64,000 bases of DNA, taken from a virus. This document shows positions 1 through 64,000 of this stretch, piece after piece. Positions within the stretch are counted from its first letter, which is position 1, and every line of letters starts with the position of its first letter. Below the pieces are notes generated by a model. The model worked only from the letters and a program-made list of their open reading frames with translations. It had not been told where the DNA came from and ran no database searches. A program made the translations under genes and the position numbers. Location of the stretch: the IMG/VR virus record IMGVR_UViG_3300036765_000035. The stretch is one strand, 5' to 3'.

Positions 1-53
1 TGAATAACGGTAGAACTATTCATAAAGAAATAATTAAAACCGTTTATGATAAA

Positions 54-806
54 TTATCTAATTAATTCTACCGCTTCTGTTTCCTCAATGTAGTCAACCA
101 AGCTATATATATTTGGGACAATATAGCAATTAGGTACATGTATCATTTGAGAATATGTTGTCAAATTTTTCTCAATTGTGTTAACATAATTAAATCCACT
201 ATACGTTTTATACATTTTAAATATTTTAAACCCTTCTTTTTGAGAACGATGTTTAATATCTAATGGTAAATCTTGTGTTAACCCAATTCTAAATACATTA
301 CTTGGTGTATTTGGATATTGTAATATAAATAAAATTGTGTCTGTTGATTGAAGTGTTGCTATTCTTTCAGCAACAGAATACCCTAAAAAATCTTTCCATG
401 ATAACCATTCATTACTTTTTCTATATATAATATCTGGTCGTGATGGTATATCATCAGGTTTATTACCTGATTTTGCGAATGTATACCATTGTTCTCTATT
501 TTTAAACAACAATGATTGTGCATATGCTTTTGCTTCTTTAAAACGTCTATAACGTTTTTTAGTTGGAAAAACATTTGAGTTACCCAACCAATCATTCCAA
601 GATATCCATTCTTTTTTATATGCCCTATCAGGGGATATTGGTATTCTAACAGGATTATTCAATCTATGCCATTTTATGTATTGTCTAATTGATTCAATCT
701 GCTCACTTCTAACTAATTCTCTTGCATGTTCAAATTCATAACATACTCTAGGTCTACCTCTAGGTCTTTTATTTTTTTTTATATCTGTTTTTTTCTTTTT
801 TGGCAT
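54..806 (-). CDS. DNA-binding protein with two tandem Trp-rich repeats (P..Y.(K)EW.SW.D(F/W)LG). Resembles DNA-binding modules of free-standing homing endonucleases and transcription factors; no nuclease motif seen.
   Basis: 250-aa ORF with basic N-terminus. Internal repeat IPISPDRAYKKEWISWNDWLG / IPSRPDIIYRKSNEWLSWKDFLGY is visible in the translation. Confidence 0.4.
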   Translation of the reverse strand: MPKKKKTDIKKNKRPRGRPRVCYEFEHARELVRSEQIESIRQYIKWHRLNNPVRIPISPDRAYKKEWISWNDWLGNSNVFPTKKRYRRFKEAKAYAQSLLFKNREQWYTFAKSGNKPDDIPSRPDIIYRKSNEWLSWKDFLGYSVAERIATLQSTDTILFILQYPNTPSNVFRIGLTQDLPLDIKHRSQKEGFKIFKMYKTYSGFNYVNTIEKNLTTYSQMIHVPNCYIVPNIYSLVDYIEETEAVELIR

Positions 807-820
807 GATTTTATTATAAT

Positions 821-1381
821 TTGTTTGTAAATATTATAAATATTTATATTATTTATTTCAATATTTTTTTTGTTATGGAAGAAAAAAAACTAAAAAAACT
901 AACACTTAAGGATAAATTAATTGATGTTGCTGAAATTATTGATGCATGGAGAATAGTTCCACGTGCATTTTTGGTTGTCTATGGTTTATTAGTTATTCAA
1001 CTATACACTTGGTTTATTAATATACCAACACATGTTCAAACAAAATGCGATGCAGCAGTAATGAAATTTTTGTCTGAAAATGGAGTAGGATTAAAAGAAG
1101 CACAAGAATTATCATGTTACGTTGTTGATACTGTTGGTGGGGCAACTGCTGCACAAACAGCTTTTGTCACAACAATTATTGGATTATCAAGTGCGATATT
1201 TGGTTTTTATGCTTCAACTGGTAGAAAATGGGAAAAGGGTGGCAGAGATAATGGTTATATTCAACCTATAATTAATTATCCACCATACCCAACTCCATCA
1301 CCACCAAATTATAGAAAACATCCGTATCACAATGATGCGAATGCTCCACCTCAAGATAATGAAGTTAAATTTGAACCATAA
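821..1381 (+). CDS. Small membrane protein, possibly holin-like, with two predicted TM helices and a Pro-rich C-terminal tail. The true start is probably the internal Met at MEEKKLKKL.
   Basis: Hydrophobic stretches AFLVVYGLLVIQLYTWFI and TAFVTTIIGLSSAIFGFYA. Proline-rich C-terminus YPPYPTPSPPNY. Confidence 0.35.
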   Translation: MFVNIINIYIIYFNIFFVMEEKKLKKLTLKDKLIDVAEIIDAWRIVPRAFLVVYGLLVIQLYTWFINIPTHVQTKCDAAVMKFLSENGVGLKEAQELSCYVVDTVGGATAAQTAFVTTIIGLSSAIFGFYASTGRKWEKGGRDNGYIQPIINYPPYPTPSPPNYRKHPYHNDANAPPQDNEVKFEP

Positions 1382-2335
1382 TTATCTTGGAAATGGTTTA
1401 TTTTTTAAAACTGGTGCTAAATCACTTAAATATGTTGTAATTCTTTCCATTTGATGTTTTACACAAAATCTCATAAAGGCATAATGGTTATATTTTTTAT
1501 CTCTGTTTTCTTCTAGTTGAATAACTTTTTTAATCATTTTTTTAATTGGTTTTGGTTGTTTTGTTAAATCCATTAACATTTCATTTTCTTCAAATAATTC
1601 TTCTGTAATGTATTCTATTTCAATTGGAGAATTATTAATCATTTCAATGCTTGTAAATTTATTTTTCATTAAAGTATTAAAAACATAATCATCTTTATAT
1701 GCTTCTTCTATTTTATTTTTTCTTAAACGTGGATAACTTGATTGTACATTATCTGATGCATCTCCTCTGAAACATTTTTCAAAAATATGAAATCTTGCAT
1801 CATCGTTCCATTCTGATAAATCTCTTTCTTTATCTTTAATTGGGTCAATTAATTTAACTCTTGGATTTGACATTAATTGAACAAAATCTTTATCTGCACT
1901 AATAATAATATTATCATCATTTTTATTCATTTGAACATACCCAGCAATTAAATCATCTGCTTCTAAATATTTACCACGCAATGTTATTATTCTGGTTTTA
2001 TTTTTTATTAACTCATAAAATTCATCAACATGCTCATCGAACTTTTTCATCATTTGCTCCTGACTTTCTGTCAGATTTTTTCTTCGATTTCCTTTATATT
2101 TTTTATTTGTTATACATGTTGATAGGTCCTTTGTATATTCTTTTCTCCATGAATATGAATCAAATGCTAACACAACATTATCGGGTTTATGTTTATCATA
2201 ATGATATTTTAATTGTAGTAATGCTGATTGATTGCATAACCCTGTTATTATTTCTTTTGCATCTGCATCTTTATTTGATGCAAAAAATACTCTATATAAT
2301 AAATTTGTTGTATCCATTATTAAATTTTTAGCCAT
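1382..2335 (-). CDS. rnh: RNase H / 5'-3' flap endonuclease (T4 rnh, FEN-1 family)
   Basis: Blocks LIMDTTNLLYRVFFAS, VVLAFDSYSWRKEY..GNRRK, YLEADDLIAGYV and IISADKDFVQL match T4 RNase H motifs (LIDFSQIAL, IVLCIDNAKSGYWRRD, YEADDHIAVLV, ISSDGDFTQL). Confidence 0.85.
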   Translation of the reverse strand: MAKNLIMDTTNLLYRVFFASNKDADAKEIITGLCNQSALLQLKYHYDKHKPDNVVLAFDSYSWRKEYTKDLSTCITNKKYKGNRRKNLTESQEQMMKKFDEHVDEFYELIKNKTRIITLRGKYLEADDLIAGYVQMNKNDDNIIISADKDFVQLMSNPRVKLIDPIKDKERDLSEWNDDARFHIFEKCFRGDASDNVQSSYPRLRKNKIEEAYKDDYVFNTLMKNKFTSIEMINNSPIEIEYITEELFEENEMLMDLTKQPKPIKKMIKKVIQLEENRDKKYNHYAFMRFCVKHQMERITTYLSDLAPVLKNKPFPR

Positions 2336-2841
2336 TATTCAAACTCACTTGTTTTTTCATTTATATAGTCTTTTGCAATATCAGTTAATTGTACGTGTCT
2401 ACTAACCATGTTTAAATATGAATGTACAATTGTATCTTCATCACCTGTCATACCTGCTTTTTTACACATTTCAATAAATTTAGAATTCCAATCCATTCGT
2501 ATTGCCAACCCATTTTCGGTTAACTTACTTCCAACGATTTCAATAAATGGTTGTCCGTTTCTTGTTGCAATTTCTTTACGTTGTTTAAATGCAACTTGGA
2601 CTCTTTTTTCTTCTTCTTCTTCTTTTTTTCTTTTTTCTTCTTCTTCTTTTTTTTCTTTCTCTATTCTTTCTTTTTCTTCTTCTTCTTTTTTTAATTTTTC
2701 TTCAAATAATATTTGAAGTGCTAGTTCTTTTGCTTTTATTAGAATTTCTTCTTCTCTTTTTTCTTTCTCTATTCTTTCTTTTTCTTCAAGTTCTTTAAGT
2801 TCTTTAAGTTTTGTTTTTTCTCTTTTAAATATTTCAAACAT
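2335..2841 (-). CDS. Protein with an N-terminal Glu/Lys-rich tandem repeat (coiled-coil or low complexity) and a globular C-terminal domain; function unknown.
   Basis: KEEEEKERIEKEKKEEEEKRKKEEEEEK repeats. The underlying DNA carries direct repeats (ttctttctctattctttctttttcttc occurs twice, about 2655 and 2765). Confidence 0.5.
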   Translation of the reverse strand: MFEIFKREKTKLKELKELEEKERIEKEKREEEILIKAKELALQILFEEKLKKEEEEKERIEKEKKEEEEKRKKEEEEEKRVQVAFKQRKEIATRNGQPFIEIVGSKLTENGLAIRMDWNSKFIEMCKKAGMTGDEDTIVHSYLNMVSRHVQLTDIAKDYINEKTSEFE

Positions 2842-2844
2842 TTT

Positions 2845-3576
2845 CTAACCCTCAAATTTTTCACGTAAAATATAAACTGGTATATTATCTATCATTACCT
2901 TCATAAACCCACGTTTTGTTATTGATACTTCAATTACACCATCATCTGATTTTCTTTTTGCATAACTTAAAGTTGATAAAATATTTTTAAATTTATAAGG
3001 AAAGTTAAAATCAAAATCATCTTCAGAAAATTCAACATTCTTAGTTATAATATGTTTAAAAGTATTAGAATTTATGTCATCCGTTTCAAAAGAGAGAACA
3101 CCATTGTGGTATTTTAAATATACGTTTTCACTCCCCATTACATTTTTAGATTTATTTAATAATTCTAAAGAATCTCCATCTAAATTAAATGTTAAACTTA
3201 TAGGGTCATTCAATCTTTTAGGTGCAACAATTGTCATAGGTGATGCACATCTATATTCAATTGATGTCCTTTTTTCTTTATATTTTACTAAAAGTCTATA
3301 TGGAAAACTGAACCCATCCCTATTATTTTTTAATTCATATTCTATTTTTGGATTATCTAATATATTAATAGAATTACTAAAAACATTTATATCTCCAATT
3401 GCAATAGCATCAAAATCCATATCTGGAATATTGTCTGTATCTAATACCATTATTCCATCTTGATTTTGTCCCCTAAACCCAACCTCATCAAAAATTACAC
3501 TCTCAATTCCGAGTATTTTAGATATTGCTGTTGCACTCTGCATATATTTAACAAAATCACTATTCATTTTATTCAT
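2845..3576 (-). CDS. 45: Sliding clamp-like protein (T4 gp45-like), lying immediately downstream of the DNA polymerase gene.
   Basis: 243 aa, acidic. Segments DFDAIAIGDINVFSNSINIL and PMTIVAPKRLNDPISL align with T4 gp45 DFDVAIYDLNGFLGILSLV and PSTVVAPNKPIPFPV. The size matches gp45 (228 aa). Confidence 0.5.
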   Translation of the reverse strand: MNKMNSDFVKYMQSATAISKILGIESVIFDEVGFRGQNQDGIMVLDTDNIPDMDFDAIAIGDINVFSNSINILDNPKIEYELKNNRDGFSFPYRLLVKYKEKRTSIEYRCASPMTIVAPKRLNDPISLTFNLDGDSLELLNKSKNVMGSENVYLKYHNGVLSFETDDINSNTFKHIITKNVEFSEDDFDFNFPYKFKNILSTLSYAKRKSDDGVIEVSITKRGFMKVMIDNIPVYILREKFEG

Positions 3577-3577
3577 A

Positions 3578-6208
3578 TTAATATTCCACTAATTCATCAA
3601 ATAATAAAGTTTTAAATGTTGGCATTATTTCACCAATTGCACCCAATATTGATTTAACTGTATTTTCAATCAATCTTTGTGTTTGTGCTTCTTTATCAAT
3701 TAAGATATAAAAATGTTCCATAAACCATGTTGGAAACTCATTCATGTCTGTTGGAACTGCTATACTTTTAAATATACCTATTGGTTTTTTTAAGTAATAA
3801 ACTTTTATTTTTGAACCCGACATTATACTATAACTTTCAAGGTCATTATACTTCTCTAAACAATAATTGTAAAGTATACTTGCACGAACATGTCCCGGAA
3901 TCTTATTCAATTCTTCTCCATTTTCATATTTTTCAGTATATTCTTCAACTTTATTAACACCTTTAGGTAAACCAATATCAATTAAAGTTGTTTTTTCTTT
4001 AATTGTATATCTATATTCAACTAATTCATAACTTATATCTTTCCAACTTCTTCCTGTTAACAAATCACGCATCAATCTAATTAAATTTTCTTTAATCATT
4101 TTTGGTACAGTTGTTCGTTTTAATGGAAGTCCCATTATTTTCATTTCATCAACATCATATCCATCCTTTTTAATCAAATGTAAAATATAATGTTTTTTCT
4201 TAACAAAAATTCCTTTGTCAGCTAATATTTCTTGTTCTGCAAATATTTTCTTAGAAAAATCACTATAACAAAAAAATGTTTCTTCCATAAATGAAGGAAA
4301 TGATTTATTTACTTTTTTCTCAACATATTTTCCAACAGAATATGCTTTTTCCATATCTTCACAATGTGTTTTAAAATAACAACTATCAGTGTCTGAATAT
4401 ATTGTGGAATCCGATGGATAAATATATTCACCGTCTAATATATTAGCAACCTTTCTAACCATGTGCATTAATATTTCTCTTCCACTTCTTGTAGTTGATT
4501 CTGCTAATCTAATATCAAAGAATTTAAACCATTTGTTACCAAGTGCACCATACATTGAATTAAGTTGGATTTTTTTGATATATTGTACACGATGATAATA
4601 ATTTGCTTCTATCTTTAATTTTTTTATTTTATCATTATTTATTTTCTCCATTTCAGGAGTTTTTGATAGTTCTTTTATTTTATCTTTAGTTACTGTTTTC
4701 TTTGCTTGATATTCTTTTCTACTTTTATACCATTCTGTTAAAATAGAAGGTATTATTCCTATAATGTCTGTTCGAAATACTGTACCATAACCACTTAATG
4801 TATATTTATTCTGTTTAAAAAAGTCACTCCATTCTTCAGCAGTTCTTTCATCAACATCACCATTTTCATAGAAAAAAGTTAATATTGTTTTAGTTTTATT
4901 TTTTATATTTTCATATGCTTTTTCTTTTTCAATAAACTGTCCAACAATAGTCTCAGGACTGATATTCAAAGAAATTATTACGTTAGGATACAATGAACCA
5001 ATGTCAATTGCACTTATACCAGAATGCATTCCTATTTGTGGTGGTAGAACTAATGCACCTGTAAATTTTTCATATATATCATTAAATACTGGTTTATCTT
5101 TAATGACATTAGTTGTGGTTTCATGTGAATAATTAATTACTGCTTGTTCAGCTAATTTAATTGTCCCCAATACATCATTTATTTGTCCACCTGTCATATG
5201 TGCCATATCAATGGCAACTTGCATGTATCCTAATACATCTTCAAACCCTTTAAGAACCTCTGTATCTCTCTTGTTATATCTTAAAAAGTGAAAAAAATCA
5301 TTATTGTATAATTCATGTAATGTTCCATTATATGTTAATTTTTGTAAATCAGGTAAAACATATTCAGAAATAGCTTCCAATGTATAACTTGGTTTTTCAT
5401 CCATTTCAAAATTTTTATAAAGTAACATATAGTCTATGTTAATTCGACCTTTTAATACTAAAAGTTTTTGTACATTTTTAAACTTTTCGTGTTTTACTTC
5501 CTTATAATAAGGATTTCCTGCACCTTCAAACGATAATTTATTTGCATATTTTTTTCCCAAAACTTTTAATAATCTTTCATACATATATGGAGTATCATAA
5601 AAATCAGAGTTCCAACCAGAAATTATGTCAGAATTTTCGATTTCTTTCAAAAATCTTAATAATAAATCCGATTCTTTTTTGAATAAATAAATTTCAACAG
5701 ATTCTTTAATATCTTCAGGAATGTCATCAATCGTAATGTTTTTAAATTTCTTTGATGGTATTGCTAATATAACCATTCTTTGGCTATATTCATGATACAT
5801 TGCAATAGCATTAACAGGTGCATATGCATTCTTTGGTTTTGCATATCCAATTTTAGGGTCATAATCTGTTTCTATATCATATAATGTGAAATTTAATTTA
5901 TTTGTGCTTTTTTTATTAAAATATTTGTTTGATAATGTTTTATATTCTAATGGTATATCAGATTCATAAATATCTTTTCCTTTTTCAATTAACATGTTTC
6001 TAGCATCTCTCATCTGAGAGTAACTATTAAATTCTAATTTTGAAACATTATTACCATATAAATCTTTTTTATCACCATATTCATCATTTTGATAATAAAA
6101 GTAATATTCAGGGGAATGTCTTTTAAGTATTCTTTCTCCTTTTTTATTTCTTTCCCAGACAAGAACATTTTTCTTGTCTGGGGACATTACTGATGAGATG
6201 TAAGACAT
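3578..6208 (-). CDS. 43: Family B DNA polymerase (T4 gp43-like) with a 3'-5' exonuclease domain
   Basis: Exo I motif LYDIETDYDP, polymerase motif C IYSDTDSCYF (YxDTDS), K..NSMYGALG motif B-like block. Length 876 aa. Confidence 0.9.
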   Translation of the reverse strand: MSYISSVMSPDKKNVLVWERNKKGERILKRHSPEYYFYYQNDEYGDKKDLYGNNVSKLEFNSYSQMRDARNMLIEKGKDIYESDIPLEYKTLSNKYFNKKSTNKLNFTLYDIETDYDPKIGYAKPKNAYAPVNAIAMYHEYSQRMVILAIPSKKFKNITIDDIPEDIKESVEIYLFKKESDLLLRFLKEIENSDIISGWNSDFYDTPYMYERLLKVLGKKYANKLSFEGAGNPYYKEVKHEKFKNVQKLLVLKGRINIDYMLLYKNFEMDEKPSYTLEAISEYVLPDLQKLTYNGTLHELYNNDFFHFLRYNKRDTEVLKGFEDVLGYMQVAIDMAHMTGGQINDVLGTIKLAEQAVINYSHETTTNVIKDKPVFNDIYEKFTGALVLPPQIGMHSGISAIDIGSLYPNVIISLNISPETIVGQFIEKEKAYENIKNKTKTILTFFYENGDVDERTAEEWSDFFKQNKYTLSGYGTVFRTDIIGIIPSILTEWYKSRKEYQAKKTVTKDKIKELSKTPEMEKINNDKIKKLKIEANYYHRVQYIKKIQLNSMYGALGNKWFKFFDIRLAESTTRSGREILMHMVRKVANILDGEYIYPSDSTIYSDTDSCYFKTHCEDMEKAYSVGKYVEKKVNKSFPSFMEETFFCYSDFSKKIFAEQEILADKGIFVKKKHYILHLIKKDGYDVDEMKIMGLPLKRTTVPKMIKENLIRLMRDLLTGRSWKDISYELVEYRYTIKEKTTLIDIGLPKGVNKVEEYTEKYENGEELNKIPGHVRASILYNYCLEKYNDLESYSIMSGSKIKVYYLKKPIGIFKSIAVPTDMNEFPTWFMEHFYILIDKEAQTQRLIENTVKSILGAIGEIMPTFKTLLFDELVEY

Positions 6209-6501
6209 TAATCTTCATCTTCCTCTTCATTATTTGCCATTACAGTTTCGTATATTACTTGAAATGTTGTTTGTTCTGTAACAAATTCCGAATACTTATT
6301 TTTAAAATACAATGTTAACATAGCATTTAAATCTTTTTTTGTTATTTGATGTTCTTCACTTAATTCAGCAATTGATTCTTTGATTGCTTCTTTTCTATCT
6401 GAAATGATTTGTAAATCCTGTGAACATGCTTCAAGAACTTTACGGATTTTTTCAATATCTCTAGGATTTGTTGGTGGTATAGATTCTTTAACAACTGCCA
6501 T
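6208..6501 (-). CDS. Hypothetical protein with an acidic C-terminus
   Basis: 97-aa ORF in the operon directly upstream of the polymerase gene. Its composition is coding-like, unlike the overlapping 6360..6575 ORF. Confidence 0.4.
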   Translation of the reverse strand: MAVVKESIPPTNPRDIEKIRKVLEACSQDLQIISDRKEAIKESIAELSEEHQITKKDLNAMLTLYFKNKYSEFVTEQTTFQVIYETVMANNEEEDED

Positions 6502-6565
6502 AGTTTTTTCTCCAATTTATAAAAAGTTTGTACATTATAAAAATTGAAAAACAAAATGTCAACAC

Positions 6566-7186
6566 TTAAAACCATGTTTTATAATTTCCTTGAAAATTAT
6601 TCATATCATATTTATACCCACCTTCTGCTTCAATATGAAAACGAATAAGGTTCAAATCACCTATTTCAACATTAGATACATTATACACAAAGTTTGGACC
6701 ACTTGGGTGAATTATCAATGTTCCTCTTATTGGATTAAACCCAAAATTATGGGTTGGAAACTCATATTTACCACCTTTAACTTCAAAATATGGGTCAAGT
6801 GGTGCTTTATCATTGTATTCATTTAAAAATATTATACCAGTAAAATCATTCTCGTTTATTTTTTTCCATCCATTATTTTTTGAATATACACTATTATCAC
6901 ATTTTCTAACATTTGATTTATATTTTTCTGGATACCATTCATGTGAAAATCTGGTTATTGCTTTATATTCAAACCCATAGTATTTTTCAATTTTTTCAAT
7001 TATTTCTTTTAACGGTTGTAATAATCTATTGTCAGTTAATTTATTATTTTTATTTACTTGTAATACCATATCATTTGAATCAAATGTTGGCATTACATTA
7101 TTTGAACGTTCTATTATATCTTCACACTGTAAAGGTGAAATAAAATCATCTACGATATAAAACGGGGATTTAGTTTGCATATACAT
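6566..7186 (-). CDS. Hypothetical protein
   Basis: 206-aa ORF followed by a hairpin terminator in the operon context. No confident family assignment. Confidence 0.4.
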   Translation of the reverse strand: MYMQTKSPFYIVDDFISPLQCEDIIERSNNVMPTFDSNDMVLQVNKNNKLTDNRLLQPLKEIIEKIEKYYGFEYKAITRFSHEWYPEKYKSNVRKCDNSVYSKNNGWKKINENDFTGIIFLNEYNDKAPLDPYFEVKGGKYEFPTHNFGFNPIRGTLIIHPSGPNFVYNVSNVEIGDLNLIRFHIEAEGGYKYDMNNFQGNYKTWF

Positions 7187-7225
7187 CTCCTATAAATGAA
7201 ATATTTATAGGAGATTTTTTTTAAT
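7187..7225 (-). terminator. Hairpin (CTCCTATAAAT / ATTTATAGGAG) followed by a T-run. Intrinsic terminator-like.
   Basis: 11-bp perfect inverted repeat plus a poly-T run seen in the sequence. Confidence 0.5.
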
Positions 7226-7682
7226 GATGATTTTTTTCAAACCATTTTTTTGATAAAACTATTTTTTCAATATTTGATTCTTCTAACCTAAATGGAACAT
7301 CACAGTATCTGTGTTCATCAATTTTTATAGTTAGGTTTGTTCTTGCAATGCCATTTGATTCACATACATTCATACTTGCAACGCTTTCAGATAATTGAAT
7401 TTCTCCAACACCACAAACATTTTCAAAAATATTTAATTTTTTGACGTACATGATATTTTCATCAGATTCTGATATAATCGCTTTAATAATAGGTTCATTA
7501 CCAAATGATGACATCTTAACATTAACGACATTATATGTATTATCTAATTTTTCTTCAATACTATTGTTTGATTCATTTAATTTAATATCATCTTCATTTT
7601 TTAATTTAATATTATATTCTTTTATTGATAAACCTTTATTATCCAAATATTGTTTAAATTCTTCTAATGTTTCAAATTTCAT
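7221..7682 (-). CDS. Hypothetical protein
   Basis: 153-aa ORF in the minus-strand operon. Confidence 0.4.
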   Translation of the reverse strand: MKFETLEEFKQYLDNKGLSIKEYNIKLKNEDDIKLNESNNSIEEKLDNTYNVVNVKMSSFGNEPIIKAIISESDENIMYVKKLNIFENVCGVGEIQLSESVASMNVCESNGIARTNLTIKIDEHRYCDVPFRLEESNIEKIVLSKKWFEKNHH

Positions 7683-8047
7683 ACATCACCTCTTAAAACT
7701 TTATTTCTTCTTGTTAATAATTGTGATAATGTTTTTCTTTTAGTTCTATTTGATTTTCTAACCCTTTCACCTTTTTTCATTCTTGCAGCTTTTTTCCCTA
7801 ATCGAACTCTTAATGGGTCTTTTCTTTTTCCACAATCAGTTGCCTTTTTAACCATTTTCCCTTGTTTTGGTCCACTCATACACCTAAATTGTCTGACAAA
7901 CTTCGTTCCATAACGTTTAAATTGTCTTTCTGCTGTTGCTTCTTCAATTATATTTTTGTCTAAATCATAAATATTACCATGTTCATCTACCAAACATTCT
8001 TCACATTCTTCATAGTATTCTTCAATCATTATATCTTCTAATTTCAT
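7679..8047 (-). CDS. Small protein with a Cys-containing acidic N-terminus and a strongly basic C-terminus. Possibly nucleic-acid binding or an internal protein.
   Basis: CEECLVDEHG in the N-terminus. The C-terminus is K/R-rich: RVRLGKKAARMKKGERVRKSNRTKRK. Confidence 0.4.
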   Translation of the reverse strand: MKLEDIMIEEYYEECEECLVDEHGNIYDLDKNIIEEATAERQFKRYGTKFVRQFRCMSGPKQGKMVKKATDCGKRKDPLRVRLGKKAARMKKGERVRKSNRTKRKTLSQLLTRRNKVLRGDV

Positions 8048-9336
8048 CTCATTGCTCCATTTTGAATATTTTGATTTTGTTGTGAAGCATTCATTTCTTG
8101 ATTTTTTTTCAATTCATCATCTTTTATTTGTTGTTTTTTATTAAAATTATCTCTTGAACGAACTTGTTGAATTTTTGCCATTAGTTCTTTTAATGCTAAC
8201 CTCATTTGCTCCTGTTTATACATTTTTTGTTCAACTGTATCTGTTGATGATGGTGCATACTTTGTTCTAATATTAATTTTTTCTCTTTGAAGAGACTGTA
8301 TTGAATCGAATTGGTCACTTTCTAATATATTATACATCATAGGACTAAATTTAAAGTTTTCACTTGCCATCATTTTATTTTTTTGATAATTATGTCTAGC
8401 AATATCAGCCATTTTTTTTGCTTCTTTTTCTTTTTCTTTTTGAGCATCCATTTCAGCTTCAATTTCCATCATTTGTTGTTGCTTATCCATTTCCATACTA
8501 GCGATTTTAGATGAATATTCCGCTTGTTGTGCTTTAGCTTTTTCAGCTTCAGCATCAGCTTTAGCTTTTTCAGCATCTGCCTGTGCTTTAAGTGTTGCCA
8601 TTACTGATGCTAATATTGATTCAGCACTATTTCCTTGTGGTTCTTCAAAATCTTCAACCGAATCGTCTTCCATATCATCCATATCTTGCATATCCGAACC
8701 ATCTGGTGCACCATTCATATCATCCATATCTTGCATTTCCATATCATCAGATTTTTCTAAATTTTCGTCTTGATTAAAATCATCTTGAACTTCTTCAACA
8801 GAAGTGGTTGTATTTTTTTCATTATAAATAACATCGGATGGTATCTTTGGAAAGTCAACATCAAGTATGTCAAACTCTTTTTTAAGTTCATATAACAATT
8901 CAGCCATGCTCATATTTTTCCCAACATGACCAGACTTTTTAAAATCTTCGATTTCTGCTAATTCTTTACTGACTCTTATTTCAAATTCATTTCCTTGTTC
9001 TGAAGGTAATGTAATTCGCATAATATTTCCATCATCATCTTCAATTCCAAACACTACAGTATCTTTTCTTTCAACTGATTTATATTCACTGTTTTTTAGT
9101 GTTGCAAATACATCAGAAATATCAGTAGATTCATACAACTTGTTTATTTTTTTTGGTATCATGTCTGTAACAGGTTTATAATCTAATTTAGTTGTGTTTC
9201 TATTAAAAAAATCTTTTAAAAAATCAATAAGTTTTTGAGGTGAATTTTTTTCACCAAAACCACGTGATGTTTTAACAGCTATTGAACCACCACCCATTGC
9301 ACCTGCTGATGCAGTTTCATTTATCTTTTTAACCAT
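8044..9336 (-). CDS. Acidic coiled-coil protein with an Asp/Met/Gln-rich repeat. Scaffold- or internal-protein-like, assignment uncertain.
   Basis: DMEMQDMDDMNGAPDGSDMQDMDDMEDD repeat; AEKAKADAEAEKAKAQQAE coiled-coil segment. Confidence 0.4.
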   Translation of the reverse strand: MVKKINETASAGAMGGGSIAVKTSRGFGEKNSPQKLIDFLKDFFNRNTTKLDYKPVTDMIPKKINKLYESTDISDVFATLKNSEYKSVERKDTVVFGIEDDDGNIMRITLPSEQGNEFEIRVSKELAEIEDFKKSGHVGKNMSMAELLYELKKEFDILDVDFPKIPSDVIYNEKNTTTSVEEVQDDFNQDENLEKSDDMEMQDMDDMNGAPDGSDMQDMDDMEDDSVEDFEEPQGNSAESILASVMATLKAQADAEKAKADAEAEKAKAQQAEYSSKIASMEMDKQQQMMEIEAEMDAQKEKEKEAKKMADIARHNYQKNKMMASENFKFSPMMYNILESDQFDSIQSLQREKINIRTKYAPSSTDTVEQKMYKQEQMRLALKELMAKIQQVRSRDNFNKKQQIKDDELKKNQEMNASQQNQNIQNGAMR

Positions 9337-9363
9337 GTTATTTTCCTTGTCAGTTTATATTAT

Positions 9364-9951
9364 TTATTTATTTTTCAACATAAATATATCTTTTTCTGTC
9401 ATTAGATTAAATCTAATTCCTCTTTCCATGCACCATATCTTAGCATATTTCCATTTTTCTTGATTCACAGCATATATTTTTGATTCATATAGCCTATTTT
9501 TCTGTGTTCTAGCTCTTGTTGGAATAGTTTGCTTATATGGTTTAATTTCAATTATCTCTTTGATAACAGCACCATTAGAATTATAATATTCAACATATAT
9601 ATCTGGATAATAAAACGCATGTTTTGCACCTCTTCCATCAAATGTTGGTTTTATATATGGTATTTTTATTTCTTCAGATGACCAACAAATAATATTTGGA
9701 TTATTATCACAAAAATCAAAAACTTCTAATTCCCATGAAGACCTAAATATAATGTTATTCACATCACCCATATATTTATCTGGGTACTTTGGTATATATA
9801 AACCTTGTTTATAATTTGATGTTTGTTTATTATTTGGTGACTGTGTTAATTTTTTTATTTTCCCTGCTTTTTTCTTTCTTCCATTAATTGAAGTTCTTCG
9901 TGTTGAAGATGTTCGTTGAATTTTTTTTCTTGTATTTTTTATCTTACTCAT
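9364..9951 (-). CDS. PD-(D/E)xK-like nuclease-fold protein with a basic N-terminal tail
   Basis: Candidate catalytic motif in SSWE ... YYPDIYVEY ... IIEIKPYK. N-terminus is K/R/S-rich. Confidence 0.35.
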   Translation of the reverse strand: MSKIKNTRKKIQRTSSTRRTSINGRKKKAGKIKKLTQSPNNKQTSNYKQGLYIPKYPDKYMGDVNNIIFRSSWELEVFDFCDNNPNIICWSSEEIKIPYIKPTFDGRGAKHAFYYPDIYVEYYNSNGAVIKEIIEIKPYKQTIPTRARTQKNRLYESKIYAVNQEKWKYAKIWCMERGIRFNLMTEKDIFMLKNK

Positions 9952-10582
9952 ATGTTATATTAACAGCATCATATGAAAAAACAAATGTGATTGTAGGTGC
10001 TTCTGATGTTGTCATATCTAATTCATCTGCAACCATACTTGTTATTTTGGGGTTAATATAATCATAATGCACTTTCGACACTTCATATAATTGATATACC
10101 CAATTGTAATGGTGGGTTACTCTAATGTTTTTTATTAAACCATTTCTTTGCATTGAATCTAACGGTCCAATACTTGCAGCACCATTTTGTCCCAATAAAT
10201 CAATTATATCTGCTTGACCACTTTTTATATTTGATACAGGACTTACTTCATTTAAATATTCTTTAAATATATCATGTGCTTTATTTGCATTATCATCATA
10301 AAATGTTATTGAACCTGTTCCATTTTCTGTTTTTATTGCGACTTTTGTTCTAAAATTATAATAATTGACATCCTCGTATGAAATATTTATAGTTGGTCTT
10401 GATGCTGTTTTTACACCAAAATCCATCTCATACATATCATCAGAACCACGTGTTGTATCCCCAAACCTAAGAGTAAATTTAACTGTGAAAGTAAACCTTT
10501 GTTTTGGTGCATCGGTTCCACCAAAATCATCTGCTGTATCACCATTAGTTAGTCTCCAAAATGATTGAAAATCCCCTGACAT
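9944..10582 (-). CDS. Tail-tube-family paralog (gp19/gp54-like fold?)
   Basis: 212 aa, beta-rich composition, adjacent to the tail tube gene. Weak resemblance only. Confidence 0.35.
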   Translation of the reverse strand: MSGDFQSFWRLTNGDTADDFGGTDAPKQRFTFTVKFTLRFGDTTRGSDDMYEMDFGVKTASRPTINISYEDVNYYNFRTKVAIKTENGTGSITFYDDNANKAHDIFKEYLNEVSPVSNIKSGQADIIDLLGQNGAASIGPLDSMQRNGLIKNIRVTHHYNWVYQLYEVSKVHYDYINPKITSMVADELDMTTSEAPTITFVFSYDAVNITYE

Positions 10583-11130
10583 TATTTATTCCCTTCAATT
10601 ATTGTATATTTATTCGCTAATCTTACGAGTTTTTTTACATATGATATTATTGATTTTTTATGTTTATTCATATCAAATATACCATTTTTAATTTCTCTAC
10701 CAATTGCATCTATTAAAACATACATCTCATTTAAAAATGTTCTTTCATTTCTTGATAATATTGGTATCAAATGAAAAACTTTTAAATTTGTTAGTATTAT
10801 TTTTCTCATTGTTTCAACATTTGCAAGTTTAACCATTTCCTTATCACCATATAATATTTTATTAAAATACCTTACTGGTGTTGAACCTTTTCCAGATATT
10901 ATTAATGATAATGAATTTAAAGATTTTATTCCTATATTTATTTGACCACTACCATAGTCTGATAATATACCAAAATTTTCTACTAAAGATGTTTTTTCTT
11001 CTTCTATCTTATTATATAAAATTGAAGTGTTAACATATTTTTTAACCATTAGCAGTTTTTCAACTTCAGTAAATTTATTTTTATCTAATAAAGTTGCAAT
11101 CTCTACAATGTCTGTGTTATTTGTTGTCAT
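10582..11130 (-). CDS. Hypothetical protein
   Basis: 182-aa ORF start-stop coupled to the downstream ORF. Confidence 0.4.
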   Translation of the reverse strand: MTTNNTDIVEIATLLDKNKFTEVEKLLMVKKYVNTSILYNKIEEEKTSLVENFGILSDYGSGQINIGIKSLNSLSLIISGKGSTPVRYFNKILYGDKEMVKLANVETMRKIILTNLKVFHLIPILSRNERTFLNEMYVLIDAIGREIKNGIFDMNKHKKSIISYVKKLVRLANKYTIIEGNK

Positions 11131-11142
11131 ATGTATATTTAT

Positions 11143-11173
11143 AAAAAAAGGAAGATTATAATCTTCCTTTTTT
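11143..11173 (-). terminator. Bidirectional hairpin terminator (AGGAAGAT..ATCTTCCT) with flanking A-run and T-run, downstream of the tail tube gene.
   Basis: 8-bp perfect stem and 4-nt loop, A7 on one side and T6 on the other. Confidence 0.55.
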
Positions 11174-11193
11174 GTTTATACATATTGATTATA

Positions 11194-11763
11194 TTATTGA
11201 CTACCTGCACCACCAGTAGCATTTTTTGTAACACCAGTAATTAACTGTCTTGCATTATCAAAACGGATTGTTGCTGTTATTCTCAATGCATCACTTGTTG
11301 AATAATCTAAATCTCCCCAATCCACATTACTAAACCATGCACCTTCTAATAACCATGATTCTAATACAAGGTCATCACCATCCAATGATTCAAGTTTAAC
11401 AGCAAATTTATACACTGAACCTGCAATAGCTGATGGCAATCTTGGTGCTGCACCATTACCAATCAATTTTTGTTGAATTTCTAATTGTTGTTGTACTGTT
11501 TGTTCTACTTGACCACCAATATCTGCTTCAAATGATATATTTACGGGTTCATATTCATGTTTACCTGCAACATATGCTTTTGAATTATATCTGTCCAATA
11601 CAACTTCATCAAATCTTACCTTTGGTCTATCTGCTGTTACAGCTTGTACTCTCAAAGGTTGTGGGTCACCAGCAATCCCTTGAAAATTGACTCTCCATTT
11701 GTGTTTTAGTTTTGGATGGAAAATACCGTTTCCATCAACACCCAAATCTGTAATTAATGCCAT
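11194..11763 (-). CDS. 19: Tail tube protein (T4 gp19 family)
   Basis: N-terminus MALITDLGVDGNGIFHPKLKHKWRVNFQGI resembles the gp19 N-terminus. Size 189 aa. Followed by a terminator and located next to the sheath module. Confidence 0.65.
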   Translation of the reverse strand: MALITDLGVDGNGIFHPKLKHKWRVNFQGIAGDPQPLRVQAVTADRPKVRFDEVVLDRYNSKAYVAGKHEYEPVNISFEADIGGQVEQTVQQQLEIQQKLIGNGAAPRLPSAIAGSVYKFAVKLESLDGDDLVLESWLLEGAWFSNVDWGDLDYSTSDALRITATIRFDNARQLITGVTKNATGGAGSQ

Positions 11764-11910
11764 TGTTTTCTCCTTATTGTTGGCTCAAATCGTTTATAAT
11801 GAACTTTCAAACATTATTTTTTTCTACATATTATTATTTATTATATTTACAAAAAAAATATTAAAAAAATTGATTTTAGGATAAATATTTTAACATAATG
11901 GAGTATTTAA

Positions 11911-12627
11911 ATGAGATTTATTGATTTTTTAAAAGAATCTGCTAATGGTTCTAAGATTATTATTCAACAAGTATTAGATAATATTGATTATGGTCATGTT
12001 GACTATAATGAAGAAGAAATTAAATTTAATGTTGGAAATATAGTTAAAAATAGTAAATTCAACAACTTAAACGTTATTATTGTACAAAGAAATAAAGATG
12101 AAATCCGTTTAGGTAAATCAAAATCAAACAATGATTATGTTATTGTTATTAAAACAACTCAAAAATTGCCTGAACGTAAAGAGATAGATACATTCATTTC
12201 AGAAAATAATAGGATATATCAATTATTTTATTCAACTTTAAAAAAATATATTAAAAGGGGGGAGTTTTCTGACAGTGATATATCCATTTATGAGAAGAAA
12301 AAACAATCACGTGAATATGGAACATTTGAAGAAATGTATAATAATGTCATTGATAAAATAAATGAAAAAATAAATGAGTTCAAATCTGTTACTAAAAAAA
12401 TGAAAGATAGAATTCAAAAAACAAATGATGAAAGTGAAAAACATAAATTGGAACTTGCTATTCTTTCATGTAAAAAAGATACAATCGGTGCATCATTTAA
12501 AGATTTTTTAAATATATCAAAAAAATTGGCATCTGAATCAAATTTTGAATTTGATAAAGAATCAAAGAATAAATTTGATTCAAGAATTGAAAGTTATTAT
12601 GAGAGTAAAGTTAATCCATTACTTTAA
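11911..12627 (+). CDS. Hypothetical protein, lone plus-strand gene inside a minus-strand structural block
   Basis: 238-aa ORF. Orientation is opposite to its neighbours, suggesting an inserted (moron-like) gene. Confidence 0.4.
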   Translation: MRFIDFLKESANGSKIIIQQVLDNIDYGHVDYNEEEIKFNVGNIVKNSKFNNLNVIIVQRNKDEIRLGKSKSNNDYVIVIKTTQKLPERKEIDTFISENNRIYQLFYSTLKKYIKRGEFSDSDISIYEKKKQSREYGTFEEMYNNVIDKINEKINEFKSVTKKMKDRIQKTNDESEKHKLELAILSCKKDTIGASFKDFLNISKKLASESNFEFDKESKNKFDSRIESYYESKVNPLL

Positions 12628-12854
12628 TCAAATTGGATTTCATCATTTGAACTTAGTGTAAAATTTAATTCAATTTGTCTTATTCCTACATTTGGTTTAA
12701 TTGTATATTCCAAAAAAATCTCATGTAAACCATCTTCATTCTTCTTTATATCAATTTTATTTAAACTATGTTCACAATTATTAAAATTGTATTCAAATGA
12801 TTTTATTCTTTTTTTATTTCTATGTTCTTCTAAACTATAAATATTATTTTTCAT
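12624..12854 (-). CDS. Small hypothetical protein
   Basis: 76-aa ORF, start/stop-coupled to the upstream endonuclease gene. Confidence 0.3.
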   Translation of the reverse strand: MKNNIYSLEEHRNKKRIKSFEYNFNNCEHSLNKIDIKKNEDGLHEIFLEYTIKPNVGIRQIELNFTLSSNDEIQFD

Positions 12855-14397
12855 TTAATGTATAACTCCAAACCATGTTCCCACAATCATATATTTTATA
12901 ATAACCCATTTCTAAAATTTTATCTTCGGTACTTTCATTAATATTTATATCCAATTTATGTCTCATAAACGATGTTCTGTGCTTTAATGTTTTAAAATCA
13001 TTTGTATACCAAGGTGATGGTGGTGAATCGTGGGTTAATTTAAAATTCAAAGTGTTATATATTTCCCCATAACTCCATCTCTTATCTGCATATGAAATAA
13101 TCTTTTTAGGTGAATAATCTTTTATAAATCTTTTAAATATTTTTGATGCAATACCAACAACACTAACATCACGTAAATTGCAATATCTACACAATTCATA
13201 TTCACCGTCAACATGCTTGGAAAAACGCAATTTAGAGAAAGTCATAACTGCAACAAGTTCATCGTTTTCATATGCACCATATCTAATTGATGATATGTCT
13301 TTCCCCTGTATATGATTTTCATTTAAGAATTTTTTAGATATTTTTGATGAAATTTCAATTACATTCGTTTTTCTGGCATATATAACTCTATTTGTTTTAT
13401 TTATAATATGTTTAATCCTAGATTTTGTTATATCTTTTTTGTATTCCCATTCACTATCAAATATTGTATACAGTTTAATGTTTTTTTCATTTGCTAACTC
13501 TCTTTTTTTTAACAAATGATTTTTATCTTTAAATAAATTAGAGTGCCAATATATTCCACAATATTCTATACCAATATTTAGTTCTGGTAAATATATATCA
13601 ATTTCTTTACCAGATAATTGTGTTCTATCATTTCTTATTACTTTACCACTATAAAACGTTTTAATCCATTCATACATTTCAGTTTCACCTTTAGATATAC
13701 AGTATTCTAACGGATAACATGTAGGACATATATTAATACCGTTTTTTGTTGATTGTCTAAATATTTGCCTAGTTCTATTGAATGTTGTTTCACATTTATT
13801 ACATTTTAAATGATACGTATAATAATCATGTGACAATATTGTTAAATTATTTTCTTTTGCTTTTATTTTAATTAAATTGTGGTATTTTATTCTTTTATTT
13901 TTTGCATTTATCAATAACTGTTCTTTTGATTTTTTTGCATGTTCATCTGATAGTTTTTCCCCCAATAACGGGCTTTTCCACCCATTTTTCTTTTTTTCTT
14001 GAATTGTTTTATTTCTTTTATTTACAGATTCAGTAGAATAAGTGTGTCCTTTTAAACTATCTGATATTTTATTTTTTGTTTCTTTAGACAATTTTTTATT
14101 TGTATTCCAATGTTCATTATTTGCATAATATTCTTTCATTGAAATAGATTGCTTATTTCTTTGCTCCTTTGATATTTGTTTACCTTTATTCCAAGGGATA
14201 ATTGTTTGTTTTGATTTTGTTTCTTTGGTTTTTTCTGATTTTTTTTTTGATACACTTTTTGACACAACTAATGGACTATTGTATTTTGACATATATTCAT
14301 CCATTGTCATATTATGTGATTTTTTTAAATGTGTTGCTGTTATTTGTTTAAAATGTTTACCACACTCTAAACATTCTATAGTATCAAATGTATTCAT
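12844..14397 (-). CDS. Free-standing homing endonuclease-like protein: N-terminal C2H2-type zinc finger, NUMOD3-like repeats, then a Vsr-like (PD-(D/E)xK) nuclease domain
   Basis: CLECGKHFKQITATHLKKSH zinc finger. NKKLSKETKNKISDSLKG and GEKLSDEHAKKSKEQ are NUMOD3-like. IEYCGIYWHS ... IKLYTIFDSEW resembles the Vsr FVDGCFWHGH ... GWxVxxVWE signature. The gene sits between tube and sheath genes, which are adjacent in T4. Confidence 0.6.
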   Translation of the reverse strand: MNTFDTIECLECGKHFKQITATHLKKSHNMTMDEYMSKYNSPLVVSKSVSKKKSEKTKETKSKQTIIPWNKGKQISKEQRNKQSISMKEYYANNEHWNTNKKLSKETKNKISDSLKGHTYSTESVNKRNKTIQEKKKNGWKSPLLGEKLSDEHAKKSKEQLLINAKNKRIKYHNLIKIKAKENNLTILSHDYYTYHLKCNKCETTFNRTRQIFRQSTKNGINICPTCYPLEYCISKGETEMYEWIKTFYSGKVIRNDRTQLSGKEIDIYLPELNIGIEYCGIYWHSNLFKDKNHLLKKRELANEKNIKLYTIFDSEWEYKKDITKSRIKHIINKTNRVIYARKTNVIEISSKISKKFLNENHIQGKDISSIRYGAYENDELVAVMTFSKLRFSKHVDGEYELCRYCNLRDVSVVGIASKIFKRFIKDYSPKKIISYADKRWSYGEIYNTLNFKLTHDSPPSPWYTNDFKTLKHRTSFMRHKLDININESTEDKILEMGYYKIYDCGNMVWSYTLNEK

Positions 14398-14410
14398 TCT
14401 CTTATTTTAA

Positions 14411-14439
14411 ATAAAAAAAATGGGGAAGTCAATTCCCCA
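14411..14439 (-). terminator. Hairpin terminator (TGGGGAA..TTCCCCA) flanked by an A-run, downstream of the sheath gene
   Basis: 7-bp GC-rich stem, which is exceptional in this AT-rich DNA, plus an A9 run on the plus strand (a U-run on the minus transcript). Confidence 0.6.
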
Positions 14440-14464
14440 TTTTTAATATCAATTAAAAATTATG

Positions 14465-16624
14465 TTATCCAATTAATATTTCTCTTCCACCAATGTCAGT
14501 TCCAGTATTTACAACCCTAACAGGCACATAAATAAATTCTACCGCTTTAACTGGTTTAATAGCAACGTCTATCCATAACTCATTTCTATCAATTCTGTCA
14601 GGAGTATTATTAGTTTCATTACACAATGATGCATAATCATATAATCCTCTTCTAGATATTAATTCAGCCAAAGTTGAATCTGTTGTTGCTTTAGCATTTT
14701 CTCTTGTAATTTCATCATTTGGGTCAAACAAATATGGGAACAATGCATGACGCAAAGTTCTTTTAATATATTTAACTAACCTTGATACATTTACTCTATC
14801 TAACGCTGATGATGCACCATATGATGTTTTTTGACCTAACACCATAATACCTCTACCTGCCATAAATGTTATTGGATTAATATCTTTTGGTGATTCATAT
14901 AATGAATCACGTGTACCAAAATCAATATAATCTTCAACAAATGTTGTTGGACCTCCTAATGTTCCAGAAACATATCCAATTTTTGTCAAATGTGGACATT
15001 CACCACGTTGAACACCAGCAGGTGCAAACCATAATTCACCGTTTAAATCATTATATGCAAATACTCTAAGTGCTGTTGATGCAGCAGATGTCATGATATC
15101 TTTTCCATCTAAATTAGATGATATACCATGAGGATAGTAATATGCTATATGATAAGAAGAATGATTTCTTTCTGGTGTTTGTGACCACACTGTAATTCCT
15201 AAAGGTCCTGTTGGTGGTTTATCAAATGGTGTTTCACCTATAACAAATACCTCTTCAAACAAATCTTCAGATAATCTGATTAATTCATCACTAGCTTCAG
15301 GAAATCCCGGTGCTAATGTTACATTATAAGTAACATATTCACCACGTATATTTGTATCAGGGTTATTAATTACTTGTTGAATTTGAGTTTTTACTTCTAA
15401 TCTTCTTTCAGAATCATTTGCACCAAGTGATGTTTCAAACAAAAATTCTCTTGTGTTATCGAAATCATCGGATGCTGCTAATAATAACCCTTCTGCTTCA
15501 TCGGCTGTAAATTCAGTTCCAACAACTGCACCAATGGACCAGTTATCTATTAATGAATATAATCCGTCATATCCACCAACAATTGTCGAATATGTATTAT
15601 CATATACATCCAAGTCACCGATACCTACACCCCCAACTGGTGTGTCAAATGATTCAAATAAGTTAACATTAGCAAATAATGCTGTTGTTCCACTTTGACC
15701 ATCTGTTAAAATCTCAACACTTGATGTTACACCTTTCAAACCAGATGTTATTCTTATTCTACCTTGAATCAATTCAACTGTTGTGTTTACATCTGTTGTA
15801 ACCGCTTGAATTTCGTTTTGGATTTCTAATATTAGTTCTCCAAATGTTTGTGCATCTTGACCAAAAATTGTAACTGGTACAACATTTGTTCCACCACTGT
15901 CTACAACTTCCACTTCAAAACCATATACAGTTGAATCATTTGTTAAACCTGTAATATCTGATTCCTGTAGGTATCCACCAGATGTATCAAATAATACATC
16001 TTGATATCCTGCATGGTCTTCAGTATGTGATTGTAAGAACCCTTGTTCAAAACCATCTGAACTAAATGAATATGATGTTAAAACATCTGTCAGTGCTTCA
16101 TTTAATAGTGGTTTAAGCTCTTCACCTGTCACTGTTTTTTTGTAACCTACATCAGCAGGAACTAAACTATTAACTCCATTATATTCTGTAATATAATCAT
16201 TTACTAATACATTTAGAAAATCTGCTGATTCTCCTATTTTTCTTGACCACAAAGTTTTTATAGACTCCAAGTCATCTGCCAGATTAACATTTGCTCGTAT
16301 AACATATGCTCTGTTACCCAACTCCAAAAACTTGTTTAAAGCATCTAAACCATACTCATTTCTTACATCACCATGATGTGCTTGACCGTCAGCACTTTCC
16401 AAGAATCTTGGAATACCATACAGTTCAGCACTTTGTCTAAGAGATGTTACTTCTCTCAAAACACCATGTTCAAATGTCCCAAGTGCAGGTGTGATACCAT
16501 CTGCTTGTAATTTTTCATCAGCAGTTGCTATAAAAATAAGTGGTACTGTTGTAGGTGCACCAGATGGATAAAATGATTCATCTATTATTGACACACTTAC
16601 TGCTGGACTTATTAATGCTGGCAT
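14465..16624 (-). CDS. 18: Contractile tail sheath protein (T4 gp18-like)
   Basis: N-terminus MPALISPAVSVSIIDES is typical of sheath proteins (M..L.SPGV..E.D.S). 719 aa, next to the tube gene. Confidence 0.8.
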   Translation of the reverse strand: MPALISPAVSVSIIDESFYPSGAPTTVPLIFIATADEKLQADGITPALGTFEHGVLREVTSLRQSAELYGIPRFLESADGQAHHGDVRNEYGLDALNKFLELGNRAYVIRANVNLADDLESIKTLWSRKIGESADFLNVLVNDYITEYNGVNSLVPADVGYKKTVTGEELKPLLNEALTDVLTSYSFSSDGFEQGFLQSHTEDHAGYQDVLFDTSGGYLQESDITGLTNDSTVYGFEVEVVDSGGTNVVPVTIFGQDAQTFGELILEIQNEIQAVTTDVNTTVELIQGRIRITSGLKGVTSSVEILTDGQSGTTALFANVNLFESFDTPVGGVGIGDLDVYDNTYSTIVGGYDGLYSLIDNWSIGAVVGTEFTADEAEGLLLAASDDFDNTREFLFETSLGANDSERRLEVKTQIQQVINNPDTNIRGEYVTYNVTLAPGFPEASDELIRLSEDLFEEVFVIGETPFDKPPTGPLGITVWSQTPERNHSSYHIAYYYPHGISSNLDGKDIMTSAASTALRVFAYNDLNGELWFAPAGVQRGECPHLTKIGYVSGTLGGPTTFVEDYIDFGTRDSLYESPKDINPITFMAGRGIMVLGQKTSYGASSALDRVNVSRLVKYIKRTLRHALFPYLFDPNDEITRENAKATTDSTLAELISRRGLYDYASLCNETNNTPDRIDRNELWIDVAIKPVKAVEFIYVPVRVVNTGTDIGGREILIG

Positions 16625-16694
16625 TTTTTTCTCCTTACCTAATTTAACTTTTATTAATATAATTATTTATCATCAATGCAAAAAAATTAATAAA

Positions 16695-17486
16695 TTATGT
16701 TATATCTGGAATATCTAAATCATCGATATTTATTAAATTCTCATCAATATCTGTTGTGTTTGTTACATCATTCACTTCAACATAAACATCTTTTTGTGTA
16801 CTGATTGCATCCATTCGTAATTTAATATTATTTACAATATTACTTTTAATATTTATAGGAACTGACAAATATACAGGTATTTTAAATGTCATTGTCATTA
16901 TCAACATTCTATTTGTTTCACCTGATGGATATTGTTCTTCATTTAATATATCTATTAATTCAACAGTTGATATTTTAGTTATATCCTGTGAATCATCTGA
17001 TGTTTGTATTTGTAGTGTAGGGTCAAATAAAACCAATATTTGCTCCAATATTTGCATTTTCTGATAATCATTGGATACATATATTGAAAGCTCCATATTC
17101 ATTTGATATGGTTTTGGATTTTCTTTAACAACGTTTTTTAAATCATCAGGAAATGTTCCACCTATTGGTAATCTTACATTTCGTTGCACTTGATTTGTTC
17201 CTTTTGCCCTTGATGCATCTAGATATATTCCTGTCATATATGCTGCCATCATAGGTAAACGAATTGGTTTATTCTGTGTAAATCCAGCAATAATATTTGA
17301 TACAACTCTATCTGATGTACCATATTTTATAGGCACTGACATTAAATCCGTATCAGAATCAAAATCATTTTTACCTATCTTTACTTTTATGCCTGTGAAT
17401 ATTGCCATAAACTGTATAATATATTTTCTAAGTTGGGCAGAATAAAAATAATCTCCTACAGAATTATCATGATATATATATGTCAT
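16695..17486 (-). CDS. Hypothetical structural protein between the giant fibre/baseplate gene and the sheath gene
   Basis: 263-aa ORF in the late structural operon. Confidence 0.4.
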   Translation of the reverse strand: MTYIYHDNSVGDYFYSAQLRKYIIQFMAIFTGIKVKIGKNDFDSDTDLMSVPIKYGTSDRVVSNIIAGFTQNKPIRLPMMAAYMTGIYLDASRAKGTNQVQRNVRLPIGGTFPDDLKNVVKENPKPYQMNMELSIYVSNDYQKMQILEQILVLFDPTLQIQTSDDSQDITKISTVELIDILNEEQYPSGETNRMLIMTMTFKIPVYLSVPINIKSNIVNNIKLRMDAISTQKDVYVEVNDVTNTTDIDENLINIDDLDIPDIT

Positions 17487-17502
17487 TTCTTATTTTACTC
17501 CT

Positions 17503-20500
17503 TTAATAATTTGGTAAATTATAATATGTTGCCATATCACTTTCTATTGATAATATATCAGGTGTTGGGACGTTGGTTGGGTATATGATTATCTCCTGTA
17601 CATATCCAATTGAATTACGTGTTGCATCTGCACCAAATCCAATATTATGCGTTGACCATGTTAATGTATTTGCATCAGATATTGTCAACATTGATTGTAC
17701 TCCAAACAATTCACCATAAAGACCATTTGCACTATTTCCAACATCAACAGCATTTGCATACATTGTTGGTGTACCTGCATTGGCATAACTTGATGAAAGT
17801 GTTGTATTTTCTGAAAATCCAACATATTCATTTATACTATCATGCATTAATACACCAGAATCTCTTGTTTGTTTTATAACTGCAAATATTGTTGTACTAG
17901 ATGAGCCACTAAAGAATGATGATAATATATCAGATTCATTTGATACATATTTAAATTTAAACGCTGGGTTTGAGTTCAATGTTTCCATACCATTATTATA
18001 TATTGTTGGTTGTAATAATGGGTCTGATTGTATCCAATCGTTTCCATTACCAGATTGGTCATATACTCTAACAACATACATAGTTACCCATGGTCCCCCT
18101 GCAAAAGAAACAATTGAAGTTGTATCCAAATTATTAGACCCATCATATCCAATATCCAACTCTGCATCATCTGTACTACGTCTTACCCTTAATATTGGTC
18201 CTTCATAATATTTATCTATTCTTCTAGAAGAAGACATTGCACTTATTGCACCACTATAATCATTTAATAGTAAATTTGCACTACTACTTGCACTAGGTGT
18301 CGGTGTTGGTGTAGGTGTATTACTTGCTGTTGGACTAGGTGTTACACTAACTGTTGGTGTCGGTGTTGGTGTAGGTGTATTAGTTGGTGTAATACTTGGA
18401 GTTACACTAGCACTTGGAGCAGGTGTTGAGCTAGGTGTTACACTTGGTGTAGGACTAGGTGTTACACTTGGTGTTGGTGTTGGTGTAGGGCTAGGTGTTA
18501 CACTTGGTGTAGGACTAGGTGATACAACTGGAACGTTTGGTATTTGACATTCACCGTTCTCTTCTAATACATAATCCAATGCCACTAAATTATTTACTGG
18601 TGGAATTACATTTTGTGATATTTCAGCAGATATCCATGATGTTTTAAAGAAATCTTTGACTTCTTTTTTGACACTAAACACATCATGTAACACATCGAAA
18701 AATATATCATTTACTTCTGTTATAGAAAAATTTTGATATATATATTCCATTGAATCAATTATGTCTTTATTTGTATCAAAGGAATAATTCTTTCTAAATT
18801 CATTTATATCAATATATCCAAAGTTTCTATTACTATCGTTAATAATACCCAATATTGATTCTAATGCCAAATCTGCTTTTACAAATATTTGTTCTTTTCC
18901 TAAACCATATTTTGTATCTGCATCATATAAACTATCATATAGTTTTCTGTTATAAGATGGCAGTGGAATATCATCATATAATGTTCCATCAACATATTTG
19001 TAACCTATTAATGCTTCTGTTATTTCATCCCATAATACTTTATCTATTTTTTCAAATTGACCTCTTCTAATTAATTTCCATTCTTCATGGACATTTTTTA
19101 AATATAAATTAGATTTAAACGCATCTTGGTTTGGCATTCTGTCTCTTAAAGTAAAATCTCTAGTGAATCTTAATGAATATCTATTATTATCTTTAACAGT
19201 TCCTTCTAGATTTTTTGCAATCATTTGTGTATATCTAAATGGCAAGTCATATTCATATTCATCATAAACATTACCATAAATCAAACCATATCCATAATCA
19301 GGTGTTTTAATGCCTTGTAATATCATATAAGGATGTGGCATATTTTTTAATTGCTTTTCAGCTTCATAACATGAAATTCCTGTACCTTGTTGATTTATAA
19401 TATGTTTTGTCTTTTTATTTCTTACCCAAAAATAATATTTGTATTCTGTTTTATTTCCATTTTTGTTATGGTTTGCTACCATATTATATGGTCGTACTAT
19501 TTTAAAATCACCATTAGCAAATTCAGTATCTGTTATTTCAAGAACTGTTGTTAAGTGAATATACGCACCTATACCATATGTTGCAATATAATCGTTTACA
19601 TGTGTTATATTGACTATTTTTCTTTCAATGAACTTTCCATTAATGTAAACATCTGTTTCTACCAATGGCAACAGTAATGTTGCATCTTCCACTCCTAATA
19701 TCCATTCAAAATGTTCTTTTTTAACCTCTAAATAATATTCATAACTTGTGACAGTTTGTGTAAACGGATTATAATCATATTGGATAAATCTTGCATGTAT
19801 TTGTTGTAATGGAATTCCAGTAATTTTTTCAGATAGCAATTTATTTGAGTTTGCTTCATCTAAAATTGACAATTCCTCATATTCATCTGGTGGTACATCT
19901 GACTCTACCCATTCATATAATGCAATATCAGACCATTCAGATTTTTCCCCCCAAACTTTTATTCTATCATTTAATTTTGGATATATTGATTTATCGTAAT
20001 ATGGTAAATATCCTTCTGCATAATCGTCAAACCATACTTGACCAACAAATTTTGAACCCCATAATGGTTTTTGATTTTCATATTTTGCTGGGTCTTCATC
20101 ACCTTTATATGTAACAATGTAATTAGATATATGGTAATATTGACCCAATGCTGGATTCCACAATGGTATATTTGTCACAACTGTACCAGAACTTTTATCA
20201 ATTAATTTTGCTGGATTCTGTGCATCAAACTCATATGTTAATAAACTTACTTTTAATCCTGACACACCATCAATGCTACTCGAAAATTGAATAAATTTAG
20301 ATGATAAAAATTCAAAATCATCACCTTCTATTAAAAATACATCTTTTTCTTGAACAGAATCATAATATGATATTATTGCACCATCTGCAATCATTCCATT
20401 TAAATCTAATAGTCTATGATTACCTGATTGTGAATATAATAACGTTTCTGCATTTTCAATTATATCTAATACTTTAGTATTAAAATAAAATGAAACTCTT

Positions 20501-23500
20501 GGTGAAAATTGTTCTAACTCATCTGGTTGATTCCACCATCGTGATTTATCAGTTAATTTTATTGGTTCAAACGTTTCATCCAATTGACCGCCTTCTGGTT
20601 CAATAAACTCTAATCTTAATTCAGTCCTTACAACATCATCTGTATATAGTTTTAATTCTGGATATATTTTTTCTTTTGAATCACCAAATGTTCCAAGTTT
20701 ATATGCCCAAAACTCATCAATAATTGCACTTTGGTATATTTTTTGGTTTGTAAATGCATCTATTGCATATTTTGTTCCTTTGGATTGAATCATTCCTCTC
20801 CAAAATATGAATTGTGATTTTGGATTCAATTTTATGTCATCCATATAATCTTTTGTTCCATCAAATCCCATTGATTTTCTTAACAATTTAGTGGCATCGC
20901 TACCTTCTAAAGATGTATATGTGCTATAAAAATTTCTCATTTCATCAACAGAACCTTCAATGTTTTGAATTTGTTGTTTATCTAACAACATTGTTCCACC
21001 AACGTTTGGTCTTAATGTAAAATCATTTTGTCTGTTAAACTGTACGGAAAATCTTGGTGTATTTAAACCAAAAAATGAATCATATATTAATACATTATTT
21101 GTAGAATAATCAGAAAATTGTATAATATGTTCATATGCATCCAAGAATAAGTTCATACCAGAAATATATGTTTTATTTTTATCTTTTGTATATTCTTTAT
21201 TGTTATTTTGTGTAATAGAATCAATTAATGATATATGTGATTGTCTATCATTTCTATATATCACCAATTCATCATTTGTCATTTTACTTCCATGATTATC
21301 ATATATATGAGGGGATATATAATTATTTTCTCCTTTAAATACATTTGATATTACACCAGTATCATGTTCAACCCATACGTTATTTTTAAATGGATTTAAT
21401 TCAAATGTTGGTAACTTTTTGATATCAATATATATTTTTGCTTTAAGTGTCCCAATTCCATCATCAGAAAATTGAATAGCTTTACCTTTTTTTGCATCCA
21501 ACAATGAAGATGCCAATTGAAAAGTGTTATTGTTTGTTCCTCTTATGACATAATATGGTATAGTAGCCGATATAGGATTATTGAACACAGTTGGAAGTGA
21601 ACTTCCGCTTTCAGCAATTAATAATATTCTTGTTCCATTTTGCCATGTTGATACAGCATTATTTAATAAAGTGAAACTATTGTTTGTATTATCAAATGCA
21701 ATGTTATATTCTAATTGATTGTCTTGTTTTAATGTTTTTAACTTATAAAAGTTATCAATCATTTTTTCAATTTCTAACTGCCATTCGTTTGGTCTACCTT
21801 CATCCAAATCAACATTATCACCTATATGATTTGATATAGTAAACCCAATGTCATTTAAATAATCAGAATATCCATGTATCACATCAATAATATTTTGAAT
21901 TTCTGTTATAGTAAATGGTGCAACCCTTGTTATGATATTTCTTTTATCAGAAAAATGTTTTTTCCAAACACTTTGAGTTTGTTTTTGTTTTAATATATTG
22001 AAAGTTCTTTCGATGTTTCCAATCATATGTTGACCGTTGCCATCATCTGAAACTCCAATTGTTATATTTTTTAATGCATTTTTTTCATTTTCTGCTAAAC
22101 TAAATTCTCTATCATTTAATCTTATTAAATAATATGGATATTCAGGAGTTAAACCATTTGGTAATTCGTCATTTGATGATACAAAAATTTCTTTTCCTGT
22201 AACCCATTCATCTGGTAATGTTAATGCATTATTAGATTCAATTGTCCCATCAATAACGTTTGATGACATTATAACATCTTCATACACATAAATATTTGTT
22301 ATTCCAACATTATCATATGTTACATTTTTAACTGTGTATGTTCCATTAAAATTTGTTGAATTAGTGACAGTAAAGGTTGACCCAATACTAAATTCTAGTA
22401 AATTATTTCCCTTAACTTTAAATACTTTTTCAAATTCTATATCCATTAAATCAGATGCCTTAATTGATATAAAACTTGAATGTAAATTGTTAAATAAATC
22501 TATATCAGTTATTGATATTGAAGATGATACTCCATTTGTTTGACTAGAAATAACAATATTTCCTTCTTTCAAATATGCAGTTGCATTATTTCCTAATTGG
22601 GTATTGATAACATTTAATAAATCCTGAAATGTTATTGTATCTGTACCATCAACAATTAAATCAATATTAAGTAATCCATCAACCAAAACATTAGCAGAAT
22701 ATGTGGTTGCTGTATTTAATTCTGTTTGTTTACTCAAATATATACTATTGCCATAGTCAATTACTTGATATCCATTTTCATCAACATAATCAACATCATA
22801 CACATCATGTGTATACAATCTAAATGTATCATTTTCACCATTTTTTAATTTAAATTGATAATTTTCTGGGTGATAATATGATATTGTTCTATTTACCAAT
22901 GAATTAGTATCTAAACTTATATTCCAACCAATTCCATTATCTCTATTTGGAGCATACTTACTGGGAATACTTAATAGTGTTGCATTTAACGAATCTAATG
23001 AGATATCTCTAATGCCATTTGTTTTTTTAAATAAAATGTTATAATCTTTGTTCGTTATATCAAAATTTTCACTATATATTAAAAAATTTTGCGTATCAAT
23101 AAATGCACCAAACATATATGATAATTTTGATTCCCAATCTTTCCATAAACTTCTAAATTCAGATGATACACCATCATACCCATTAAATCGATTATAATGT
23201 ACATACCATTGGTTCAAACCATTCATTTTTTTAACATTTGTTGTTCCATCAATAAAATCACCATGAAACTCAACATTTTTATGAGATGGTACTGTTTTTG
23301 TTTCTTTATCAACATTTAAACATGAAATAAATGTCAAATCATATCCAAAGTTTTGGAATATGAATCTCATTGGTTGTAATTTATATGATATCACCAATTT
23401 GTCATATTCTTTTCTAGACGAATTTCTCCATAACCATTCAAACTTGCCATTTTGACCAAATTCGAAATCATCAAAAGTTGTTACACCGAAATCTTGTTCA

Positions 23501-26500
23501 TTTGCATCATACACTGACCTTACATTTATATTTGCAGAATTACTAGAATTCCAAAATGGTGGCAATAATTCATCAGACTTATATCCATCAACAGTTGTTG
23601 AATTATCAATATTAACTGAAAAATAAGTAAATGTATTTAATATTTGACCTGCTAACCCTGTCCCATATGTTTCATATGCATCTTCTTCAGCATCATTTAT
23701 AAATGTTGTTGTACTGACTATTCCCTTGTCTAATGGAATTATTCCATTTAAAATATTAACCCACATTTGTTCTTTCCAATATCTATCAACAAATGGGTCA
23801 TCATTCAAATATTCCTCATCCCACCATTCAGGTTTATTATTATAATTTTGTAACATCCAAGGTTCTTTATGTGGGTATGGTGTGTTATATACCTTTTCAT
23901 ACAATGCTTGCCATGAACCACCAACATCATTTGATATAGTTCCTGTCAATGGATGTGTTTGTATTTGAGTATATGAATAATTCCATGTAAATGGGTCATT
24001 TTGCCTATAATAATTTAAATTACTCAATGGATTATCTATTCCAATATTTTTATAATATTGAATAAATTGTTCATATGATAAATTGTTATATTTTACATCT
24101 GATAATATTGAGTCAAAATCAAATTGACTCACGACATTAAAATCAACAACATCATATAATTTCTTTTCTATTTGATATAATGCTTCCTGTAGTATTAAAT
24201 TTAAATTTACTTCTTCCCAAATATCTAATGATAAATTATACCTATATAATCTACGTGTGTTTTTATTGGTATTTGTTCTAATAATATAATCACCATTTTC
24301 TAATGGTTGACCGTTTAATAATAAAGGAAAACTTTCATTATCATCTAATATTGTAAAACTTTCATTATTTACAACACTAAATATATCATTGTACATTAAT
24401 TCAAGTTCAGGTTTTTCATAACCAACTTTACTTCTATGACCATCATGATGAATTAACTCAACTTCTTGTGTTTTTTCATCATATATTTTATGTGGAACAT
24501 GTTTTTTACTCATTCCAAATATTACTGGTGATGCAATCCAATTTCTAACACCATTATTTCCATTATAAGATGTTGTGTCACCAAACCATTTATTTAATCT
24601 ATCATTATTTTCAAATTCATCTATTAAATATTCAACTATTGCATTTTGCATAGAAATAACACCGTCATATGATAAATCTGTCAACATATTTCTTGCTTTT
24701 GTTCTGAAAGTCTCTATTATATGTTGCTTTTGGAACATATATGTATCATGTGCAAAGTTTATTAATTCTATAGGTGTCACATTTTTTACAAAAATTGATG
24801 ACAATAAAGTATCAAAACCATCATTATGTTCCTTTATTGTTCCACCAATACCATAATTCACATCATCATTCACATAAAAATAATCTATGTCATTTAATAA
24901 AGATACAATGGGTTTTTGTGATGATATAATTGTTGTAAAATGACGATATAATTCTGTAAGTTTTACATCTCTTCTATTTTCATGTTCAACATTGAAATAC
25001 ATTTGATTCGGCAAATTCCAATTTTCATCTTCATCTTTGTAAGGTTTATATTCTTCAAGATTTTTCCCCTTCTTCCATACAGTTTGTATTTCATCATTTA
25101 CTAGGGAAATGTCTTTATATCCATATATTTCATTTGTATTTTCATTTATTAATAAATTCTCAAATGTATAATCTCTTTTAATTGTATCATGTTCTATTCT
25201 TTTCAATATATTCAGATTTAATGGATATTCTGATGATTCTTTAAATCTAAATATTTCATTTGCAAAAAGTTGAGGTTCTTCAAAAACATCAAATATTCTA
25301 AAAATAGGATATTGGTGTATTTCTGTTTTTGTTTGTTCAATTTTTTTAAAATTTGTTAAGTTGTATAATTCAATCCCTGTTGGTGTGTTTACTTCAACAT
25401 GTCTTTTACCTGATTCTTCAAGAGCGTATTCTCCTACTTCAACTCTAACTCTATCTCTTTCTCCTTTTACAAAAACATCATCATCAAATGTAATCCCTGA
25501 AACATAGATATTATCATCACTTAATTCAGTAAAATTGCCATATTGTCTGACATCATTTATATATACTCTGATATCTCCTTCTTGATAGTCCTCTATCAAA
25601 CATTTATCTCTTAACCTTATATCAATTGATGATGGAAACACAACAGTTTTTGCATAACCATCTGTATCATATACGCATTCAATATAATTATAATTTGTGA
25701 CATATTCATATTTATGTACTGGATTTACTCCAATATTCAAATATGAACTTAAAAATGGGTTAACTTCTGGTGTTATACTTGTTGGTATTACTTCTTTAAT
25801 TCCTAATAATTTCCAATGTTCTAAATGACCTTCAAATATATCTCCCCTTGATGTATATTTTGGTGTAATTGATGAGCCAATTGGTTTATCTGTTATATCA
25901 ATCAAAGCTTCTTTTAATGTTATCTCAATTCTATCTATGCTGTATGATGAAATAGACTGAATTGTATATTGTCCACTATTTAATTCAAAATCTGATAATA
26001 TTATGTAATCCCCTATGTTAGATTCATCTACAAAAAGTCCATATTTTCTTGAAAATCGTATTGTATTTTTATCAATTAATTCAAATTCTTCGTTTCCATT
26101 ATTTACAATGTTTAACAATTCAAATAATTTTGGCTCATTGTCAATTTGAACATAATCACTTAAAGATGTTTTCCTATATTCCCATTCTTTTACAGAATAT
26201 GCAACATGTGTTAATTCCAAATATGGTGAATATTCGATAATAGGCATTTGTGCCTTTACTTTTCCTGTGAATGTTTTTAATTGTGATTTATGTTTCCACT
26301 TATTTTGTTCTGCCCAATCATTTGTTGGAAAACTATCAATTGTATGTTTCCCATTAGATAACAAGGAAAATGTTGTAAAATTCTTTATGATGATATTCCA
26401 AGATACACCATCCCATTGAAGTATATCATCAGTTACATCATTCCAATATACATCATTTATCTCAGGTGATATTGGTGCTGTGCTTGATTTTGTATTATCT

Positions 26501-27867
26501 ATTAAAAATTTTCTATAAACAAAATAATCAAATTTTCCGTCGGTAAAAAAGAATGGCAAGTTTGATGTCCACCACAATTGATTTATAGATGAGTAACCAA
26601 AAAATTCACGTTCTCCTATATTTGGTCCTGATGTTATAACAACAACATCACCATCATTAACAATGCTTAAATCAACAACAGTGTCATTCATTGAAATATT
26701 AGAAAAAAGGACTTCACCTCTTGTTGATTCTAATATTACTTGTTTTTTATTCCATAAAATTTCACCAATATTACTTTCTTTAAAACTTGTAAATTTATTT
26801 GAATAATTATTACACACATAGTTTTTTTCACCTTCTATTTCAAGTAAGTGGGGTGATAATGTAATTGTTGTATCAGTTAATGATGATATTTCTTCATTAA
26901 CTGTAATCGTTGTTAAATTTGTTAAAACATCATAAGTTGATTCTTTTACACTCCAAAACGTTAGTACACTATTTGATGATACCGAAGATGCGAATACATA
27001 CCCATTTATTAACAGTTTTGTTAAATCATTCGATATTTTAATCGTTTTATCAATGTCATTATATGAAATAATTTTTTGTGTGGTGTTTACAACATATTGC
27101 ATATTAAACTCTGATGGCATTACTCTACCACTAGTAGTATCAAAAAATATTTCTGTTTGTGTTGTTGATGGATTATATACAACATTTAAAACTTCATATA
27201 TTTCAACATCTCTATCACTATTTGAACATGCCAATATGTTTCCTATATTTGCAAATGAAGTTTTATTTCCATTTATACAGATTTTATTTAAATTATAATC
27301 ATGTGCAACTATTGTTTCATTTGGTAATACATCTGTTACAGCTCTATTTGTTTCTAATAACCTTGCATTTGACCAAGTACACAAATTTTTAATTGTTATG
27401 TATTGTGGAACATCATTAAAAGATGACACATCCCAATAATAATTTTGATAATTAACTATTTTATCAATATCAATTGGTGGGACAAAGTTGAATTGTGTTG
27501 AATTTCCCCATGATGAAAAATTATCTAAATCAACACCTGTTCTCTCTATACGTGTTAAAAAATCTTCAAATGACATAAAATTATCAACATCACCAATTTT
27601 TGTATGCAATACTGGTTGTAATTGATTATTTTGTCTAAATGTGTTAATTTCTGTTATAGGGAATTCATTAGGGGAAGCTATATTATATTCTTCTCCTATT
27701 AATCCAATAATTCTTTGATACTCTGGTTTTGAAAAAACTCTGTTATATAAATTATGATTTATTGTTTCAACTAATTTTGTTCTATTAACACTAGGTAATA
27801 GATTATTTAAATCTGTTCTAACTTTTTTATAATCTGATAAATTTTTGTCTTGCACGGATTTCCCCAA
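17503..27867 (-). CDS. Giant (3454 aa) baseplate/tail-fibre protein with a C-terminal Pro/Thr/Ser-rich linker and a distal domain
   Basis: Single uninterrupted ORF after the gp6-like gene. PT linker [22 protein letters not shown]... lies about 85 aa before a roughly 260-aa C-terminal domain. Confidence 0.6.
18290..18540 (-). repeat. Imperfect tandem DNA repeats (ggtgttggtgtaggtgtatta... units) encoding the Pro/Thr/Ser linker of the giant protein
   Basis: cggtgttggtgtaggtgtatta occurs twice about 60 nt apart, with many degenerate copies. Confidence 0.7.
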
Positions 27868-27871
27868 CAGC

Positions 27872-27915
27872 TAATATAATAATTTGTTTAATATTATTTA
27901 TGTTAGCTGTTGGGT
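27872..27915 (-). other. Intergenic stem-loop (CCAACAGCTAA ... TTAGCTGTTGG, 11-bp perfect stem) between the gp6-like gene and the giant gene
   Basis: 11-bp inverted repeat with an AT-rich loop of about 22 nt, seen directly in the sequence. Confidence 0.5.
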
Positions 27916-27932
27916 TATGAAAATTGTGGTTT

Positions 27933-30833
27933 TTACAATATTTGCTTTAAAGTTCGTGGGTCTAAACTTTGAACAATACTAATATCATTTACTGATATAC
28001 TTGGTTGTATTATTTCATCTTCTTTTGCGAAAACCTGATATAAATCCCCAAAAACATGATTGTCAGATAATGGAACCAAAACAACAGAATCTAAATATGG
28101 TGCTAATCTTGCATGAATAAATGCAGACAATTCACTAAAATAGAATGTCTCTCCAAACTCCCATTTATTTATATCAAAAAATTCTAAAACCAAATCAACA
28201 ATTACTGTTTTAAGTTGGTTGTTTGTTACACTATTATTTGATGAGCGAATTATCTTAATGGTTGCCCTTAATTCATCTTTTGATTTTTCCCCAATGATTG
28301 GTTTTATTTTTCCTGTATGTAAAATTACAGTATCCGATAACATTGCATTACCCAACAAGTATCCAAAATCATTCCTTAATTGAAATGGTGTTGGTGCAAT
28401 CGGTTCATTTTTTACTTTATTGTTTAACCATAACACTAAATTTTTATAATATCCACGTGTAATGATGTAAGTATCCATTATGTTTGTTGTGGATGGGTCT
28501 ATTAAATTGTATCTAGGTGTTCTATGTTGCCATAAAAAGTTAATGCCTTCTTTACCTATCTCTCTTTTCCAAAGGTTTTCTGTATCATTTGCATAAGAAT
28601 TTAAAACAAATTCTGTAGTTTTTGTATATACCCAAGGAGAATCGACATCATCTCTGTAAAAATATACATAATGCAATGTGTCATCAATCAAATAATCCAT
28701 TGATACATTATCTGGTATACCATCCCCATTTTCATCATCTGGAACTATATAAATATCATGAATGCTCTCAATTCCTTTATATTCCCCCTCTTTAATTACT
28801 ACCTGACCAGTTACATCATTAAAATAATTTTTTGTTAAACATGTGTTATCTGCACCTAAATTTGCCGATAATATAACTAGTGTATCAAGGTTTGTATTAA
28901 GAGTATCATTTGTTAAAACTGAATTATTGTTGTTTGTTACAAAAAATTTAGTTTCATCGCTATGAAAAATAAGTCTGTTTGAAATGTAACGTATTGTCCA
29001 ACTATCATCTACATTTGATTGTATTGATATCCAATATGTAGATGGTTCTGTATTATAAAATAACCACTCACCGTTTGGTGTATTTGAATTAAAATCTAAA
29101 TAAAATGTTGAAGGTGTATTATTAATTGCTAAAAGTAAGTTACTGTCAAGCTCTAATCTTTCGGCTGAACTAAATTCATTTCTAATATTTGATGGTAATA
29201 CTCCAGATAATAAAAATCTTGTGTACAAATCAGATGATGATAGTAATGGTTGAATATGGTTTAAAACTAGTGCTTTTATTAATGATACATTTGCACCACC
29301 ATCTTCATCAGGAAGAACATCTGCTGTAACATTTATAACATTTATATCTGTATTATAATAAACAACACCATCGTCACCAAATATTTTAACATTATCATAT
29401 TGTTCGCTTGCATCAAACAATTGTCCAATATACTTTGAATCTCCTGCAAATGTTCTATTGATTGTACGAAGTTTCAATATTGAATTATCTTGCAACATGA
29501 ATTCATTGTAGTCTTTACCATTTACCATTCTATCTTGTGTATAATAAACAGATGGGGCAATTCTTCTAATTCTATCAATTGTTTCTGTAGGAGCAGAATT
29601 CTGAATTGGTGTTAACAAAGAATATGAAAAAGAAAATTTTTGTTGAATGTTATCACTATCAATATATGAAAATGATGAATTTATATTTTGTATTGCAGTT
29701 GTTGGTATTGTTAAATCTTCATTTGCTGATGTTCTAAACCATATTTCAAATTTTCCAGACGGAATATTTGCAAAATTTGCATCACCAAAAATTAATCTAA
29801 ATTTGTCATCATCTAATGTTTCAATTTCATATTTGTTTCTATTTGGATTTGTATTAAATAAAATATTTCTTGCATTTGCAACGTCAACACTTTCCCATTC
29901 TCCCAACTTTGTTCCTGATGTAAAATCTTCTTCATCAATTAAGACTTCGCCTGTATCAGCATCAATGTTATTAACCCATACATCAATTTCATTCGTATTT
30001 GAATAATTTACATCAAATGTTTGATTCGGTGTAACACCATCAAAGTCTGTTGTAATTCTATTAAGTTTCCCTTGTTTTGTAAAAACAAAGAATCCTGTAT
30101 TATCTGATGAATCTCCCAACCCATCATTCAAATATACAATCGAAAATTTAAGATTTTTCTCTGGTCTTTTTTCCAACGGTCCATATTCATCTAATTCAGA
30201 ACTTACTAACTCCATTGGATATTGATTACCAGATACACTTACTGTATATGGAAAAATATTATTATTTAATGGAATGTTATTAAATGAATACAATTCAAAC
30301 AATACATCTTGGACTTGTATTCTATCTGATGGTAAAACTGTCCCAAAGTTTTGTTCAAGAACTCTATCCATCACAGTTATGAATTGTTCTTTCCAATTTA
30401 CATTATTTGTGTCATTCCATGTGATTGTTCTATTTGCTAAACTTAATCCATTGGAATCAAAAACTTTTTCTGTTGTTGATATGCTTGTTATTTTAACTAA
30501 TCCTCTAGATGGAATATTTCTACTAACATCATATGATAATAATTTAACCAATCTCAGCACTGATTCTTTTCTTTCGGCAACGGTTATAAAGTTTTCATGA
30601 GCATTCATATCATATCTATATGCCATCAACTCACCCATATACGCAAATAACTCAAGATGTGTTATAAATTCTGAAGATTCAATATAATCGTTAAATTCTT
30701 CTGGGTGATATATTTTCATATAGTCCAACATTGATTCTTTGATTGTATCAAAATCCCATGCTGCAAAATTTATTTGCTGGAAAGAATCATATGTTTTCTC
30801 CCATACTTCTGCTCTATTTACTATTCTTGACAT
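27933..30833 (-). CDS. 6: Baseplate wedge protein (gp6 / P2 J-like) following the gp25-like gene
   Basis: 966 aa. Assignment from conserved synteny (gp25-like W, then J-like) and size. Confidence 0.5.
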   Translation of the reverse strand: MSRIVNRAEVWEKTYDSFQQINFAAWDFDTIKESMLDYMKIYHPEEFNDYIESSEFITHLELFAYMGELMAYRYDMNAHENFITVAERKESVLRLVKLLSYDVSRNIPSRGLVKITSISTTEKVFDSNGLSLANRTITWNDTNNVNWKEQFITVMDRVLEQNFGTVLPSDRIQVQDVLFELYSFNNIPLNNNIFPYTVSVSGNQYPMELVSSELDEYGPLEKRPEKNLKFSIVYLNDGLGDSSDNTGFFVFTKQGKLNRITTDFDGVTPNQTFDVNYSNTNEIDVWVNNIDADTGEVLIDEEDFTSGTKLGEWESVDVANARNILFNTNPNRNKYEIETLDDDKFRLIFGDANFANIPSGKFEIWFRTSANEDLTIPTTAIQNINSSFSYIDSDNIQQKFSFSYSLLTPIQNSAPTETIDRIRRIAPSVYYTQDRMVNGKDYNEFMLQDNSILKLRTINRTFAGDSKYIGQLFDASEQYDNVKIFGDDGVVYYNTDINVINVTADVLPDEDGGANVSLIKALVLNHIQPLLSSSDLYTRFLLSGVLPSNIRNEFSSAERLELDSNLLLAINNTPSTFYLDFNSNTPNGEWLFYNTEPSTYWISIQSNVDDSWTIRYISNRLIFHSDETKFFVTNNNNSVLTNDTLNTNLDTLVILSANLGADNTCLTKNYFNDVTGQVVIKEGEYKGIESIHDIYIVPDDENGDGIPDNVSMDYLIDDTLHYVYFYRDDVDSPWVYTKTTEFVLNSYANDTENLWKREIGKEGINFLWQHRTPRYNLIDPSTTNIMDTYIITRGYYKNLVLWLNNKVKNEPIAPTPFQLRNDFGYLLGNAMLSDTVILHTGKIKPIIGEKSKDELRATIKIIRSSNNSVTNNQLKTVIVDLVLEFFDINKWEFGETFYFSELSAFIHARLAPYLDSVVLVPLSDNHVFGDLYQVFAKEDEIIQPSISVNDISIVQSLDPRTLKQIL

Positions 30834-30843
30834 TTAAATTCCT

Positions 30844-31218
30844 TTATATATTAAATTCCATTTTTATATCCAAAACATCTGTTAAATCTAACTCAACATA
30901 ATTTAAGTTTGCTGTTATGATTAATGTACTTTCATCATAATATGGATATGTGTTTATTTCAATTAAATCAACTCTTGGGTCATAATTGAAAACTGTTCTT
31001 AATTCATCTAAAATAAGTTGAATTGTTATTTCATCAAATTGTTCAAATAATAAATCTGGTATAATTGTTCCAAATTTTGGCATTTTTACTCTTGTTCCTT
31101 TAAGCGTAAATATATGATTCAATAAATCACGTTTAACAAGTTCAATATCTGTCAACACTAATGATTTATTTCTTTCATATTCAACTGTCGATATACCTTT
31201 ATAATAGTAATTTGCCAC
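30844..31218 (-). CDS. 25: Baseplate wedge protein gp25 / GPW-like
   Basis: 124 aa. Pattern LKGTRVKMPKFGTIIPDLLFEQ..D......I...L..V.NYDPRV.L.EI matches the gp25/GPW family signature (G.R...P.FGS.L..L.FEP...). Confidence 0.75.
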   Translation of the reverse strand: MANYYYKGISTVEYERNKSLVLTDIELVKRDLLNHIFTLKGTRVKMPKFGTIIPDLLFEQFDEITIQLILDELRTVFNYDPRVDLIEINTYPYYDESTLIITANLNYVELDLTDVLDIKMEFNI

Positions 31219-31278
31219 TGTTACTTCCTTTTAGTCATATATTACTGTATTTATCTTTGTATCAATAATAATTTTTAA

Positions 31279-31620
31279 CTATCTTCTCCAAAATGAATTT
31301 CTTGTAAGTTTTTCATCACCTTCAGTTACACCTATTGGTTTCCTTCCTTCTGGTTTAGTTTCATTATCATATTGGTCAATTGAATCAACATTATTTTTAT
31401 ATCCAGTATTTTCTTCATTTACTTCATCATCTGAATCTTGTTTCATTACTCTTGCCCAAGGTTCATGCATTGGTACTCTATTGGGCCAAATTGCCAGTTC
31501 TGTTAAAGATAAACACGATTTTGTTGCAAACATTGGTTCACCATCTTTGAATGGTTCATTATATTGTTCAAAATCTTTTACAGTTTCTGTATTTACAGAA
31601 TAATTATTACTTTCTGGCAT
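31279..31620 (-). CDS. Small hypothetical protein between the hub/spike and gp25-like genes
   Basis: 113-aa ORF. Confidence 0.4.
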   Translation of the reverse strand: MPESNNYSVNTETVKDFEQYNEPFKDGEPMFATKSCLSLTELAIWPNRVPMHEPWARVMKQDSDDEVNEENTGYKNNVDSIDQYDNETKPEGRKPIGVTEGDEKLTRNSFWRR

Positions 31621-31622
31621 TA

Positions 31623-34100
31623 TTATATCCCTCCAAATATATCATCATTCATTGTACTAAATTCGTCTCTCGTTCCTATTAATCCAGAAAAATCATAACC
31701 GTTTAAATTATTTGGTGAATTTAATATCATTCGTGATATATTTTCTTGATGACCACTAAGTTTTGAAATTAATTGTAATGGAATTGTGGTTAATCCACCA
31801 CCCAATAATTCTGCACCAACATTAAAAGTTTCCATTCCTGTTATTAATGATGATAATGTCAATGAATAATTTTCTAAAACAAGACCATTATCTAATATAT
31901 TTATATCTATTAAATCATTAAATGCATTTAAAATTTCATCAAATGCTAATGATATATCTGTAATTTCTGCTTGTAATTGCGATGCAATATTTGCTAATGA
32001 TATGCTTGATTTAAATGCTTCAAAATTTGATTTAATATTATTAACCCATCCTTTTAAATTATCTAACGTCCATCCACCCATATCTAGGTTTAACTGAAAT
32101 AATGTTTCAGGAACAATATTAAAATCTGATATATCTATAAGTTTTGAAAAATCAAAACATAAGTTTGGTAAATTTAACGTTGGTAATTCAATTGCTGGTA
32201 ATTGTAAGTCTACTGTTATTGGGAAAATATTTCCAAATAATGGTGGAATTGTAAAATCAAATGGGTCTGATAATATTCCACTAAATGTATCATTTAGATT
32301 TTGCATTAATCCATTCCAATTTTCTGCAAATGTTTCCAATGATGAATTTATTCTATCCATTGTTTCTGACTTTCCATTACCAAACTTAAATGTTCTCTCA
32401 CTTGGAACATCCTCATCAACATCTTCTGTACCGTAACTTATCTTAACACCTTGAACCTGTAAACATCCATTTGTTGATTCTTGTTTGGCAACTGATGGTG
32501 TTATTTCTGTAGAAATTGTTGTTTCTTGTTTTGTTTTTGACATTACTACTACTTTTGGTTCACTATATATAGTTGCAGAATTTTCATTAACAGACATGAA
32601 AGATTTACCCTGTCCACCTTCCACTGTAACAGTTTTATTTACAGATTCAATTCCAACATTTTCTCCTTTAGATGAAACAGTAACATCTAATTGAGCACCT
32701 ATATCCATTGCACCTCTATATGCCATTATTTCTGAATTATTAACAGATTGTAATGTCATATCATTTCCTGCCATTTGGTTAACATTATTTGTTACGTTAG
32801 TATTAGAATCACCGTTTATTGATATGTTTAAATTTCCATCATTTGATATTGTGTTTATATCATTTTCAACTTGTGTAAACATAGATAAACCAACAGATGT
32901 ACAAAAGTCACCACCAATTTCTAATATATGATTTTCCTGTACTAATGTTCTTAGATTTTTTTCAACCATTATATGCATATCATCAGTTGAATGAAGTCTG
33001 ATTTGACCATCAGTAGGTATACTATTTAATGGTGTTTGTCCTGTTGTATCACCAGCATATAAATGAAGTCCTTTTTTTCCTTTTATTCGAACAGTTTCAT
33101 CAGATTCAATGTTTATATCTTTTGTTGAATGTACTGAAAGTCTTCTATCTGCAAATATATCAATGTTTCCAGTTTTATCCATTTCAATATATGATTTACC
33201 CTCATATGTTGAAATATATATTCTTTCATTTGTGTCATCTAATATAATTTGATGACCAGCAGTTGTTTTTAATTTAATTCTTGAGTTAAACGGTCTATCA
33301 TCCATAAAAAATGAATGTAACCCGGGACTTGACATTCCATATACACGTGATGATTTAAATGCTCCTAAACTTTTATGTCCTGACCAATCATAACCATGTG
33401 AACCAAGAATTGGTTTAACCCAATCATCTTTTTCAGCTTCAGATATTTGTGGGTATTGATTATCTAAATATGTTGATTTTGAAGGGTTTGGTATTTCTCC
33501 TAAATCTTCCCTAACCGATGTTGGTTGATAATCTGCACCACGTGTTTTCCATTCAGCTGATGCTCTATCATCATTAAATGCAATTGAAGCATTATCATAC
33601 ATTGGTTGAATTGGTGAGTTTGTTGATGATAAAGGTCCGTCAACATTACCATCTTCCCATTTAAACCTTCCTGTAAATTGTGTATGTGTTTCTTGATGTT
33701 GTGGGATTGAACCTAACCAAACCCTTCTTCTTATATCCCCATTTATACATGCAACCAATACATGTGCACCTTGTTCTGGTATACCCCAAAATCCATAATG
33801 TGTTGCACCAGATGTTTTTTCTTTACCTGTTTGATGACCACGTGAATAACAACTATTATTAATACTCCCACCATATGGTGCACCATATAATGCCCAAGGT
33901 ATATGGTGCAATTTTTTTGGATTATCGTTTAAATCTGGACACCATACTCTCAGTCTTCCTTGTTCTAACGGGTCGTCTGTATCAACAACAACACCAATTT
34001 TTATAGTTGATGTATCACTTTTAATATTATCATCTTTACCATTACTTGTATTAATGGCATAAAATTGGTCTATTAATTTTCTACTTAATCTATTTTCCAT
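31623..34100 (-). CDS. Baseplate central hub/spike protein (gp5/VgrG-like): N-terminal OB-fold, C-terminal beta-helical repeat region
   Basis: IKIGVVVDTDDPLEQGRLRVWCPDLN is the gp5/gpV N-terminal OB-fold signature. The C-terminal half carries repetitive short beta-strand-like motifs (NISINGDSNTNVTNNVN, VTVSSKGENVGIESVNKTVTVEGG). Confidence 0.6.
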   Translation of the reverse strand: MENRLSRKLIDQFYAINTSNGKDDNIKSDTSTIKIGVVVDTDDPLEQGRLRVWCPDLNDNPKKLHHIPWALYGAPYGGSINNSCYSRGHQTGKEKTSGATHYGFWGIPEQGAHVLVACINGDIRRRVWLGSIPQHQETHTQFTGRFKWEDGNVDGPLSSTNSPIQPMYDNASIAFNDDRASAEWKTRGADYQPTSVREDLGEIPNPSKSTYLDNQYPQISEAEKDDWVKPILGSHGYDWSGHKSLGAFKSSRVYGMSSPGLHSFFMDDRPFNSRIKLKTTAGHQIILDDTNERIYISTYEGKSYIEMDKTGNIDIFADRRLSVHSTKDINIESDETVRIKGKKGLHLYAGDTTGQTPLNSIPTDGQIRLHSTDDMHIMVEKNLRTLVQENHILEIGGDFCTSVGLSMFTQVENDINTISNDGNLNISINGDSNTNVTNNVNQMAGNDMTLQSVNNSEIMAYRGAMDIGAQLDVTVSSKGENVGIESVNKTVTVEGGQGKSFMSVNENSATIYSEPKVVVMSKTKQETTISTEITPSVAKQESTNGCLQVQGVKISYGTEDVDEDVPSERTFKFGNGKSETMDRINSSLETFAENWNGLMQNLNDTFSGILSDPFDFTIPPLFGNIFPITVDLQLPAIELPTLNLPNLCFDFSKLIDISDFNIVPETLFQLNLDMGGWTLDNLKGWVNNIKSNFEAFKSSISLANIASQLQAEITDISLAFDEILNAFNDLIDINILDNGLVLENYSLTLSSLITGMETFNVGAELLGGGLTTIPLQLISKLSGHQENISRMILNSPNNLNGYDFSGLIGTRDEFSTMNDDIFGGI

Positions 34101-34101
34101 G

Positions 34102-37041
34102 CTATTCCATTGATGATGCTTGTCCTGCTATATCGTCTGTTAATTTTGACATTAAATCATCTGATTTTCTTTTATATGCTAATGCTTTCAATTCATCTTC
34201 TTTTGTCAAATCATTTTCGATTGACTTAATTTGATTTTCTGTAATAACTTTAATATACGCTGATGTTGTTTTCATATAATCTAACATCAACTTTTCCCTT
34301 TCTTCTGTTTCAGAATTTTTTAATGATGATATATCAATCTCATAATTTAATAATGTTTTTCCATCTTGTTGTGTAATAATTGGTTTTCCATTTTGAATTA
34401 TGGGTGTACCAAGATTTGTAAAATCTATATATTCATTATTTAACATTTCTTGAATGTTAGAATTTCTTGGATTCATAATATCTTTTACATTTTGTGGTAA
34501 CATTCCCATTAAGTGTTCAACTCGTTGCGAATTTGTCATACTAAATAATTTATCATATTCTTGTTGATTAAAATATTTTGACATTAATTCTGTTTCACTC
34601 ATTTCCCCTGTTGCTACCATTATTCTTTCTTTTTTTGATGCTAAATTGTGTACAACATCTCTTTTTTGGTCAAGTAACTTATCTTCATATGATTTTTCTC
34701 CGAATGTTTTAGCAACACTTTCACCTAACCATGTTCCTATATTCTTTAAAGTTGAGTCACCCCCTGTAGCTCTACCGATTGCATCATCTAAAAGAAGTGT
34801 TATCCCACCCCATTTTAACATGGTTCTCAAAATTCCTCCACCACCTCCACCTCTTGGTGCATTTTTTGGTGAATTTTTTGGATTAGCTCCTTCTGTTGTT
34901 ATTGGTGGAATACCTCGTTGTGCCATTTTTTTCGTTAAATATAGTTCTGCTATACCACCCATTGCACCAAAAATACCTGCACCCATTTTTCCTATAGGTG
35001 ATTTTAAAAACCCTGATGTATTTTCTGCAATTTGGTTTAATAACTTTATTGCGTTTGAGTGTTCACCAAGTGCCTTTTCCATTGTTTCATCAAAGCTTCC
35101 ATTAACTGAATTTATTAATCCTGATGTTTTATTATTAAATGCGTTTGCATCTGTTTCTCCAAACATTCCTGCATTTTCCATTAAAGTAGAAATATATTGT
35201 TCATCTGGTGTTCCTGAAACTTTATTTATTGACTCAAGATTTGCTTTTTGTAATACTTTTATTACGTTAAGTGCTGTTGACATATCTGTTTCTGATACCC
35301 CAACACCTCTCATTCTGTATGCCCTAAGTGCTATATCAATATCTTCTTGTGTTAATCCATTTCCTGATTTTCCACCTTTAAAGTTTTTAAAAGCATCAGT
35401 ATCTTTATTTAATGCAAATAAATTTTTGGCAAACTCAATTTCAACCAATCTTGTTGAAAATTTTTTGTTTGTAGTAGATGTTGCAAAACTTTGAGCAAAT
35501 TCTAATATTTGTGGCATAGTCAATGCAAAATTTTTCCTTAACTCAAGTGATGTTTTTGTTAATATTCCTAATCCTTTATTACTTTTATCAATTCTACTAA
35601 AAAATTCCTTGAATCCTTTATCTTTACTCAAATTTGCAAACATTTGATTTATTTCTTCAGGTATCATATCTGTCATATTTCCTAACACCTGTATATCACG
35701 TGTATACTCATTTAATGCTTTGATTGATGGCTCAACGCCCAAATTCTTAAATGTGTTTAACTCGTTTCCAAAAAATTTAACTGCATCCCCTCCAATTATA
35801 TTAAACTTATCTCTAATTAAATCTAAAGATGAATTAAACTTTTCATTGTTTAAAACATTTGCTGATTGTATTTCACCAGTAAACATTCTTAACATTGTTC
35901 TATTTGATGAAATTGCTTGTGCCATTTCTGATTGGCTTGCACCTCTATCTGCTGAACCAATTGCAAAATCCAATAAAGAACCTGCATCAATACCTCTCAT
36001 ACCTGTACGTTGCATAGCAGACAAATCTGAATATTCTTGTTTGACACCATATGCAATTGCTCCTTTACCTAAATTACCTATAACACCCTTTAATTTATCT
36101 TTAAGATTATTTGTTTCATTTTTTATAGTTTTAGATAATTCCAATGTTGAATCTACAAAATCTCCCATTGCATTTTCTGCTTCTTGTTGCATTTTTTTGG
36201 TACTTTCCATTCCAGCTTTGTTTAACTCAATTTTATCAATTTGTGATTTTTTAAATATTTTTGAGAAACTATCAAAGTCATGTCCCATATCATTGAACAT
36301 TTCTTTTAAATCAAACCCTTCATCTTTTAAATTATCAAAATTCTCACCCAATATTTCAATTTGTTTTTTAGTAACAATTCCACTTTGTTGGATTCCATTC
36401 ATTATCTTAATAACATTTTCAAATCCTTTTGTTATTTCCCCCGTAGATGACATTAATTCACTAACATTATTATTAGTTTCTTTCATTTTATTTTTAAAAT
36501 ATTCAGACATTTTTTCACCAGCTTTTATGGATGACATTTTAAAACTCTTTTCCATGTTATCCATTGTACGTGAAATATTTCTTTCCATTGTTTTACTTGG
36601 AATGACATTGATTACTGAATCTTTTACTTTTTTGAATATATCCTTGAAACCATCACCAAAAGTTTTATTTAATTTTTCAGCATTTCTTGAAGCTTCAATA
36701 TTTATTTTTTTCCATTCTGCATTATGTTTTTTGAGATTTTCTCTCATTTTTCCTAATCCATCGTCATCTTTTTTAGTATCATTTTTGCTATATGATGTTC
36801 CATTATCTGAACCATTATTCATATTTGCAAAGTAACCAGAAAATTTAGATATTGTGTTATCCAATCTTCTAAGTATATTAATTAATTCAATTTGCTCGTT
36901 TGCCATATTATTTTCCATTAAATTGACGATATTAGTAGTATTTATTTCATTAACAACTAGATGAAAATTGTCATTTTCATTTATTTTGTAAAACCATAAA
37001 TATTTGTAAAATACAACATTGGTACAATATATGAACAACAA
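34102..37041 (-). CDS. Tail tape measure protein (coiled-coil-rich, 979 aa) at the head of the baseplate/tail operon
   Basis: Long alpha-helical, charged composition with a Gly-rich segment (GGGGGGILRTMLKWGGITLL). Position immediately upstream of the hub gene. Confidence 0.5.
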   Translation of the reverse strand: MLFIYCTNVVFYKYLWFYKINENDNFHLVVNEINTTNIVNLMENNMANEQIELINILRRLDNTISKFSGYFANMNNGSDNGTSYSKNDTKKDDDGLGKMRENLKKHNAEWKKINIEASRNAEKLNKTFGDGFKDIFKKVKDSVINVIPSKTMERNISRTMDNMEKSFKMSSIKAGEKMSEYFKNKMKETNNNVSELMSSTGEITKGFENVIKIMNGIQQSGIVTKKQIEILGENFDNLKDEGFDLKEMFNDMGHDFDSFSKIFKKSQIDKIELNKAGMESTKKMQQEAENAMGDFVDSTLELSKTIKNETNNLKDKLKGVIGNLGKGAIAYGVKQEYSDLSAMQRTGMRGIDAGSLLDFAIGSADRGASQSEMAQAISSNRTMLRMFTGEIQSANVLNNEKFNSSLDLIRDKFNIIGGDAVKFFGNELNTFKNLGVEPSIKALNEYTRDIQVLGNMTDMIPEEINQMFANLSKDKGFKEFFSRIDKSNKGLGILTKTSLELRKNFALTMPQILEFAQSFATSTTNKKFSTRLVEIEFAKNLFALNKDTDAFKNFKGGKSGNGLTQEDIDIALRAYRMRGVGVSETDMSTALNVIKVLQKANLESINKVSGTPDEQYISTLMENAGMFGETDANAFNNKTSGLINSVNGSFDETMEKALGEHSNAIKLLNQIAENTSGFLKSPIGKMGAGIFGAMGGIAELYLTKKMAQRGIPPITTEGANPKNSPKNAPRGGGGGGILRTMLKWGGITLLLDDAIGRATGGDSTLKNIGTWLGESVAKTFGEKSYEDKLLDQKRDVVHNLASKKERIMVATGEMSETELMSKYFNQQEYDKLFSMTNSQRVEHLMGMLPQNVKDIMNPRNSNIQEMLNNEYIDFTNLGTPIIQNGKPIITQQDGKTLLNYEIDISSLKNSETEEREKLMLDYMKTTSAYIKVITENQIKSIENDLTKEDELKALAYKRKSDDLMSKLTDDIAGQASSME

Positions 37042-37960
37042 TAACGATAAAAATGAAGTTTTGGAAGTAATTAAAAAAATAAATCCGTTACTAGAAAAAA
37101 ATAAAATGCCCGGTCAACGTTTTCGTATGCCATCAAGGGGGTTATTTTATACTAACGGAGAATTAGCTGACACTGTTAAAGATGGTGAAGTTGAAGTTTT
37201 TCCAATGAAAACAATAGATGAAATTAATTTAAAAACACCTGATTTGATTTTTCAAGGAAATGTTATTGAACGTGTGTTTAAAAGGTGTATACCTGAAATC
37301 GTAAAACCTATGGAACTGTTATCCAATGATGTAGATTATTTAATGGCTGCACTGTGGAAAGTATCACATGGGAATAGTTTGCCTATAAAAACAACATGTG
37401 AATGTACAAACCACAAAACAACACGTGAATATACAATACCATTGGATAAGTTGCTTGCACAAAATACAGTTGAACTTGATAAAGATAAACTGTTATCAGA
37501 ATATAATTTTGAAATAACAAATCCTTCTACAAATGTTACATTAGATATTCAACTTAAACCAATTAAATATGATAATCTTGTTTCAACATATCAAACACAA
37601 TCACAAAATTTGGTTAAATATAATGATTTTACTGTTCCTGAAGGATTAGATGACGAAGAAAAAGAAAAATATACAAAAGAGATGGAAGAATCAATGGAAC
37701 ATTATATCAGTTTAATATTATCATCAATGATTGAATCAGTTGATGGCATCACTGACAGAGACAATATCGAAGAATGGGTGTTGGATTTACGTGTTCCTAT
37801 GAAAAAACAACTTTCAGAAAAAATTGAAAAGGTTTCTTCATGGGGTGTAAAATTTGATTACACCGTTAATTGTTTTGATTGTGGTAAACCAATTGATGTT
37901 TCACCAATGTTAAATCCTGTAAGTTTTTTTTCGCAATCCTCAAGTCAGACAGAAGGTTAA
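37019..37960 (+). CDS. Hypothetical protein with Cys clusters (possible zinc ribbon). The true start is probably ATG at 37031.
   Basis: CECTNHK ... CFDCGKP motifs. Divergently transcribed from the tape-measure gene. Confidence 0.4.
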   Translation: MVQYMNNNNDKNEVLEVIKKINPLLEKNKMPGQRFRMPSRGLFYTNGELADTVKDGEVEVFPMKTIDEINLKTPDLIFQGNVIERVFKRCIPEIVKPMELLSNDVDYLMAALWKVSHGNSLPIKTTCECTNHKTTREYTIPLDKLLAQNTVELDKDKLLSEYNFEITNPSTNVTLDIQLKPIKYDNLVSTYQTQSQNLVKYNDFTVPEGLDDEEKEKYTKEMEESMEHYISLILSSMIESVDGITDRDNIEEWVLDLRVPMKKQLSEKIEKVSSWGVKFDYTVNCFDCGKPIDVSPMLNPVSFFSQSSSQTEG

Positions 37961-37968
37961 TATCTAAA

Positions 37969-38136
37969 ATGACCTCTGATTTGAGGAATCAAATTAGAAT
38001 GCATATTTATGAGGTTGTACAATTAACATATTTTATGAACGGTGCAATATCATATTCTGAAATGATGGAAATGTCTCTTGCAGAGAAACAAATTGTTTCT
38101 GATTTTATAAAACAATTAATGGAAAGCAAAAAATAA
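37969..38136 (+). CDS. Small ORF (55 aa) not in the supplied track, translationally coupled (TAATG) to the next gene
   Basis: ATG at 37969, translated MTSDLRNQIRMHIYEVVQLTYFMNGAISYSEMMEMSLAEKQIVSDFIKQLMESKK. The stop overlaps the start of 38136. Confidence 0.3.
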   Translation: MTSDLRNQIRMHIYEVVQLTYFMNGAISYSEMMEMSLAEKQIVSDFIKQLMESKK

Positions 38137-38858
38137 TGAACTATAATCTTATAACAATTGACCCATCTATAAAAAGCAATGGGGTTGTTGTTAATGGTAA
38201 CATCATTAGTGTTGTTGATGAGAGTAAAGCATTTGGAAAAACTAAATTAAATAAATGGTTTGAAATATGTGATAAAATTGTTGATTTTATTTACATAAAC
38301 TATGATTATCCAAAAAATTATTCAGAATCAGAATCATATAAATTAATTAAATATTCAGAAACTGTAAATGTTTTATTTGATAAAGTTTCTGAATATTTAA
38401 TTGATGGTGTACCAACAATATTTGCAATAGAAGGGTATAGTTATAATTCAGAAGCAGGTCATTTAATTGATTTAGTCACATATTCAACGCTTCTTAGATT
38501 AAAATTTAAAGAAATTGCAGATTATATTTACATTTTATCCCCTTCAACATTAAAATTGGAATCAGCAAAATTAACATATAAACCGACTAATATTGGTAAA
38601 CGTGTTGATAAATTTATATATCAAAACAATGAAGGTATAAAAGGAGGTTCATTTACAAAACATCACATGTATAAAGCTTTAATTGAAAATGAAAATATTA
38701 ATGATGAATGGAATGATATGCTTAAAGAATATGCTTCTGATATTTTGAGTAAATCTAAGATTGTAAAACCGATTGAAGATATCAATGATTCAAAATTATT
38801 ATATGAAATTATTAAAAATAGAATATTTTTAGAAAAAAAGCTTGACATTTCATTTTAA
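38136..38858 (+). CDS. Hypothetical protein, possibly a RuvC/A22-like resolvase fold
   Basis: N-terminus LITIDPSIKSNGVVV resembles the RuvC motif I (IxGIDPG...G). FAIEGYSY could be the second acidic motif. Weak. Confidence 0.3.
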   Translation: MNYNLITIDPSIKSNGVVVNGNIISVVDESKAFGKTKLNKWFEICDKIVDFIYINYDYPKNYSESESYKLIKYSETVNVLFDKVSEYLIDGVPTIFAIEGYSYNSEAGHLIDLVTYSTLLRLKFKEIADYIYILSPSTLKLESAKLTYKPTNIGKRVDKFIYQNNEGIKGGSFTKHHMYKALIENENINDEWNDMLKEYASDILSKSKIVKPIEDINDSKLLYEIIKNRIFLEKKLDISF

Positions 38859-38950
38859 TCAATATTATATTACACATATTACTCAAATTGGATTAGAGTT
38901 AATTGATGATAACGGATTTCATCTTTAAGAAAGAATTTAAGAATATCAAA

Positions 38951-39016
38951 GAAAACATTAAAGAAATTTTAAGAACAATTAAAGAAAACATTAAAGAAAT
39001 TTTAAGAACAATTAAA
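38951..39016. repeat. Two perfect tandem 33-nt repeats (gaaaacattaaagaaattttaagaacaattaaa) followed by degenerate copies extending to about 39080
   Basis: Identical 33-mers at 38951-38983 and 38984-39016. Further diverged units follow (agaatttttaagaacagtaaagaacattaaagaaagaaattttaagaacattaagaaactt). Confidence 0.8.
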
Positions 39017-39140
39017 GAAAGAATTTTTAAGAACAGTAAAGAACATTAAAGAAAGAAATTTTAAGAACATTAAGAAACTTTATACAATTAAAAAATTTTT
39101 TGGAACAGAAAAATAAAGGGATTTTATTAAAATTTGTTAA

Positions 39141-39385
39141 TTCTGAACAGGCTGCATATTCACTTATTAGTGTTTATCGGACAAGATGTTTGATTTAGGA
39201 AATGGTCAAACCACGTTATATCTTAAAGGTCTGTGCAAGGTTAATATTAGTGTTAAAAATTCGGAATTATTGTTGCTAATATTAATCGTCTTGCTAAAAC
39301 ATCATAACAAATCCTATTGTTATGAAAGTCTATTAATTATGTGGATTTTAATTGAAATGACAGCCGAATATGTTTAACTTTTTTA
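39141..39385 (+). ncRNA. Candidate structured non-coding RNA: an island of locally elevated GC content inside a 1-kb AT-rich intergenic region, ending in a T-run
   Basis: Blocks ggctg/cagcc and catattc/gaatatg at the two ends. The region ends cttttttattttttttttctg. Only a junk-like 63-aa ORF overlaps it. Confidence 0.3.
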
Positions 39386-39594
39386 TTTTTTTTTTCTGTT
39401 CATAAGCATATCAATCCCAATGGTAATATGGGATAAATTTACTGAGTTTGGATTGGGTAATTTGCTCTATAAACATTAAAAATAATTTTTTTATAAGAAC
39501 ATTATTTTTAATTTTTATAAAAAAATGGGGGGGATATCATTATATATACTTTTATATTTTTTTCAAAATAAATAAAAAAACCAAATATTCATCA

Positions 39595-39631
39595 AATATT
39601 AAAATATGAGCGAAGCGAATATTTTAATATT
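39595..39631. other. Perfect 13-bp inverted repeat (AATATTAAAATAT / ATATTTTAATATT) closing an 11-nt loop (gagcGAAGCga) containing the hyper-stable GCGAAGC mini-hairpin motif
   Basis: Verified by reverse-complementing the right arm. The loop is the only GC-rich stretch nearby. Confidence 0.7.
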
Positions 39632-39827
39632 GCAAAATTTTTTGAAAAAAAAAATTGCATTCATTTAAAAAAATATAGCCTTTGGCAAAACATGGTTTGT
39701 AAACAAACCAGTTTTAGATATTAGTTGCCTTTAAAATAAAAAATATTTATATATAAATTATATTGATTAATAACTTTATATATGTTAAACTATGAGATAT
39801 ATTAATATTAATTGAGGAATTACATTA

Positions 39828-41441
39828 ATGACAGATAAAAAAGATATAATGTCATTTTGGCCCATGCCAAACTTTAAACCACGTAAAAGTCAAGTTGAAG
39901 CACTTGAATGGATACAATCACTTCCAGAACATATCAAATATATTTTGGTTGAAATACCTGTAGGTGGTGGTAAATCACCTCTTGCATTAAATGTGAGTGG
40001 TTGGTTATCAGGTTTAAATGGTAATGGGTTCATTATAACAACTCAAAAAATATTACAAAAGCAATATGAAGATTCATTTGATTCACAATTGTTAAAAGCA
40101 GTATATGGAAAAGCAAATTATACATGTTCATCAAAAAACACAACATGTGATATTGGTTCAGATATAAAACCACAATGCGATAATTGTCCACATAGAAATG
40201 CAATTGGTAAAGCAATTAAATCACCTAATATGTTGTTAAATTATACACTTGCATTGTTGTTTTTTATGCAACATGATAAATTGGGATTAAAAAAACGAGA
40301 TGTAATTGTTTTTGATGAATGTCATACATTAGAAAACCATTTGACTGAATTTGGTTCAGTTAACATTACAATGAAAAAATGTATTGATTTAGATATTGTT
40401 TTTAAACCATGTACATCTATGAATGAAGCATTCAATTGGATAAATGAAACATATTATAGTGCTGTTTATGATTATGTGGAAAAACTCCATAATCAATATC
40501 AAGAAATATCTGATAAAGTATATTTAAATAATGCTGTATTAACCCGTGATGACAAAAAGATTATTATGAGTTACTTAAAATGGCAAAAACATTTTGATTC
40601 TTTACAAGTGTTATTAACAACAAATAAAAAAGAAATATTCGAAAATTATGTATTAGTTAATGATAAAGTTTCATTTAAATTTAAACAATTATATGGGAGT
40701 AATGCATTTCATCAAATAGTCAAACCAATGGCAAATAAATTCATGTTTATGTCATCAACAATATTAAATAAAGATGCATTTTGTAAAGATTTAGGTATTA
40801 ACCCAGATGAAGCAGAAATCATATCAATTGATTCAGAATTTGATTGTGATAATAGACCAGTAATTTATAAACCAGTTGCAAAAATGAATTATGGGTGGAA
40901 TACTGATGAAAGAAAGAAAGATAGACAATCTATGATTGAAGCAATCATGAATATTTGTGAAGAACATAATGATGAAAATGGAATTATACATACTGGAAGT
41001 TTTCAAATTTCTGATTGGTTGGTAAAAGATTTGAGAAATATGATTCCACATAGAATATTACATCATGGTACAGATTCAGGTAAATCGAGAGATGAAGTAA
41101 TAAACGAGTATATAAATGAATCTGATACTCCGACAATATTATTATCTCCTAGTATAACAGAAGGGTTAGATTTAGTTGATGATAAAGGAAGGTTTGCTAT
41201 ATTTGCAAAAGTACCATATCCGTACATGGGTGACCAATGGGTTAAGAAAAGAATGACACTTTCAAATGAATGGTATCAACGACAAGCTATGATAGCAATA
41301 ATTCAAGGTGGTGGACGTGTGGTTCGTTCTAAGGAAGATTGGGGTGTAACGTATATACTTGATTCAAGTTTTGGTTTTTTATATAGTAAAATGCATAATA
41401 AGATACCAAAATGGTGGAAACAAGCATATTTTAAATTTTAA
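39828..41441 (+). CDS. DinG/XPD (Rad3)-family ATP-dependent DNA helicase with an Fe-S cluster domain
   Basis: Walker A VGGGKSPLAL. Four-Cys cluster CSSKNTTCDIGSDIKPQCDNCPH lies between Walker A and the DEAH box (VFDECH). Motif VI QGGGRVVRS. Confidence 0.75.
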   Translation: MTDKKDIMSFWPMPNFKPRKSQVEALEWIQSLPEHIKYILVEIPVGGGKSPLALNVSGWLSGLNGNGFIITTQKILQKQYEDSFDSQLLKAVYGKANYTCSSKNTTCDIGSDIKPQCDNCPHRNAIGKAIKSPNMLLNYTLALLFFMQHDKLGLKKRDVIVFDECHTLENHLTEFGSVNITMKKCIDLDIVFKPCTSMNEAFNWINETYYSAVYDYVEKLHNQYQEISDKVYLNNAVLTRDDKKIIMSYLKWQKHFDSLQVLLTTNKKEIFENYVLVNDKVSFKFKQLYGSNAFHQIVKPMANKFMFMSSTILNKDAFCKDLGINPDEAEIISIDSEFDCDNRPVIYKPVAKMNYGWNTDERKKDRQSMIEAIMNICEEHNDENGIIHTGSFQISDWLVKDLRNMIPHRILHHGTDSGKSRDEVINEYINESDTPTILLSPSITEGLDLVDDKGRFAIFAKVPYPYMGDQWVKKRMTLSNEWYQRQAMIAIIQGGGRVVRSKEDWGVTYILDSSFGFLYSKMHNKIPKWWKQAYFKF

Positions 41442-41470
41442 AAAAAAGAGAGTTTAACTCTCTTTTTTAA
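41441..41470. terminator. Bidirectional hairpin terminator (AGAGAG..CTCTCT with flanking A- and T-runs) between the convergent helicase and gp46 genes
   Basis: Inverted repeat aaaaaaaagagagtttaactctctttttt. Confidence 0.55.
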
Positions 41471-43664
41471 TATTTGAAAAACGATTCTTTAATTCTATTT
41501 TCAAAGTTTTATTAAACATCGCTGATACTTCATTTCTATGTGAAACAACATACATTGATAAGTTATTTTCTTTTGAAACTTCTTTAATCATTTTTACAGC
41601 CATCATAACACCAACATCACTTAAACCAGTGTCTAGACATTCGTCTAACATACAAAAGTTTATTTTACTATGACCAAACTGTACAACATCTCTAAATGCA
41701 AAAGATAAAGCAAAATCTATCCTTGCCTTTTGACCAGATGATAAATTTGCATATTTTATTGGTGTTCCGAAATTACTAATTTCTGCTGTCATTTCATTAG
41801 TAAATTTGACAATATGTGGTAATCCAATCTTTTTTAAATAATAATCTAACCTTGAATTTAAATATGGTATACTTTTATCCAATAGAGCTTTTCTAATAAA
41901 CGAATCCTTTTTTGTCAATAATTTATACAAAAACATTTTATGCTCAATATCATCAGATAATTTTTCAATTTCTTTCTCTTTTGATTCATCTAATTCAATT
42001 TTATTATAATCATCAATTACCGAATCATATGGATTTGCACTTTTTGTAATTTCATCAATTAAAGATTTGGAGTTGTTATACTTGTTTTCATCTTTTATTA
42101 AATCATTTAATGATTCATATTCTATGTCAATATCATCAAATTCACTTTTTACGGTTTTAATAAGTTTATTTATTTTAACCCTATTTGATTTAAAATTAGA
42201 TATATCTTCATTTATCTCTCCATTATTATGAGGGTTTATTGAATCATTTAATTTATTTAAATCTCTTTTATAGTTTTTATATGTTATTTCACTTTTGTTT
42301 AACTCATCCAAAGTTTTGAATGATAACTCATTGGAAATAATTTTGATTTTATTTTTTATTTTTTTTATTTTAACATTGATTGATTCTTTATTTTTTTCAG
42401 ATGAATTAATATTTTCTTCAGTTGTTTTAATCGTCTTGATTAAATCATCTAATTTTAATTTTGCGTCATTGAACTGTTGTTTACAATAAGGACATTTAGA
42501 TTGTTCTAATAATGTCTCTTCTTTTTTCATTGTTTTTAAATTATTCAATGATGTTTTTATATTTGATTCAATATCATCAAATGTATCAATTTTTTTATCT
42601 AGTTTATTATCAAGACTTTCAAGTAGTAAAAATAATTCTCTGTTTACATCAAAATCATAGTGTTCATATTCATTGATTTTTAGTTTTAGTGAATTTATCT
42701 CATTTACCTTTTTATCTTCCCATTCTTTAGCATGGATTAACGATTTGTTAAGTAAATCAATTTTATAATCTATATTTGACAAATCATTTTTATAATCTTC
42801 AATCTGTTTTTTTAATTTTAAAAAATGTTCTAAATCGTTATAACATTTTTTAAAGTCTATATTTTTAAATTGTTTTAAAATATTTTTATGAAATTTTATT
42901 TTTTCATTTCTTTCATCTTCCCATGAAGATTGTTTCTCAATAGTCTTTTCAATTTGTTCATCGTATTTTCTTTTTTCAGAAATAAGTCTTTCTTCAAAAG
43001 CAACCAAATTTTCCAAATCCTTTTTATCTTCTTTAATAATATCTTTCAATTTTAACGCTTTTTCAGAGAGCATTGTTAAACGTGTTATTTCTTCAAGAAT
43101 CTGTTTTTGTGATACTTTGGATGAATCAGTCAATGGTAGACTTAAAAAAGGTCTATGTGACGTTGTATATAAAATTATTCTAGCACATGTATCAAAACTC
43201 ATACCAATTATCGATTCAATTACATTGTTTATATTTGATACACTATCAGGTGTTATATCTTCTGTTTTTTTATCTTTTTTATTAAAATTATTATCACCAA
43301 TTCTTCTATGAATAATTGCCCCATTTCCACCCAATGCTTTATTTTTTCTAAAACGTGATATTTTATAAAAAACATTGTTTATTTGAAAAAATAGGCAAAC
43401 TTCCATGTCTTTGTTATTAACATTATTAATAATATCATTAATTTGAACATCTGGGGTTAAAACTTTTCCAAACAATGCATACATTAATCCATTAACCATT
43501 GTGGTTTTCCCTGCCCCATTACTGTCTAGTTGTCCTTGGACAGTAACATCTAAGTTTTCACCTACAACTAAAATTGGTTCATTAAAATTTAGATTGAACT
43601 CATTTACGTTGTTTCCATAAGAAAAAAAATTTCTTAATGTCAATTTATGAAATGTTATTTCCAT
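41454..43664 (-). CDS. 46: Rad50/SbcC-like recombination ATPase (T4 gp46-like)
   Basis: Walker A NGAGKTT. Long coiled coil with a CPYC zinc-hook. C-terminal signature LSSGQKARIDFALSFAF and Walker B MLDECLD. Confidence 0.8.
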   Translation of the reverse strand: MEITFHKLTLRNFFSYGNNVNEFNLNFNEPILVVGENLDVTVQGQLDSNGAGKTTMVNGLMYALFGKVLTPDVQINDIINNVNNKDMEVCLFFQINNVFYKISRFRKNKALGGNGAIIHRRIGDNNFNKKDKKTEDITPDSVSNINNVIESIIGMSFDTCARIILYTTSHRPFLSLPLTDSSKVSQKQILEEITRLTMLSEKALKLKDIIKEDKKDLENLVAFEERLISEKRKYDEQIEKTIEKQSSWEDERNEKIKFHKNILKQFKNIDFKKCYNDLEHFLKLKKQIEDYKNDLSNIDYKIDLLNKSLIHAKEWEDKKVNEINSLKLKINEYEHYDFDVNRELFLLLESLDNKLDKKIDTFDDIESNIKTSLNNLKTMKKEETLLEQSKCPYCKQQFNDAKLKLDDLIKTIKTTEENINSSEKNKESINVKIKKIKNKIKIISNELSFKTLDELNKSEITYKNYKRDLNKLNDSINPHNNGEINEDISNFKSNRVKINKLIKTVKSEFDDIDIEYESLNDLIKDENKYNNSKSLIDEITKSANPYDSVIDDYNKIELDESKEKEIEKLSDDIEHKMFLYKLLTKKDSFIRKALLDKSIPYLNSRLDYYLKKIGLPHIVKFTNEMTAEISNFGTPIKYANLSSGQKARIDFALSFAFRDVVQFGHSKINFCMLDECLDTGLSDVGVMMAVKMIKEVSKENNLSMYVVSHRNEVSAMFNKTLKIELKNRFSNIKKES

Positions 43665-44740
43665 TATAACTGCCTAAATATTTCTTGTAGTTTAGTATTT
43701 TTTATTTTATCTGATTTAACATTAGTTAACATTAAAACAACAGATTCTTCAGTTGTCATAGCATTGAGTTCATCGTCAGATAAATTATGTTCTGTTTCCG
43801 CTAAAATACTCTGTAGATTGTTTATTTCTTTTAATCTCATCTCTCTTAGCTCATACATTTCCATGTATTTTGTTCTTATATCAATATCTTCTTGTAATGT
43901 TATGTCAATATCAACTAAACATTCGACCCTTGCATTTTTACACAGAATTGATTCATGTTCTTCCAAAAGTTGAGATAGTGTTACATTAATATATTTTGGG
44001 CAATCATCCCAATTAATATATTTTACAGTATCTGTATCAAAGTTATATGTTGCCATCCCTCTATTGACATCACCTGCATCACTAAAGTCAGCAGGAAAAC
44101 AATTTCCAATAAAATGAACATTATCTTTGTTCTGTCTTTTATGAAAATGCCCAGAAAAAATCTTTTTAATTGATTTAAAATTAGTATGGTCAGTACCATG
44201 CTCCATTACTACATGCTCACCAGTTAGCACAAATCCCTTGAATTCAAAATGACCAAACCAGACAGGTATATCCATGTATGCCAATAATTTATCATATTCA
44301 TCATGGAATAAATAAGGTGAAACTAAAGAACCTTTTTTACCCAACCTTGAAAAAACAGTTGGTTCATTAACAATTGTTATATTTTCAAAAGATTCAAAGA
44401 AATTGGTTGTATAAACTTCCCTGTTTGTTCGATAGTATAAATCATGGTTTCCTATTATCATAAAAATAGGTAAACCTAATTCATTTAATCTTTTTGCTCC
44501 ATTATATGAATATTTGAGTGTTAACCCATCAACTGATGAACGATGTTCATACCAATCTCCAATAAACACAATACAATCAATTTCTTTGTCTTTTGAAACA
44601 TTATCACAGAACCAATCAATATAATCCAAACAATCTTGGTTATGAACAGAACTATTTGCCATTCTACCAAAATGAATATCTGTAAACATTGCACATTTTT
44701 TGTAATAATTTTTATTCTTCATCTTCGCTTTCTTCAACAT
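43664..44740 (-). CDS. 47: Mre11/SbcD-like nuclease (T4 gp47-like)
   Basis: Phosphoesterase motifs DIHFG, GDWYEH, GNHD, GHFH. Start-stop coupled to the gp46-like gene. Confidence 0.85.
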   Translation of the reverse strand: MLKKAKMKNKNYYKKCAMFTDIHFGRMANSSVHNQDCLDYIDWFCDNVSKDKEIDCIVFIGDWYEHRSSVDGLTLKYSYNGAKRLNELGLPIFMIIGNHDLYYRTNREVYTTNFFESFENITIVNEPTVFSRLGKKGSLVSPYLFHDEYDKLLAYMDIPVWFGHFEFKGFVLTGEHVVMEHGTDHTNFKSIKKIFSGHFHKRQNKDNVHFIGNCFPADFSDAGDVNRGMATYNFDTDTVKYINWDDCPKYINVTLSQLLEEHESILCKNARVECLVDIDITLQEDIDIRTKYMEMYELREMRLKEINNLQSILAETEHNLSDDELNAMTTEESVVLMLTNVKSDKIKNTKLQEIFRQL

Positions 44741-45212
44741 AATTTATTTCAATTACGTCACCTTCAATATTTGTCCCCTCATATGAATCATGTTCAGTTC
44801 TCATTGCTTCTTCATGAGCAACCATATAAGAATATGAAGGTGATTTATTTAATTCAATCAATAAATCATTTTTTATATCTTTTTCTTTTTTCTCAGCATT
44901 TTGGTATTGATAAAATGCATTTTTAATAATAGATGTATAATATGAAAAAGGGTTTGGATTTTCTCTATCACAATCAAATTTACTCCATTTTTCAACCATT
45001 GTTTGTATTGCAAAGTTTTTCATATCATCTTTGAAATGTGTTGTGACATAAAATCTAGATGATGATGCATACTTGTCAACCAATAAAATAATCATTTTAG
45101 TCAGCTTATCTGTCAATTTGTTATTTTCCTTACTTAATTTAATTTCAGTAATTAAGTCTCTATTATTTACATAATTTTTTACTCTTCGAGTTTTAGGTTT
45201 TTTTTCTTCCAT
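44712..45212 (-). CDS. 55: Late-transcription sigma factor (T4 gp55-like)
   Basis: KPKTRRVKNYVNNRDLITEI and NPNPFSYYTSIIKNAFYQYQNAEKKEKD align with T4 gp55 KPKYNYVNNKELLQAI and [24 protein letters not shown]. T4-like synteny 46-47-55. Confidence 0.7.
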   Translation of the reverse strand: MEEKKPKTRRVKNYVNNRDLITEIKLSKENNKLTDKLTKMIILLVDKYASSSRFYVTTHFKDDMKNFAIQTMVEKWSKFDCDRENPNPFSYYTSIIKNAFYQYQNAEKKEKDIKNDLLIELNKSPSYSYMVAHEEAMRTEHDSYEGTNIEGDVIEINYVEESEDEE

Positions 45213-45233
45213 GTATTTCTTCCATTATATCAT

Positions 45234-45262
45234 TTCGATATATGATTATATCATATATCGAA
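45234..45262. promoter_or_regulatory. Perfect 13-3-13 palindrome TTCGATATATGAT-TAT-ATCATATATCGAA (operator-like) overlapping the promoter of the gp55 gene
   Basis: The right arm equals the reverse complement of the left arm exactly, checked base by base. Confidence 0.7.
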
Positions 45263-45273
45263 TAAAATGTCAA
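45245..45273 (-). promoter_or_regulatory. Consensus sigma70-type promoter on the minus strand (TTGACA, 17 nt, TATAAT) driving the gp55 gene
   Basis: Reverse complement of 45245..45273 reads TTGACAttttattcgatatatgaTATAAT. The ATG of gp55 is at 45212. Confidence 0.6.
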
Positions 45274-45323
45274 CATCTTTTTTAAAATTTTTAAAAAGGT
45301 AAATTTCTATAAATTTCCAATAA

Positions 45324-45331
45324 TATAAATA
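45324..45331 (+). promoter_or_regulatory. T4-type late promoter box TATAAATA upstream of the 45349 gene
   Basis: Exact TATAAATA 18 nt upstream of the ATG. Confidence 0.45.
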
Positions 45332-45348
45332 TACGTATATGGTAAATA

Positions 45349-45867
45349 TTGAAGGTTATAATAATGGATAATAAAATAACACTACGTGCTAATACTGATA
45401 TTGTTATATTGGATGTTACCCCAAGAATATCAGAGTCACGTACAACAAATTTTGTAGATGCACCAGCACCTTCAGTTAGTGCTGTTGTTGTATATGAATC
45501 AACACAAGGAAGAAAATGGTCTATAAACGCACGATTAATATCTAGAACAGTAGAAGAAGCTAATAAAAATTTTAAGTATATGAACATATTAAAGTCATGG
45601 ATGGTTCCAAAACAAAATTCTGGTGCACTAGGTGTACCACCTGTAGTAACATTGTCTGGGTACAAAGCACAATTTTATGATGTTACAACACAAATGACAT
45701 CATTAAATATTGATTTCCCTGATAATGTTGATTATATAGAAACATCAAAAGCACATGTTCCAATTATTCAAAATATAACTATAACATTAACAGAAAAACA
45801 TGAACCAGAAGATAGAGCTAGTTTTAATTTAACTAATTTTAAACGTGGATTATTGAGAGGATTTTAA
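45349..45867 (+). CDS. Hypothetical late protein (structural/assembly?). Preferred over the antisense ORF 45291..45665.
   Basis: 172 aa, coding-like composition, preceded by a TATAAATA box and followed immediately by the gp53-like gene. Confidence 0.45.
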   Translation: MKVIIMDNKITLRANTDIVILDVTPRISESRTTNFVDAPAPSVSAVVVYESTQGRKWSINARLISRTVEEANKNFKYMNILKSWMVPKQNSGALGVPPVVTLSGYKAQFYDVTTQMTSLNIDFPDNVDYIETSKAHVPIIQNITITLTEKHEPEDRASFNLTNFKRGLLRGF

Positions 45868-45868
45868 A

Positions 45869-46207
45869 TTGTCAAATTTCAAAACATACGAAAATAAAAC
45901 GTCAATAAAAAAAAGATATTCTAGACTTTTAAAAGGTGGAACAGTTGATGTCTTTGAAAAAAAATTAGGATGGTGGGAAAGAAAATCAGATATAGAAAAA
46001 AATCAAGTTGATGATATTGTTTTTAAAATTACCCCAAAATATGAAAACAGACCAGATTTAGTAGCATATGATATATACAATAGACCAGATTTAGAATGGA
46101 TTGTATTAATGTATAATAACATAATAGATATAAACGAAGAATTTATTACTGGTAAAACAATATTTTTGCCTAGTGTAGATAGAGTATTTTACAATATAAC
46201 AATTTAA
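45869..46207 (+). CDS. 53: Baseplate wedge protein gp53-like (LysM-like fold)
   Basis: RPDLVAYDIYNRPDLEWIVLMYNNIIDINEEF resembles T4 gp53 EEIANAIYGNPQLYWVLLMCNDNYDPYYGW. Confidence 0.45.
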   Translation: MSNFKTYENKTSIKKRYSRLLKGGTVDVFEKKLGWWERKSDIEKNQVDDIVFKITPKYENRPDLVAYDIYNRPDLEWIVLMYNNIIDINEEFITGKTIFLPSVDRVFYNITI

Positions 46208-46211
46208 AAAA

Positions 46212-48047
46212 ATGTCAACACCTAAAAATCCATTAGACAAATATTATAATTATAGAATGAAAAATGTTCTTGTTGCTTTCAAAAAAGTAGAGGATGCATC
46301 AACATTTAACATAACACAACAAATGGGACGAGAAGGAGATTCTGTTGCAGGATGTAGTACAGGGTTTATTGTATTGACAGATTATGATAAAGAAAGAAGA
46401 TTTTATTTAAATAGAGCAGAATTTGAATTTTCATTCTTCTCTCCAAATAATGACATCAACACATCAAATGTTGGTGTATTAGAAGTACACGAAAGTATAG
46501 GATATTCATTCTTAGATTATTTATATTTGGATATTATATCAAATTTTGGTGATACTACAGTTTCTCAAACAGGGTTTGCATTAAAGACTTTTTTTGAATG
46601 TTATGATATAAACGGTAATCTTATGGAAGTATTAACAGGAAACCAATATGTATTTCAAGTAAGTAATATTGTTTCATCAACCAACAGTTTATCAGCAAAT
46701 ATAAGAACACATAAGTTAATGGTAATGTCTTGTGGTCAAACAGTGGGACAAATGCCTTCATATTCAAATATTTATCAAATGAATTTGACACATAAAGATG
46801 GAGCACTGCATGATAAAGTACCTACACCTGAAGCACCTACATGTGGGTTAATGCCACGTGGTGCAGAAGATGGTATAAAATATCCTGCAAGAGAAAAACG
46901 TCTAGAAAGAAGTAAACCAATGAAAACATTAAAAGATGCATTTGATGCTTTTCAATTAGAATTAGATAGTCAAAAGAGTCCACATAAAGCACAATTACAA
47001 CAATGGTTGAGATATGTAAGAGATAATCATGTTGATAAAATAGAAGTTCCACCAAAGCATAAAAAACCTTTGGAGTCAGATGATTTACCAATTAAATTTG
47101 AAGTAAAATTAGATAGTGAATATCACTCATATGAAATAGATAATAGAAACATAATTGTTGAACAACCTGAACAAGACCAAACAAAAAATGGTATAAGAAC
47201 GTTATCATTTGAACCATCAACAACAATAAATTGTGCAATTGACAAAATCATGAGCTTATCCAAACGTGTTGGTGAAGACATTTTAGGTAAACCAGCATAT
47301 GTACCAAAAGTTAGTATTTCAGTTTATAGGGGATGTGATGATATTGTTAAAATAACAGTAATAATTAAAAAAATAGAGTTGGCACATAATTCAATATCAT
47401 TTGATACTGGACCGGGTAAAGGTGCAGTAAATCCATTAACGTTTAGGATGAATGAAAAAGATTCAGAAGATAATGATATTTTTTTAATAACATCAAAAAC
47501 ATCATATCAGGTAGGTAATGGAGTAATGGAAAATCATATTGATAGTCCTGAAGCAAATATAGTATATGGTGATAGGGAGCAAACAAGCGTAGAACGAGCA
47601 CAAGAGTTAAAATATTTTAAAACGTTTAATAGCGGTGTTAGATTATTGATTGATACACAAAAGGGAAATGGTGTAGAACAAGGAGATTTATTTTCAGCAC
47701 CAAATACATCAATTGCAATGCAATATTCACATTTTTCTATATTTATTCGTGGTAATCCATATTTATTATATGATGTAAACAGAAAACCAACAGACATTGC
47801 TAATGAGAATCCTAGTAACCCACACTATTACAAATTTCCTGAATATTATCCAATGTATGCAAAATTGATAATATATGAAAAAAAATATGCAACAAATGAA
47901 AACAATAAAGAAAAAGAGATGCATTATCATGATAAATATTATCATGTAACTAAGGTAAGAAATGTATTCGATTACAATGGTGGTAATTCTGTGGGTGGGA
48001 CATTTTCACAATTATTAGAACTTAGAAGAACAGATGATTTGATGTAA
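46212..48047 (+). CDS. Large hypothetical structural protein upstream of the portal gene
   Basis: 611-aa ORF with no NTPase motif. Context is gp53-like, then this gene, then portal. Confidence 0.4.
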   Translation: MSTPKNPLDKYYNYRMKNVLVAFKKVEDASTFNITQQMGREGDSVAGCSTGFIVLTDYDKERRFYLNRAEFEFSFFSPNNDINTSNVGVLEVHESIGYSFLDYLYLDIISNFGDTTVSQTGFALKTFFECYDINGNLMEVLTGNQYVFQVSNIVSSTNSLSANIRTHKLMVMSCGQTVGQMPSYSNIYQMNLTHKDGALHDKVPTPEAPTCGLMPRGAEDGIKYPAREKRLERSKPMKTLKDAFDAFQLELDSQKSPHKAQLQQWLRYVRDNHVDKIEVPPKHKKPLESDDLPIKFEVKLDSEYHSYEIDNRNIIVEQPEQDQTKNGIRTLSFEPSTTINCAIDKIMSLSKRVGEDILGKPAYVPKVSISVYRGCDDIVKITVIIKKIELAHNSISFDTGPGKGAVNPLTFRMNEKDSEDNDIFLITSKTSYQVGNGVMENHIDSPEANIVYGDREQTSVERAQELKYFKTFNSGVRLLIDTQKGNGVEQGDLFSAPNTSIAMQYSHFSIFIRGNPYLLYDVNRKPTDIANENPSNPHYYKFPEYYPMYAKLIIYEKKYATNENNKEKEMHYHDKYYHVTKVRNVFDYNGGNSVGGTFSQLLELRRTDDLM

Positions 48048-48055
48048 TATAAATA
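48048..48055 (+). promoter_or_regulatory. T4-type late promoter box TATAAATA upstream of the portal gene
   Basis: Exact TATAAATA 26 nt upstream of the portal ATG. Confidence 0.5.
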
Positions 48056-48080
48056 TATTAAATAAAAACGGTTTTTAGAA

Positions 48081-49778
48081 ATGGCAATAACAAAATATTA
48101 TAAAATAGTACAACCATCACATGATATAGTTGCAAGAGCAGATAATGCATCTATGAGTGGTATGTTATATGGTAATTATACATGGTATCATAGGTTAGTT
48201 CATGGCTCAAGTTCAAGAATAGTTAAATACAAAGAATATGATTTAATGGATGAAGATATTGATGTTGCACGTTCATTAGATATTATTGCAGAAGAGATGA
48301 CTGGTAATAGTCCAAAAACAAAAGAACCATTATTAATAAAATTAAATGATGAATATGGTCAAACAATACAAAGCAATACAGTTATAACATTAAAAGCTGC
48401 ATTGGCAACATGGTCAAGAATACAAGCATGGAAAACAAGATTATTTACAATAGCAAGACAAACAATTAAATATGGTGATTGCTTTTTTATACGACCTGAA
48501 AATACAAATGAAAAAATAATATATGTTCATCCAAAAAATGTATTATCCGCTGTTGTTTCCGAAAATGATATTTCAGATATTAGAGGGTGGTACATTCGTG
48601 ATAGATATATGCAACAAACATCAACAAACCAACCATATAATAGTATGGCAAATGGTTCCGATATTGCAAGTGCCGATGTTATAGCATATTTAGAAGATGA
48701 TATTATTAGGTTTTCATTAAATGATGAAATGTCAGATGAAGCTCCTTTTGGTATTTCAATATTAAGACCTGTTTATAAAACTTTTAAACAAAAAGAATTA
48801 TTAGAGGATGCAATATTAATATATCGTATTCAACGTGCACCAGAAAAAAGAGTATATTATGTAGATGTAGGTAAAACTCCACCAAATATGGTATCTGCTG
48901 TTTTACAGAATATTAAAAATGAGCTTAAACAAAAGAAAATACCGACATATTATGGTGGAAAATCAACAATTGATTCAATCTATAATCCAGAATCTATGTC
49001 AGAAGATATATTTTTACCACAACGTTCAGACGGTTCAGGGAGTAAAGTAGAAACATTGCCCGGTGGTGCAGGCTTGGGTGAATTAGCAGACTTAGAATAT
49101 TTTTATAAAAAAATGTGGAGAGCAATGCGTATCCCGAATTCATATATGTCTAACATGACTGAAGATGGTTCTGTTGATAATAATGGGAGAGTTGGTATTG
49201 CGTATATGCAGGAAATTAAGTTTAGTTTATATATCCAAAGGTTACAAAAATCAATTGAAGTAACAATGGATAAAGAATTTAAAAGATATTTACATACTAT
49301 TGGAATAAAAATCGACCCTACAATGTATGATGTAGTTTTACCAGAACCTTCTGATTATAGTAAATCTAAAGAATCTTCAACAAATCAAGAAAATGTTGGA
49401 ATATACACAAGTGTAGATGGAATAGAATCATTATCAAAACGTTTTTCTATGAAGAAATACTTACAATTAACACCTGATGAAATTAAAGAAAATGAAAGAT
49501 TGAAAGCAGAAGAATTAGGGTTAGATATGGATAATGATAAAAATAATTTGGCAAAAATATATAATCCAAAAGAAGCTGAATTAGGTGGATTCGAAGGTGG
49601 ATTGGGTGGAAGTCCATCATTTGGTGGTGGAATGAGTGGAGGTGGTGAAGGATTACCATCAGAAGAAAATGAAGGTGGAGAAAATACTGAAGGTGAACAA
49701 AATCCAGAAAATTCTCCAACTCAAAAGGGAATGAATGGTAATTCAATACAACAATCACCAGAAACACCACCACTATAA
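48081..49778 (+). CDS. 20: Portal vertex protein (T4 gp20-like)
   Basis: [30 protein letters not shown] aligns with T4 gp20 [62 protein letters not shown] aligns with [33 protein letters not shown]. Confidence 0.85.
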   Translation: [565 protein letters not shown]

Positions 49779-49891
49779 AAAATTATTAAATTTAAACAAA
49801 CATATAAATAATAGAAGGTAATATATTTTTTGAATCAATTATGAAAAATACCTTATTAAAAATAAGATTATAATAACTTGGGGAATAATCA

Positions 49892-50086
49892 ATGAAATCA
49901 ATGACATTTAAGAAATTTTTAGTTGAATACACAAAACAAAAGAAAAAAATGAAAAGTGATGTGTGTAAATGTGAATTACTAGAAGACGAAGATGAAAAAA
50001 AAGAATGTTTGAAAAAATTAATGGATAAAGAAAAAAACGATGAAATAGTGGACTATATTTCTAAATCTGTTATTGCAAATAATTAA
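49892..50086 (+). CDS. Small hypothetical protein
   Basis: 64-aa ORF. A TATAAATA box lies at 49803-49810 upstream. Confidence 0.3.
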   Translation: MKSMTFKKFLVEYTKQKKKMKSDVCKCELLEDEDEKKECLKKLMDKEKNDEIVDYISKSVIANN

Positions 50087-50095
50087 GGTGAAAAA

Positions 50096-50746
50096 ATGAA
50101 CGTATTATTTAAAACAAAAATAAATGAAAAAACAAGGGAAAATATTGAAAGCGTTGGTTTAAAAATTGTTGAAGAAAATAAGGATGGATACGTTATACAA
50201 ATTTCATCTGGTAAAGACAAAATTGATTTTACAAAATATTTAACAGAAGCAAAGCAACTTGCTATGAGTAAAATTAAATCAGAATACCCCAAATTATTTG
50301 AAGATAGAAAATTAGAACTAAATGATGATATGAAACAGAATTTAGATATGTTTATTGAATCAGTTGTATCTGAAAAAGAAGAACAAAGTAATAATATTTT
50401 TAGTAAGTATGTAAATAGTAAAGTTAGTCAAATTGTACAAGAATTTATTGAAGGAAGTGCAATTAGACTTAAAGGTGATGATGTGTATATTTATGATAAA
50501 TATGTTGGCTATATAGACACTAATTTAGATGATATTGGTGGTGGGATAAGTTTTACAACAGCAGATAATACATATTCAAAAGAGTTTAACGAAATACAAG
50601 ATTTATACAAATTTTTACAACTTAGGTATAACGTAAAAGAATCTGATTCAAAAGATACAATTACAAAAACAATTGAAGAACAAATTGAAATTGCTAAAAA
50701 ATCAAAAGTAGATAATGTTGCTAGATTTGAAAAATGGTATAAGTAA
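50096..50746 (+). CDS. Hypothetical protein in the portal-protease interval (prohead core component?)
   Basis: 216-aa ORF with a consensus-like RBS (AAGGTGAAAAAATG). Confidence 0.4.
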   Translation: MNVLFKTKINEKTRENIESVGLKIVEENKDGYVIQISSGKDKIDFTKYLTEAKQLAMSKIKSEYPKLFEDRKLELNDDMKQNLDMFIESVVSEKEEQSNNIFSKYVNSKVSQIVQEFIEGSAIRLKGDDVYIYDKYVGYIDTNLDDIGGGISFTTADNTYSKEFNEIQDLYKFLQLRYNVKESDSKDTITKTIEEQIEIAKKSKVDNVARFEKWYK

Positions 50747-51063
50747 TGAAAGAAAAATTAAAAAAAGTTATTGAATGTATTAGAAACAATAATTTCGATG
50801 AAGCAAACATTGCCTTTTCTGAATATGTTGAAGAAAAGAGTTCAGAAATTTTAGCAAATAAATATATCTCTGAAAATGAAGATGCTAATGATGTTGTGGA
50901 TAAAAAAAAGAAAAAATTGAAAGATAAGAAAAATGTTGATGATACAAAAGATAAAAATTTTGTTGCAAAACATATGAGAACTTTCAATAAATCTCAAACA
51001 CACAGAGATAGAAAAAATGACTATTCTAGGAAAGAAAAACATAAAGGAAAGGGGTTTGAATAA
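50746..51063 (+). CDS. Prohead core protein gp67-like (acidic/basic low-complexity tail)
   Basis: N-terminus LKKVIECIRNNNFDEANIAFSEYVEE resembles T4 gp67 LIEAIKSNDLVAARKLFAEAM, followed by a charged tail. T4 order is 20-67-68-21. Confidence 0.4.
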   Translation: MKEKLKKVIECIRNNNFDEANIAFSEYVEEKSSEILANKYISENEDANDVVDKKKKKLKDKKNVDDTKDKNFVAKHMRTFNKSQTHRDRKNDYSRKEKHKGKGFE

Positions 51064-51686
51064 TGAGTGAAATATTAATTGAACAAGTTGTTCCATCACA
51101 AGGTGGCATTATAACAGAAAGAGTAAATAACGGTGATGTTTGGATTCAGGGAATATATATGCAAGCAGAAACCAAAAATAGAAATGGTAGAAATTATCCA
51201 TTGGCTGAAATGGTTGCTGCTGTAAACCAAGCAAATGTCGCTATAAAAGAAAATGGTGGGATATTCGGGGAGTTAGACCATCCACAAACCATAACAATTA
51301 ATATGGATAGAATATCACATGTTATAACAGAATTATACATGAATGGAAATAATGCTATAGGTAAAGCTAAATTATTAGATACACCAATGGGGTTGATTGC
51401 AAAAGAATTAGCAAAATCAGGTGTTAGATATGGTGTTTCTAGTCGTGGTGCTGGTACTGTAAATGAAGCAGGTATTGTATCAGGTTTTGGATTAGTAACA
51501 GTTGATTTAGTTGTAACACCATCTGCACAAGGTGCAATGCCAAATGTTGTATATGAATCATTAGATTTGGCAAACAATGGTAAAGAAATCATTAAATTGG
51601 CAGAATGTGTCAAACATGATAAGGAAGCACAAAAATATTTTCAAAAAGAGATTTTAAAATTTGTTAAACAATATTTATATAAATAA
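51063..51686 (+). CDS. 21: Prohead core protease (T4 gp21-like)
   Basis: GIYMQAETKNRNGRNYP / GELDHP / GVSSRGAG match T4 gp21 GIFMQAEVVNRNKRLYP / GELNHP / GVSSRGLG. Confidence 0.85.
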   Translation: MSEILIEQVVPSQGGIITERVNNGDVWIQGIYMQAETKNRNGRNYPLAEMVAAVNQANVAIKENGGIFGELDHPQTITINMDRISHVITELYMNGNNAIGKAKLLDTPMGLIAKELAKSGVRYGVSSRGAGTVNEAGIVSGFGLVTVDLVVTPSAQGAMPNVVYESLDLANNGKEIIKLAECVKHDKEAQKYFQKEILKFVKQYLYK

Positions 51687-51752
51687 TTAAATTATATGTG
51701 ACATATAGTTTTAATGAATATATAATAACAAAATATTTAAAATGTTGTTATT

Positions 51753-53618
51753 ATGGAAAAATGGAAAACACTTCAACCTACAACGTCAGATATTTCTGAC
51801 GTTTCTTTTTTAGTTAAGGAATATAAAGATAAAAAAACTTCAAATATTCGAATTAAATATCCACAAGAATATGTGAATTTAATCAATATAACAAGTTTTT
51901 TACCTAATAATGCATCCACAACAAATAGATTATGGCATATTGAACATAATGTATTAGAAACAATTAAATGTGAAAAATGTAAAATAAATGATGTTAAATG
52001 GTATCCATCAAAAGGTGGATATGGTGAATATTGTTCAGTAAAATGTTCGAGTAATTCAAATGATACAAAAAATAAAATAAAAGAAACCAATTTAAAAAAG
52101 TATGGTGAAACATCATATACAAAAACAAAAAAACATAAAAAATTTTTAAAGTCTGATGAATTTAAAAATATAATGAATTCAAGAGAAGTTATAAACAAAA
52201 GAAAGAAAACTAATCTTGATAGATATGGAGTAGAAGAAATATTCCAATCTAATGAAATACAAGAAAAAATTAAAGAAACAAATGAAACAAGATATGGTGT
52301 TGACAACCCTATTAAATCGGATGAAATAAAAGATAAAATAAAAAGAACAAATTTAGAAAAATATGGAACTGAAACTCCATTTCAAAACAGTGAAATAAGA
52401 GATAAAGCTAAAGAAACACTTTATTCAGAATATGGTGTTGAATATGGGTTGCAAGCAAAAGAAATATTAGATAAAACAAAACAAAAATATTACGAAAGAA
52501 CAGGATATTCAACCCCATTTAACAATCCAATAGTTAAAGAAAAAATCAAAGAAATTTTTAAGAAAAAATATGGTGTACACCCAACACTCAAACAGTTTTC
52601 AGATAGAACAATCCAACGAATAAATGATGCAGAATGGTTGAAAGAAAAACACCATACTGAACAAAAAACATTGACAGAAATTTCTTTAAAATATCTTGAA
52701 GGATATGATATATCATCATTGTCAAATAGAATGAAACAATTTGGAATTGAAATAAATTCAAAATTGGTTTCCTTTGCAGAAAAACAATTAAGAGAATATA
52801 TAATATCTTTAGGTATCGATATTGTAACCAATGATAGAAAAACTATATCACCAATGGAATTAGATATATACATTCCAAGTTATAATATTGCAATTGAGTA
52901 TTGTGGAATATATTGGCATTCAGAATTATATAAAGATAAAAAATATCATAAAAATAAATACGAAAAGTGTAAAACACAAGGAATCAGATTAATAACCATT
53001 TTTGAGAATGAATGGATATACAAAAAAGATATTGTAAAAAATAAAATAAAGCATATTTTAGGGAAAACAATAACAAAAATATTTGCAAGAAAATGTAAAA
53101 TACGAGAACCAAGAAAAAAGGATGTTATTGAATTTATAAACAATAATCATATACAAGGATTTAAAGCATCAACAAATTACATTTCATTATATTATGATAA
53201 CAAGATGGTTTCATGTATGTGTTTAACAAAAATAAAAGAAGGATTATACAATATCGATAGGTTTGCATCAAATACAACTGTTATAGGTGGATTTAGTAAA
53301 TTATTAAAATATTTTATAAAAAATAATTTTGATAAGATTGATAAAATTGAAACTTTTTCTGATAATAGATGGGATAATGGTAATGTTTATTTAATAAATG
53401 GATTTAAACATGATAAAGAACTAGCAGAAGATTACTCATATGTTGTTAAAGATAAAACATATCATAAATCAAATTATAGAAAAAAGAATTTAAAAAATAA
53501 ATTACATTACTATGATTCAAATTTGACAGAACATCAAAATTGTTTTAATAATAAAATATATAGAATATATGATTGTGGGAAAGTTAAATTTACTTTAGAT
53601 ATAAAAAAAGAGGAATAA
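51753..53618 (+). CDS. Free-standing homing endonuclease-like protein, a paralog of 12844..14397. N-terminal Cys cluster, six roughly 30-aa K.K.TN..KYG... repeats, then a Vsr-like PD-(D/E)xK nuclease domain.
   Basis: ELDIYIPSYNIAIEYCGIYWHSELYKDK ... GIRLITIFENEW parallels the other copy and the Vsr signature. The shared C-terminal block ends KIYRIYDCGKVKF (compare KIYDCGNMVWSY). Confidence 0.6.
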   Translation: MEKWKTLQPTTSDISDVSFLVKEYKDKKTSNIRIKYPQEYVNLINITSFLPNNASTTNRLWHIEHNVLETIKCEKCKINDVKWYPSKGGYGEYCSVKCSSNSNDTKNKIKETNLKKYGETSYTKTKKHKKFLKSDEFKNIMNSREVINKRKKTNLDRYGVEEIFQSNEIQEKIKETNETRYGVDNPIKSDEIKDKIKRTNLEKYGTETPFQNSEIRDKAKETLYSEYGVEYGLQAKEILDKTKQKYYERTGYSTPFNNPIVKEKIKEIFKKKYGVHPTLKQFSDRTIQRINDAEWLKEKHHTEQKTLTEISLKYLEGYDISSLSNRMKQFGIEINSKLVSFAEKQLREYIISLGIDIVTNDRKTISPMELDIYIPSYNIAIEYCGIYWHSELYKDKKYHKNKYEKCKTQGIRLITIFENEWIYKKDIVKNKIKHILGKTITKIFARKCKIREPRKKDVIEFINNNHIQGFKASTNYISLYYDNKMVSCMCLTKIKEGLYNIDRFASNTTVIGGFSKLLKYFIKNNFDKIDKIETFSDNRWDNGNVYLINGFKHDKELAEDYSYVVKDKTYHKSNYRKKNLKNKLHYYDSNLTEHQNCFNNKIYRIYDCGKVKFTLDIKKEE

Positions 53619-53630
53619 ATCCTCTTTTTT
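53608..53630. terminator. Bidirectional hairpin terminator (AAGAGGA-ataaa-TCCTCTT) between convergent genes
   Basis: 7-bp stem flanked by an A6 run and a T6 run. Confidence 0.55.
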
Positions 53631-53994
53631 AACTTAAACCAAGCATTGCATCATTTCTTCTTCTAGCACCATCCCTTTCTCTAGGTCCACCTTGAGTAGC
53701 TTGAACATTACGTGGTACTCTACCACGAGCCTTGAATGCCCTAGAATCTGCTGAACCATATTCCTTGGCATATTTAGCCATATTGACCCCACGTGGTGTT
53801 AATTCTTCATCAGGTGTTGCTAAACCATATGCAACTAAATCATCAAATGCATCAAGTGTACTTTCTTTTGCAACACTTAAATCTAACGCACCATCATACA
53901 TTTTTTTAAGAACAAACACATGTATTGGTAATAAGTCATTAAGTTTAACATCATCTGATTCAAATGATTCAAATAAAACGTTTTTTATTTTCAT
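53629..53994 (-). CDS. Small protein with locally elevated GC and atypical codon usage, with an Arg/Gly-rich C-terminal tail. Possible recent horizontal acquisition; function unknown.
   Basis: 121-aa ORF whose DNA (ccacgtggtgt..., gccctagaatctgctgaacc...) is visibly more GC-rich than its surroundings. C-terminus ARGRVPRNVQATQGGPRERDGARRRN. Confidence 0.4.
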   Translation of the reverse strand: MKIKNVLFESFESDDVKLNDLLPIHVFVLKKMYDGALDLSVAKESTLDAFDDLVAYGLATPDEELTPRGVNMAKYAKEYGSADSRAFKARGRVPRNVQATQGGPRERDGARRRNDAMLGLS

Positions 53995-54087
53995 TTTTTT
54001 CTCCGATTTTTTAAAAACATGTTTAATAGTATTTATGATAATTGATTAAATAAGATGATATTTTTATTTAAATTTATTAAAAAAATG

Positions 54088-54116
54088 TTGACAATATATA
54101 AATATTATAATAATAT
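54088..54116 (+). promoter_or_regulatory. Sigma70-like promoter (TTGACA, about 17 nt, TAATAT) upstream of tRNA-Trp
   Basis: TTGACAatatataaatattataaTAATAT, 16 nt before the tRNA 5' end. Confidence 0.45.
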
Positions 54117-54132
54117 TTCCAATTATTAATTA

Positions 54133-54206
54133 AGGTGAGTGGTGTAATGGTAGCACAGCGTTCTCCAAAAGCGTTAATGGGGGTTCGATTCCTCTCTCAC
54201 CTGCCA
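54133..54206 (+). tRNA. tRNA-Trp (anticodon CCA), with encoded 3' CCA
   Basis: Hand-folded cloverleaf. Acceptor AGGTGAG/CTCACCT 7 bp, U8, D-stem GTGT/GCAC, anticodon stem GCGTT/AGCGT with wobbles, loop CTCCAAA, T-arm GGGGG-TTCGATT-CCTCT, discriminator G, CCA. Confidence 0.75.
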
Positions 54207-54221
54207 AAACAAAAACATTTC

Positions 54222-54875
54222 ATGAAAAAAATCAAACCAGAAAATTTTAAAATAGGTGATATATTCATTCAAGAGACAGATGGTATAACATTATATCGTT
54301 TAATACTTAATAAAAAACATGATAATAATATAGATTTTTTTATCTTTGATGATATTTTTGGATTTAACAATATTTCATTAGATTCAAATAAAGAATATGC
54401 TGTAATTTCAAATAAAACAAAAGTTAACAAAATAAAAGAAAAATATAGAAAAAGATTATTAGATAATTATAAACATTGTTTACAGTGTATATCATTATTT
54501 AATAAGCATAAACATTTATTAGATAATGGTACACAAAAAATCAAAAAATTTAAAGAATTAGAAACTGGTGATTTGTTTGACTCTGGATTTGTTTTGAATG
54601 TAGAGAAAGAAATGTTTCTTGGATATAGAGTTGAATTTTTATATAATAATGAATCATTATATCATATGATAGGTGAATTACAAACATGTTCAATAATCTC
54701 ATCAAAAGAATTATTTGATGATTGTGATGATTCTGATGATGAAACTGAATACAATATTTTTAATGGAAACATTGAAAAAGTAAAAGAATTTAAGGAGTTA
54801 ATGGTAAAGGTTATTGAACTTACTCATAATAATTATACAACATTATATAATTTAACAGAAATAGAAACAGAATAA
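54222..54875 (+). CDS. Hypothetical protein. Start moved to the first ATG downstream of tRNA-Trp.
   Basis: In-frame Met (MKKIKPENFKIGD...) at 54222. The upstream part of the annotated ORF overlaps the tRNA. Confidence 0.4.
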   Translation: MKKIKPENFKIGDIFIQETDGITLYRLILNKKHDNNIDFFIFDDIFGFNNISLDSNKEYAVISNKTKVNKIKEKYRKRLLDNYKHCLQCISLFNKHKHLLDNGTQKIKKFKELETGDLFDSGFVLNVEKEMFLGYRVEFLYNNESLYHMIGELQTCSIISSKELFDDCDDSDDETEYNIFNGNIEKVKEFKELMVKVIELTHNNYTTLYNLTEIETE

Positions 54876-54876
54876 A

Positions 54877-55425
54877 ATGTATTATGCAGGTATAGGCTCT
54901 AGAAAAATACCAAAAGTTATAAAAGATTTAATGGTAGTCATTGGATATGCAATGGCAGAAAACGGTTACGTCTTACGTTCTGGTGGTGCAGAAGGTGCAG
55001 ATACAGCATTTCAAAAAGGTTGTCAACAATGGTGTGATGACAACAATGTGCCATATTGTAAAAGACAAGAAATATATTTACCTTGGAATAATTTTAACAA
55101 TTTAAAAGTTGATAAGCATAAAGGAATAACAACAGAAACATTTTGGTTAGCACATGATTTGGTTTATGAAACTCACCCTAATGCAAAAAATTTATCACCA
55201 TCAGTAATGAAATTAATGGTAAGAAATGTTGCACAAATTTATGGCTTAAACAATACCCCATCTGATTTGATAATATGCTGGACACCTGATGGTGCAACAA
55301 AAACAACCACAAATGAAACAGGTGGAACAGGACAAGCATTAAGATTGGCATTAATAGATAACATTCCAATAATAAATTTAAAATTAAAAAAACACATAAA
55401 ATTGATTGAAAAAATATTAATATAA
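54877..55425 (+). CDS. DprA/Smf-like Rossmann-fold (SLOG superfamily) protein
   Basis: GIGSRKIPKVIKDLMVVIGYAMAENGYVLRSGGAEGADTAFQKG follows the DprA pattern (GSR......A..LA..G..VVSGLA.GID.AAH.GA). Confidence 0.45.
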   Translation: MYYAGIGSRKIPKVIKDLMVVIGYAMAENGYVLRSGGAEGADTAFQKGCQQWCDDNNVPYCKRQEIYLPWNNFNNLKVDKHKGITTETFWLAHDLVYETHPNAKNLSPSVMKLMVRNVAQIYGLNNTPSDLIICWTPDGATKTTTNETGGTGQALRLALIDNIPIINLKLKKHIKLIEKILI

Positions 55426-55433
55426 ATTAAAAC

Positions 55434-55462
55434 TTGTAAAAAAATTTTTTAAATGATATAAT
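55434..55462 (+). promoter_or_regulatory. Sigma70-like promoter (TTGTAA, 17 nt, TATAAT) upstream of the SPFH gene
   Basis: TTGTAAaaaaattttttaaatgaTATAAT, then the RBS AGGAG, then ATG at 55495. Confidence 0.5.
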
Positions 55463-55494
55463 TTTCTAACTTATTAATACTTAGGAGTAAAAAA

Positions 55495-56217
55495 ATGAAT
55501 CATTTAATTGGTATGGGAATATTTTTATTTATATATGCAGTTGCATATATTTTGTTTTTAAAAAATCATAGACAATATAATATAATTGCATTGCCATTAG
55601 TAATGGCATTAATTGTGTCATTGGGTTTTAGTGGAGCAACATTCTATGCAGAACCCGGTTTTATATATCATGTACGAACAATTACAGGAACTGAAAAAGT
55701 AATCAGTGATGTAGGGTATAATTTCCATTGGTTTGGGAGATATAACTCATGGAAAAGAGCGATGACTGTACAATCAACAGACATTGGAAATAATAATGAT
55801 ACTGATAAATTGACAGCAGAAAATACTGATTCAACTGTATTGTCAGCCATGTTACGTCCACAAAAAATAGTATTTCTTGACCAAGTTGATGCATTGATTC
55901 AATCATCTGTTAGGTTCAAAATTCCTTCAGAAGAAGAAGCTTTTTTAAGATTGGTACATGAATACAGAACACCAGATAATCTATTAAGGGCAACTTTAAT
56001 TCCAGCATTTAGAGAAACATTACAGGCAACAGCATCTTTAATGACAGCAGAAGAATATTATTCTGGTGGAAGAACAGAGTTTAGTAATGAATTTGAAACA
56101 CAGATGAATGATGGAATTTATATTGTTAAAAGGATTGAAAAAATCGAAAAAAATGTTGTAACATCAACAAGTTCCGCAAATGCATCGAAGGGTTGTAACT
56201 GTTTCATATTAATATGA
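55495..56217 (+). pseudogene. 5' portion of an SPFH/band-7 (stomatin/flotillin/HflK-like) membrane-protein gene, interrupted by the IS607-like element. The last ~10-15 codons read into the insertion.
   Basis: N-terminal TM helices, then band-7 core blocks (VRFKIPSEEEAFLRLVHEYRTPDNLLRATLIPAFRETLQATASLMTAEEYYSGGR ... GIYIVKRIEKIE). The ORF ends a few codons after GIxV..V.I.xI, where SPFH proteins normally continue. Confidence 0.5.
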
Positions 56218-56267
56218 TAAATTTTATAGAAAATTATATTTAATTTGCAATTTATATAAATACAAGT

Positions 56268-56867
56268 ATGAATAAATTAATATCTTTACAAAAAACAAGT
56301 GAAATATTGTGTCTTTCTAAATGGGGAGTCCGAAGAACACCAGAATCAATATTGCCAGTTTATCGAACAGCAGGAGGACACAGAAGATATAAACTTCAAG
56401 ATGTACAAAAATTAATAGGAGAAGAAACTAAACTAATAAGTGATGACAATAATGTTGCCATTTATAGTAGAGTTTCTTCTCATGAACAAAAGAAATCAGG
56501 TGATTTATCACGTCAAAAAGACAGATTAATCAATTATTGCATTAATAAACAATATACAATTGTATCCAACCTCGAAGAGGTTGGTTCTGGTATGAATGAT
56601 AAAAGACCAAAACTGGTTAAATTAATTGATTTGGCATGTAAAGGTGAAATAAATAAAATAATAATTGAACACCGAGACAGATTAACCCGTTTTAATTTTA
56701 ATATTTTTAAATTATTTATGAAACACCATAATGTTACTATTGAGGTTATTAAAGAATCAGAAAAAATATCTTTTGAAGAAGAATTAGTATCAGATATAAT
56801 TTCATTGATGACATCATTTTCTGGAAAAATTCATGGGAAGAGAAGCCATAAAAATGTTAATAAATAA
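56268..56867 (+). CDS. tnpA: IS607-type transposase TnpA: MerR-like HTH fused to a serine recombinase (resolvase) catalytic domain
   Basis: HTH region SEILCLSKWGVRRTPE ... YRTAGGHRRY. Catalytic-serine motif AIYSRVSSHEQK. 199 aa, overlapping tnpB by 35 nt. Confidence 0.75.
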   Translation: MNKLISLQKTSEILCLSKWGVRRTPESILPVYRTAGGHRRYKLQDVQKLIGEETKLISDDNNVAIYSRVSSHEQKKSGDLSRQKDRLINYCINKQYTIVSNLEEVGSGMNDKRPKLVKLIDLACKGEINKIIIEHRDRLTRFNFNIFKLFMKHHNVTIEVIKESEKISFEEELVSDIISLMTSFSGKIHGKRSHKNVNK

Positions 56868-58074
56868 AACATACAAAACAGAAATCAAACCAAATAATAA
56901 ACAGAAAACATTTCTTATGCAAAGTTGTGGTGTTTCGAGATTGGCTTATAATTGGGGATTGGATTTAATAAAAAATGATTATGAGCAAGGAGAAAAATAC
57001 AAAGGAGCGATTGGACTTCATAAAGCACTCTGTGCTATTAAAAAAGCACAATTTCCGTTTATGTATGATGTTAGTAAACAAGCACCCCAAAATTCACTCC
57101 GTGACTTAGATAAAGCAATGAAAAATTTTTGGAGAGGAATAAAAAATAAAAAACATATAGGGTTTCCTAAATTTAAATCAAAAAAATATTCCAAAAATTC
57201 ATTTCGTATTGATGGAGCAAATATTGATGTCACTGATAATTTTGTTAAATTACCAAAAATTGAAAAAATAAGACTGAAAGAAAGAAATTATATTCCAACT
57301 GAAAACATAAAAGTGCTGAATTGTACAATATCAAAAGAAATAAACCGATGGTTTATTTCTGTGTCAGTACAAGAAGAAATATTTAATGATAATATTCCAG
57401 AAGAAATTATTGGAATTGATTTAGGAATCAAAGATTTGGCTACTTGCTCCAATGGATTGATATTTAATAATCCAAAATATACAAATAAGTATGCTAAACA
57501 ACTAAAGTTTGCTCAACGAGAACTTAGTAGAAAAATAAAAGGTTCTAAAAACCGAGATAAACAACGCATTAAAGTTGCTAAAATACATAAGAAAATTAGA
57601 AATTCCCGAAAAGACACAATTAATAAAATGACCTCTAATATCACGAAAACCAAGTGCAGAATTATTGGAATTGAAAATCTGTGTGTATCAGGAATGACTA
57701 AGAACCATAAATTAGCAAAGGCAGTCACAGATGCCAGTTTTTTTGAAATAAGACGACAACTAGAATATAAAAGTGAATGGAATGGTGGCAGAATTTGTTT
57801 AGTTGACAGGTTTTTCCCTTCTTCCAAAACTTGTAGTTGTTGTGGATTAATCAAAGAAATGCCATTAAATGAACGGGTTTATTCATGCGATTGTGGATTT
57901 GTGATGGACAGAGACCTTAATGCGTCTATTAATTTAGAAACATATACCGCAAGTTCTGCGGAATTTAATGCTTATGGAGAGAACATAAGACTCGCTTCTA
58001 GTGAACTAGAAAAAAGCAATCTCTGTGAAGTAAGAAATAAACTTGAATTTGAATATATTGCTCAAATTCTGTAA
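56833..58074 (+). CDS. tnpB: TnpB (OrfB_IS605 / Cas12 ancestor, RNA-guided endonuclease family), apparently intact
   Basis: RuvC-I IGIDLGIKDLATCS (D), RuvC-II IIGIENLCVSG (E), zinc finger CSCCG...CDCG, RuvC-III DRDLNASINL (D). 413 aa. Confidence 0.85.
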   Translation: MGREAIKMLINKTYKTEIKPNNKQKTFLMQSCGVSRLAYNWGLDLIKNDYEQGEKYKGAIGLHKALCAIKKAQFPFMYDVSKQAPQNSLRDLDKAMKNFWRGIKNKKHIGFPKFKSKKYSKNSFRIDGANIDVTDNFVKLPKIEKIRLKERNYIPTENIKVLNCTISKEINRWFISVSVQEEIFNDNIPEEIIGIDLGIKDLATCSNGLIFNNPKYTNKYAKQLKFAQRELSRKIKGSKNRDKQRIKVAKIHKKIRNSRKDTINKMTSNITKTKCRIIGIENLCVSGMTKNHKLAKAVTDASFFEIRRQLEYKSEWNGGRICLVDRFFPSSKTCSCCGLIKEMPLNERVYSCDCGFVMDRDLNASINLETYTASSAEFNAYGENIRLASSELEKSNLCEVRNKLEFEYIAQIL

Positions 58075-58579
58075 GTTTTATAGAACGGAAGAACAAGAAC
58101 TATTAGCAAATGCAAAAGGAAAAAGACAAGTTGCTGAAAGACAGGCACAAGCAAAAGTTGAACAAATTGAACGTACAACTAAAGCAGAAACCGAAAAACA
58201 ATTAGCAATTACAGAAGCTTTAAAAATTAAAGAAAAAGCAACAATTGAACAAGAAGCAGCTAAGATTCAACTAGAAAGAGACAAACTAGTTGCTCAATCC
58301 CAAAAAGTTCTTGCAGATGCTGAAGCGTATAAAAGAAATGCAATTATTAAATCAGATAATGCGTTACAACAAAAACTTGAAGCTGAAATAAAAATTCAAA
58401 AGGTTTGGGCAGATGCATTTGCTCAACGTAAAGTTCCTCAAACAATGTTTATAACAGGAAGTTCAGGTGAATCAGGTCATGTTGGTTCAAACAATGAGTT
58501 GCAAAATATGATGCAAATGATGACACTTCAAATGGCAAAAAATCTTGATAACGATAGAAAAGTTGTAAAAGATAAGTAA
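58043..58579 (+). pseudogene. 3' portion of the same SPFH/band-7 gene (C-terminal coiled-coil/flotillin-like region), downstream of the IS607-like element. The frame opens at 58034 inside the end of tnpB.
   Basis: AKGKRQVAERQAQAKVEQIERTTKAETEKQLAITEALKIKEKATIEQEAAKIQLERDKL is a band-7 C-terminal helical repeat. The ORF has no ATG and begins within the IS. Confidence 0.5.
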
Positions 58580-58630
58580 CATTATAAAAAAACAGATATA
58601 AATAATATGATATTAAACAATAATGGATAA

Positions 58631-58876
58631 ATGATGGACAGTGATTATATATTTTCTATTAAAATAGTATTTGTTGATAATACAGAATTGGAAATTGAAA
58701 TTTCACGTAGAGCAAGTACTTATCAAATTGCAACTACAAAGATAAAAATGGAAATAGAAAAAATGGCAATGGAAGGATTTTATGAAAACTATAAAGACGG
58801 TAATATCTATACATTTCATTCCCCTTTTTCAATAAAAACAATTGAGGTAATAAAATGTTATGAAAAAAAATATTAA
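58631..58876 (+). CDS. Small hypothetical early protein
   Basis: 81-aa ORF in a same-strand array of small genes. Confidence 0.35.
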   Translation: MMDSDYIFSIKIVFVDNTELEIEISRRASTYQIATTKIKMEIEKMAMEGFYENYKDGNIYTFHSPFSIKTIEVIKCYEKKY

Positions 58877-59234
58877 TTTCACAATTGAAGAAATAGAATC
58901 AAAAAAGAAAGAAATTTTTAAAAGTCCAAAATATTGGTTATATAGAAATAAAATAAAACTGTTTAATACTGTTGAAAATATTGCAACTCTTGGATTTTTT
59001 TATGGGGTTGCAGTAACATTTTCACTCAATCATATGAATTTAATTGTTCTGGCAAATATTATAAAAGATGAATTAGATTTAATTGACGATAAAAATGATT
59101 GTCATAGAGAGTATAATATTTTAGTAAAAAACATTTTATCAAAATCGTTTTTGATGATAGATGAAGAAAATAATTTATATAATATTGAAAAACTGTTAAC
59201 AATATTATTGACATTAGAGAAAATAAACAAATGA
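58860..59234 (+). CDS. Small hypothetical early protein
   Basis: 124-aa ORF. Confidence 0.35.
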   Translation: MKKNINFTIEEIESKKKEIFKSPKYWLYRNKIKLFNTVENIATLGFFYGVAVTFSLNHMNLIVLANIIKDELDLIDDKNDCHREYNILVKNILSKSFLMIDEENNLYNIEKLLTILLTLEKINK

Positions 59235-59986
59235 AAAGAGAATTACATCATTTACAATTACTGGCAGGAATACAAAATGAAATAGGTAATACAATAAAAG
59301 ATAAAGTCCTATTTGATGATATTAAAGTTTATAAAAAGGATTGTGAGTATAAGATATTTTTACAATATCACAATTTTTTATTAAAAACAATTAAAGATGT
59401 TTTAAATCTTAAAGGACTATTTTCAAATAATACACGTGATAAATTAAATGTAAAGGATATAGAATTAGATTTGTTTTCAACATGTTATAGAATTGAAGTT
59501 TTTCTTGATGACATTAAAAAAGGAAAAAATAAATTTTATGAACATATTCTAGAAAAAACATCTACTAGGACACCCAATGTAAATAAAATTACGTTAAAAA
59601 CAAATAAAGAGAAAGAAACAAATACATTATCATTAAAAGATATAGTTGATGCTAATTTAGATATATTTGGAAATAATAACATAATTCCAGATTTTAATTC
59701 TTATATGTTTAATCCATATAATAAGAATATATATGAAACATTTTTATCAGATTTAAAAAATGGGTTAATAAATAAAATGGAATATGTTGAAAATGTTGTT
59801 GGAGATAATAAAAATAATAAAATACTTTCTTATTCTGACAAGAAAATTAAAGAAATTGATAAAATGTTTAAAAATGTAAATGATGGAAATTTTACATCAT
59901 CAGTAAAAGATTTAAAAGATTGCATTGTCAGCGTTTATAATAAATATATAACTTTTGAAAAAAAATATAATGAAGAAAAATCTTAA
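59231..59986 (+). CDS. Hypothetical protein
   Basis: 251-aa ORF coupled to its neighbours. Confidence 0.4.
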   Translation: MKRELHHLQLLAGIQNEIGNTIKDKVLFDDIKVYKKDCEYKIFLQYHNFLLKTIKDVLNLKGLFSNNTRDKLNVKDIELDLFSTCYRIEVFLDDIKKGKNKFYEHILEKTSTRTPNVNKITLKTNKEKETNTLSLKDIVDANLDIFGNNNIIPDFNSYMFNPYNKNIYETFLSDLKNGLINKMEYVENVVGDNKNNKILSYSDKKIKEIDKMFKNVNDGNFTSSVKDLKDCIVSVYNKYITFEKKYNEEKS

Positions 59987-60341
59987 AAGTTTGATTGAAA
60001 CCATCATTGATAAAAGGAAATATGTTTATGGGTGGGATGGATATGATGGAATACCAATTAACGACAGTACAGTGATAGATGGAATTAAATTATTGCTTAA
60101 TAATATTTTCTTGAATTCTCCTATTATTTCATATGCAGGTGATGGTGAACTTTCATTTTATTGGAGTAACAGTAATTTAACAATGTTAATAAGTTTATAT
60201 GGCAATGGGTTATATGAATATGGTGGAATTAATAAAATAACTAAAGAAGAATTAGAAGATGAAGATATTGATATAAATGAACCTATTCCAAAAAATATCA
60301 TGGAATTAATAAATATTGAAAACAATAATGAGGAAATATAA
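59955..60341 (+). CDS. Hypothetical protein
   Basis: 128-aa ORF. Confidence 0.35.
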   Translation: MKKNIMKKNLKSLIETIIDKRKYVYGWDGYDGIPINDSTVIDGIKLLLNNIFLNSPIISYAGDGELSFYWSNSNLTMLISLYGNGLYEYGGINKITKEELEDEDIDINEPIPKNIMELINIENNNEEI

Positions 60342-60535
60342 TGCCAATATTAGATTTTAAATGTAATAAATGTGGGAAAGAACATAAAGATAAGGTTGTA
60401 TCATTTTCTATTGCTGATTCAGGATATGAATGTGATAATGTAGAAAATGATGTTAAATGTGATGGGACAATGGAAAAAAGTAAGGTGATAACATCAAGCT
60501 CAACGTTCATTTTTAAAGGAAAATTAAGATATTAA
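60341..60535 (+). CDS. Small Cys-rich protein (zinc-ribbon-like)
   Basis: CNKCGKEHKDK ... CDNVENDVKCDG. Confidence 0.35.
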   Translation: MPILDFKCNKCGKEHKDKVVSFSIADSGYECDNVENDVKCDGTMEKSKVITSSSTFIFKGKLRY

Positions 60536-60642
60536 AATTATTTTAAAAAAATATAAAAATGTAAGTTATTGAATTTAAATGAAATTTTTATATATTAGAA
60601 CATTTTTTTAATTTTTTTTTGAAAAAAATATAAATAAAAGTA

Positions 60643-60670
60643 TTGACATAATAAAATTATTATGTATAAT
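60643..60670 (+). promoter_or_regulatory. Consensus sigma70 promoter (TTGACA, 16 nt, TATAAT)
   Basis: tatTGACAtaataaaattattatgTATAATgc. Confidence 0.6.
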
Positions 60671-60705
60671 GCACAATATTAATTAAATAAAGAAAAATAA
60701 TATTT

Positions 60706-60831
60706 ATGAAACAGCTAAAATCACAATTTGTTATTAAACAGAAACTTGGTAATTCGTTACCGAGTGAGCGTGATTATGCGTATAATTTTCATAGACAAAA
60801 AACGCTTCTTTGTTACAGGTGCATTAGATAA
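60706..60831 (+). CDS. Short transcription unit (promoter to terminator, about 200 nt) encoding either a 41-aa basic peptide or a small RNA
   Basis: ATG at 60706, translated MKQLKSQFVIKQKLGNSLPSERDYAYNFHRQKTLLCYRCIR. Bracketed by a consensus promoter and the 60859 terminator. Below the ORF-track size cutoff. Confidence 0.3.
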   Translation: MKQLKSQFVIKQKLGNSLPSERDYAYNFHRQKTLLCYRCIR

Positions 60832-60858
60832 AAAAAATAAATTACCTATAATCAAAGA

Positions 60859-60882
60859 AGCAGTCAAAAAGACTGCTTTTTT
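60859..60882 (+). terminator. Rho-independent terminator (AGCAGTC-aaaaa-GACTGCT plus TTTTTT)
   Basis: 7-bp perfect stem and T6 run. Confidence 0.65.
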
Positions 60883-60907
60883 GCTTTAAGAGATTAAGAA
60901 AATAAAT

Positions 60908-60923
60908 GTTCACAAATGTGAAC
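60908..60923. promoter_or_regulatory. 16-bp palindrome GTTCACA-AA-TGTGAAC (operator-like) just upstream of the tRNA cluster
   Basis: 7-2-7 perfect inverted repeat. Confidence 0.45.
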
Positions 60924-61014
60924 CCAATAACGAAATGTTATTGATGATATCATGAAATGTGGTATCAGGTGAAAATAGTTCATTAACAATTTGGAATAAA
61001 TGTTAATTTAGTGA

Positions 61015-61089
61015 GAACCAGTCGTCCAACGGTTAAGACGCTAGACTTTCAATCTGGTAATGGGGGTTCGATTCCCCTCTGGTTCTCCA
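61015..61089 (+). tRNA. tRNA-Glu (anticodon UUC), CCA encoded
   Basis: Acceptor GAACCAG/CTGGTTC, D-stem CGTC/GACG, anticodon stem CTAGA/TCTGG, loop CTTTCAA, T-arm GGGGG-TTCGATT-CCCCT. Confidence 0.65.
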
Positions 61090-61154
61090 ATCTTTTATTT
61101 TTTAATATTAAAAGATTCATAAATAAAATATTATGAAACTTGAAAATATATTAT

Positions 61155-61229
61155 GTGGGTTGTAGCTTAATGGCAAAGCAGAAGTTTGTGGCACTTCTGA
61201 TACGAGTTCGATTCTCGTCAATCCACCCA
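61155..61229 (+). tRNA. tRNA-His (anticodon GUG) with encoded G-1 and CCA
   Basis: G-1 opposite discriminator C. Acceptor TGGGTTG/CAATCCA, D-arm GCTT-AATGGCA-AAGC, anticodon arm GAAGT-TTGTGGC-ACTTC, T-arm ACGAG-TTCGATT-CTCGT. Confidence 0.8.
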
Positions 61230-61333
61230 ATATAAAAATGGTTGTTGAAATATACTAGCATGGTGGTAGCTAACCACCACATTAAATAATTAAAAAGCGT
61301 TCGACTTGGAGAAGTCAGAAAAACAATCATTTT

Positions 61334-61407
61334 GGGGATATCGTCTAATGGGAGGATAAAACTGTTGCATAGTTTAGATTTCGGTTCGAATCCGAATATC
61401 TCCACCA
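61334..61407 (+). tRNA. tRNA-Ala (anticodon UGC), CCA encoded
   Basis: Acceptor GGGGATA/TATCTCC, anticodon arm AAACT-GTTGCAT-AGTTT, T-arm TTCGG-TTCGAAT-CCGAA. Confidence 0.75.
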
Positions 61408-61413
61408 ATTTTT

Positions 61414-61491
61414 CTCTGTGTAGCTTTAATCTGGTAGAGCACTCGTTTTGGGAACGAGGGGTTAGAGGTTCGAATCCTCTCACGGAGACCA
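61414..61491 (+). tRNA. tRNA-Pro (anticodon UGG), CCA encoded
   Basis: Acceptor CTCTGTG/CACGGAG, anticodon arm CTCGT-TTTGGGA-ACGAG, T-arm AGAGG-TTCGAAT-CCTCT. Confidence 0.75.
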
Positions 61492-61636
61492 AACATAAAA
61501 AAATGAAAGAGTAAAAATAAATAGAGTAAAGATATATATTTCACATAAGTGCATTCCCTATTAAGATGTTAATAGAACGAAGGTTGTAAAAGGTCAATTA
61601 AATGTATATCGGTGAGACATCACTACTCTATTTTTT

Positions 61637-61727
61637 GGATGTGCGGTGACGATGGTGGTGTCACGGCAGACTGTAAATCTGTCCCCTCTGGGTAACATTG
61701 TAGGTTCGAATCCTACCGCATCCACCA
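61637..61727 (+). tRNA. tRNA-Tyr (anticodon GUA), type II with a long variable arm, CCA encoded
   Basis: Acceptor GGATGTG/CGCATCC, anticodon arm GCAGA-CTGTAAA-TCTGT, long variable region, T-arm TAGG-TTCGAAT-CCTA. The D-arm region is slightly irregular. Confidence 0.6.
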
Positions 61728-61821
61728 ATTTTTAAACCTCATTTAACAATAGGAAAAATGGTTTGAATAAATATATAAATACACATATAAATAAATATTT
61801 ATAACCATTAGAGGAATTATT

Positions 61822-62460
61822 ATGAGTCACAAAGAATTGTTGCATAAAATTATTGAAAATATTATTGAAGGTAGAACTGAAGATAATGATAGGTTGTTTT
61901 CAGAATACTTAACTAAAAAATCTAAAGATGTATTATTGGAGAAACATGAAGTTATAGTAAAAGAAGAATGGTCACCATCTGATATACGTTCCTTCATTCA
62001 GGGTATTTCTGATAAAACATTATATAATGCAGAGATAACAAATACATATGATGAAATTTTAAATATGATGCACCGTTATGGTGTTATTGATTTGAATCAC
62101 GATGATTATAAGCAAGTAATTAAGTACATTAAAAAGTTCAGCAAAGAAAAGGATTTTGATAAATTATATCAAAAATTTAGAGAAGAAGATGGTGCATATG
62201 ACAAAAAAAATCTATATGCATATTTAGATACTTTATCTTCAGATAAAGTCTTTAATCTTGGAAATAAAGAAAATATGATGAACCATGCAACGATTAAATA
62301 TTTGTTTGATAAAGAAATAATTAACTTTAATGCTAGAATCAATAATGAAGACAATATCGACTTATTAAAAAGTGCTATTAGAGATTATTGGAAAAATACA
62401 CATGACCAAGAATATATTAAACAAAAAGAATTGATTAAACGTAATTATGGAATTGAATAA
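61822..62460 (+). CDS. Hypothetical protein encoded inside the tRNA cluster, flanked by a repeated tRNA 3'-end motif
   Basis: 212-aa ORF with a consensus-like RBS (AGAGGAattattATG). Confidence 0.45.
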   Translation: MSHKELLHKIIENIIEGRTEDNDRLFSEYLTKKSKDVLLEKHEVIVKEEWSPSDIRSFIQGISDKTLYNAEITNTYDEILNMMHRYGVIDLNHDDYKQVIKYIKKFSKEKDFDKLYQKFREEDGAYDKKNLYAYLDTLSSDKVFNLGNKENMMNHATIKYLFDKEIINFNARINNEDNIDLLKSAIRDYWKNTHDQEYIKQKELIKRNYGIE

Positions 62461-62488
62461 TAACATTAAAGAAGGGTAATATTGAGAT

Positions 62489-62502
62489 ATCCACCAATTT
62501 TT
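62489..62502 (+). repeat. Orphan copy of the tRNA 3'-end motif ATCCACCAATTTTT (also at 61721-61734 after tRNA-Tyr; CCACCAATTTTT also follows tRNA-Ala at 61403-61414)
   Basis: 14-nt direct repeat bracketing the 61822..62460 gene. No tRNA body precedes this copy. Confidence 0.6.
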
Positions 62503-62513
62503 TATAAAAAAGG

Positions 62514-62541
62514 TTGACAGTTTAAATTAAATCATTATAAT
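62514..62541 (+). promoter_or_regulatory. Consensus sigma70 promoter (TTGACA, 16 nt, TATAAT) upstream of the second tRNA group
   Basis: aggTTGACAgtttaaattaaatcatTATAATataaaa. Confidence 0.6.
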
Positions 62542-62571
62542 ATAAAAAACATTATAATTATGTTGGGTGTG

Positions 62572-62649
62572 GGATAAAGTTGGAGCGTTACAACTGAATA
62601 TAAATCAGTTCCCGTTAATGGAAAGTAGGTTAGAATCCTACCTCATCCT
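62572..62649 (+). tRNA. tRNA-like element, probably a degenerate/pseudo-tRNA. Acceptor has mismatches, T-loop TTAGAAT lacks C56, anticodon loop ATATAAA, long variable region.
   Basis: T-arm GTAGG-TTAGAAT-CCTAC and anticodon arm ACTGA-ATATAAA-TCAGT fold well. The acceptor GGATAAA vs CTCATCC pairs at only 5 of 7 positions. Confidence 0.3.
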
Positions 62650-62706
62650 CTTAATTATATTAAGAAATTAAACAATTTAATATTATGTACTATAAAATAT
62701 TAATAA

Positions 62707-62781
62707 TGGCAATTAGCTCAGTGTTAGAGCACCACTCATCGGGAGTGGAGGTCAGAGGTTAAATTCCTCTATTGCCAACCA
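62707..62781 (+). tRNA. tRNA, probably Arg (anticodon UCG). The anticodon loop is non-canonical (A at position 33) and the T-loop is TTAAATT.
   Basis: Acceptor TGGCAAT/ATTGCCA perfect, D-arm GCTC-AGTGTTA-GAGC, anticodon arm CCACT-CATCGGG-AGTGG, T-arm AGAGG-TTAAATT-CCTCT, CCA encoded. Confidence 0.5.
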
Positions 62782-62804
62782 GATTTTGTAAATAAAAATA
62801 TAAT

Positions 62805-62880
62805 GGGTCTGTAGTTTAATTGGAAAAACACAATACTTTTAATATTGAAGCTTTCCGTTCAAGTCGGAACAGACCCACCA
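62805..62880 (+). tRNA. tRNA-Lys (anticodon UUU), CCA encoded
   Basis: Acceptor GGGTCTG/CAGACCC perfect, D-arm GTTT-AATTGGAA-AAAC, anticodon arm CAATA-CTTTTAA-TATTG, T-arm TTCCG-TTCAAGT-CGGAA. Confidence 0.8.
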
Positions 62881-62901
62881 AATTAAAAAAAAAATATCAT
62901 A

Positions 62902-63540
62902 ATGTACTATTTAATATATAAAACTACAAATATAATTAATGGAAAAATTTATATAGGTGCACATAAAACAAATAATATTGATGATGGTTATATTGGTTCT
63001 GGAATTAAATTGAATGAAGATATTATTAAATATGGCAAGAATTCTTTTAAAACGGAAATATTGGAATATTTAACAAATTCTGAAGAAATGTATCAAAGAG
63101 AAAAAGAAATAGTGAATGAAGATTTTATCATTAGAGTTGATACATATAACATGATAGTTGGTGGAAGCGGTGGTTGGGAATATGTTAATGATATTTTAGA
63201 TACAGAACACTATAGTCATTCTGGTAAATTAGGAAACAAAGCACTCCAAGAACGTAGGAAAGATAAAGAATGGAATGAAAAATATATCGATAAACTAAGA
63301 GTTGCAAATAAGAAAAAATTTAAAGGAATAAAAAATAGTGAAACAAGTTTTTTAGGAAAAAAACATACTGTTGAAACTAAGAAAAAAATAAGTAACGCAA
63401 ATAAAGGAAATGGTAAAGGTGAGAATAATTCACAATATGGAACAATGTGGATTAATGATGGAATTGTTAGTAAAAAGATAAAAAAAGATGATGAAATACC
63501 TGAAGGGTTTAAAAAAGGTAGAAAAATGAAAAATAAATAA
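62902..63540 (+). CDS. GIY-YIG homing endonuclease with NUMOD3 DNA-binding repeats (Seg-like), located inside the tRNA cluster
   Basis: N-terminus YYLIYKTTNIINGKIYIGAHKT (GIY...YIG). ...R..Y and N motifs follow. C-terminal NUMOD3-like GKKHTVETKKKISNANKG. Confidence 0.8.
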   Translation: MYYLIYKTTNIINGKIYIGAHKTNNIDDGYIGSGIKLNEDIIKYGKNSFKTEILEYLTNSEEMYQREKEIVNEDFIIRVDTYNMIVGGSGGWEYVNDILDTEHYSHSGKLGNKALQERRKDKEWNEKYIDKLRVANKKKFKGIKNSETSFLGKKHTVETKKKISNANKGNGKGENNSQYGTMWINDGIVSKKIKKDDEIPEGFKKGRKMKNK

Positions 63541-63541
63541 T

Positions 63542-63616
63542 GTACTCTTAGCTCAGTTGGTAGAGCATCTCACTGAAGATGAGATGTCCTCGGTTCGAAT
63601 CCGAGAGAGTACACCA
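63542..63616 (+). tRNA. tRNA-Phe (anticodon GAA), CCA encoded
   Basis: Acceptor GTACTCT/AGAGTAC, D-arm GCTC-AGTTGGTA-GAGC, anticodon arm TCTCA-CTGAAGA-TGAGA, T-arm CTCGG-TTCGAAT-CCGAG. Confidence 0.85.
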
Positions 63617-63621
63617 AATAT

Positions 63622-63695
63622 GACTCTATAGTTCAACGGTAGAACGGCTGTCTGTTAAACAGCGAATGAAAGTTCGATTCTTTCTGGAGTCTCCA
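63622..63695 (+). tRNA. tRNA-Asn (anticodon GUU), CCA encoded
   Basis: Acceptor GACTCTA/TGGAGTC, D-arm GTTC-AACGGTA-GAAC, anticodon arm GCTGT-CTGTTAA-ACAGC, T-arm GAAAG-TTCGATT-CTTTC. Confidence 0.8.
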
Positions 63696-63700
63696 AAAAA

Positions 63701-63843
63701 TAAAATAGTGAAATGTTGTGTGATTGTGGAGGTAGGGTTACCCCACGTAAATAACAGAAATACCCAAACAGATGAGTTATGGCAGTAAGAGTGCTCCATG
63801 TAAATAACAAAAATCTCTAAACAGAAATGACATTTCACTATTT
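63701..63843. repeat. 143-bp element bounded by a perfect 14-bp inverted repeat (AAAATAGTGAAATG / CATTTCACTATTTT) and containing two roughly 30-bp direct repeats (CCAyGTAAATAACArAAAT.C..AAACAGA)
   Basis: Inverted and direct repeats read directly from the sequence, immediately 3' of tRNA-Asn. Confidence 0.6.
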
Positions 63844-64000
63844 TATTAATGAAATTGAAATATGAGAAAATGAAATACAATGGTATTTAATTAATACCTA
63901 TATTATATAGAAAAATAACGAATAAATCAAGAATTATTTCTTTTTTCCTTTTAACATAAATATTATAATGATAAAATCAGAACGACACATAATAAAAAGA

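Follow-up and report, generated by a model that had tools for sequence, protein, structure and literature searches.

Two endonuclease genes and their insertion sites

The window, that is, the whole 64,000-nucleotide stretch of IMG/VR virus record IMGVR_UViG_3300036765_000035, carries two intact, full-length open reading frames, here called A and B, whose domains and surroundings are listed in Table 1. Their coordinates agree exactly with the initial annotation, which had described them as two diverged paralogs of a Vsr-like homing endonuclease family. Their relationship was borne out by BLASTP, whose alignment spans 288 aa (A 234-511, B 339-614) at 36% identity with an E value of 5e-46, a similarity well beyond chance; the common region is also far longer than the nuclease of approximately 100 aa. 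A matched PHROG 3339, annotated as homing endonuclease (E 6.6e-86), and PHROG 559 (E 6.4e-86), and B matched PHROG 3339 (E 1e-139). A tblastn search across the window returned just A and B, ruling out a third copy, and a recent duplication within this genome was ruled out as well, as A and B are not mutual closest relatives and B comes at the bottom of a ranking of 97 family relatives of A. The exact A protein is present on six public contigs in identical context. The GC content of A is 24.8%, compared with 34-36% for sheath and tube on either side, and that of B is 23.1%; overall, the flanking genes of both range from 31 to 36% GC, against 23-25% for A and B.

Table 1. Positions of the two genes, their predicted domains and accompanying features in the window
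Feature	Coordinates	Strand	Basis
ORF A, 517 aa, Hef-type (EDxHD family) free-standing endonuclease gene	12844..14397	-	ORF and PHROG match
A residues 5-60, Ros/MucR-type C2H2 zinc finger (C9, C12, H23, H28)	14218..14385	-	Pfam ROS_MUCR
A residues 69-118, NUMOD3-like basic repeats (WNKGKQISKEQRNKQS, WNTNKKLSKETKNKIS)	14044..14193	-	Marginal Pfam NUMOD3
A residues 185-228, CxxC...CxxC zinc ribbon (C199, C202, C224, C227), directly before the nuclease	13714..13845	-	Cys positions, model
A residues 232-333, Vsr-like (EDxHD-type) nuclease domain	13399..13704	-	
A residues 335-517, Mom-like GNAT domain (H362, R404, S418, D438, R440, Y447)	12847..13395	-	
Insert between tube and sheath genes, 2.7 kb, A and two orphan ORFs	11764..14464	.	
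Orphan ORF in sheath-tube insert	12624-12854	-	No PHROG match
Orphan ORF in sheath-tube insert	11911-12627	+	No PHROG match
Terminator-like hairpin (12-bp stem and T run), between sheath stop codon and A start	14416..14444	-	
ORF B, 621 aa, second Hef-type endonuclease gene	51753..53618	+	ORF and PHROG match
B residues 1-98, lineage-specific N-terminal region with 4-Cys cluster (C73, C76, C94, C98)	51753..52046	+	
B residues ~100-285, DUF7487 repeat array (K.K.TN...YG, core period 23 aa)	52050..52607	+	Pfam DUF7487
B residues 337-437, Vsr-like nuclease domain	52761..53063	+	Profile matches, motif residues
B residues 439-621, Mom-like GNAT domain (H466, R503, S515, D537, R539, Y546)	53067..53615	+	Homology to A's modelled domain

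Both genes occupy the positions originally described. A lies between the sheath (14465-16624) and tube (11194-11763) genes alongside two orphan ORFs, neither of which matched a PHROG family, and B directly follows the head maturation protease gene (51063-51686); neither a scaffold nor a capsid gene lies downstream. Three terminator-like sites were found in the region, where 0.5 were expected, and a scan for sigma-70-like promoters around A returned 29 sites against 27 expected, which is not above chance. The sequence TATAAATA overlaps the protease stop codon upstream of B and is uninformative at a genome GC content of 27%.

Next, the two junctions were compared among relatives located through their tube and protease proteins; a search of viral contigs with the sheath protein gave no confirmed locus. 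As seen at the first junction, the sheath-tube gap measures just 110-120 bp in three relatives (L013, L014 and L015), which lack the gene, and in a fourth (L018) the sheath is followed by an A orthologue and then by a homologue of the 238-aa ORF. At the protease junction, near-full-length B homologues directly follow the protease in L004 and L006, and a B-type gene is absent from L009, L008 and L003. This presence/absence polymorphism, observed among distant relatives (45-75% protein identity), supports the proposal that both genes are free-standing elements at synteny breaks. The A orthologue shares 56% identity with A compared with 73% for the adjacent sheath protein, which argues against a recent transfer. 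Alignment of the protease 3' ends and downstream DNA from relatives with and without the gene defined no target site, since the sequences are too diverged.

Exchangeable N-termini and a shared Vsr-like nuclease

The N-terminal halves of A and B are built from different modules. A begins with a Ros/MucR-type zinc finger (Pfam ROS_MUCR, E 3.1e-10, 40.6 bits against a cutoff of 25.4), which also matched the Ros structure 2jsp (E 4.5e-4); a Ros zinc finger was the sole match of A in a phmmer search of PDB sequences. It is followed by basic repeats that had been called NUMOD3-like and whose Pfam score (PF07460, E 7.2e-4) is marginal, at 19.9 bits against a gathering cutoff of 20.4; the homologue P0002 reaches 34.7 bits. 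The zinc ribbon preceding the nuclease is modelled as a three-stranded sheet and helix with pLDDT above 90, and its matches to Zn_ribbon_8 and LIM are weak. In B, residues 4-183 share 44% identity with the homologue found at this junction in L006, and the N-terminal region is missing from Hef-like genes at other sites. The Cys clusters reported for both N-termini are present, two in A (the first completed by H23 and H28) and one in B. The repeats of B are likewise real (DUF7487, PF24308, E 1.7e-30, 107 bits against a gathering cutoff of 27), but their core period is 23 aa (YG at 158, 181, 204 and 227) and not the roughly 30 aa first given. Nor is such a long array unusual, as had been thought, since DUF7487 repeats are carried by 46 of 98 homologues. 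Across the homologues, the N-termini are swapped among DUF7487, DUF723, DUF4379, CapR, NUMOD3, Ros/MucR and HTH modules, and homologues at the same insertion site have their N-terminus in common. The N-termini of A and B are probably sequence-reading.

The resemblance to the Vsr active site had been drawn from two motifs, both of which are present: IEYCGIYWHS at A 277-286 and B 381-390, and (L/I)xTIF(D/E)xEW, seen as TIFDSEW in A (311-317) and TIFENEW in B (415-421). The nuclease motif residues are E238, D267, E278, C280 (at the x position), H285, H294/L295 and K298 in A, and E343, D371, E382, C384, H389, H399 and K402 in B. A family profile built from A, B and 96 homologues (98 members) matched the catalytic domain of I-Bth0305I (3r3p) with an E value of 1.5e-5, and the I-Bth0305I fragment scored 37.3 bits against the family HMM. 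The models matched 3r3p, Vsr (1vsr) and 3hrl, with a Foldseek probability of 1.00 and a TM score of 0.69 for the nuclease domain against 3r3p. Taken singly, the proteins gave less. The B nuclease domain alone matched MTES_1575 (E 1.7e-4) and Vsr PF03852 (E 0.021, 15.1 bits against a cutoff of 27), B matched TIGR00632 vsr (E 0.0087, 16.3 bits against a cutoff of 97.85), and A matched neither PF03852 nor TIGR00632. All of these direct Pfam and NCBIfam matches are below threshold, so that the significance of the Vsr-like assignment comes solely from the family profile and the structure. The catalytic acidic residues on which the assignment depended are present in both copies, D267/D371 and E278/E382 being invariant in all 98 members, as are H285/H389 and K298/K402, and the motif Glu (A E238, B E343) is kept in 90.

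The end of the motif required revision. The IF(D/E)xEW segment does not correspond to Vsr D97 and I-Bth0305I D222; the aligned position is H399 in B and L295, adjacent to H294, in A, and the final motif Asp is absent. The same column holds His in 90 of 98 members, indicating that the Hef branch carries a variant motif. As the D222N change in I-Bth0305I abolishes cleavage, the Leu at this position suggests that A could be impaired. The H294-L295 arrangement is also found in A's closest homologues, P0001 and P0002, and is thus a trait of the clade and not a private lesion.

A C-terminal Mom-like domain

The last ~180 aa of the region common to A and B form a separate Mom-like domain, which was missed in the initial annotation. 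Its top Foldseek match was phage Mu Mom (8bv8), and the model has a GNAT-like fold. Using the hhalign register together with a published list of essential residues, Mom R111, S124, D149, R151 and Y159 were found to correspond to R404, S418, D438, R440 and Y447 in A and to R503, S515, D537, R539 and Y546 in B. In the family, R404 and Y447 are kept in 98/98 members, S418 in 86/98, D438 in 89/98 and R440 in 69/98. H362, tentatively the equivalent of Mom H58, is invariant (98/98), and F357, which aligns with Mom W48, is kept in 97/98. The C-terminal segments of A and B gave no match to Pfam Mom (PF25680) even at E <= 10; among the close homologues, 30 of 98 match at E <= 0.001 (best 8.6e-10). Because residues needed for Mom catalysis are kept, the domain most likely acts on DNA, either as an enzyme or by base flipping, as judged from sequence. 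Mom-type catalysis may not be universal, however, since the R151 equivalent is found in just 69/98 members and the protein of the T-even phage FL18 has Asn at the D149 position. We found no experimental work on any nuclease-Mom fusion in the literature searched.

Interpretation and closest known systems

Overall, A and B are probably separately evolving members of the Hef-type EDxHD endonucleases, present as free-standing selfish genes between virion genes of an AT-rich T4-like myovirus. The invariant nuclease residues and the presence/absence of the genes at both junctions support the core of the original reading, that of two diverged, free-standing Vsr-like homing endonucleases at synteny breaks. 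The A protein is a chain of Ros/MucR zinc finger, NUMOD3-like repeats, zinc ribbon, Vsr-like nuclease and Mom-like GNAT domain, and the B protein one of lineage-specific head, 4-Cys cluster, DUF7487 repeats, Vsr-like nuclease and Mom-like GNAT domain. In the proposed model, the N-terminus would, during co-infection, bind a related, element-free genome at a site within or close to the adjoining conserved gene, the nuclease domain would cut it there, and recombinational repair would copy the endonuclease gene with flanking DNA into the cut genome, which would also account for both copies marking rearrangement boundaries. As the most economical guess, the Mom-like domain would mark adenines in the element's own target or close to it, sparing the carrier genome; it may also serve as a dimerisation platform pairing two nuclease domains. 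The architecture, folds, residue conservation and presence/absence polymorphism are established here; cleavage, homing and any DNA modification by A and B are what we infer from them.

A tentative alternative, which we hold somewhat unlikely, is that the Mom-like domain is a non-catalytic module for dimerisation or DNA clamping, and that A and B are plain homing endonucleases without modification chemistry. Mu Mom is dimeric, its W48A mutant being monomeric with residual activity only, the family keeps F357 at this position nearly invariant, I-Bth0305I is dimeric in action (PMC3239194), and the R151 equivalent is variable, with a D-to-N change at the D149 position in FL18. Nevertheless, the Mom-specific Arg R404, Y447 and H362 are invariant, and S418 and D438 largely so, a residue pattern typical of a preserved active site.

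We consider it unlikely, too, that A and B, instead of being homing elements, are conflict enzymes that combine restriction-modification-like functions in one polypeptide, with the Mom-like domain modifying the phage's own adenines broadly and the nuclease degrading unmodified host or competitor DNA. Exactly such a role was predicted for jumbo-phage Mom-REase fusions (PMC7824862), and it would agree with the conserved Mom residues and with the many phages that have multiple copies: a PA5oct-sized Pseudomonas phage has them at 5 places, and Campylobacter phages at as many as 12. However, swapped, reader-type N-termini linked to the site and presence or absence at fixed junctions fit selfish elements better, the same architecture is found at the hef locus, where homing has been reported, and PADLOC defence models gave no match to A or B. 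The two readings are not mutually exclusive.

Decay or domestication of one or both copies into non-cutting remnants is improbable. It would more readily apply to A, which has L295 where most relatives have His and I-Bth0305I its essential D222, and whose orthologue has diverged further than the sheath gene next to it; nevertheless, both genes are intact, they retain every mapped Mom residue as well as D, E, H and K of the nuclease, and H294-L295 is shared with P0001 and P0002. Finally, that A and B are true Vsr-type mismatch-repair nickases for phage DNA can be dismissed as highly improbable in spite of the weak profile matches of B and the fold match to 1vsr, as B scores far under the cutoffs, the homing enzyme I-Bth0305I is the nearest relative of known structure, and the large DNA-binding N-termini, Mom-like fusion, two divergent copies and variable occupancy are unlike housekeeping repair.

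Under the preferred reading, that of free-standing homing endonucleases, one speculative extension, to which we give a rather low probability, is that Hef-type enzymes are bifunctional, the Mom-like domain being an active, site-directed adenine acyl- or aminoacyl-transferase that marks their own recognition site in the carrier genome, so that a single polypeptide would work as a 'homing restriction-modification' unit that immunises itself. Variants of the A type, in which the nuclease motif is altered (L295), might then be shifting towards modification only. If active, the Mom-like domain would give a concrete mechanism by which free-standing homing endonucleases spare their own genome, and tRNA- or acyl-dependent DNA hypermodification would then take in a very large set of phage proteins. 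A and B themselves are ordinary members of a known, very common family already annotated as homing endonucleases, and the interest lies more in the whole family than in these two routine cases. They are useful markers, as both are found where the phage gene order departs from that of relatives, and their positions agree with the idea that nucleases of this kind mark the limits of exchanged genetic blocks. The family is represented in 418 phage records and in over 8,000 protein clusters at E <= 1e-30; in 391 phage records, the match spans 80% or more of the nuclease-plus-Mom-like module.

Among known systems, Vsr has in common with A and B a diverged PD-(D/E)xK-type fold, in which D51 and H69 correspond, via I-Bth0305I, to D267 and H285. 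Unlike A and B, Vsr is a single-domain mismatch nickase; A and B score far under the Vsr family cutoffs and, where Vsr has F62, carry an additional invariant Glu (E278). I-Bth0305I is closer. Its catalytic domain is homologous, the equivalents of E170, D196, E206, the N208 position and H213 are present, and in both cases a DNA-binding N-terminus precedes the nuclease. This order, which had been regarded as reversed and unusual, is the normal one in the EDxHD family (PMC3239194). I-Bth0305I is intron-encoded with NUMOD/HTH motifs and has its nuclease at the end, whereas A and B are encoded by free-standing genes, differ in their N-terminal modules, carry an added Mom-like domain of ~180 aa, and replace the essential D222 by His (B) or Leu (A). 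Mu Mom (8bv8), a tRNA-Gly-dependent GNAT enzyme that modifies DNA adenine at N6, has a fold like that of the A/B C-terminal domain, but is a stand-alone protein of 231-241 aa with an identity to the domain of just 17-20%.

The close systems also include Hef and the Hef-like endonucleases of T4-related and other phages (U5 hef; LIMEstone1 F-LimIII/VII/VIII/X; Campylobacter Hef71), which belong to the Vsr-like (EDxHD) family (PMC3239194). The DNA and protein matches of A and B fall on genes annotated Hef-like or Hef71; PHROG families are held in common, and both groups are free-standing beside conserved genes, a LIMEstone1 copy adjoining the tail tube gene. The N-terminal DNA-binding modules and insertion sites differ, and the Hef-like isolate-phage homologues listed have 26-46% identity to A and B. 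The hef locus itself was compared through phage FL18, as a proxy for U5 Hef: exactly between its nrdA and nrdB, the locus for which both hef and homing have been reported, this phage encodes a protein with the same C-terminal nuclease-plus-Mom-like module (family HMM E 1e-95). The architecture of the Hef class is that of the 'nuclease-Mom fusions' read as restriction-modification units, and no paper joining these two views, or testing the Mom-like domain, was found in the library searched. Such fusions of a REase-fold nuclease to a Mom domain were described in jumbo phages (Iyer et al. 2021, PMC7824862), where they are considered modification-plus-restriction units, with no link drawn to Hef homing endonucleases. 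They have the two-domain fusion in common with A and B, and the five module matches in the PA5oct-sized Pseudomonas phage agree with the 'five momylating enzymes' reported for PA5oct (PMC7824862). We infer that the jumbo-phage fusions and the Hef-type proteins are the same set.

Two diverged genes with a common C-terminal module

The two open reading frames that the initial annotation had assigned to a Vsr-like homing-endonuclease family, here called A and B, were both confirmed exactly in position and length. Residues 234 to 511 of A and 339 to 614 of B share 36% identity (BLASTP, E 5e-46), and a tblastn search with the shared region found no third copy in the window. The closest relatives of A and B lie elsewhere, rather than each being closest to the other. 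The motif IEYCGIYWHS was confirmed in both proteins, as were TIFDSEW in A, TIFENEW in B and the N-terminal Cys clusters. In A, C9/C12/H23/H28 correspond to a Ros/MucR-type finger (Pfam E 3.1e-10, with a match to PDB 2jsp) and C199/C202/C224/C227 to a zinc ribbon; the Cys cluster of B is C73/C76/C94/C98. The repeats described in B are real and correspond to Pfam DUF7487 (E 1.7e-30), whose core recurs every 23 aa instead of the roughly 30 aa first estimated. Across the family, N-terminal modules are exchanged (DUF7487, DUF723, DUF4379, CapR, NUMOD3, Ros/MucR and HTH types), and Hef-like genes at other sites have the C-terminal module alone in common with A and B.

Nuclease and Mom-like domains

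When A and B were searched alone, all Pfam and NCBIfam nuclease matches fell below threshold (MTES_1575, E 0.04 to 1.7e-4; Vsr PF03852, 0.021; TIGR00632, 0.0087). When 5.8 billion proteins were searched with the shared module, 327 homologues were obtained. The EDxHD family was named by Taylor et al. (2011), who place the phage Hef-type homing endonucleases in it and describe its members as having DNA-binding elements at the N-terminus and a Vsr-like nuclease at the C-terminus (PMC3239194). Since EDxHD members are built in this way, the domain order of A and B, initially considered unusual, is the family norm. Among 98 family sequences (A, B and 96 homologues; columns numbered as in A, residue pairs given as A/B), D267/D371, E278/E382, H285/H389 and K298/K402 are invariant, and E238/E343 is kept in 90. 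Column 295 aligns ungapped with D222 of I-Bth0305I, which may coordinate metal and whose change to Asn (D222N) leaves the enzyme unable to cleave. This column is His in 90 of the 98, including H399 of B, and Leu in A, where H294 is adjacent, an arrangement common to its closest homologues, P0001 and P0002. Because of these substitutions, the Hef branch has a variant motif, and the predicted nuclease activity of A is uncertain. The IF(D/E)xEW segment, originally noted as part of a motif resembling the Vsr active site, is conserved (E316 column: 76 Glu, 21 Asp) but does not correspond to D222/D97.

At 288 residues, the shared region is about three times as long as a Vsr-like domain and is thus more than the nuclease first proposed; the third of the conserved module that had been overlooked is a C-terminal Mom-like GNAT domain. 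Recent work showed that Mom attaches glycine, taken from Gly-tRNA(Gly), to the N6 position of adenine in double-stranded DNA. An earlier paper, which numbers Mom residues 10 lower, points out that R101 is peculiar to Mom rather than a general GNAT feature (PMC7261163). Mom residues were mapped onto A/B in the hhalign register and their conservation counted in the same 98 sequences: R111 (R404/R503) and Y159 (Y447/Y546) are present in all, D149 (D438/D537) in 89, S124 (S418/S515) in 86 and R151 (R440/R539) in 69. The invariant H362/H466 is probably, as a tentative assignment, the equivalent of Mom H58. Because the domain retains residues that Mom needs for catalysis, a purely structural role appears less likely than an enzymatic one. 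The nrdA-nrdB (hef) locus protein of phage FL18, encoded at 2661-4253 of L017, has Asn at the D149 equivalent, directly preceded by a short deletion, suggesting that Mom-type catalysis may have been lost in some Hef-type proteins. No tRNA-Gly, the co-substrate of Mom, was found in the window.

Genomic context and locus polymorphism

Features of the window around genes A and B
Feature	Coordinates	Strand	Product	Remarks
Tail-module gene	9364-9951	-		Precomputed Pfam Tn7_TnsA-like_N match, PD-(D/E)xK nuclease-type domain
Tail tube	11194-11763			Near A; PHROG profile
Orphan ORF	11911-12627	+	238 aa	Sheath-tube insert, convergent to A
Orphan ORF	12624-12854	-	76 aa	Sheath-tube insert; same orientation as A, 11-nt overlap with A stop codon
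A	12844-14397	-	517 aa
Sheath	14465-16624			Near A; PHROG profile
Giant ORF	17503-27867	-	3454 aa	Single ORF, adjoins sheath-stabiliser gene
Portal	48081-49778			Before B; PHROG profile
Head maturation protease	51063-51686			Before B; PHROG profile
B	51753-53618	+	621 aa
Orphan ORF	53629-53994	-	121 aa	Directly after B, opposite strand
tRNA-Trp	54133-54206			Lone; ~500 bp downstream of B
ORF	54135-54875			Mechanical call
DprA-like recombination mediator	54877-55425	+		1.3 kb downstream of B; PHROG 768, E 4.4e-51
Nine clustered tRNAs	61015-63695			Glu, His, Ala, Pro, Tyr, Arg, Lys, Phe, Asn

The GC content is 24.8% in A and 23.1% in B, compared with 27.4% in the window and 31-36% in the flanking virion genes. 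A sheath stabiliser was also identified around A by PHROG profile, and a terminator-like hairpin separates the stop codon of the sheath gene from the A start. None of the small ORFs next to A and B, the 121-aa ORF included, matched a PHROG family. The ORF overlapping tRNA-Trp starts inside that tRNA, and its true start is probably later.

As initially noted, A and B sit at synteny breaks: gene order departs from that of related loci L003, L004, L008 and L009 exactly at both genes (window ~11194-16624 and 51063-55425). Eleven relatives were gathered via the protease. In L004 and L006, a B homologue directly follows the protease, with nearly full-length homology that includes the N-terminal region; in L009 the protease runs straight into the tube gene, and in L008 it is followed by a phrog_10922 protein. 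The order in L004 is protease, Hef-like gene, phrog_10922 protein, major head protein and second Hef-like gene. No scaffold or capsid gene was found after the protease in the window. In L003, the protease is followed further along by the DprA-like homologue, which directly precedes the tube gene. At the sheath-tube junction, the genes in L013-L015 are sheath stabiliser, sheath and tube, with a sheath-tube gap of just 110-120 bp. L018, a closer relative (sheath 73% identical), has an A orthologue (56% identity) in the same place, followed by a 35%-identical homologue of the convergent 238-aa ORF. This ORF and the 76-aa ORF may be cargo moving with A. In L003, L009 and L013-L015, too, the 9364-9951 gene is conserved beside the tube module.

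Proposed function and known relatives

Family membership and locus polymorphism support the original core reading of two diverged copies of a Vsr-like homing-endonuclease family, and free-standing homing-endonuclease genes are the best-supported reading of A and B. The variable N-terminus would recognise a site close to the neighbouring conserved gene, the Vsr-like domain would cleave genomes without the element, and recombinational repair would then copy element and flanks into the cut genome. For the Mom-like domain, the most economical hypothesis is self-protection, in which it would modify adenines at the element's own target. Alternatively, the nuclease-Mom architecture may reflect restriction-modification, or the Mom-like domain may act in dimerisation. 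Defence-system models gave no match to A or B.

The family of the A/B module is very common. It was found in 418 phage database records, nearly complete in 391, at up to 12 places per genome, and when 1.84 billion cluster representatives were scanned exhaustively with HMMER, 21,329 clusters matched at E <= 1e-3, of which 8,255 reached E <= 1e-30. The module is C-terminal in 149 of the 150 best matches listed. Four homologues of 880-1064 aa (P0122, P0124, P0206 and P0235) matched it in two stretches and may be tandem or fused versions. Hef and Mom were not found mentioned together in the literature searched.

The unusual character first claimed for the two genes was not borne out. Overall, A and B are further members of a known, abundant endonuclease kind, and their added interest lies in the Mom-like domain, with its putative role, and the variant fifth motif residue. 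A protein of 530 aa from the T-even phage FL18 (family HMM E 1e-95) carries, like A and B, the whole nuclease and Mom-like module. Its gene sits precisely between nrdA and nrdB, at the locus from which hef, reported to cut nrdB, was described (PMC2988022). LIMEstone1 has four free-standing Hef-like genes (PMC3296691), one of which adjoins the tail tube gene.

What the first reader, a model, noticed from the sequence alone, without database searches (positions are those of the whole stretch)
38860..39830. About 1-kb non-coding region with tandem 33-nt iterons, a GC-enriched structured island and a GCGAAGC-loop hairpin. Candidate replication origin and/or ncRNA locus.
Two perfect 33-nt tandem repeats plus about three degenerate copies lie at 38951-39080. 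A roughly 240-nt island (39141-39385) has visibly higher GC than its surroundings, complementary terminal blocks and a terminal T-run. A perfect 13-bp-stem hairpin (39595-39631) has a loop containing GCGAAGC, the extraordinarily stable mini-hairpin known from ssDNA-phage origins. There is also an isolated G7 run at 39526-39532. All of this sits directly upstream of the DinG/XPD-type helicase gene. Iterons plus an AT-rich stretch plus a stable hairpin is the classic origin layout.
Basis: seen in the sequence. Interest (0 to 1): 0.55.

Follow-up and report, generated by a model that had tools for sequence, protein, structure and literature searches.

The report
New structured RNA gene, jumbo phage
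The 1-kb gap in front of the helicase gene is mainly a previously undescribed, intricately folded non-coding RNA gene, with its own promoter, two pseudoknots, a conserved G-tract and a conserved capped hairpin; about twenty related giant phages share it, its job is unknown, and it is not a classic iteron origin.

Summary
The 969-nt gap (38859-39827) is non-coding. Its core (39105-39540) is an undescribed structured RNA. The same element lies on the + strand directly upstream of the DinG/XPD-like helicase in about 21 distinct jumbo-phage contigs whose proteins are only 40-65% identical. In the 5' domain, 47 base pairs are 84-89% paired, with compensatory changes at 39 pairs (slid controls 33-47%). 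These include a pseudoknot. A second pseudoknot in the 3' domain is 90% paired, with 5 of 5 pairs covarying. The T-run is a variable hairpin loop. The G7 run is the conserved 3' G-tract (AAAAUGGGGGAGGG in relatives). The GCGAAGC hairpin is a conserved module: AU stem, tandem GA, GNA-type loop. Consensus sigma70 promoters precede the RNA, and the helicase has its own promoter in most relatives. The 33-nt 'iterons' are specific to this phage, vary in copy number between samples, and lie in the RNA's leader. No Rfam family matches. Function is unknown. I favour a free-standing structured RNA. An RNA-II-like pre-primer at an R-loop origin is a serious rival; an iteron-type origin is unlikely.

The parts
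38842..38871 (+). Consensus-like sigma70 promoter (TTGACA-18-TATATT). Proposed promoter of the RNA gene; it overlaps the last codons of the 240-aa ORF.
   Evidence: Best promoter match in the region, 11 of 12. A promoter of the form TTGACA-17-TATAAA (or close to it) lies in the equivalent position upstream of the RNA in nearly all relatives, and the leader motifs that follow (TGGATTA..ACGGAT) are shared with L099.
38878..39132 (+). Transcribed 5' leader (inferred). It contains GGAUUA-type boxes (38889-98, 39118-32) and the repeat expansion.
   Evidence: Relatives have a 45-75 nt leader with a conserved GGAUUA/ACAA box between promoter and helix P1. The window's leader is about 190 nt longer because of the repeats.
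38924..39112 (+). Tandem repeat array: two perfect 33-nt units at 38948-39013, plus degenerate copies. The core is AAAGAAATTTTAAGAACA.
   Evidence: Three perfect copies in the same phage from another sample (L094). Absent in relatives. Predicted to be unstructured as RNA. The last copies lie beyond the stop of the 47-aa ORF 38906-39049.
39083..39088 (+). Alternative weak promoter: -10 TACAAT, with TTAAGA at 39061-66.
   Evidence: 9 of 12. Its position relative to the RNA body resembles that in L003, L004 and L015.
39133..39300 (+). 5' domain of the RNA.
- P1 pseudoknot: 39139-46 with 39261-68
- P2: 39147-53 with 39228-34
- P3: 39161-64 with 39169-72
- P4: 39184-93 with 39206-23
- P5: 39235-39 with 39290-94
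- P6: 39240-50 with 39276-86
- Conserved single strands: GGCUGCA, UCGGA, AAAGGUC, CUAAAAC (39295-300)
   Evidence: Covariance model R1 scores 96-143 bits on its 17 seed sequences and 104-112 bits on L097 and L109, which were not in the seed.
39301..39413 (+). Variable middle domain.
- P8: 39303-10 with 39317-24
- P9: 39334-39 with 39349-54, with a UGGAU loop
- Conserved AGCCG: 39362-66
- P10: 39368-72 with 39407-11; its loop holds the T-run 39379-96
   Evidence: Hairpins with covarying stems are visible in the alignments, and the window's MFE fold reproduces them. Length ranges from 17 to 129 nt among relatives. The T-run is not conserved.
39414..39533 (+). 3' domain.
- P11: 39414-19 with 39429-34
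- Pseudoknot PK2: 39422-26 with 39439-43
- Conserved GAGUUUGG: 39444-51
- CAAUUU-type loop and pyrimidine tract: 39455-70
- AU hairpin P13: 39468-39519
- A-run plus G7 tract: 39520-33
   Evidence: Alignment A8 of 20 sequences. PK2 is 89.7% paired with 5 of 5 pairs compensated. The G-tract is invariant (GGGG at 4 columns). The pyrimidine-tract/G-tract helix is 80.6% paired but shows no covariation.
39534..39594 (.). AT-rich spacer (11% GC)
   Evidence: It is AT-rich in all relatives. No significant excess of direct repeats (P = 0.16 overall).
39595..39631 (+). Conserved capped hairpin: a 13-bp AU stem, tandem G.A/A.G, a GC/GC mini-helix and a GAA triloop (apex 39608-18).
   Evidence: The same architecture (stem / GA / 1-5 bp / GNA or GNNA loop / GA / stem) occurs in at least 13 of 20 relatives. 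It also occurs upstream of the helicase in the RNA-less L032/L067 and the divergent L053 and L068. It is unique in the window.
39678..39710 (+). Small GCC-N3-GGCAAAA hairpin (39678-91) and a terminator-like hairpin with a U-run (39693-39710 plus GTTTTAG).
   Evidence: z = -3.6. A GCC..GGCAAAA hairpin recurs in L023, L097 and L099.
39763..39830 (+). Candidate promoter of the helicase (TTGATT-17-TAAACT with an upstream TG), its SD (GAGGA) and its start codon (39828).
   Evidence: Read from the sequence. It falls below the scan's threshold. Most relatives have clear TTGACA/TGnTATAAT promoters 30-60 nt upstream of the helicase start.

Best explanation
The gap holds an independent gene for a large structured non-coding RNA of a family not yet described.

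Shown:
- A roughly 400-nt element (window 39105-39540) is conserved on the + strand at the same place in about 21 related jumbo-phage contigs.
- It folds into a 5' domain with a long-range pseudoknot (P1, between a 5' strand and the apical loop of the P5-P6-P7 arm), a variable middle domain, and a 3' domain with an H-type pseudoknot.
- The 3' domain ends in an invariant A-run plus G-tract.

Inferred:
- Host sigma70 RNA polymerase starts at the consensus promoter at 38842-71 (early expression).
- It reads through a leader that, in this phage only, has been expanded by an unstable 33-nt tandem duplication, and then transcribes the RNA body.
- The G-tract pairs with the pyrimidine tract at 39461-70, closing the 3' domain.
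- The transcript ends at or is stabilised by the capped hairpin at 39595-39631 and the following U-rich hairpins, upstream of the helicase gene's own promoter.

Most likely mode of action (inference): the RNA works in trans as a folded molecule, either as a scaffold or decoy for a phage or host protein or as an RNA-only assembly. It would act through its conserved unpaired motifs: GGCUGCA, UCGGA, AAAGGUC, CUAAAAC, GAGUUUGG and the G-tract.

The repeats are not iterons of an initiator-driven origin.

My confidence that this is a real structured RNA gene is about 0.9. My confidence in the free-standing, trans-acting reading over the replication-primer reading is about 0.5-0.55.
For: Conservation
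- Synteny hub - 240-aa ORF - gap - helicase - SbcC is kept in all relatives at 34-65% protein identity.
- Even so, the non-coding gap keeps nucleotide blocks.
- A sequence HMM finds full-length + strand hits in loci that were not used to build it, with E from 1e-6 to 1e-32.

Structure
- On the plain MAFFT alignment, 47 pairs are 83.8% paired against 33-47% when slid. 39 pairs have compensatory changes. The covariation score is 0.59 against at most 0.19.
- On the model-fitted alignment the figures are 88.8% and 0.70.
- P5 is 100% paired with 5 of 5 pairs covarying. P1 is 93% paired.
- PK2 is 89.7% paired with 5 of 5 pairs covarying on a MAFFT alignment.
- L099 has lost both partners of P1 together.

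Strand
- Invariant G.U pairs (17 of 17 at two P2 positions) would be A.C mismatches on the other strand.

Transcription signals
- TTGACA-17-TATAAA-type promoters lie upstream of the RNA in nearly all members.
- Separate promoters lie upstream of the helicase.

Not coding
- No family hits.
- Open frames differ in strand, frame and place among members.

Folding
- The window RNA has z = -3.2, with 0 of 100 shuffles as stable.

Not a known family
- No Rfam match at gathering thresholds or at E <= 1-10 in the window and relatives.
Against: - There are no expression data. The transcript ends are inferred from consensus motifs only.
- The function is not established by any test here.
- The capped hairpin and the promoter persist in relatives that have lost the RNA body (L032/L067). 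The hairpin is therefore not merely this RNA's terminator.
- Its AU-rich stem and conserved GA/GNA apex are atypical for an intrinsic terminator.
- A conserved G-cluster followed by an AT-rich stretch and a + strand GNA-capped hairpin, next to replication and recombination genes and 2 kb from a transcription-divergence point, fits an RNA-primed origin at least as naturally.
- Only about 21 related sequences are available. The shuffle control is not a probability, and the structure was partly derived from the same alignment.
- The G-tract partner shows no covariation.
Confidence: 0.55

Rival explanations
1. RNA-primed (R-loop) replication origin. The structured RNA is a pre-primer analogous to ColE1 RNA II. 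Its conserved G-tract makes a persistent rG:dC hybrid with the template. The AT-rich spacer (39534-94) is the unwinding element. Leading-strand synthesis proceeds rightwards, and the displaced + strand folds into the SSB-resistant GNA-capped hairpin. That hairpin serves as a single-strand initiation or helicase-loading signal. The neighbouring DinG-like helicase could act on the R-loop.
For: - The G-tract is invariant across GC contents of 25-48% and lies at the 3' end of the RNA.
- The spacer is AT-rich in all members.
- The hairpin apex is + strand specific (tandem G.A, GNA loop, G.U) and is kept, even duplicated, where the RNA body is lost but the promoter remains (L032). This resembles a T4 oriF-type origin of promoter plus unwinding element.
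- C-GNA-G mini-hairpins occur at primase and ssi sites of G4-type and RSF1010 origins (PMC13037366).
- T4 origins use promoter-derived R-loops, lie near points of transcription divergence, and are shut off by a helicase. T4 oriE has an early promoter and iterons (PMC3016281).
- The locus is 2 kb from the strand switch at 37.0 kb and lies among replication and recombination genes.
Against: - An R-loop primer does not obviously need two pseudoknots and many conserved unpaired motifs. T4 R-loop formation is sequence-independent.
- The RNA body is dispensable in some lineages (L028, L031, L032) and modular in L099.
- GC skew in the window simply follows gene orientation.
- In some relatives the triloop is in the opposite orientation: GCTTCGC in L026, L031 and the second hairpin of L003.
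- There is no direct replication evidence.
Confidence: 0.25
2. Cis-regulatory leader of the helicase gene. The structured RNA would be a large sensor (riboswitch-like or protein-binding), and the capped hairpin an attenuator that controls read-through into the helicase.
For: - The RNA is invariably adjacent to the helicase and in the same orientation.
- A hairpin with nearby U-runs lies between them.
- The hairpin is kept upstream of the helicase even without the RNA.
Against: - The helicase has its own sigma70-type promoter downstream of the hairpin in most members.
- There are 150-250 nt and further hairpins between the RNA and the start codon.
- There is no alternative pairing between the RNA's 3' end and the hairpin.
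- RNA-less relatives keep the helicase.
Confidence: 0.1
3. Iteron-type origin. The 33-nt repeats would bind an initiator, next to an AT-rich region and a stable hairpin.
For: - The tandem repeats are real and have an 11-nt sub-period, about one helical turn.
- AT-rich DNA and a stable hairpin are nearby.
- T4 oriE has iterons.
Against: - The repeats are absent from all relatives, although the rest of the locus is conserved.
- Copy number differs between samples of the same phage, and assemblies break inside the array.
- The array lies between a conserved promoter and the RNA body.
- The spacing of the cores is irregular: 33, 25, 34, 38.
- No Rep or initiator-like gene is adjacent.
- No significant direct repeats occur in the spacers of relatives.
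Confidence: 0.04
4. The repeat array is an RNA decoy, namely a ToxI-like type III antitoxin mimic, or it encodes a small repeat protein (47-aa ORF 38906-39049; 58 aa in L094). Under this reading the rest of the gap is unrelated to it.
For: - The array consists of tandem A-rich units of about 33 nt directly downstream of a strong promoter.
- Copy-number change is by whole units, which recalls pseudo-ToxI expansion in phage phiTE (own knowledge).
- The unit is 11 codons, and a gene caller called the ORF.
- The N-terminus MITDFIF.. faintly resembles the N-termini of the ORF found at this position in relatives.
Against: - No Rfam antitoxin family matches at E <= 10.
- The repeat RNA is predicted to be unstructured.
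- The repeat copies continue out of frame beyond the stop codon.
- The peptide has no significant similarity to anything tested; best E is 0.34.
- The ORF is not conserved in L099.
Confidence: 0.05

Closest known systems
Large 'ornate' RNAs of unknown function (GOLLD, ROOL, OLE; Rfam; cryo-EM in PMC12286853)
   Same: It is a large RNA of at least 400 nt with multiple helices and pseudoknots and many conserved unpaired nucleotides. It is phage-encoded, as GOLLD and ROOL often are, and lies in a phage that carries many tRNA genes. It looks like a free-standing gene with no known function. The P12 loop carries short palindromes (AAUU; AACUAGUU in L025, L026 and L029) that could mediate self-association.
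   Different: There is no sequence or structure match to any of these families (cmscan). It is smaller than GOLLD. It has a fixed genomic position upstream of a DinG-like helicase. It has a 3' G-tract and a downstream capped hairpin. Oligomerisation was not tested.
ColE1 RNA II pre-primer and its origin (own knowledge: Itoh & Tomizawa 1980; Masukata & Tomizawa 1990)
   Same: A sigma70 promoter drives a folded RNA of about 0.5 kb. The RNA has a G-rich segment implicated in hybrid formation, and a strand-specific hairpin (pas/ssi) lies downstream on the displaced strand.
   Different: There is no homology, no antisense RNA I-type partner is evident, and no RNase H site is defined. The G-tract is at the 3' end rather than 265 nt upstream of the origin. 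The genome is a phage, not a plasmid. None of the mechanistic steps was tested.
T4 origins oriF/oriG (promoter plus unwinding element, R-loop) and oriE (early promoter plus 12-nt iterons) (PMC3016281)
   Same: The phage has a T4-type replication and recombination gene set (gp46/47-like SbcCD, baseplate hub). There is an early-type promoter followed by AT-rich DNA. The locus is close to a transcription-divergence point and next to a helicase. This phage also has direct repeats.
   Different: T4 origins are about 100 bp with no conserved RNA structure. The repeats here are not conserved. No replication data exist.
DNA mini-hairpins d(GCGNAGC) at G4-type and RSF1010 ssi sites and N4 virion-RNAP promoters (PMC13037366)
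   Same: The apex C-GNA-G (GCGAAGC here; GGA, GCA and GUA variants in relatives) is the same motif.
   Different: Here the motif caps a long AU stem through tandem G.A pairs. The phage has dsDNA. No N4-like virion RNA polymerase was found; the 3453-aa ORF matches only a 'virion structural protein' family. With a 13-bp stem, an N4-type start site would fall inside the stem.
ToxI-type type III antitoxin repeat RNAs (compared for the repeat array only)
   Same: Tandem repeats of about 33-36 nt downstream of a promoter, with whole-unit changes in copy number.
   Different: No match to Rfam antitoxin families, no predicted structure, and no toxin partner that could be tested.

Membership tests
Any Rfam 15 family (including GOLLD, ROOL, RNase P, tmRNA, 6S, group I/II introns, ToxI) | Covariance-model score at or above the family's gathering threshold | tested here: not met
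   No match in the gap at gathering thresholds in the window or in 10 relatives. In the window's gap, only three weak matches, all far below their gathering scores (16.8-18.7 bits against 42-80; best E = 0.63); in 8 relatives, none inside the element at E <= 1.
Structured ncRNA (generic criterion) | Conserved base-paired helices supported by compensatory substitutions in homologues | tested here: met
   5' domain: 39 of 47 pairs have compensatory changes, 84-89% paired against 33-47% when slid. 3' domain: PK2 has 5 of 5 compensated pairs and is 89.7% paired.
Structured ncRNA (generic criterion) | Transcribed as a discrete RNA | not testable with these tools
   Only promoter consensus matches are available, plus hairpins with U-runs. 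There are no expression data.
Iteron-type origin (plasmid or lambda-like) | An iteron array conserved, at least in position and number, among related replicons | tested here: not met
   The repeats are absent in all relatives and their copy number is polymorphic within this phage.
Iteron-type origin (plasmid or lambda-like) | A cognate initiator (Rep or O-like) gene next to the iterons | tested here: not met
   The neighbours are a baseplate hub, a 240-aa protein with weak RuvC-like motifs, a DinG-like helicase and SbcCD.
Iteron-type origin (plasmid or lambda-like) | Replication initiates at the site | not testable with these tools
   No marker-frequency data. GC skew follows gene orientation.
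ColE1/T4-type RNA-primed (R-loop) origin | A promoter whose transcript runs into an AT-rich unwinding element | tested here: met
   A promoter consensus is conserved. The spacer after the RNA is 11-38% GC, below each genome's average.
ColE1/T4-type RNA-primed (R-loop) origin | A persistent RNA-DNA hybrid and an RNA-to-DNA transition | not testable with these tools
   Only the conserved G-cluster on the non-template strand is seen.
Intrinsic terminator (for hairpin 39595-39631) | A GC-rich stem immediately followed by a U-tract | tested here: inconclusive
   The scan did not list it. The stem is AU-rich, and U6 begins 8 nt after the stem. In relatives, U-runs follow within 0-10 nt in many but not all. 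The neighbouring hairpin 39693-39710 does meet the pattern.
N4-type virion-RNAP hairpin promoter | A 5-7 bp stem with a 3-nt purine-rich loop on the template strand, plus an N4-like vRNAP gene | tested here: not met
   The stem has 13 + 4 bp. Loop orientation is mixed among relatives. The giant ORF matches only a virion-structural PHROG, with no RNAP family.
Type III antitoxin (ToxI-like) repeat RNA | Repeat units that fold or assemble with a ToxN-type toxin, and a family model match | tested here: not met
   No Rfam match. The repeat RNA has z = +1.1, i.e. unstructured. A toxin partner cannot be tested.

The most novel reading that the evidence does not exclude
The three conserved modules together would form a new kind of phage replication origin. 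The modules are a promoter-driven pseudoknotted RNA of about 400 nt, an invariant 3' G-tract followed by AT-rich DNA, and a + strand hairpin capped by tandem GA and a GNA loop. In this reading a large, specifically folded pre-primer RNA (functionally like ColE1 RNA II) seeds a G-tract-anchored R-loop. The displaced strand then presents an SSB-resistant mini-hairpin for primase or helicase loading. The adjacent DinG/XPD-like helicase would act on the R-loop.
Probability: 0.25. Interest if true: 0.85.

Novelty: categorically new. Interest (0 to 1): 0.7.

Why it matters
Structured RNAs of several hundred nucleotides with multiple pseudoknots are rare. Those that have been understood have almost always turned out to be ribozymes, ribonucleoprotein cores or, recently, self-assembling RNA cages.

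This one is a new family at the sequence and structure level: none of 4227 Rfam models matches it. It is confined to a clade of roughly 300-kb phages related to XacN1 and the 'huge phages'. It sits at a fixed place beside the replication and recombination genes, and it travels with two further conserved elements, a G-tract and a GNA-capped hairpin.

If it is a trans-acting RNA, it adds a new class to the short list of large phage RNAs and gives a defined target for structure determination. If it is a pre-primer, it would identify the first replication origin of this jumbo-phage group and a plasmid-like priming mechanism in a virus.

Caveat: 'new' refers to the RNA family. The general category, a phage-encoded structured ncRNA of unknown function, is known.

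Tried and rejected
1. Known RNA family. Rfam at gathering and permissive thresholds, on the window and 18 relatives, found nothing.

2. Close relatives among deposited phages. blastn of the region and of two relatives' RNAs found only helicase-coding matches or nothing.

3. Homology of the syntenic non-coding gap of the cultured phages XacN1, Xoo-sp13 and RAS14.
- A few shared words are visible (GTTAATTCTG, CTAAAAC, a G-run).
- Neither nhmmer nor the covariance model with filters off detects them.
- Left unresolved.

4. Presence in bacterial genomes. 9 pattern hits, which is the number expected by chance. None has the 5' domain.

5. Metagenome pattern scan. It added one member, L109.

6. Lineage-specific iterons in the spacer between the G-tract and the hairpin. 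They looked suggestive by eye but are not significant (P = 0.16).

7. Small ORFs of 47, 63, 53 and 32 aa.
- No family hits (63- and 53-aa ORFs) and no conservation across the family (all four).
- The only exception is the nearest relative, L097, where the nucleotide sequence itself is conserved.

8. The small ORF as a remnant of the 330-470-aa ORF present in relatives. The N-termini look alike, but no significant alignment was found.

9. G-tract partner. A pyrimidine-tract helix is plausible (80.6% paired) but shows no covariation, and the sequence is low-complexity.

10. Both are invariant, so the pairing is untestable. The alternative P2 pairing has covariation.

11. N4-like hairpin promoter. 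No vRNAP was found.

12. Fold of the 240-aa neighbour. The single-sequence model was too poor to use (pLDDT 37). hhalign to E. coli RuvC matched only the N-terminal IDPS motif.

13. The first helicase-based locus search found nothing. An alignment-based search worked.

Full report
**Context.** The window is an AT-rich (about 26% GC) fragment of a large myovirus-like phage.
- Structural genes lie on the minus strand up to 37.0 kb.
- Then, on the plus strand, come a T4-type baseplate hub gene (37019-37960), a 55-aa ORF, a 240-aa ORF (38136-38858), the 969-nt gap, and a DinG/XPD-like helicase (39828-41441).
- SbcC- and SbcD-like genes follow on the minus strand, and a tRNA cluster lies at 54-63.7 kb.
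- Relatives are contigs of roughly 300 kb and the cultured jumbo phages XacN1, Xoo-sp13, RAS14 and CM1, plus several 'huge phage' records.

**Observation.**
- There are two perfect 33-nt units (38948-39013) with degenerate flanking copies.
- GC rises modestly at 39100-39250.
- A T-run lies at 39379-96.
- The G7 run is at 39527-33, one base off the reported position.
- A perfect 13-bp hairpin lies at 39595-39631 with the loop GAGCGAAGCGA.
- The repeats and the hairpin exceed chance within the window. The G-run and the GCGAAGC word do not on their own.

**The gap is conserved as non-coding DNA.**
- The order hub - 240-aa ORF - gap - helicase - SbcC is kept in 19 IMG/VR loci and in the cultured phages.
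- Relatives have either 700-900 nt without ORFs, or an extra fast-evolving 330-470-aa ORF followed by 600-700 nt without ORFs.
- Proteins are only 34-65% identical, yet the gaps share nucleotide blocks.
- An HMM built from eight gaps recovers full-length, + strand hits directly upstream of the helicase in ten further loci found independently through the helicase.
- It also recovers hits in L097 and L099 (65% and 61% helicase identity) and in L109.
- In total there are about 21 distinct members, with genome GC from 25 to 48%.
- No ORF is conserved in them.

**It is a structured RNA: the 5' domain.** In the 5' domain (window 39133-39300) I defined 47 pairs in 8-9 helices.
- On the plain MAFFT alignment they are 83.8% paired, against 33-47% when the partners are slid. 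39 pairs show changes on both sides, and the covariation score is 0.59 against at most 0.19.
- On the model-fitted alignment the figures are 88.8% and 0.70.
- P5 is 100% paired with all five pairs covarying.
- P1 pairs AAUUCUGA (39139-46) with UCGGAAUU (39261-68). The latter lies in the apical loop of the P5-P6-P7 arm, so P1 is a pseudoknot. It is 93% paired and has UA/CG/AU exchanges.
- L099 has lost both the P1 5' strand and the whole P6-P7 arm. That co-loss is what the pairing predicts.

**It is a structured RNA: the 3' domain and the strand.**
- In the 3' domain (39414-39533), the loop of P11 pairs with the sequence just downstream: GGUAA with UUACU here, GGUGG with CCACU in L018, GACAG with CUGUC in L035.
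- This H-type pseudoknot is 89.7% paired with 5 of 5 compensated pairs on a MAFFT alignment.
- Two P2 positions are G.U in 17 of 17 sequences, so the fold is specific to the + strand.
- The window's RNA is more stable than all 100 shuffles (z = -3.2), and its MFE fold reproduces most helices.
- Caveats: the sequences are related, the structure was partly derived from these alignments, and the shuffle counts are not probabilities.

- The 'GC island' is the 5' and middle domains.
- The T-run sits in the terminal loop of P10 (AUAUG/CAUAU). That loop ranges from a few to about 90 nt in relatives and is not conserved.
- The G7 run is the window's version of an invariant motif, AAAAAUGGGGGAGGG, at the 3' end of the RNA. 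It can pair with the pyrimidine tract after the conserved CAAUUU loop, enclosing the AU hairpin 39468-39519. That helix is 80.6% paired without covariation, so it remains an inference.

**The hairpin is a conserved module.**
- It is a long AU-rich stem, then GA on both strands (tandem sheared G.A), then 1-5 Watson-Crick pairs, then a GNA or GNNA loop. Examples are GAGCGAAGCGA, GAACGAAGUGA, GAACGGAGUGA, GAGGCACGA, GAGGUACGA and GAGCGGCAGCGA.
- The mini-helix covaries (GC to AU).
- The motif occurs once in the 64-kb window.
- It recurs upstream of the helicase even in the RNA-less L032/L067 (two copies) and in the divergent L053 and L068.

**Transcription signals.**
- Nearly every member has a TTGACA-17-TATAAA-type promoter 60-90 nt upstream of P1.
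- Nearly every member also has a second sigma70-type promoter between the hairpin and the helicase start.
- The RNA therefore looks like its own early transcription unit.
- In the window the best promoter (TTGACA-18-TATATT, 38842-71) and the leader motifs after it match those of L099.
- The distance to the RNA body is about 190 nt longer in the window, because the repeat array is inserted there.

**The repeats.**
- They are absent from all relatives.
- The same phage assembled from another sample has three perfect units instead of two, and two short-read assemblies break inside the array.
- The core resembles the adjacent conserved leader box: AAAGAAAUUUUAAGAACAAU against AAAGGGAUUUUAUUAAAAU.
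- Core spacings are 33, 25, 34 and 38, and the last copies lie beyond the stop of the 47-aa ORF that the perfect units happen to keep open.
- I read the array as an unstable tandem duplication of leader sequence. It is not a set of iterons and not a gene, although a decoy or small-protein role is not excluded.

**What the RNA does.**
- No known family matches.
- It is not found in 185,579 reference bacterial or archaeal genomes beyond chance pattern hits.
- Two readings fit. (a) A free-standing folded RNA. This is supported by two pseudoknots, many invariant unpaired motifs, modular loss of a peripheral arm, and loss of the whole body in some lineages. (b) An RNA-II-like pre-primer of an R-loop origin. 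This is supported by the invariant G-cluster followed by AT-rich DNA, the + strand GNA-capped hairpin of the type found at primase or ssi sites (PMC13037366), the persistence of promoter and hairpin without the RNA body, the position among replication and recombination genes 2 kb from a transcription-divergence point, and the T4 precedents (PMC3016281).
- I favour (a) at roughly 0.5-0.55 and give (b) about 0.25. A cis-regulatory leader gets about 0.1. The iteron-origin, decoy and ORF readings together get under 0.1.
- None of the functional steps was tested. Expression mapping, marker-frequency and hybrid mapping, and in-vitro structure work would decide between them.

**Verdict.** The finding is real and better than ordinary. 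It marks a new family of large structured phage RNA with two associated conserved elements. The 'iterons plus AT-rich plus hairpin origin' reading is not supported in that form.

Noticed in passing
L020 6313-7009 (Xoo-sp13), L022 6216-6899 (XacN1), L021 6189-7008 (RAS14): The cultured relatives have a syntenic non-coding gap of 685-820 nt upstream of the helicase. It contains hairpins that covary between phages (for example GGUAC..GUACC against GGUGU..ACACC). A C6 run (L020 6526-35, AAACCCCCCG) is perfectly complementary to a G6 run 360 nt downstream (6891-6900, CGGGGGGTTT). This is probably another, or a strongly diverged, structured RNA. It is not detected by my HMMs or covariance model.
   Followed up: partly
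L001 4711-5895, L004 4688-6103, L008 4696-5871, L026 723-1700, L022 5160-6215 and others: A fast-evolving 330-470-aa ORF family lies between the 240-aa gene and the RNA in most relatives, including XacN1 ORF314 and Xoo-sp13 gp285. No significant Pfam or PHROG match (only sub-threshold hits, E > 5e-4). It is absent from the whole 64-kb window. The window's repeat array occupies its place.
   Followed up: partly
window 38136-38858: The conserved 240-aa neighbour has invariant IDPS and IEGYSYS motifs and a weak PHROG hit to RuvC-like resolvases (E = 1e-3). It may be an RNase-H-fold nuclease. No PDB or NCBIfam match was found, and the single-sequence AlphaFold model was unusable (pLDDT 37).
   Followed up: partly
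window 17503-27867 (minus strand): A giant 3453-aa ORF among the structural genes matches only PHROG 10938, 'virion structural protein' (E = 4.5e-51). No RNA-polymerase family was detected.
   Followed up: partly
L032/L067 2050-2510: This relative lacks the RNA body but keeps a consensus promoter. It has two copies of the GA-apex hairpin (GAACGTAGTGA) and a (GCTTTT)n microsatellite upstream of the helicase.
   Followed up: no
window 39455-39467; L025, L026 and L029 in alignment A8, columns 71-104: The conserved loop after GAGUUUGG carries a palindrome: AAUU in most members and AACUAGUU in the L025/L026/L029 group. This is a possible kissing-loop self-association site.
   Followed up: no
L099 2354-2722: This member lacks the P1 5' strand and the entire P6-P7 arm (P5 is capped by a 5-nt loop) but keeps the rest of the RNA. 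It is a natural minimal variant.
   Followed up: partly
protein P0115: One helicase homologue is 882 aa and carries homing-endonuclease and intein-type domains (PF05204, PF05203, PF14528). It is an intein-containing version of this helicase in a relative.
   Followed up: no
window 54133-63695: A cluster of 10 tRNA genes (Trp, Glu, His, Ala, Pro, Tyr, Arg, Lys, Phe, Asn) lies on the + strand.
   Followed up: no
window 39678-39710: Downstream of the capped hairpin lie a small GCC-N3-GGCAAAA hairpin, also seen in L023, L097 and L099, and a separate terminator-like hairpin with a U-run. The latter is palindromic, so it was scored on both strands.
   Followed up: partly

Follow-up and report, generated by a model that had tools for sequence, protein, structure and literature searches.

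Why the promoter of a phage late sigma factor gene should carry a long perfect palindrome over its -10 element is the question raised by a locus in an uncultivated jumbo T4-like phage from wastewater. The window, by which we mean the whole stretch of DNA analysed, comprises 64 kb of a genome of roughly 300 kb and has a G+C content of 27%. T4-like core genes in the window include those for a portal, a gp53-like wedge, a gp15-like tail protein and the tail tube, as well as a family-B DNA polymerase gene, a clamp-like gene and a prohead protease gene, and the window also encodes 10 tRNA genes and several homing endonucleases. A search of INPHARED revealed no close relatives of the window at the DNA level, and the nearest deposited phages, judged by the portal protein (about 52% at the amino acid level), are the Xanthomonas jumbo phages XacN1 and Xoo-sp13, which have a different gene order at the gp55 locus. 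An identical copy of the gp55 protein is encoded on contigs of a Toulon wastewater metagenome (IMG 3300036762; PMC7311315). The genes and signals around the palindrome are the following.

41442-41468: bidirectional terminator-like palindrome after the gp46/Rad50-like gene, from a palindrome search
41454..43664, minus strand: gp46/Rad50-like gene, the last of the operon (PHROG 77, 3e-77)
43664..44740, minus strand: gp47/Mre11-like nuclease gene of the same operon, overlapping the gp55 stop (Pfam Metallophos; PHROG 100, 9e-53)
44712..45212, minus strand: gp55-like late sigma factor gene, 166 aa (PHROG 234 'late sigma transcription factor', 8.7e-18; PHROG 12791, 3.6e-15)
45308-45315, plus strand: T4-type late promoter box TATAAATT for the divergent structural operon
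45324-45331, plus strand: second late promoter box, TATAAATA, of the same operon, 32 nt before the ATG at 45364
45364..45867, plus strand: divergent virion structural gene, followed by a gp53-like baseplate wedge gene and the portal gene

The three minus-strand genes form an operon with overlapping stops and starts, in the T4 order 55-47-46. The open reading frame at 44712-45212 has no match in Pfam; the late sigma assignment that the first-pass annotation had given it is carried by the match to PHROG 234, and the late boxes that the same annotation had proposed for the divergent plus-strand gene are present at both positions listed above. Where the window has these plus-strand late boxes, relatives have AATAAATAG.

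For the analysis of the gp55 promoter, a set of 21 loci with a gp55 relative was compared, three of which, L005, L082 and L089, share the palindrome. On the minus strand the order of elements is GATG-TTGACA-TTTTATTCGATATATGA-TATAAT-CATATATCGAAATGATATAATGGAAGAAATAC-ATG, with the following parts.

45274..45300, minus strand: A/T-rich tract upstream of the -35 hexamer, with a putative UP-element-like function
45268..45273, minus strand: -35 hexamer TTGACA, invariant in L005, L082 and L089, and TTGnnn in most relatives
45267-45251, minus strand: 17-nt spacer TTTTATTCGATATATGA
45245..45255, minus strand: extended -10 element TATG-A-TATAAT (TRTGn plus the hexamer at 45250-45245), with the hexamer at the palindrome centre
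45234..45262, symmetric: perfect palindrome with 13-bp arms and a 3-nt centre, on the plus strand TTCGATATATGAT-TAT-ATCATATATCGAA
45238..45239, minus strand: predicted transcription start in the right arm of the palindrome, placed only from the position of the -10 hexamer (6-7 nt downstream of it)
45224..45232, minus strand: second copy of TGATATAAT in the initially transcribed region (about +8 to +16), absent from L005, L082 and L089
45219..45223, minus strand: Shine-Dalgarno motif GGAAG, 6 nt before the ATG, recognised by sequence

This promoter matches the sigma70 consensus at 12 of 12 positions and also has the TG of an extended -10 element; its -10 region reads TGATATAAT, with the -10 hexamer at 45250-45245 and 32 nt between that hexamer and the ATG at 45212. 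The second TGATATAAT, at 45224..45232, is probably incidental since it is not conserved in L005, L082 or L089. Perfect promoters of the form TTGACA-N15-19-TATAAT occur four times in the window, when 0.66 are expected and none of 100 shuffled sequences reached four, and A-tracts similar to that of the gp55 promoter also precede the other consensus promoters of the window. Among the 21 loci, 17 have a promoter of the type TTGnnn, a spacer of about 17 nt and TRTGnTAnnnT upstream of gp55, located 30-85 nt 5' of the gene, while the intergenic sequences are otherwise unrelated. The persistence of this promoter type in 17 of 21 loci despite unrelated intergenic sequence indicates that transcription of the gp55 operon by host sigma70 is an old and conserved feature of this phage group. 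In this respect the perfect sigma70 promoter noticed at first pass holds for the window and, as a type, well beyond it.

The palindrome itself, described at first pass as a perfect 29-bp palindrome over spacer, -10 element and start site, was recovered as such, with a 13-3-13 arrangement at 45234-45262. In the sense of gp55, the left arm occupies 45262-45250, the centre ATA 45249-47 and the right arm 45246-45234, so that the centre is formed by A-11, T-10 and A-9 of the -10 hexamer and the element as a whole extends from about -24 to +5 relative to the predicted start. Four loci of the window have a perfect palindrome whose arms measure 13 bp or more and whose loop does not exceed 6 nt, compared with 0.04 expected per dinucleotide shuffle; besides the gp55 palindrome these are two terminator-like hairpins made of an A-run and a T-run and one hairpin that includes a late promoter and a Shine-Dalgarno motif. 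The arms of the gp55 palindrome are rich in alternating AT, and as a DNA hairpin it has a predicted folding energy of -10.7 kcal/mol (z -3.9). Among the five consensus-like promoters of the window only that of gp55 carries the palindrome element. Palindromes are also seen at the consensus promoters at 54087 (8-1-8) and 60643 (9-2-9), which consist entirely of A and T, are short enough to occur by chance and were not counted as evidence.

Related palindromes occupy the same position in L082, L005 and L089. In the sense of gp55, the four copies read as follows.

Window: TTCGATATATGAT-ATA-ATCATATATCGAA, arms of 13 bp
L082, 1875-1903: TGTTATATATGAT-AAA-ATCATATATAACA, arms of 13 bp
L005, 3936-3974: CTGATTTTTATATATGAT-AAA-ATCATATATAAAAATCAG, arms of 18 bp
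L089, 9937-9973: TGGTTTTTATATATGAT-ACA-ATCATATATAAAAACCA, arms of 17 bp

The palindrome has thus been kept at the same position in three diverged lineages and in four distinct sequences, with predicted DNA hairpins of -9.0 to -14.8 kcal/mol (z -3.9 to -9.3). The gp47 proteins of the window and of the other carriers are 61-64% identical and those of L082 and L005 or L089 72%, and outside of palindrome and promoter the intergenic region cannot be aligned among the carriers. When the four sequences were aligned on their centres, 18 pairs could be scored, of which 10 are invariant, 6 have changed on both sides and none has changed on one side only; 90% of the cells of this alignment are paired, compared with 29-54% after the partner column had been slid. 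The inner 9 bp of each arm are invariant across the four copies, whereas pairs 10-12 all vary. The loop varies as A-N-A, which leaves a -10 hexamer of TATAAT, TAAAAT or TACAAT, and the promoter is preserved in every copy.

The two closest copies, those of L005 and L089, are in sequences that are 93.6% identical overall, and five differences fall within the element: a single loop position and four arm positions, which are the mirrored positions 15 and 18. At pair 15 an A:T has become G:C and is still paired, whereas pair 18 has changed on both sides with loss of pairing. By our own count, the probability that four changes fall on two mirrored pairs among 36 arm positions is about 0.003 (153 of 58,905 placements). 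The comparison of these copies indicates that the palindrome is a genuine, evolutionarily maintained element embedded in the promoter, and that it is the symmetry which is conserved.

Sister lineages lack the element. L008, whose gp47 is 56% identical to that of the window, has a different palindrome (12-7-12, at 1002-1032) which lies over the -35 hexamer and the spacer, and its sister L083 has no palindrome at the gp55 promoter. In more distant relatives no palindrome was found beyond an 8-bp-arm repeat in L009 and L012, and a scan of metagenomes with gp55 returned only L008 again and one distant locus.

How much of the conserved core is more than promoter? The invariant 21-bp core has the form ATATATGAT-N3-ATCATATAT. 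The end of its left arm, TATG-A-T, is equivalent to TRTGn plus the first base of the -10 hexamer, and the loop together with two bases of the right arm completes the hexamer. If pairing is required, the inner 6 pairs would be fixed by these promoter constraints. This leaves the ATA/TAT pairs, at about -20 to -18 and -3 to -1, as the only 3 pairs that are invariant, in three independent lineages, without a promoter reason, and the spacer stretch at which ATA lies varies freely in relatives that lack the palindrome. Their invariance is the main internal argument for a protein, and what it says for recognition of a specific sequence is weak (by our estimate, P of about 0.1 under partial divergence).

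Further sites of the same kind were sought. The half-site TTCGATATATGAT, with up to 2 mismatches, has 10 matches in the 64-kb window compared with 7.0 expected, and the dyad TATATGAT-N3-ATCATATA, with up to 3 mismatches, has 7 compared with 4.9 expected; in both searches only the gp55 site is real. A regulon built on the half-site was rejected, with counts near chance in the window. No second copy of dyad or half-site was detected in the fetched parts of L089 (20.6 kb), L005 and L082. In IMG/VR the core dyad ATATATGATNNNATCATATAT gave 17 matches, none of them in the context of a TTGACA promoter and none adjoining gp55. The additional half-site copies for which the first-pass annotation had suggested a search therefore did not turn up above chance in the 64 kb or in the three relatives. 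Of the two properties that the same annotation had named as arguing against an operator, a palindrome that is unique and one that is not conserved in related phages, the first was found, the site being single-copy, and the second was not, since L082, L005 and L089 conserve it.

The small dimeric HTH regulator that had been suggested along with those copies did not emerge either: among about 50 ORFs of the window compared with Pfam and/or PHROGs, no Cro/CI-type HTH, HTH_3, RHH or Fur-like protein was detected. A 517-aa protein with a Ros/MucR finger was rejected as regulator, being a homing endonuclease. The only candidate regulator in the window is a DsbA-like protein, whose tie to the palindrome is speculative.

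6208..6501, minus strand: gene of a DsbA-like small DNA-binding protein, 97 aa (Pfam PF11126, 2.1e-5, 25.1 bits with a cut-off of 25; PHROG 639 'transcriptional regulator', 1e-15)

This gene has its own perfect sigma70 promoter (6534-6562, minus strand), is translationally coupled to the DNA polymerase gene and is absent from the fetched stretches of the relatives. DsbA of T4 is a protein of about 10 kDa that binds with low affinity to A/T-rich sites overlapping late promoters and whose function is unknown (PMC2988020).

A promoter of comparable construction was sought in bacteria with the pattern TTGACA-N6-12-ATATATGAT-N3-ATCATATAT in one genome per species (185,579 genomes). A single locus matched, in an Oscillospiraceae MAG from deer omasum, where TTGACA, 17 nt and TAATAT, with TATG-A in front of the latter, are arranged such that the -10 hexamer is centred in a 10-1-10 palindrome, ATATATGATA-A-TATCATATAT, 46 nt upstream of a ZIP zinc-transporter gene (Pfam Zip, 6.9e-24). 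By our estimate, chance would give 0.3-1 such matches before spacing and orientation are required and roughly 0.05 afterwards. Genes for metal uptake are a classic target of dimeric repressors of the Fur family, which bind palindromes that overlie the promoter (PMC6103462). The parallel is suggestive on account of its spacing, orientation and gene class, and the bacterial box is off the Fur and Zur consensus registers.

Our leading explanation, which we hold tentatively and rate somewhat short of probable, is that the palindrome serves a symmetric repressor as operator, so that the -10 element and the start site are occluded, and that hairpin-templated mutation keeps its arms perfect. The locus would be a composite of a very strong host-sigma70 promoter and a dyad-symmetric site centred exactly on the -10 hexamer. 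A dimeric or tetrameric DNA-binding protein, either phage-encoded (with the DsbA-like 97-aa protein as sole candidate) or a host regulator, would bind to the dyad, cover about -24 to +5 and exclude RNA polymerase from the -10 element and the start site, and expression of the gp55-gp47-gp46 operon could be stopped or postponed separately from the remaining consensus early promoters, none of which has the dyad. The protein would recognise the 21-bp core ATATATGAT-N3-ATCATATAT. The outer arms would be a by-product: template switching at a transient hairpin formed in replication may copy changes from arm to arm (quasi-palindrome correction), a process that would keep the symmetry perfect and extend the arms. 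This mechanism was reportedly described first in T4, by Ripley in 1982.

Several observations argue for such an operator: the dyad covers spacer, -10 hexamer and +1 of a promoter with 12 of 12 consensus matches; it is conserved at the same position in L082, L005 and L089 despite unalignable flanks; ATA and its mirror image are invariant beyond the promoter consensus; promoter function is preserved in every copy by way of the A-N-A loop; the element is present on only one of the five consensus-like promoters of the window; a bacterial promoter of the same geometry lies upstream of the ZIP zinc-transporter gene; and the window encodes a small DNA-binding protein of a type tied to late transcription, the DsbA-like protein. 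The case is weakened by the lack of a second dyad or half-site in the 64 kb of the window or in 20.6 kb of L089 and by the failure to detect a cognate repressor among the ORFs compared, T4 DsbA being a weak binder with no known repressor role. It is also weakened by the perfect 13-18 bp arms, which are atypical for operators, by the 6 of 9 invariant core positions that are explained by the promoter (TRTGnTAWAAT) plus pairing, by a bacterial match that is a single case and in number not clearly above chance, and by sister lineages, L008 and L083, that lack the element. The mirrored changes between L005 and L089 lie 15 and 18 bp from the centre, where protein contacts are unlikely, and require an additional mechanism such as the templated mutation just described. 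At first pass the arrangement had been called textbook for a repressor operator. Placement and conservation agree with that description, but the lack of further copies in the sequence searched, the lack of an HTH repressor among the ORFs compared and the co-varying outer arms of different length reduce the operator from textbook case to leading hypothesis.

Those outer arms, which co-vary and are of unequal length, carry the signature of base pairing from arm to arm, as in a hairpin, rather than of protein contacts, and readings in which DNA secondary structure itself is functional, as cruciform or hairpin and without a sequence-specific repressor, have to be weighed; we consider them somewhat unlikely. 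In one form, a cruciform extruded under negative supercoiling would leave the -10 hexamer within the loops of its hairpins and silence the promoter, providing the late sigma factor with a timer that responds to supercoiling or replication state; in another, a hairpin of single-stranded DNA would serve as a start site of recombination or replication adjoining the Mre11/Rad50-like genes. Complementarity itself is conserved (6 pairs changed on both sides and none on one, with 90% pairing compared with 29-54%), the arms are always perfect at lengths of 13, 13, 17 and 18 bp, the changes between L005 and L089 are mirrored, the hairpins are stable (-9 to -14.8 kcal/mol, z -3.9 to -9.3), the arms are rich in alternating AT and enclose a loop of 3 nt, and most of the invariant core is accounted for by promoter constraint and its mirror image. 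The ColE1 cruciform has 13-bp arms, and Horwitz and Loeb are said to have selected in the laboratory, in 1988, an E. coli promoter regulated by cruciform extrusion. However, sigma70 promoters regulated in this way are very rare in nature, arms of 13 bp are known to extrude seldom at in vivo superhelicity, the core ATA/TAT is invariant although a structure would not need it to be, and L008, L083 and L091-L093 manage without the element. Two transcription units diverge from the site, which is also the minimum of cumulative GC skew, although this minimum is confounded by gene orientation; a replication origin deduced from GC skew was rejected, the cumulative minimum at 44-46 kb coinciding with the change of coding strand and being uninformative. 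That a protein-free switch operates here, with DNA topology timing the expression of late sigma and of Mre11/Rad50 or with recombination or replication starting at the divergent junction, we judge to be distinctly unlikely. Templated mutation might also act on a sequence with no regulatory role at all. A template switch that began at the nearly self-complementary -10 hexamer could have duplicated spacer and extended -10 element in inverted orientation, the duplication being tolerated since discriminator and 5' UTR are unconstrained, and hairpin-templated conversion would keep the palindrome perfect. Few promoter constraints act where the right arm lies, templated mutation would be expected to leave mirrored changes and arms of variable length, the element is single-copy, no binding protein was found in the window, and sister lineages lack the element with no visible like-for-like replacement. 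Against this, the palindrome stayed perfect while gp47 diverged to 61-64% identity and the flanks were randomised, when a neutral palindrome would be expected to lose its symmetry or to disappear by deletion; no copy has lost a functional -10 hexamer, and conservation of the core equals that of the -35 hexamer. We regard an element devoid of function as improbable.

Two further readings place the function in transcripts. Co-variation of this kind resembles that of structured RNAs, and an RNA hairpin could act as an element of stability or processing in the 5' UTR, as an attenuator, or as a structure of the T4 gene e type that tells transcripts begun upstream from those begun inside the hairpin; the same phage has a promoter-in-hairpin translational switch at 7185-7215, and a hypothetical read-through RNA of the gp55 region folds at -15 kcal/mol. 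With the start predicted in the right arm, though, the RNA of the promoter itself would lack the left arm and be unstructured (-0.7 kcal/mol, z +0.56). There is no sense-strand promoter and no late box upstream, the gene on that side being divergently oriented; the Shine-Dalgarno motif is outside of the hairpin, 11 nt downstream of the stem, and a search of Rfam gave no match. Given these positions of predicted start and upstream gene, transcription across both arms is not expected on either strand. An RNA hairpin seems very improbable. The mirror image of the extended -10 element also yields TATG-A on the plus strand, which might fire a transcript toward the structural genes and make the promoter a symmetric bidirectional one. 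The plus-strand hexamers, however, read TTATAT in the window, TTTTAT in L005 and L082 and TTGTAT in L089, all without the essential A at -11; no -35 hexamer is present on the plus-strand side, the plus-strand gene has its own late boxes, and the axis lies at -10 and not at -9, where bidirectional promoters described by Warman et al. in 2021 reportedly have their axis of symmetry. This last reading is hardly credible.

Replication sets the timing of late transcription in T4 by way of the sliding clamp, and we know of no operator on gene 55 there. A dyad conserved on the gp55 -10 hexamer in a clade of jumbo T4-like phages would indicate an added, dedicated control of the supply of late sigma factor and of the Mre11/Rad50 nuclease, exerted by a repressor, which might be a host factor coupling phage development to host physiology, or by a switch in DNA structure. 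The compensatory evolution of this promoter-embedded DNA palindrome would in addition be a clean natural case of the maintenance of a perfect palindrome.

Among known systems that combine a promoter with a hairpin, the promoters of the N4 virion RNA polymerase have stems of 5-7 bp, and the gp55 palindrome resembles them in its 3-nt loop and in the position of the hairpin, whose centre precedes the start by about 10-12 nt. An N4-like hairpin promoter was rejected: no RNA polymerase domain was found in the window, including an ORF of 3357 aa, and the gp55 promoter has a full sigma70 consensus. In T4 genes of the e and soc type, expression is reportedly controlled by a promoter inside a hairpin (McPheeters and colleagues, 1986), and here too the promoter is embedded in a hairpin and its own transcripts would lack the 5' arm, but at gp55 it is of sigma70 type and not late, the Shine-Dalgarno motif is outside of the hairpin and no read-through is expected. 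A clear example of the gene e type is present in the window at 7185-7215. With the promoter of Horwitz and Loeb the gp55 promoter has in common a perfect palindrome that spans the -10 hexamer and whose extrusion would destroy the promoter, and its arm length is similar to that of ColE1-type cruciforms; theirs was selected in the laboratory, whereas the gp55 palindrome is natural. No natural phage late-sigma promoter is known to be regulated by a cruciform.

In T4-related phages, the PeSLs (promoter-early stem-loops) likewise combine a stem-loop sequence with an early promoter of sigma70 consensus that is preceded by an A/T-rich tract, a combination that the gp55 promoter shares. The stem-loop of a PeSL lies next to the promoter, beyond the AT-rich tract, is usually G/C-rich (GGGG...CCCC) and terminates upstream transcription (PMC2839356, Arbiol et al. 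2010), and PeSLs are repeated many times in hyperplastic regions of T4-type phages, where they flank ORFans (PMC2839356; Comeau et al. 2014, PMC4122927). Assignment to the PeSLs was rejected, the gp55 palindrome lying inside the promoter and being AT-rich, without a T-run and single-copy; its neighbours are the core genes 55, 47 and 46, and there is no co-directional upstream gene.

Compared with promoter-occluding operators, the element would work like one of them and appears to fit no named operator family. Boxes of the Fur family are inverted repeats of 9-1-9, GATAATGAT-A-ATCATTATC, or of 7-1-7, with half-sites of the GATAAT type, and such a box was rejected here, the spacing being 9-3-9 and the half-site having only the inner ATGAT in common. 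A Zur box was rejected likewise, its register differing from that of the boxes described in PMC6103462. From the operators of LexA, Fur/Zur and phage Cro/CI the gp55 element differs in its perfect and much longer arms (13-18 bp), in the co-variation of its outer arms, in being single-copy and in having no known cognate protein. With the same operators it shares a dyad with an odd centre, a conserved core of 21 bp and a position that would occlude -10 element and start site, and in many Fur-controlled promoters, as here, TGATAAT-like content doubles as an extended -10 element.

The palindromes, endonuclease genes and bacterial promoter considered here are located as follows.

7185-7215, minus strand: palindrome with 13-bp arms, at ORF 6566-7186
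11144-11173: intergenic perfect palindrome
14416-14444: intergenic perfect palindrome
41442-41468: intergenic perfect palindrome
53604-53630: intergenic perfect palindrome
12844-14397, minus strand: HNH-type homing endonuclease of 517 aa (PHROG 559/3339, 6e-86)
62902-63540: GIY-YIG/NUMOD3 homing endonuclease, amid tRNA genes
L088 5579-5614: promoter of a ZIP zinc transporter in an Oscillospiraceae MAG (JAGAWT010000025.1)

At 7185-7215, the late box TATAAATA (7209-7202) lies within the left arm and loop of the palindrome, and the right arm contains the Shine-Dalgarno sequence AGGAGAU, 4 nt upstream of the ATG at 7186. For RNA reading through the palindrome, a fold of -15.2 kcal/mol (z -5.7) that conceals the Shine-Dalgarno sequence is predicted, while RNA beginning downstream of the late box is computed to be open (-1.4 kcal/mol). 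The hairpin looks like a translational switch of the T4 gene e/soc type, off early and on late.

At the promoter of the gp55-like late sigma gene, a second perfect extended -10, TGATATAAT, is present at 45224-45232 (minus strand), roughly positions +8 to +16 on the transcript predicted for gp55, and could cause sigma70-dependent promoter-proximal pausing. This element is not conserved in any of the three relatives' loci compared (L005, L082 and L089). The sister-lineage gp55 locus L008 carries a different palindrome at 1002-1032, of 12-7-12 build (TTTACATGAAAA-GCTTGAT-TTTTCATGTAAA), which covers the -35 and spacer of its gp55 promoter and is not kept in the sister locus L083. Upstream of that promoter, L008 has an extra one, TTGTAA-17-TATACT, whose RNA would start exactly where the palindrome begins and so bear a 5'-terminal stem-loop.

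The bacterial ZIP promoter of L088 reads TTGACA-17-TRTGn-TAATAT, a layout shared with the phage gp55 promoter, and its -10 is at the centre of a perfect palindrome of 10-1-10 build that matches the invariant 21-bp core of the phage palindrome exactly. The L088 palindrome may be a so far undescribed metal-regulator box.

The four intergenic palindromes consist of an A-run, a stem containing G/C and a T-run and resemble intrinsic terminators that work in both directions; the 41442-41468 palindrome separates convergent helicase and gp46-like genes. Degenerate, A-rich tandem repeats (AAGAACAATTAAAGAAA..., period of about 33-34 nt, 2.6-3 copies) occupy 38924-39077 in an ORF-free stretch of 330 bp with plus-strand genes on either side.

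The stretch 54133-63695 contains ten genes for tRNAs (Trp, Glu, His, Ala, Pro, Tyr, Arg, Lys, Phe and Asn), and the consensus sigma70 promoters that serve them are at 54087, 60643 and 62514. An IS607-like mobile element resides within the phage at 56268-58074; its first gene encodes a serine recombinase that is extended at the N-terminus (Resolvase, 2.3e-20) and the next one TnpB (OrfB_IS605, 4e-26; Cas12f1-like TNB; HTH_OrfB). The 517-aa homing endonuclease has a Ros/MucR zinc-finger DNA-binding domain (3.1e-10) at its N-terminus, and a NUMOD3 motif comes after it. In L005 (1-1009), the portal gene (970 aa; Portal_T4 and Intein_splicing) contains an intein, and the portal of L089 (5369-7009), a phage 93.6% identical to that of L005, is intein-free with 546 aa.

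A DsbA-like gene (6208-6501, minus strand) shares an ATGA overlap with the beginning of the gene for the family-B DNA polymerase (3578-6208, minus strand), after which a clamp-like gene comes next at 2845-3576. T4 relatives have dsbA coupled with gene 33 (PMC2988020), whereas in the window its partner is the DNA polymerase gene.

Follow-up and report, generated by a model that had tools for sequence, protein, structure and literature searches.

The genome of a T4-like phage very probably carries a complete and autonomous insertion sequence of the IS607 family, about 1.9 kb long, that has transposed very recently. Our window is the whole stretch of DNA that was analysed, 64,000 nucleotides of IMG/VR record IMGVR_UViG_3300036765_000035. 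It encodes a portal protein (Portal_T4), the S77 prohead protease, a tail sheath protein, a gp5-like spike and a family B polymerase, and these markers bear out the first-pass annotation, which had called the DNA that of a T4-like phage. A Hef-like homing endonuclease is also encoded in the window. The same annotation had placed an intact tnpA/tnpB pair of the IS607 family in an SPFH gene; both open reading frames are indeed found there on the plus strand, and TnpA passes the cut-off of the NCBIfam model NF033518. The G+C content of the element (0.286) is close to that of the remainder of the window (0.274), so the element is not a misassembled host fragment. The features discussed below are as follows.

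55495..56192, plus strand: 5' part of the SPFH/Band_7 host gene (Pfam Band_7), equal to residues 1-233 of the intact protein P0001, up to ...ANASKG (blastn against L007)
56189..58090, plus strand: block of 1902 bp, 100% identical between copies (base-by-base comparison, blastn)
56190..56192, plus strand: left junction GGG, with the GG crossover dinucleotide (seven related left junctions)
56193..56267, plus strand: non-coding left end, 75 nt ahead of tnpA (left-end alignment)
56218-56231, plus strand: 14-nt motif TAAATTTTATAGAA, with a direct-orientation repeat at the right end (D10) identical at 13 of 14 positions
56255..56262, plus strand: T4 late-promoter consensus TATAAATA, ending 6 nt ahead of the tnpA ATG
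56268..56867, plus strand: tnpA, 199 aa, an IS607-type serine recombinase (HTH at the N terminus, catalytic domain at the C terminus)
56833..58074, plus strand: tnpB, 413 aa long if read from its first ATG, 406 aa if read from the conserved start (56854)
57926..58088, plus strand: predicted omega-RNA (reRNA) scaffold, ~160 nt, with covariation, overlapping the tnpB 3' end
58087..58088, plus strand: right-end terminal GG (alignment of seven right ends)
58088..58579, plus strand: 3' part of the SPFH host gene, equal to P0001 residues ~311-475, lacking a separate ATG close to the junction
58089..58108, plus strand: predicted guide segment of the omega-RNA (AAGAACAAGAACTATTAGCA), made of flanking SPFH sequence (expected from the known TnpB mechanism)

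Two identical copies fix the ends of the element

A second copy of the element lies at positions 3771-5672 of contig L004, and also in L005, where it sits in a Mom-like gene; these are metagenome assemblies of the same sample series. The SPFH-site copy is found in the window and in L003, and the Mom-site copy in L004 and L005. Independent assemblies back the junctions, and the two sites were assembled from different samples within the one series. In addition, the 1902-bp block was assembled alone as a collapsed-repeat contig (L006) from one run, which argues for at least two contexts of the element inside a single sequencing run. Multiple copies in different contexts are the sign of mobility for an IS607 element, and together these assemblies suggest that it was recently copied into at least two places within the T4-like phage population. 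A recent insertion was one of the possibilities raised in the first-pass annotation, and the identical copy at another locus speaks for it.

Comparison with the second copy fixes the ends of the element. The 1902-bp block consists of the element plus A-GG at the left and AA at the right, bases that are common to both insertion sites. The left end reads ...RGGG/TTGTAAC and the right end ...AGAACGG/ (the slash marks the boundary), which sets the limits at 56190-56193 and 58088; the earlier estimate of 56180-58100 had the location right and the exact limits wrong. Because the crossover GG within GGG is ambiguous, the left end is placed to +/-1 nt.

Related elements follow the same pattern. R-GGG-T(T/G) forms the left junction in all seven that were compared, and nucleotide conservation in the alignment of seven relatives starts at GGG-TT and stops exactly at AGAACGG. 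The GGG and the base preceding it make up a putative target/TAM motif, RGGG. The two copies themselves give the junction pattern A-GG(G)...AACGG-AA, with GG at both ends, as in IS607. We found no terminal inverted repeats in the element and no target-site duplication, the flanks of the two copies sharing only short junction bases. A search of 50,697 phage records for DNA nearly identical to the element found none.

TnpA and TnpB retain their catalytic residues

TnpA matches Pfam Resolvase (2e-20) and scores 178 bits against NF033518, ‘IS607 family transposase’, for which the cut-off is 110. This match spans profile positions 16-186 of 187, and thus includes the N-terminal HTH, where residues 29-49 also give a weak BldC/MerR-like HTH match. 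The aligned counterpart of the catalytic-serine motif YSRVSS in the catalytic domain of ISC1926 TnpA (PDB 6DGC) is YARVSS; PDB 3ILX and 6DGB are further solved-structure matches, the catalytic domains matched being those of ISC1926, ISC1904 and IS1535. Both TnpA features read from the letters in the first pass, the HTH and the serine block, therefore hold up.

TnpB carries the Pfam domains HTH_OrfB_IS605, OrfB_IS605 and Cas12f1-like_TNB, and scores 294 bits against NCBIfam guided_TnpB (cut-off 100). It falls below the cut-off of the ‘exception’ model IS607_TnpB (NF038280; 256 bits, cut-off 350), and its score against IS200_TnpB, 312 bits, is above the IS607_TnpB score but below that model's cut-off of 425. 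Judged by its sequence, TnpB is an ISDra2-like protein that has a serine TnpA as its partner, and its family predicts an RNA-guided RuvC nuclease. The residues D196 (IGIDLG), E281 (IGIENL) and D361 (DRDLNAS) are invariant in a 25-sequence alignment, as are the zinc-finger cysteines C334/C337/C352/C354, and D196/E281/D361 align with the RuvC residues of ISDra2 TnpB (PDB 8H1J/8EXA); the RuvC motifs and zinc finger noted earlier are thus confirmed. There is no frameshift in tnpA or tnpB and no catalytic substitution, and we agree with the first pass that the element is probably functional rather than decayed. We rejected a domesticated TnpB (a TldR-like regulator), as the element has lost neither its catalytic residues nor TnpA nor either of its ends.

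The two genes overlap, as had been noted, by 35 nt if tnpB starts at its first ATG (56833) and only then. In most relatives, tnpB starts at the codon equivalent to Met8 (56854), and the overlap is then 14 nt.

Nearest relatives of TnpB sit in phage-like contigs. Searches of IMG/VR for close relatives, made with TnpB and with the SPFH fragment, gave only 31-35% matches or nothing. A metagenome scan with the TnpB alignment gave relatives that, among the matches listed, are all at or below 53% identity; relatives at 60-77% identity were retrieved individually.

A covarying RNA overlaps the 3' end of tnpB

The first-pass annotation proposed a covariance-model search for an omega-RNA at the 3' end of tnpB, and one is predicted there, at 57926-58088. 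The final ~40 codons of tnpB overlap it, and only 14 nt separate the tnpB stop from the end of the element. The RNA has five helices, including a hairpin at 57947-57961 and two long-range stems. Its terminal hairpin, GAATTTGA/TCAAATTC, is enclosed by AAUAAAC/GUUUUAU, and its 3' limit is the right-end terminus ...GTAAGTTTTATAGAACGG.

Our covariance model, R1, scores 166 bits at this RNA, its sole match in the window. It matches 63 places (E <= 0.01) in ~60 of the 90 sources searched, nearly all on the plus strand at a tnpB 3' end. In the alignment, 95% of cells are paired, versus 35-50% in slid controls, and compensatory changes occur in 30 of 30 pairs, the pairing percentages being somewhat inflated because the alignment was fitted to the R1 model. 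RNAalifold gives 30 pairs for the region, 19 of them compensatory. The single-sequence fold is no more stable than shuffles (z = -1.0), and so it is covariation, not energy, that supports the RNA. On this covariation, the conserved structured RNA at the tnpB 3' end is the expected omega-RNA.

Rfam, applied at gathering score to the whole window and at E <= 10 to 55900-58400, returned only tRNAs and noise, with no group I intron, ribozyme or TnpB-associated RNA family. With R1, a large IS607 clade outside Rfam coverage gains a well-supported model of its omega-RNA.

The guide would be read from the SPFH sequence next to the right end. From the seven left junctions and the literature, we infer NRGGG as the TAM of TnpB. 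The only other near match to the guide in the window, at 4220-4239 on the minus strand in the DNA polymerase gene, has 3 mismatches; this 17/20 match was rejected as an off-target, as ATTTG rather than GGG stands ahead of it.

The left end carries a T4 late-promoter motif

The phage-borne relatives L092, L093 and L095 share both the TATAAATA motif and its position. At that position, the bacterial-type relatives L014, L017, L018, L026 and L083 have TTGACA-N17-TATAAT. We infer that the T4 late-promoter motif stands in for the sigma-70 promoter of the bacterial relatives before tnpA. As it ends only 6 nt before the ATG, the transcript start would fall on the ATG itself and the tnpA mRNA would be leaderless. 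TATAAATA is not enriched in the whole window (30 found, 22.6 +/- 4.6 expected), so it is positional conservation only that points to a late promoter. A sigma-70 promoter scan across the element gave the same result as shuffles, and a terminator scan was likewise uninformative. The TAAATTTTATAGAA direct repeat is a candidate binding site for TnpA.

Host-gene segments are missing at both insertion sites

The open reading frames on either side of the element are two pieces of one SPFH/Band_7 gene. A comparison with related phages lacking the insertion had been suggested, and a related syntenic phage contig, L007, does have the gene uninterrupted. Beyond the left junction, the 5' frame continues for 8 junk codons within the element, to a stop at 56217, and homology to the intact gene picks up again at 58088 (blastn against L007). 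The gene was described earlier as split, which is correct as far as it goes; in addition, it is without ~78 codons (~235 bp) that the syntenic relative has between the junctions. At the second copy, the Mom-like gene is without ~44 codons (~130 bp) between the junctions.

Loss of host-gene sequence at both copies is not predicted by simple IS607 integration. Most likely, the segments were lost either when two nearby insertions recombined or through a deletion made by TnpA next to the element. Given the ~78 missing codons, excision could not restore the SPFH gene. An uninterrupted SPFH allele of the same phage was sought, and the best found is 76% identical. The four predicted excision products (both crossover choices at both sites) have no exact record in a collection of 15 billion proteins. 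In-frame restoration of both host genes by excision was dropped as evidence, as it hinges on which G is chosen for the crossover.

A broader reading, which we consider possible though improbable, is that IS607 inserts or becomes fixed by replacing a stretch of its target, and that this lineage is a phage-adapted resident that spreads much as homing endonucleases do. In it, TnpA itself would couple insertion to the loss of adjacent DNA lying between two GG sites, by cis target capture or cassette exchange; tnpA would have a leaderless promoter of the T4 late type, and the element would pass between co-infecting T4-like phages. We know of no description of insertion coupled to adjacent deletion as an outcome for IS607. 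If it is true that TnpA makes such deletions, this would be a new outcome of IS607 transposition and a route by which transposons erode phage accessory genes.

The first-pass annotation also raised co-option. On this reading, the phage would use TnpB and its omega-RNA as a weapon or homing device that cuts the intact SPFH alleles of co-infecting relatives and no longer serves the transposon. T4-like phages are rich in homing endonucleases, with the Hef-like one in this window, the closest TnpB relatives are in phage-like contigs, and the T4-late-type motif before tnpA suggests long residence in such phages. However, TnpA, the guide RNA and both ends are intact, and a fresh move to an unrelated gene is how a transposon behaves. 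Moreover, the guide and the intact SPFH allele of the nearest relative differ at 5 positions, with no GGG ahead of the site, and with ~235 bp missing, the TAM-plus-guide arrangement would occur only in the excision product and not in the wild-type SPFH gene. We therefore regard co-option as unsupported and quite unlikely.

A further rival is a decaying or inert relic, whose genes look intact but which no longer moves and marks an old disruption of a dispensable gene. Neither an empty site nor an excision product was found, and the further decay of the host gene (~78 codons lost) could indicate age. Yet 1902 bp without a single difference between copies in different genes leave no time for decay, the catalytic residues are all kept, and the omega-RNA, at 166 bits, is level with that of the best relatives, so that a relic is highly improbable. 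An IStron- or intron-like insertion spliced from the SPFH transcript, leaving the host gene working, is scarcely credible: the element is oriented as both interrupted genes are, and its removal restores the frame at both sites if the first two G's are the crossover, but the other choice puts both joints out of frame, no group I intron or ribozyme is found even at E <= 10, the 75 nt from the left end to tnpA are too few for an intron core, and the SPFH domain lacks its conserved end regardless.

A proposed model for excision and retention

We propose that TnpA would recombine the GG at the two ends, so that the element leaves as a double-stranded circle. The predicted circle junction is ...TATAGAACGG joined to (G)TTGTAAC..., and the predicted empty joints are ...GCATCGAAGG(G)AAGAACAAG... 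and ...GGTGCTAGG(G)AAATGTACT.... The circle would then integrate at a GG within an RGGG-like target without target duplication. Processing of the tnpB mRNA, if expressed, would yield the ~160-nt omega-RNA scaffold (57926-58088) plus ~16-20 nt of flank. The resulting TnpB-omega-RNA complex would cut DNA in which RGGG is joined directly to the flank, an arrangement that excision creates at the empty joint, and recombinational repair from an occupied genome copy would restore the element. The occupied allele would be protected because the flank there is preceded by ...AACGG, not RGGG. The published mechanism of IS607 TnpA and TnpB is in line with this proposal (10.1101/2023.11.20.567912; PMC11061315).

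Relation to known IS607 and TnpB systems

The find changes little in the general picture: IS607/TnpB elements, GG-directed serine transposition and guide-RNA retention were already known, and the annotations of several phages include elements of this kind. Its value lies in a cleanly delimited, evidently young element, present as two identical copies with exactly placed ends, in a T4-like phage of virulent type. Two leads also come from it: the sigma-70 promoter of tnpA has apparently been exchanged for a T4 late motif, and target DNA is missing at each insertion site.

The IS607 elements and IStrons of C. botulinum and C. senegalense (Zedaveinyte et al.; 10.1101/2023.11.20.567912) are alike in having a serine TnpA plus TnpB, a GG core at both ends, no inverted repeats or target duplication, and an omega-RNA that overlaps the right end and the tnpB 3' end. 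The target/TAM is G-rich in both cases, TGGG in the C. botulinum IStron and RGGG here. The phage element differs in having no group I intron, in its T4-like host of ~27% G+C, and in that both of its copies are tied to a missing stretch of the target gene.

ISDra2 TnpB (IS200/IS605; PDB 8H1J, 8EXA, 8BF8) is the second-best solved-structure match of TnpB (200 bits, full length), the best being an AI-designed nuclease, 9yyg. The two proteins agree in the RuvC D/E/D residues and in the zinc finger, and the omega-RNA of ISDra2 too overlaps the 3' end of the open reading frame. However, ISDra2 pairs TnpB with a Y1 HUH transposase and a T-rich TAM, TTGAT; in the phage element, TnpB is paired with a serine recombinase, and the junctions carry a G-rich motif. 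The RAGATH-18-type IS607 TnpBs (ISFba1; PMC11061315) share a G-rich TAM, GAGGG or AGGAG, and take their guide from the flank 3' of the element. Their reRNA lies wholly downstream of the open reading frame and carries the RAGATH-18 motif, whereas the RNA here overlaps the frame; we rejected a system of this type, with no Rfam match at E <= 10 and only 14 nt after the tnpB stop.

Among annotated phage elements, the tnpA-tnpB pair is shared by gp136/gp135 of Microcystis phage Ma-LMM01, ISCbt4 of Clostridium phage c-st, and the MerR-like/TnpB pair of Twort-like Staphylococcus phages. They differ in sequence, with TnpB identities of 40-46% to the phage element and only ~41% protein identity in the case of the c-st element. 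In Staphylococcus phage PALS_1, the upstream gene is cut to a short MerR-like frame, whereas TnpA is full length here. The first-pass statement that insertion sequences are rare in T4-like phages was overstated: homologues are carried by 427 phage records, and R1 finds the same omega-RNA class at the tnpB 3' end of Ma-LMM01 (71 bits), the Twort-like Staphylococcus phage (43 bits) and c-st (35 bits).

Gene content, ends and second copy of the element

The insertion in the window is a bona fide, young IS607 element with an omega-RNA, and it is very probably active. It shows all the defining IS607 traits that are open to in silico testing. Two overlapping genes make up its coding part.

Protein-coding genes of the element
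56268-56867, + strand, tnpA ORF, 199 aa
56833-58074, + strand, tnpB ORF, 413 aa, overlaps tnpA

TnpA is a serine recombinase (Pfam Resolvase, 2e-20). Against the curated NCBIfam model of IS607 family transposases it scores 178 bits, above the cut-off of 110, in a match that spans nearly all of the profile and takes in the N-terminal HTH. The catalytic domain can be aligned with solved TnpA domains of the IS607 type, YSRVSS lying on YARVSS. All three TnpB domains are found in the second ORF (Pfam), whose product matches ISDra2 TnpB across the full length. D196, E281 and D361 of the RuvC site and the four zinc-finger cysteines are kept and are invariant in 25 relatives. The TnpA-TnpB pair described in the first-pass annotation is intact. 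The 35-nt gene overlap given there holds if tnpB starts at its first ATG, but in most relatives the start codon lies where Met8 is here, and the overlap may therefore be 14 nt instead.

Metagenomes of the same series also contain the element in a second context, a Mom-like gene, where TnpA and TnpB are identical in sequence. Base-by-base comparison shows that 1902 bp (56189-58090 in the window) are 100% identical between the two copies and that the sequence outside is unrelated. Exactly this block assembled as its own contig in one sequencing run, the signature of a repeat with more than one context. Left-flank contigs of three assemblies continue into the element, and a right-flank contig begins at the element's left edge; the junctions thus have the support of several assemblies and are not chimeric products of a single one. 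In seven relatives (TnpB identity 60-77%), nucleotide conservation begins at R-GGG-T(T/G) and ends exactly at ...GTAAGTTTTATAGAACGG. Neither terminal inverted repeats nor a target duplication were found when ends and flanks were compared. GG is present at both junctions, as published for IS607 (10.1101/2023.11.20.567912).

The last ~150 bp of the window (63841-64000) are 90% identical to the end of a second-copy contig (L004, 7232-7384) and 86% identical to a stretch in another (L005). This is a dispersed repeat or paralogous segment, and hints that the second-copy contigs and the window come from the same phage or sister phages.

A conserved predicted omega-RNA at the right end

Over the final ~160 nt of the element, nucleotide conservation is far above what the protein needs. 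RNAalifold on nine sequences predicted five helices, with compensatory changes in 19 of 30 pairs. A covariance model built from these nine gave 63 matches at E <= 0.01, in ~60 of the 90 sources searched, nearly all on the + strand at a tnpB 3' end; the sole match within the window is 57926-58088 (166 bits). Across the 63 sequences 95% of cells are paired, versus 35-50% with the partners slid, percentages that are somewhat flattering because the alignment was fitted to the model. The check proposed earlier for an omega-RNA at the tnpB 3' end thus returned a conserved structure, with compensatory changes in all 30 pairs and observed values reached by none of 500 shuffles. The same model matches the tnpB 3' ends of Microcystis phage Ma-LMM01, a Twort-like Staphylococcus phage and ISCbt4 of Clostridium phage c-st.

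No Rfam family matches the RNA region even at E <= 10. Readings of the element as an IStron (no group I intron in Rfam searches), as RAGATH-18-type (no Rfam match at E <= 10) or as a domesticated TldR-like system (catalytic residues kept) were rejected.

Three metagenomic contigs have two or three omega-RNA-like matches each versus one recorded tnpB match: L012 (1639-1788, 4130-4284, 6462-6644), L042 (2971-3137, 3537-3692) and L048 (4121-4258; 6213-6350, - strand). The pattern points to solo right ends or to elements that are in tandem or partial.

Target DNA is missing at both copies

The ORFs flanking the element are parts of one SPFH/Band_7 gene. Its closest uninterrupted homologue, P0001 (475 aa), is encoded on a syntenic T4-like contig (L007), where the genes run portal, protease, 182-aa ORF homologue, SPFH. 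The window matches P0001 up to ...ANASKG (residue 233) and resumes at EEQELLANAKG (~residue 311). The gene is split, as first annotated, but it also lacks the 78-79 codons between the pieces, the conserved end of the SPFH domain among them. At the second copy, the left junction lies at residue 139 of a Mom-like gene whose intact homologues have 191 aa, and the right flank encodes KCTYIYNL, the last eight residues, so ~44 codons are missing.

Loss of target DNA at both copies is not expected from simple IS607 integration and is worth follow-up. Two nearby insertions may have recombined in the pool of phage DNA, which is highly recombinogenic; alternatively, TnpA could have joined one element end to a second GG in cis. 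Database look-ups found no excision product and no near-identical intact allele on record.

In a relative with 75% identity (L093, 6366-6386; also L094), a TylF-type methyltransferase ORF in convergent orientation reaches 20 nt into the right end of the element before it stops; here too the 3' end of the host gene may be clipped or replaced.

Target motif and predicted guide

The left-junction motif, NRGGG, resembles the TGGG TAM of the C. botulinum IS607 IStron (10.1101/2023.11.20.567912) and the GAGGG TAM of IS607 TnpBs (PMC11061315), and is a putative TAM. The guide is predicted to be the flanking sequence that starts at 58089. Since the right end reads ...AACGG, the flank in the occupied allele is preceded by that sequence and would be spared by the nuclease.

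The first-pass annotation had also raised an anti-competitor function, in which TnpB and its omega-RNA are co-opted against relatives. This reading is without support: the relative's intact SPFH allele differs from the guide at five positions and has no TAM in front of the site. One other site, 4220-4239 (- strand) inside the DNA polymerase gene, matches 17 of 20 guide positions, where shuffles lead one to expect none; it is preceded by ATTTG, not a GGG motif, and is probably a chance resemblance within coding sequence rich in Glu/Lys.

The first-pass annotation called IS elements rare in virulent T4-like phages. For elements of this kind in phages that is an overstatement: by tblastn, 427 phage records contain TnpB homologues, and the nearest TnpB relatives sit in phage-like contigs.

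A late-promoter motif before tnpA

The T4 late-promoter consensus, TATAAATA, stops 6 nt short of the tnpA ATG, both in the window and in three relatives (~75-77% identity), one of which is L092. In more distant relatives, found on G+C-richer contigs, TTGACA-N17-TATAAT takes its place, and under both arrangements the predicted transcript start would fall on the tnpA ATG. The evidence, which is positional only, suggests a lineage adapted to T4-like late transcription, and the motif merits follow-up.

TATAAATA is not enriched window-wide (30 versus 22.6 +/- 4.6 expected). It occurs 6-27 nt before ORF starts, those of the portal gene and others, at 48048-48055, 45324-45331, 58597-58604, 7202-7209 (- strand) and 11136-11143 (- strand), in keeping with late promoters of the T4 type in this phage.

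Phage background

A T4-type portal, prohead protease, tail sheath, gp5-like spike and family B polymerase assign the window to a T4-like myovirus. Window and element share a G+C content of ~27%. A giant 3454-aa ORF lies at 17503-27867 (- strand). Because a homologue of it (~45% identity in pieces) is immediately upstream of a 77%-identical IS607 element in another contig (L092), that contig is a related phage with the element at another locus.

Among the structural genes, a 517-aa ORF (12844-14397, - strand) has Hef-like or HNH homing endonucleases as top phage matches (Pseudomonas phage PA5oct group, Campylobacter phages; 34% identity over 99% of the query), and is a second kind of selfish element in the window. 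There are ten tRNA genes, Trp at 54133-54206 and Glu, His, Ala, Pro, Tyr, Arg, Lys, Phe and Asn clustered within 61015-63695, just downstream of the element. Between tRNA genes lie two 212-aa ORFs (61822-62460, 62902-63540), one with a faint match to NUMOD3, a homing-endonuclease DNA-binding domain. At 53500-53950 the G+C content rises locally to 0.33-0.38, against ~0.22 on either side, and GC skew is negative; the peak falls on a conserved small gene that is encoded on the opposite strand and shared with the syntenic contig L007.
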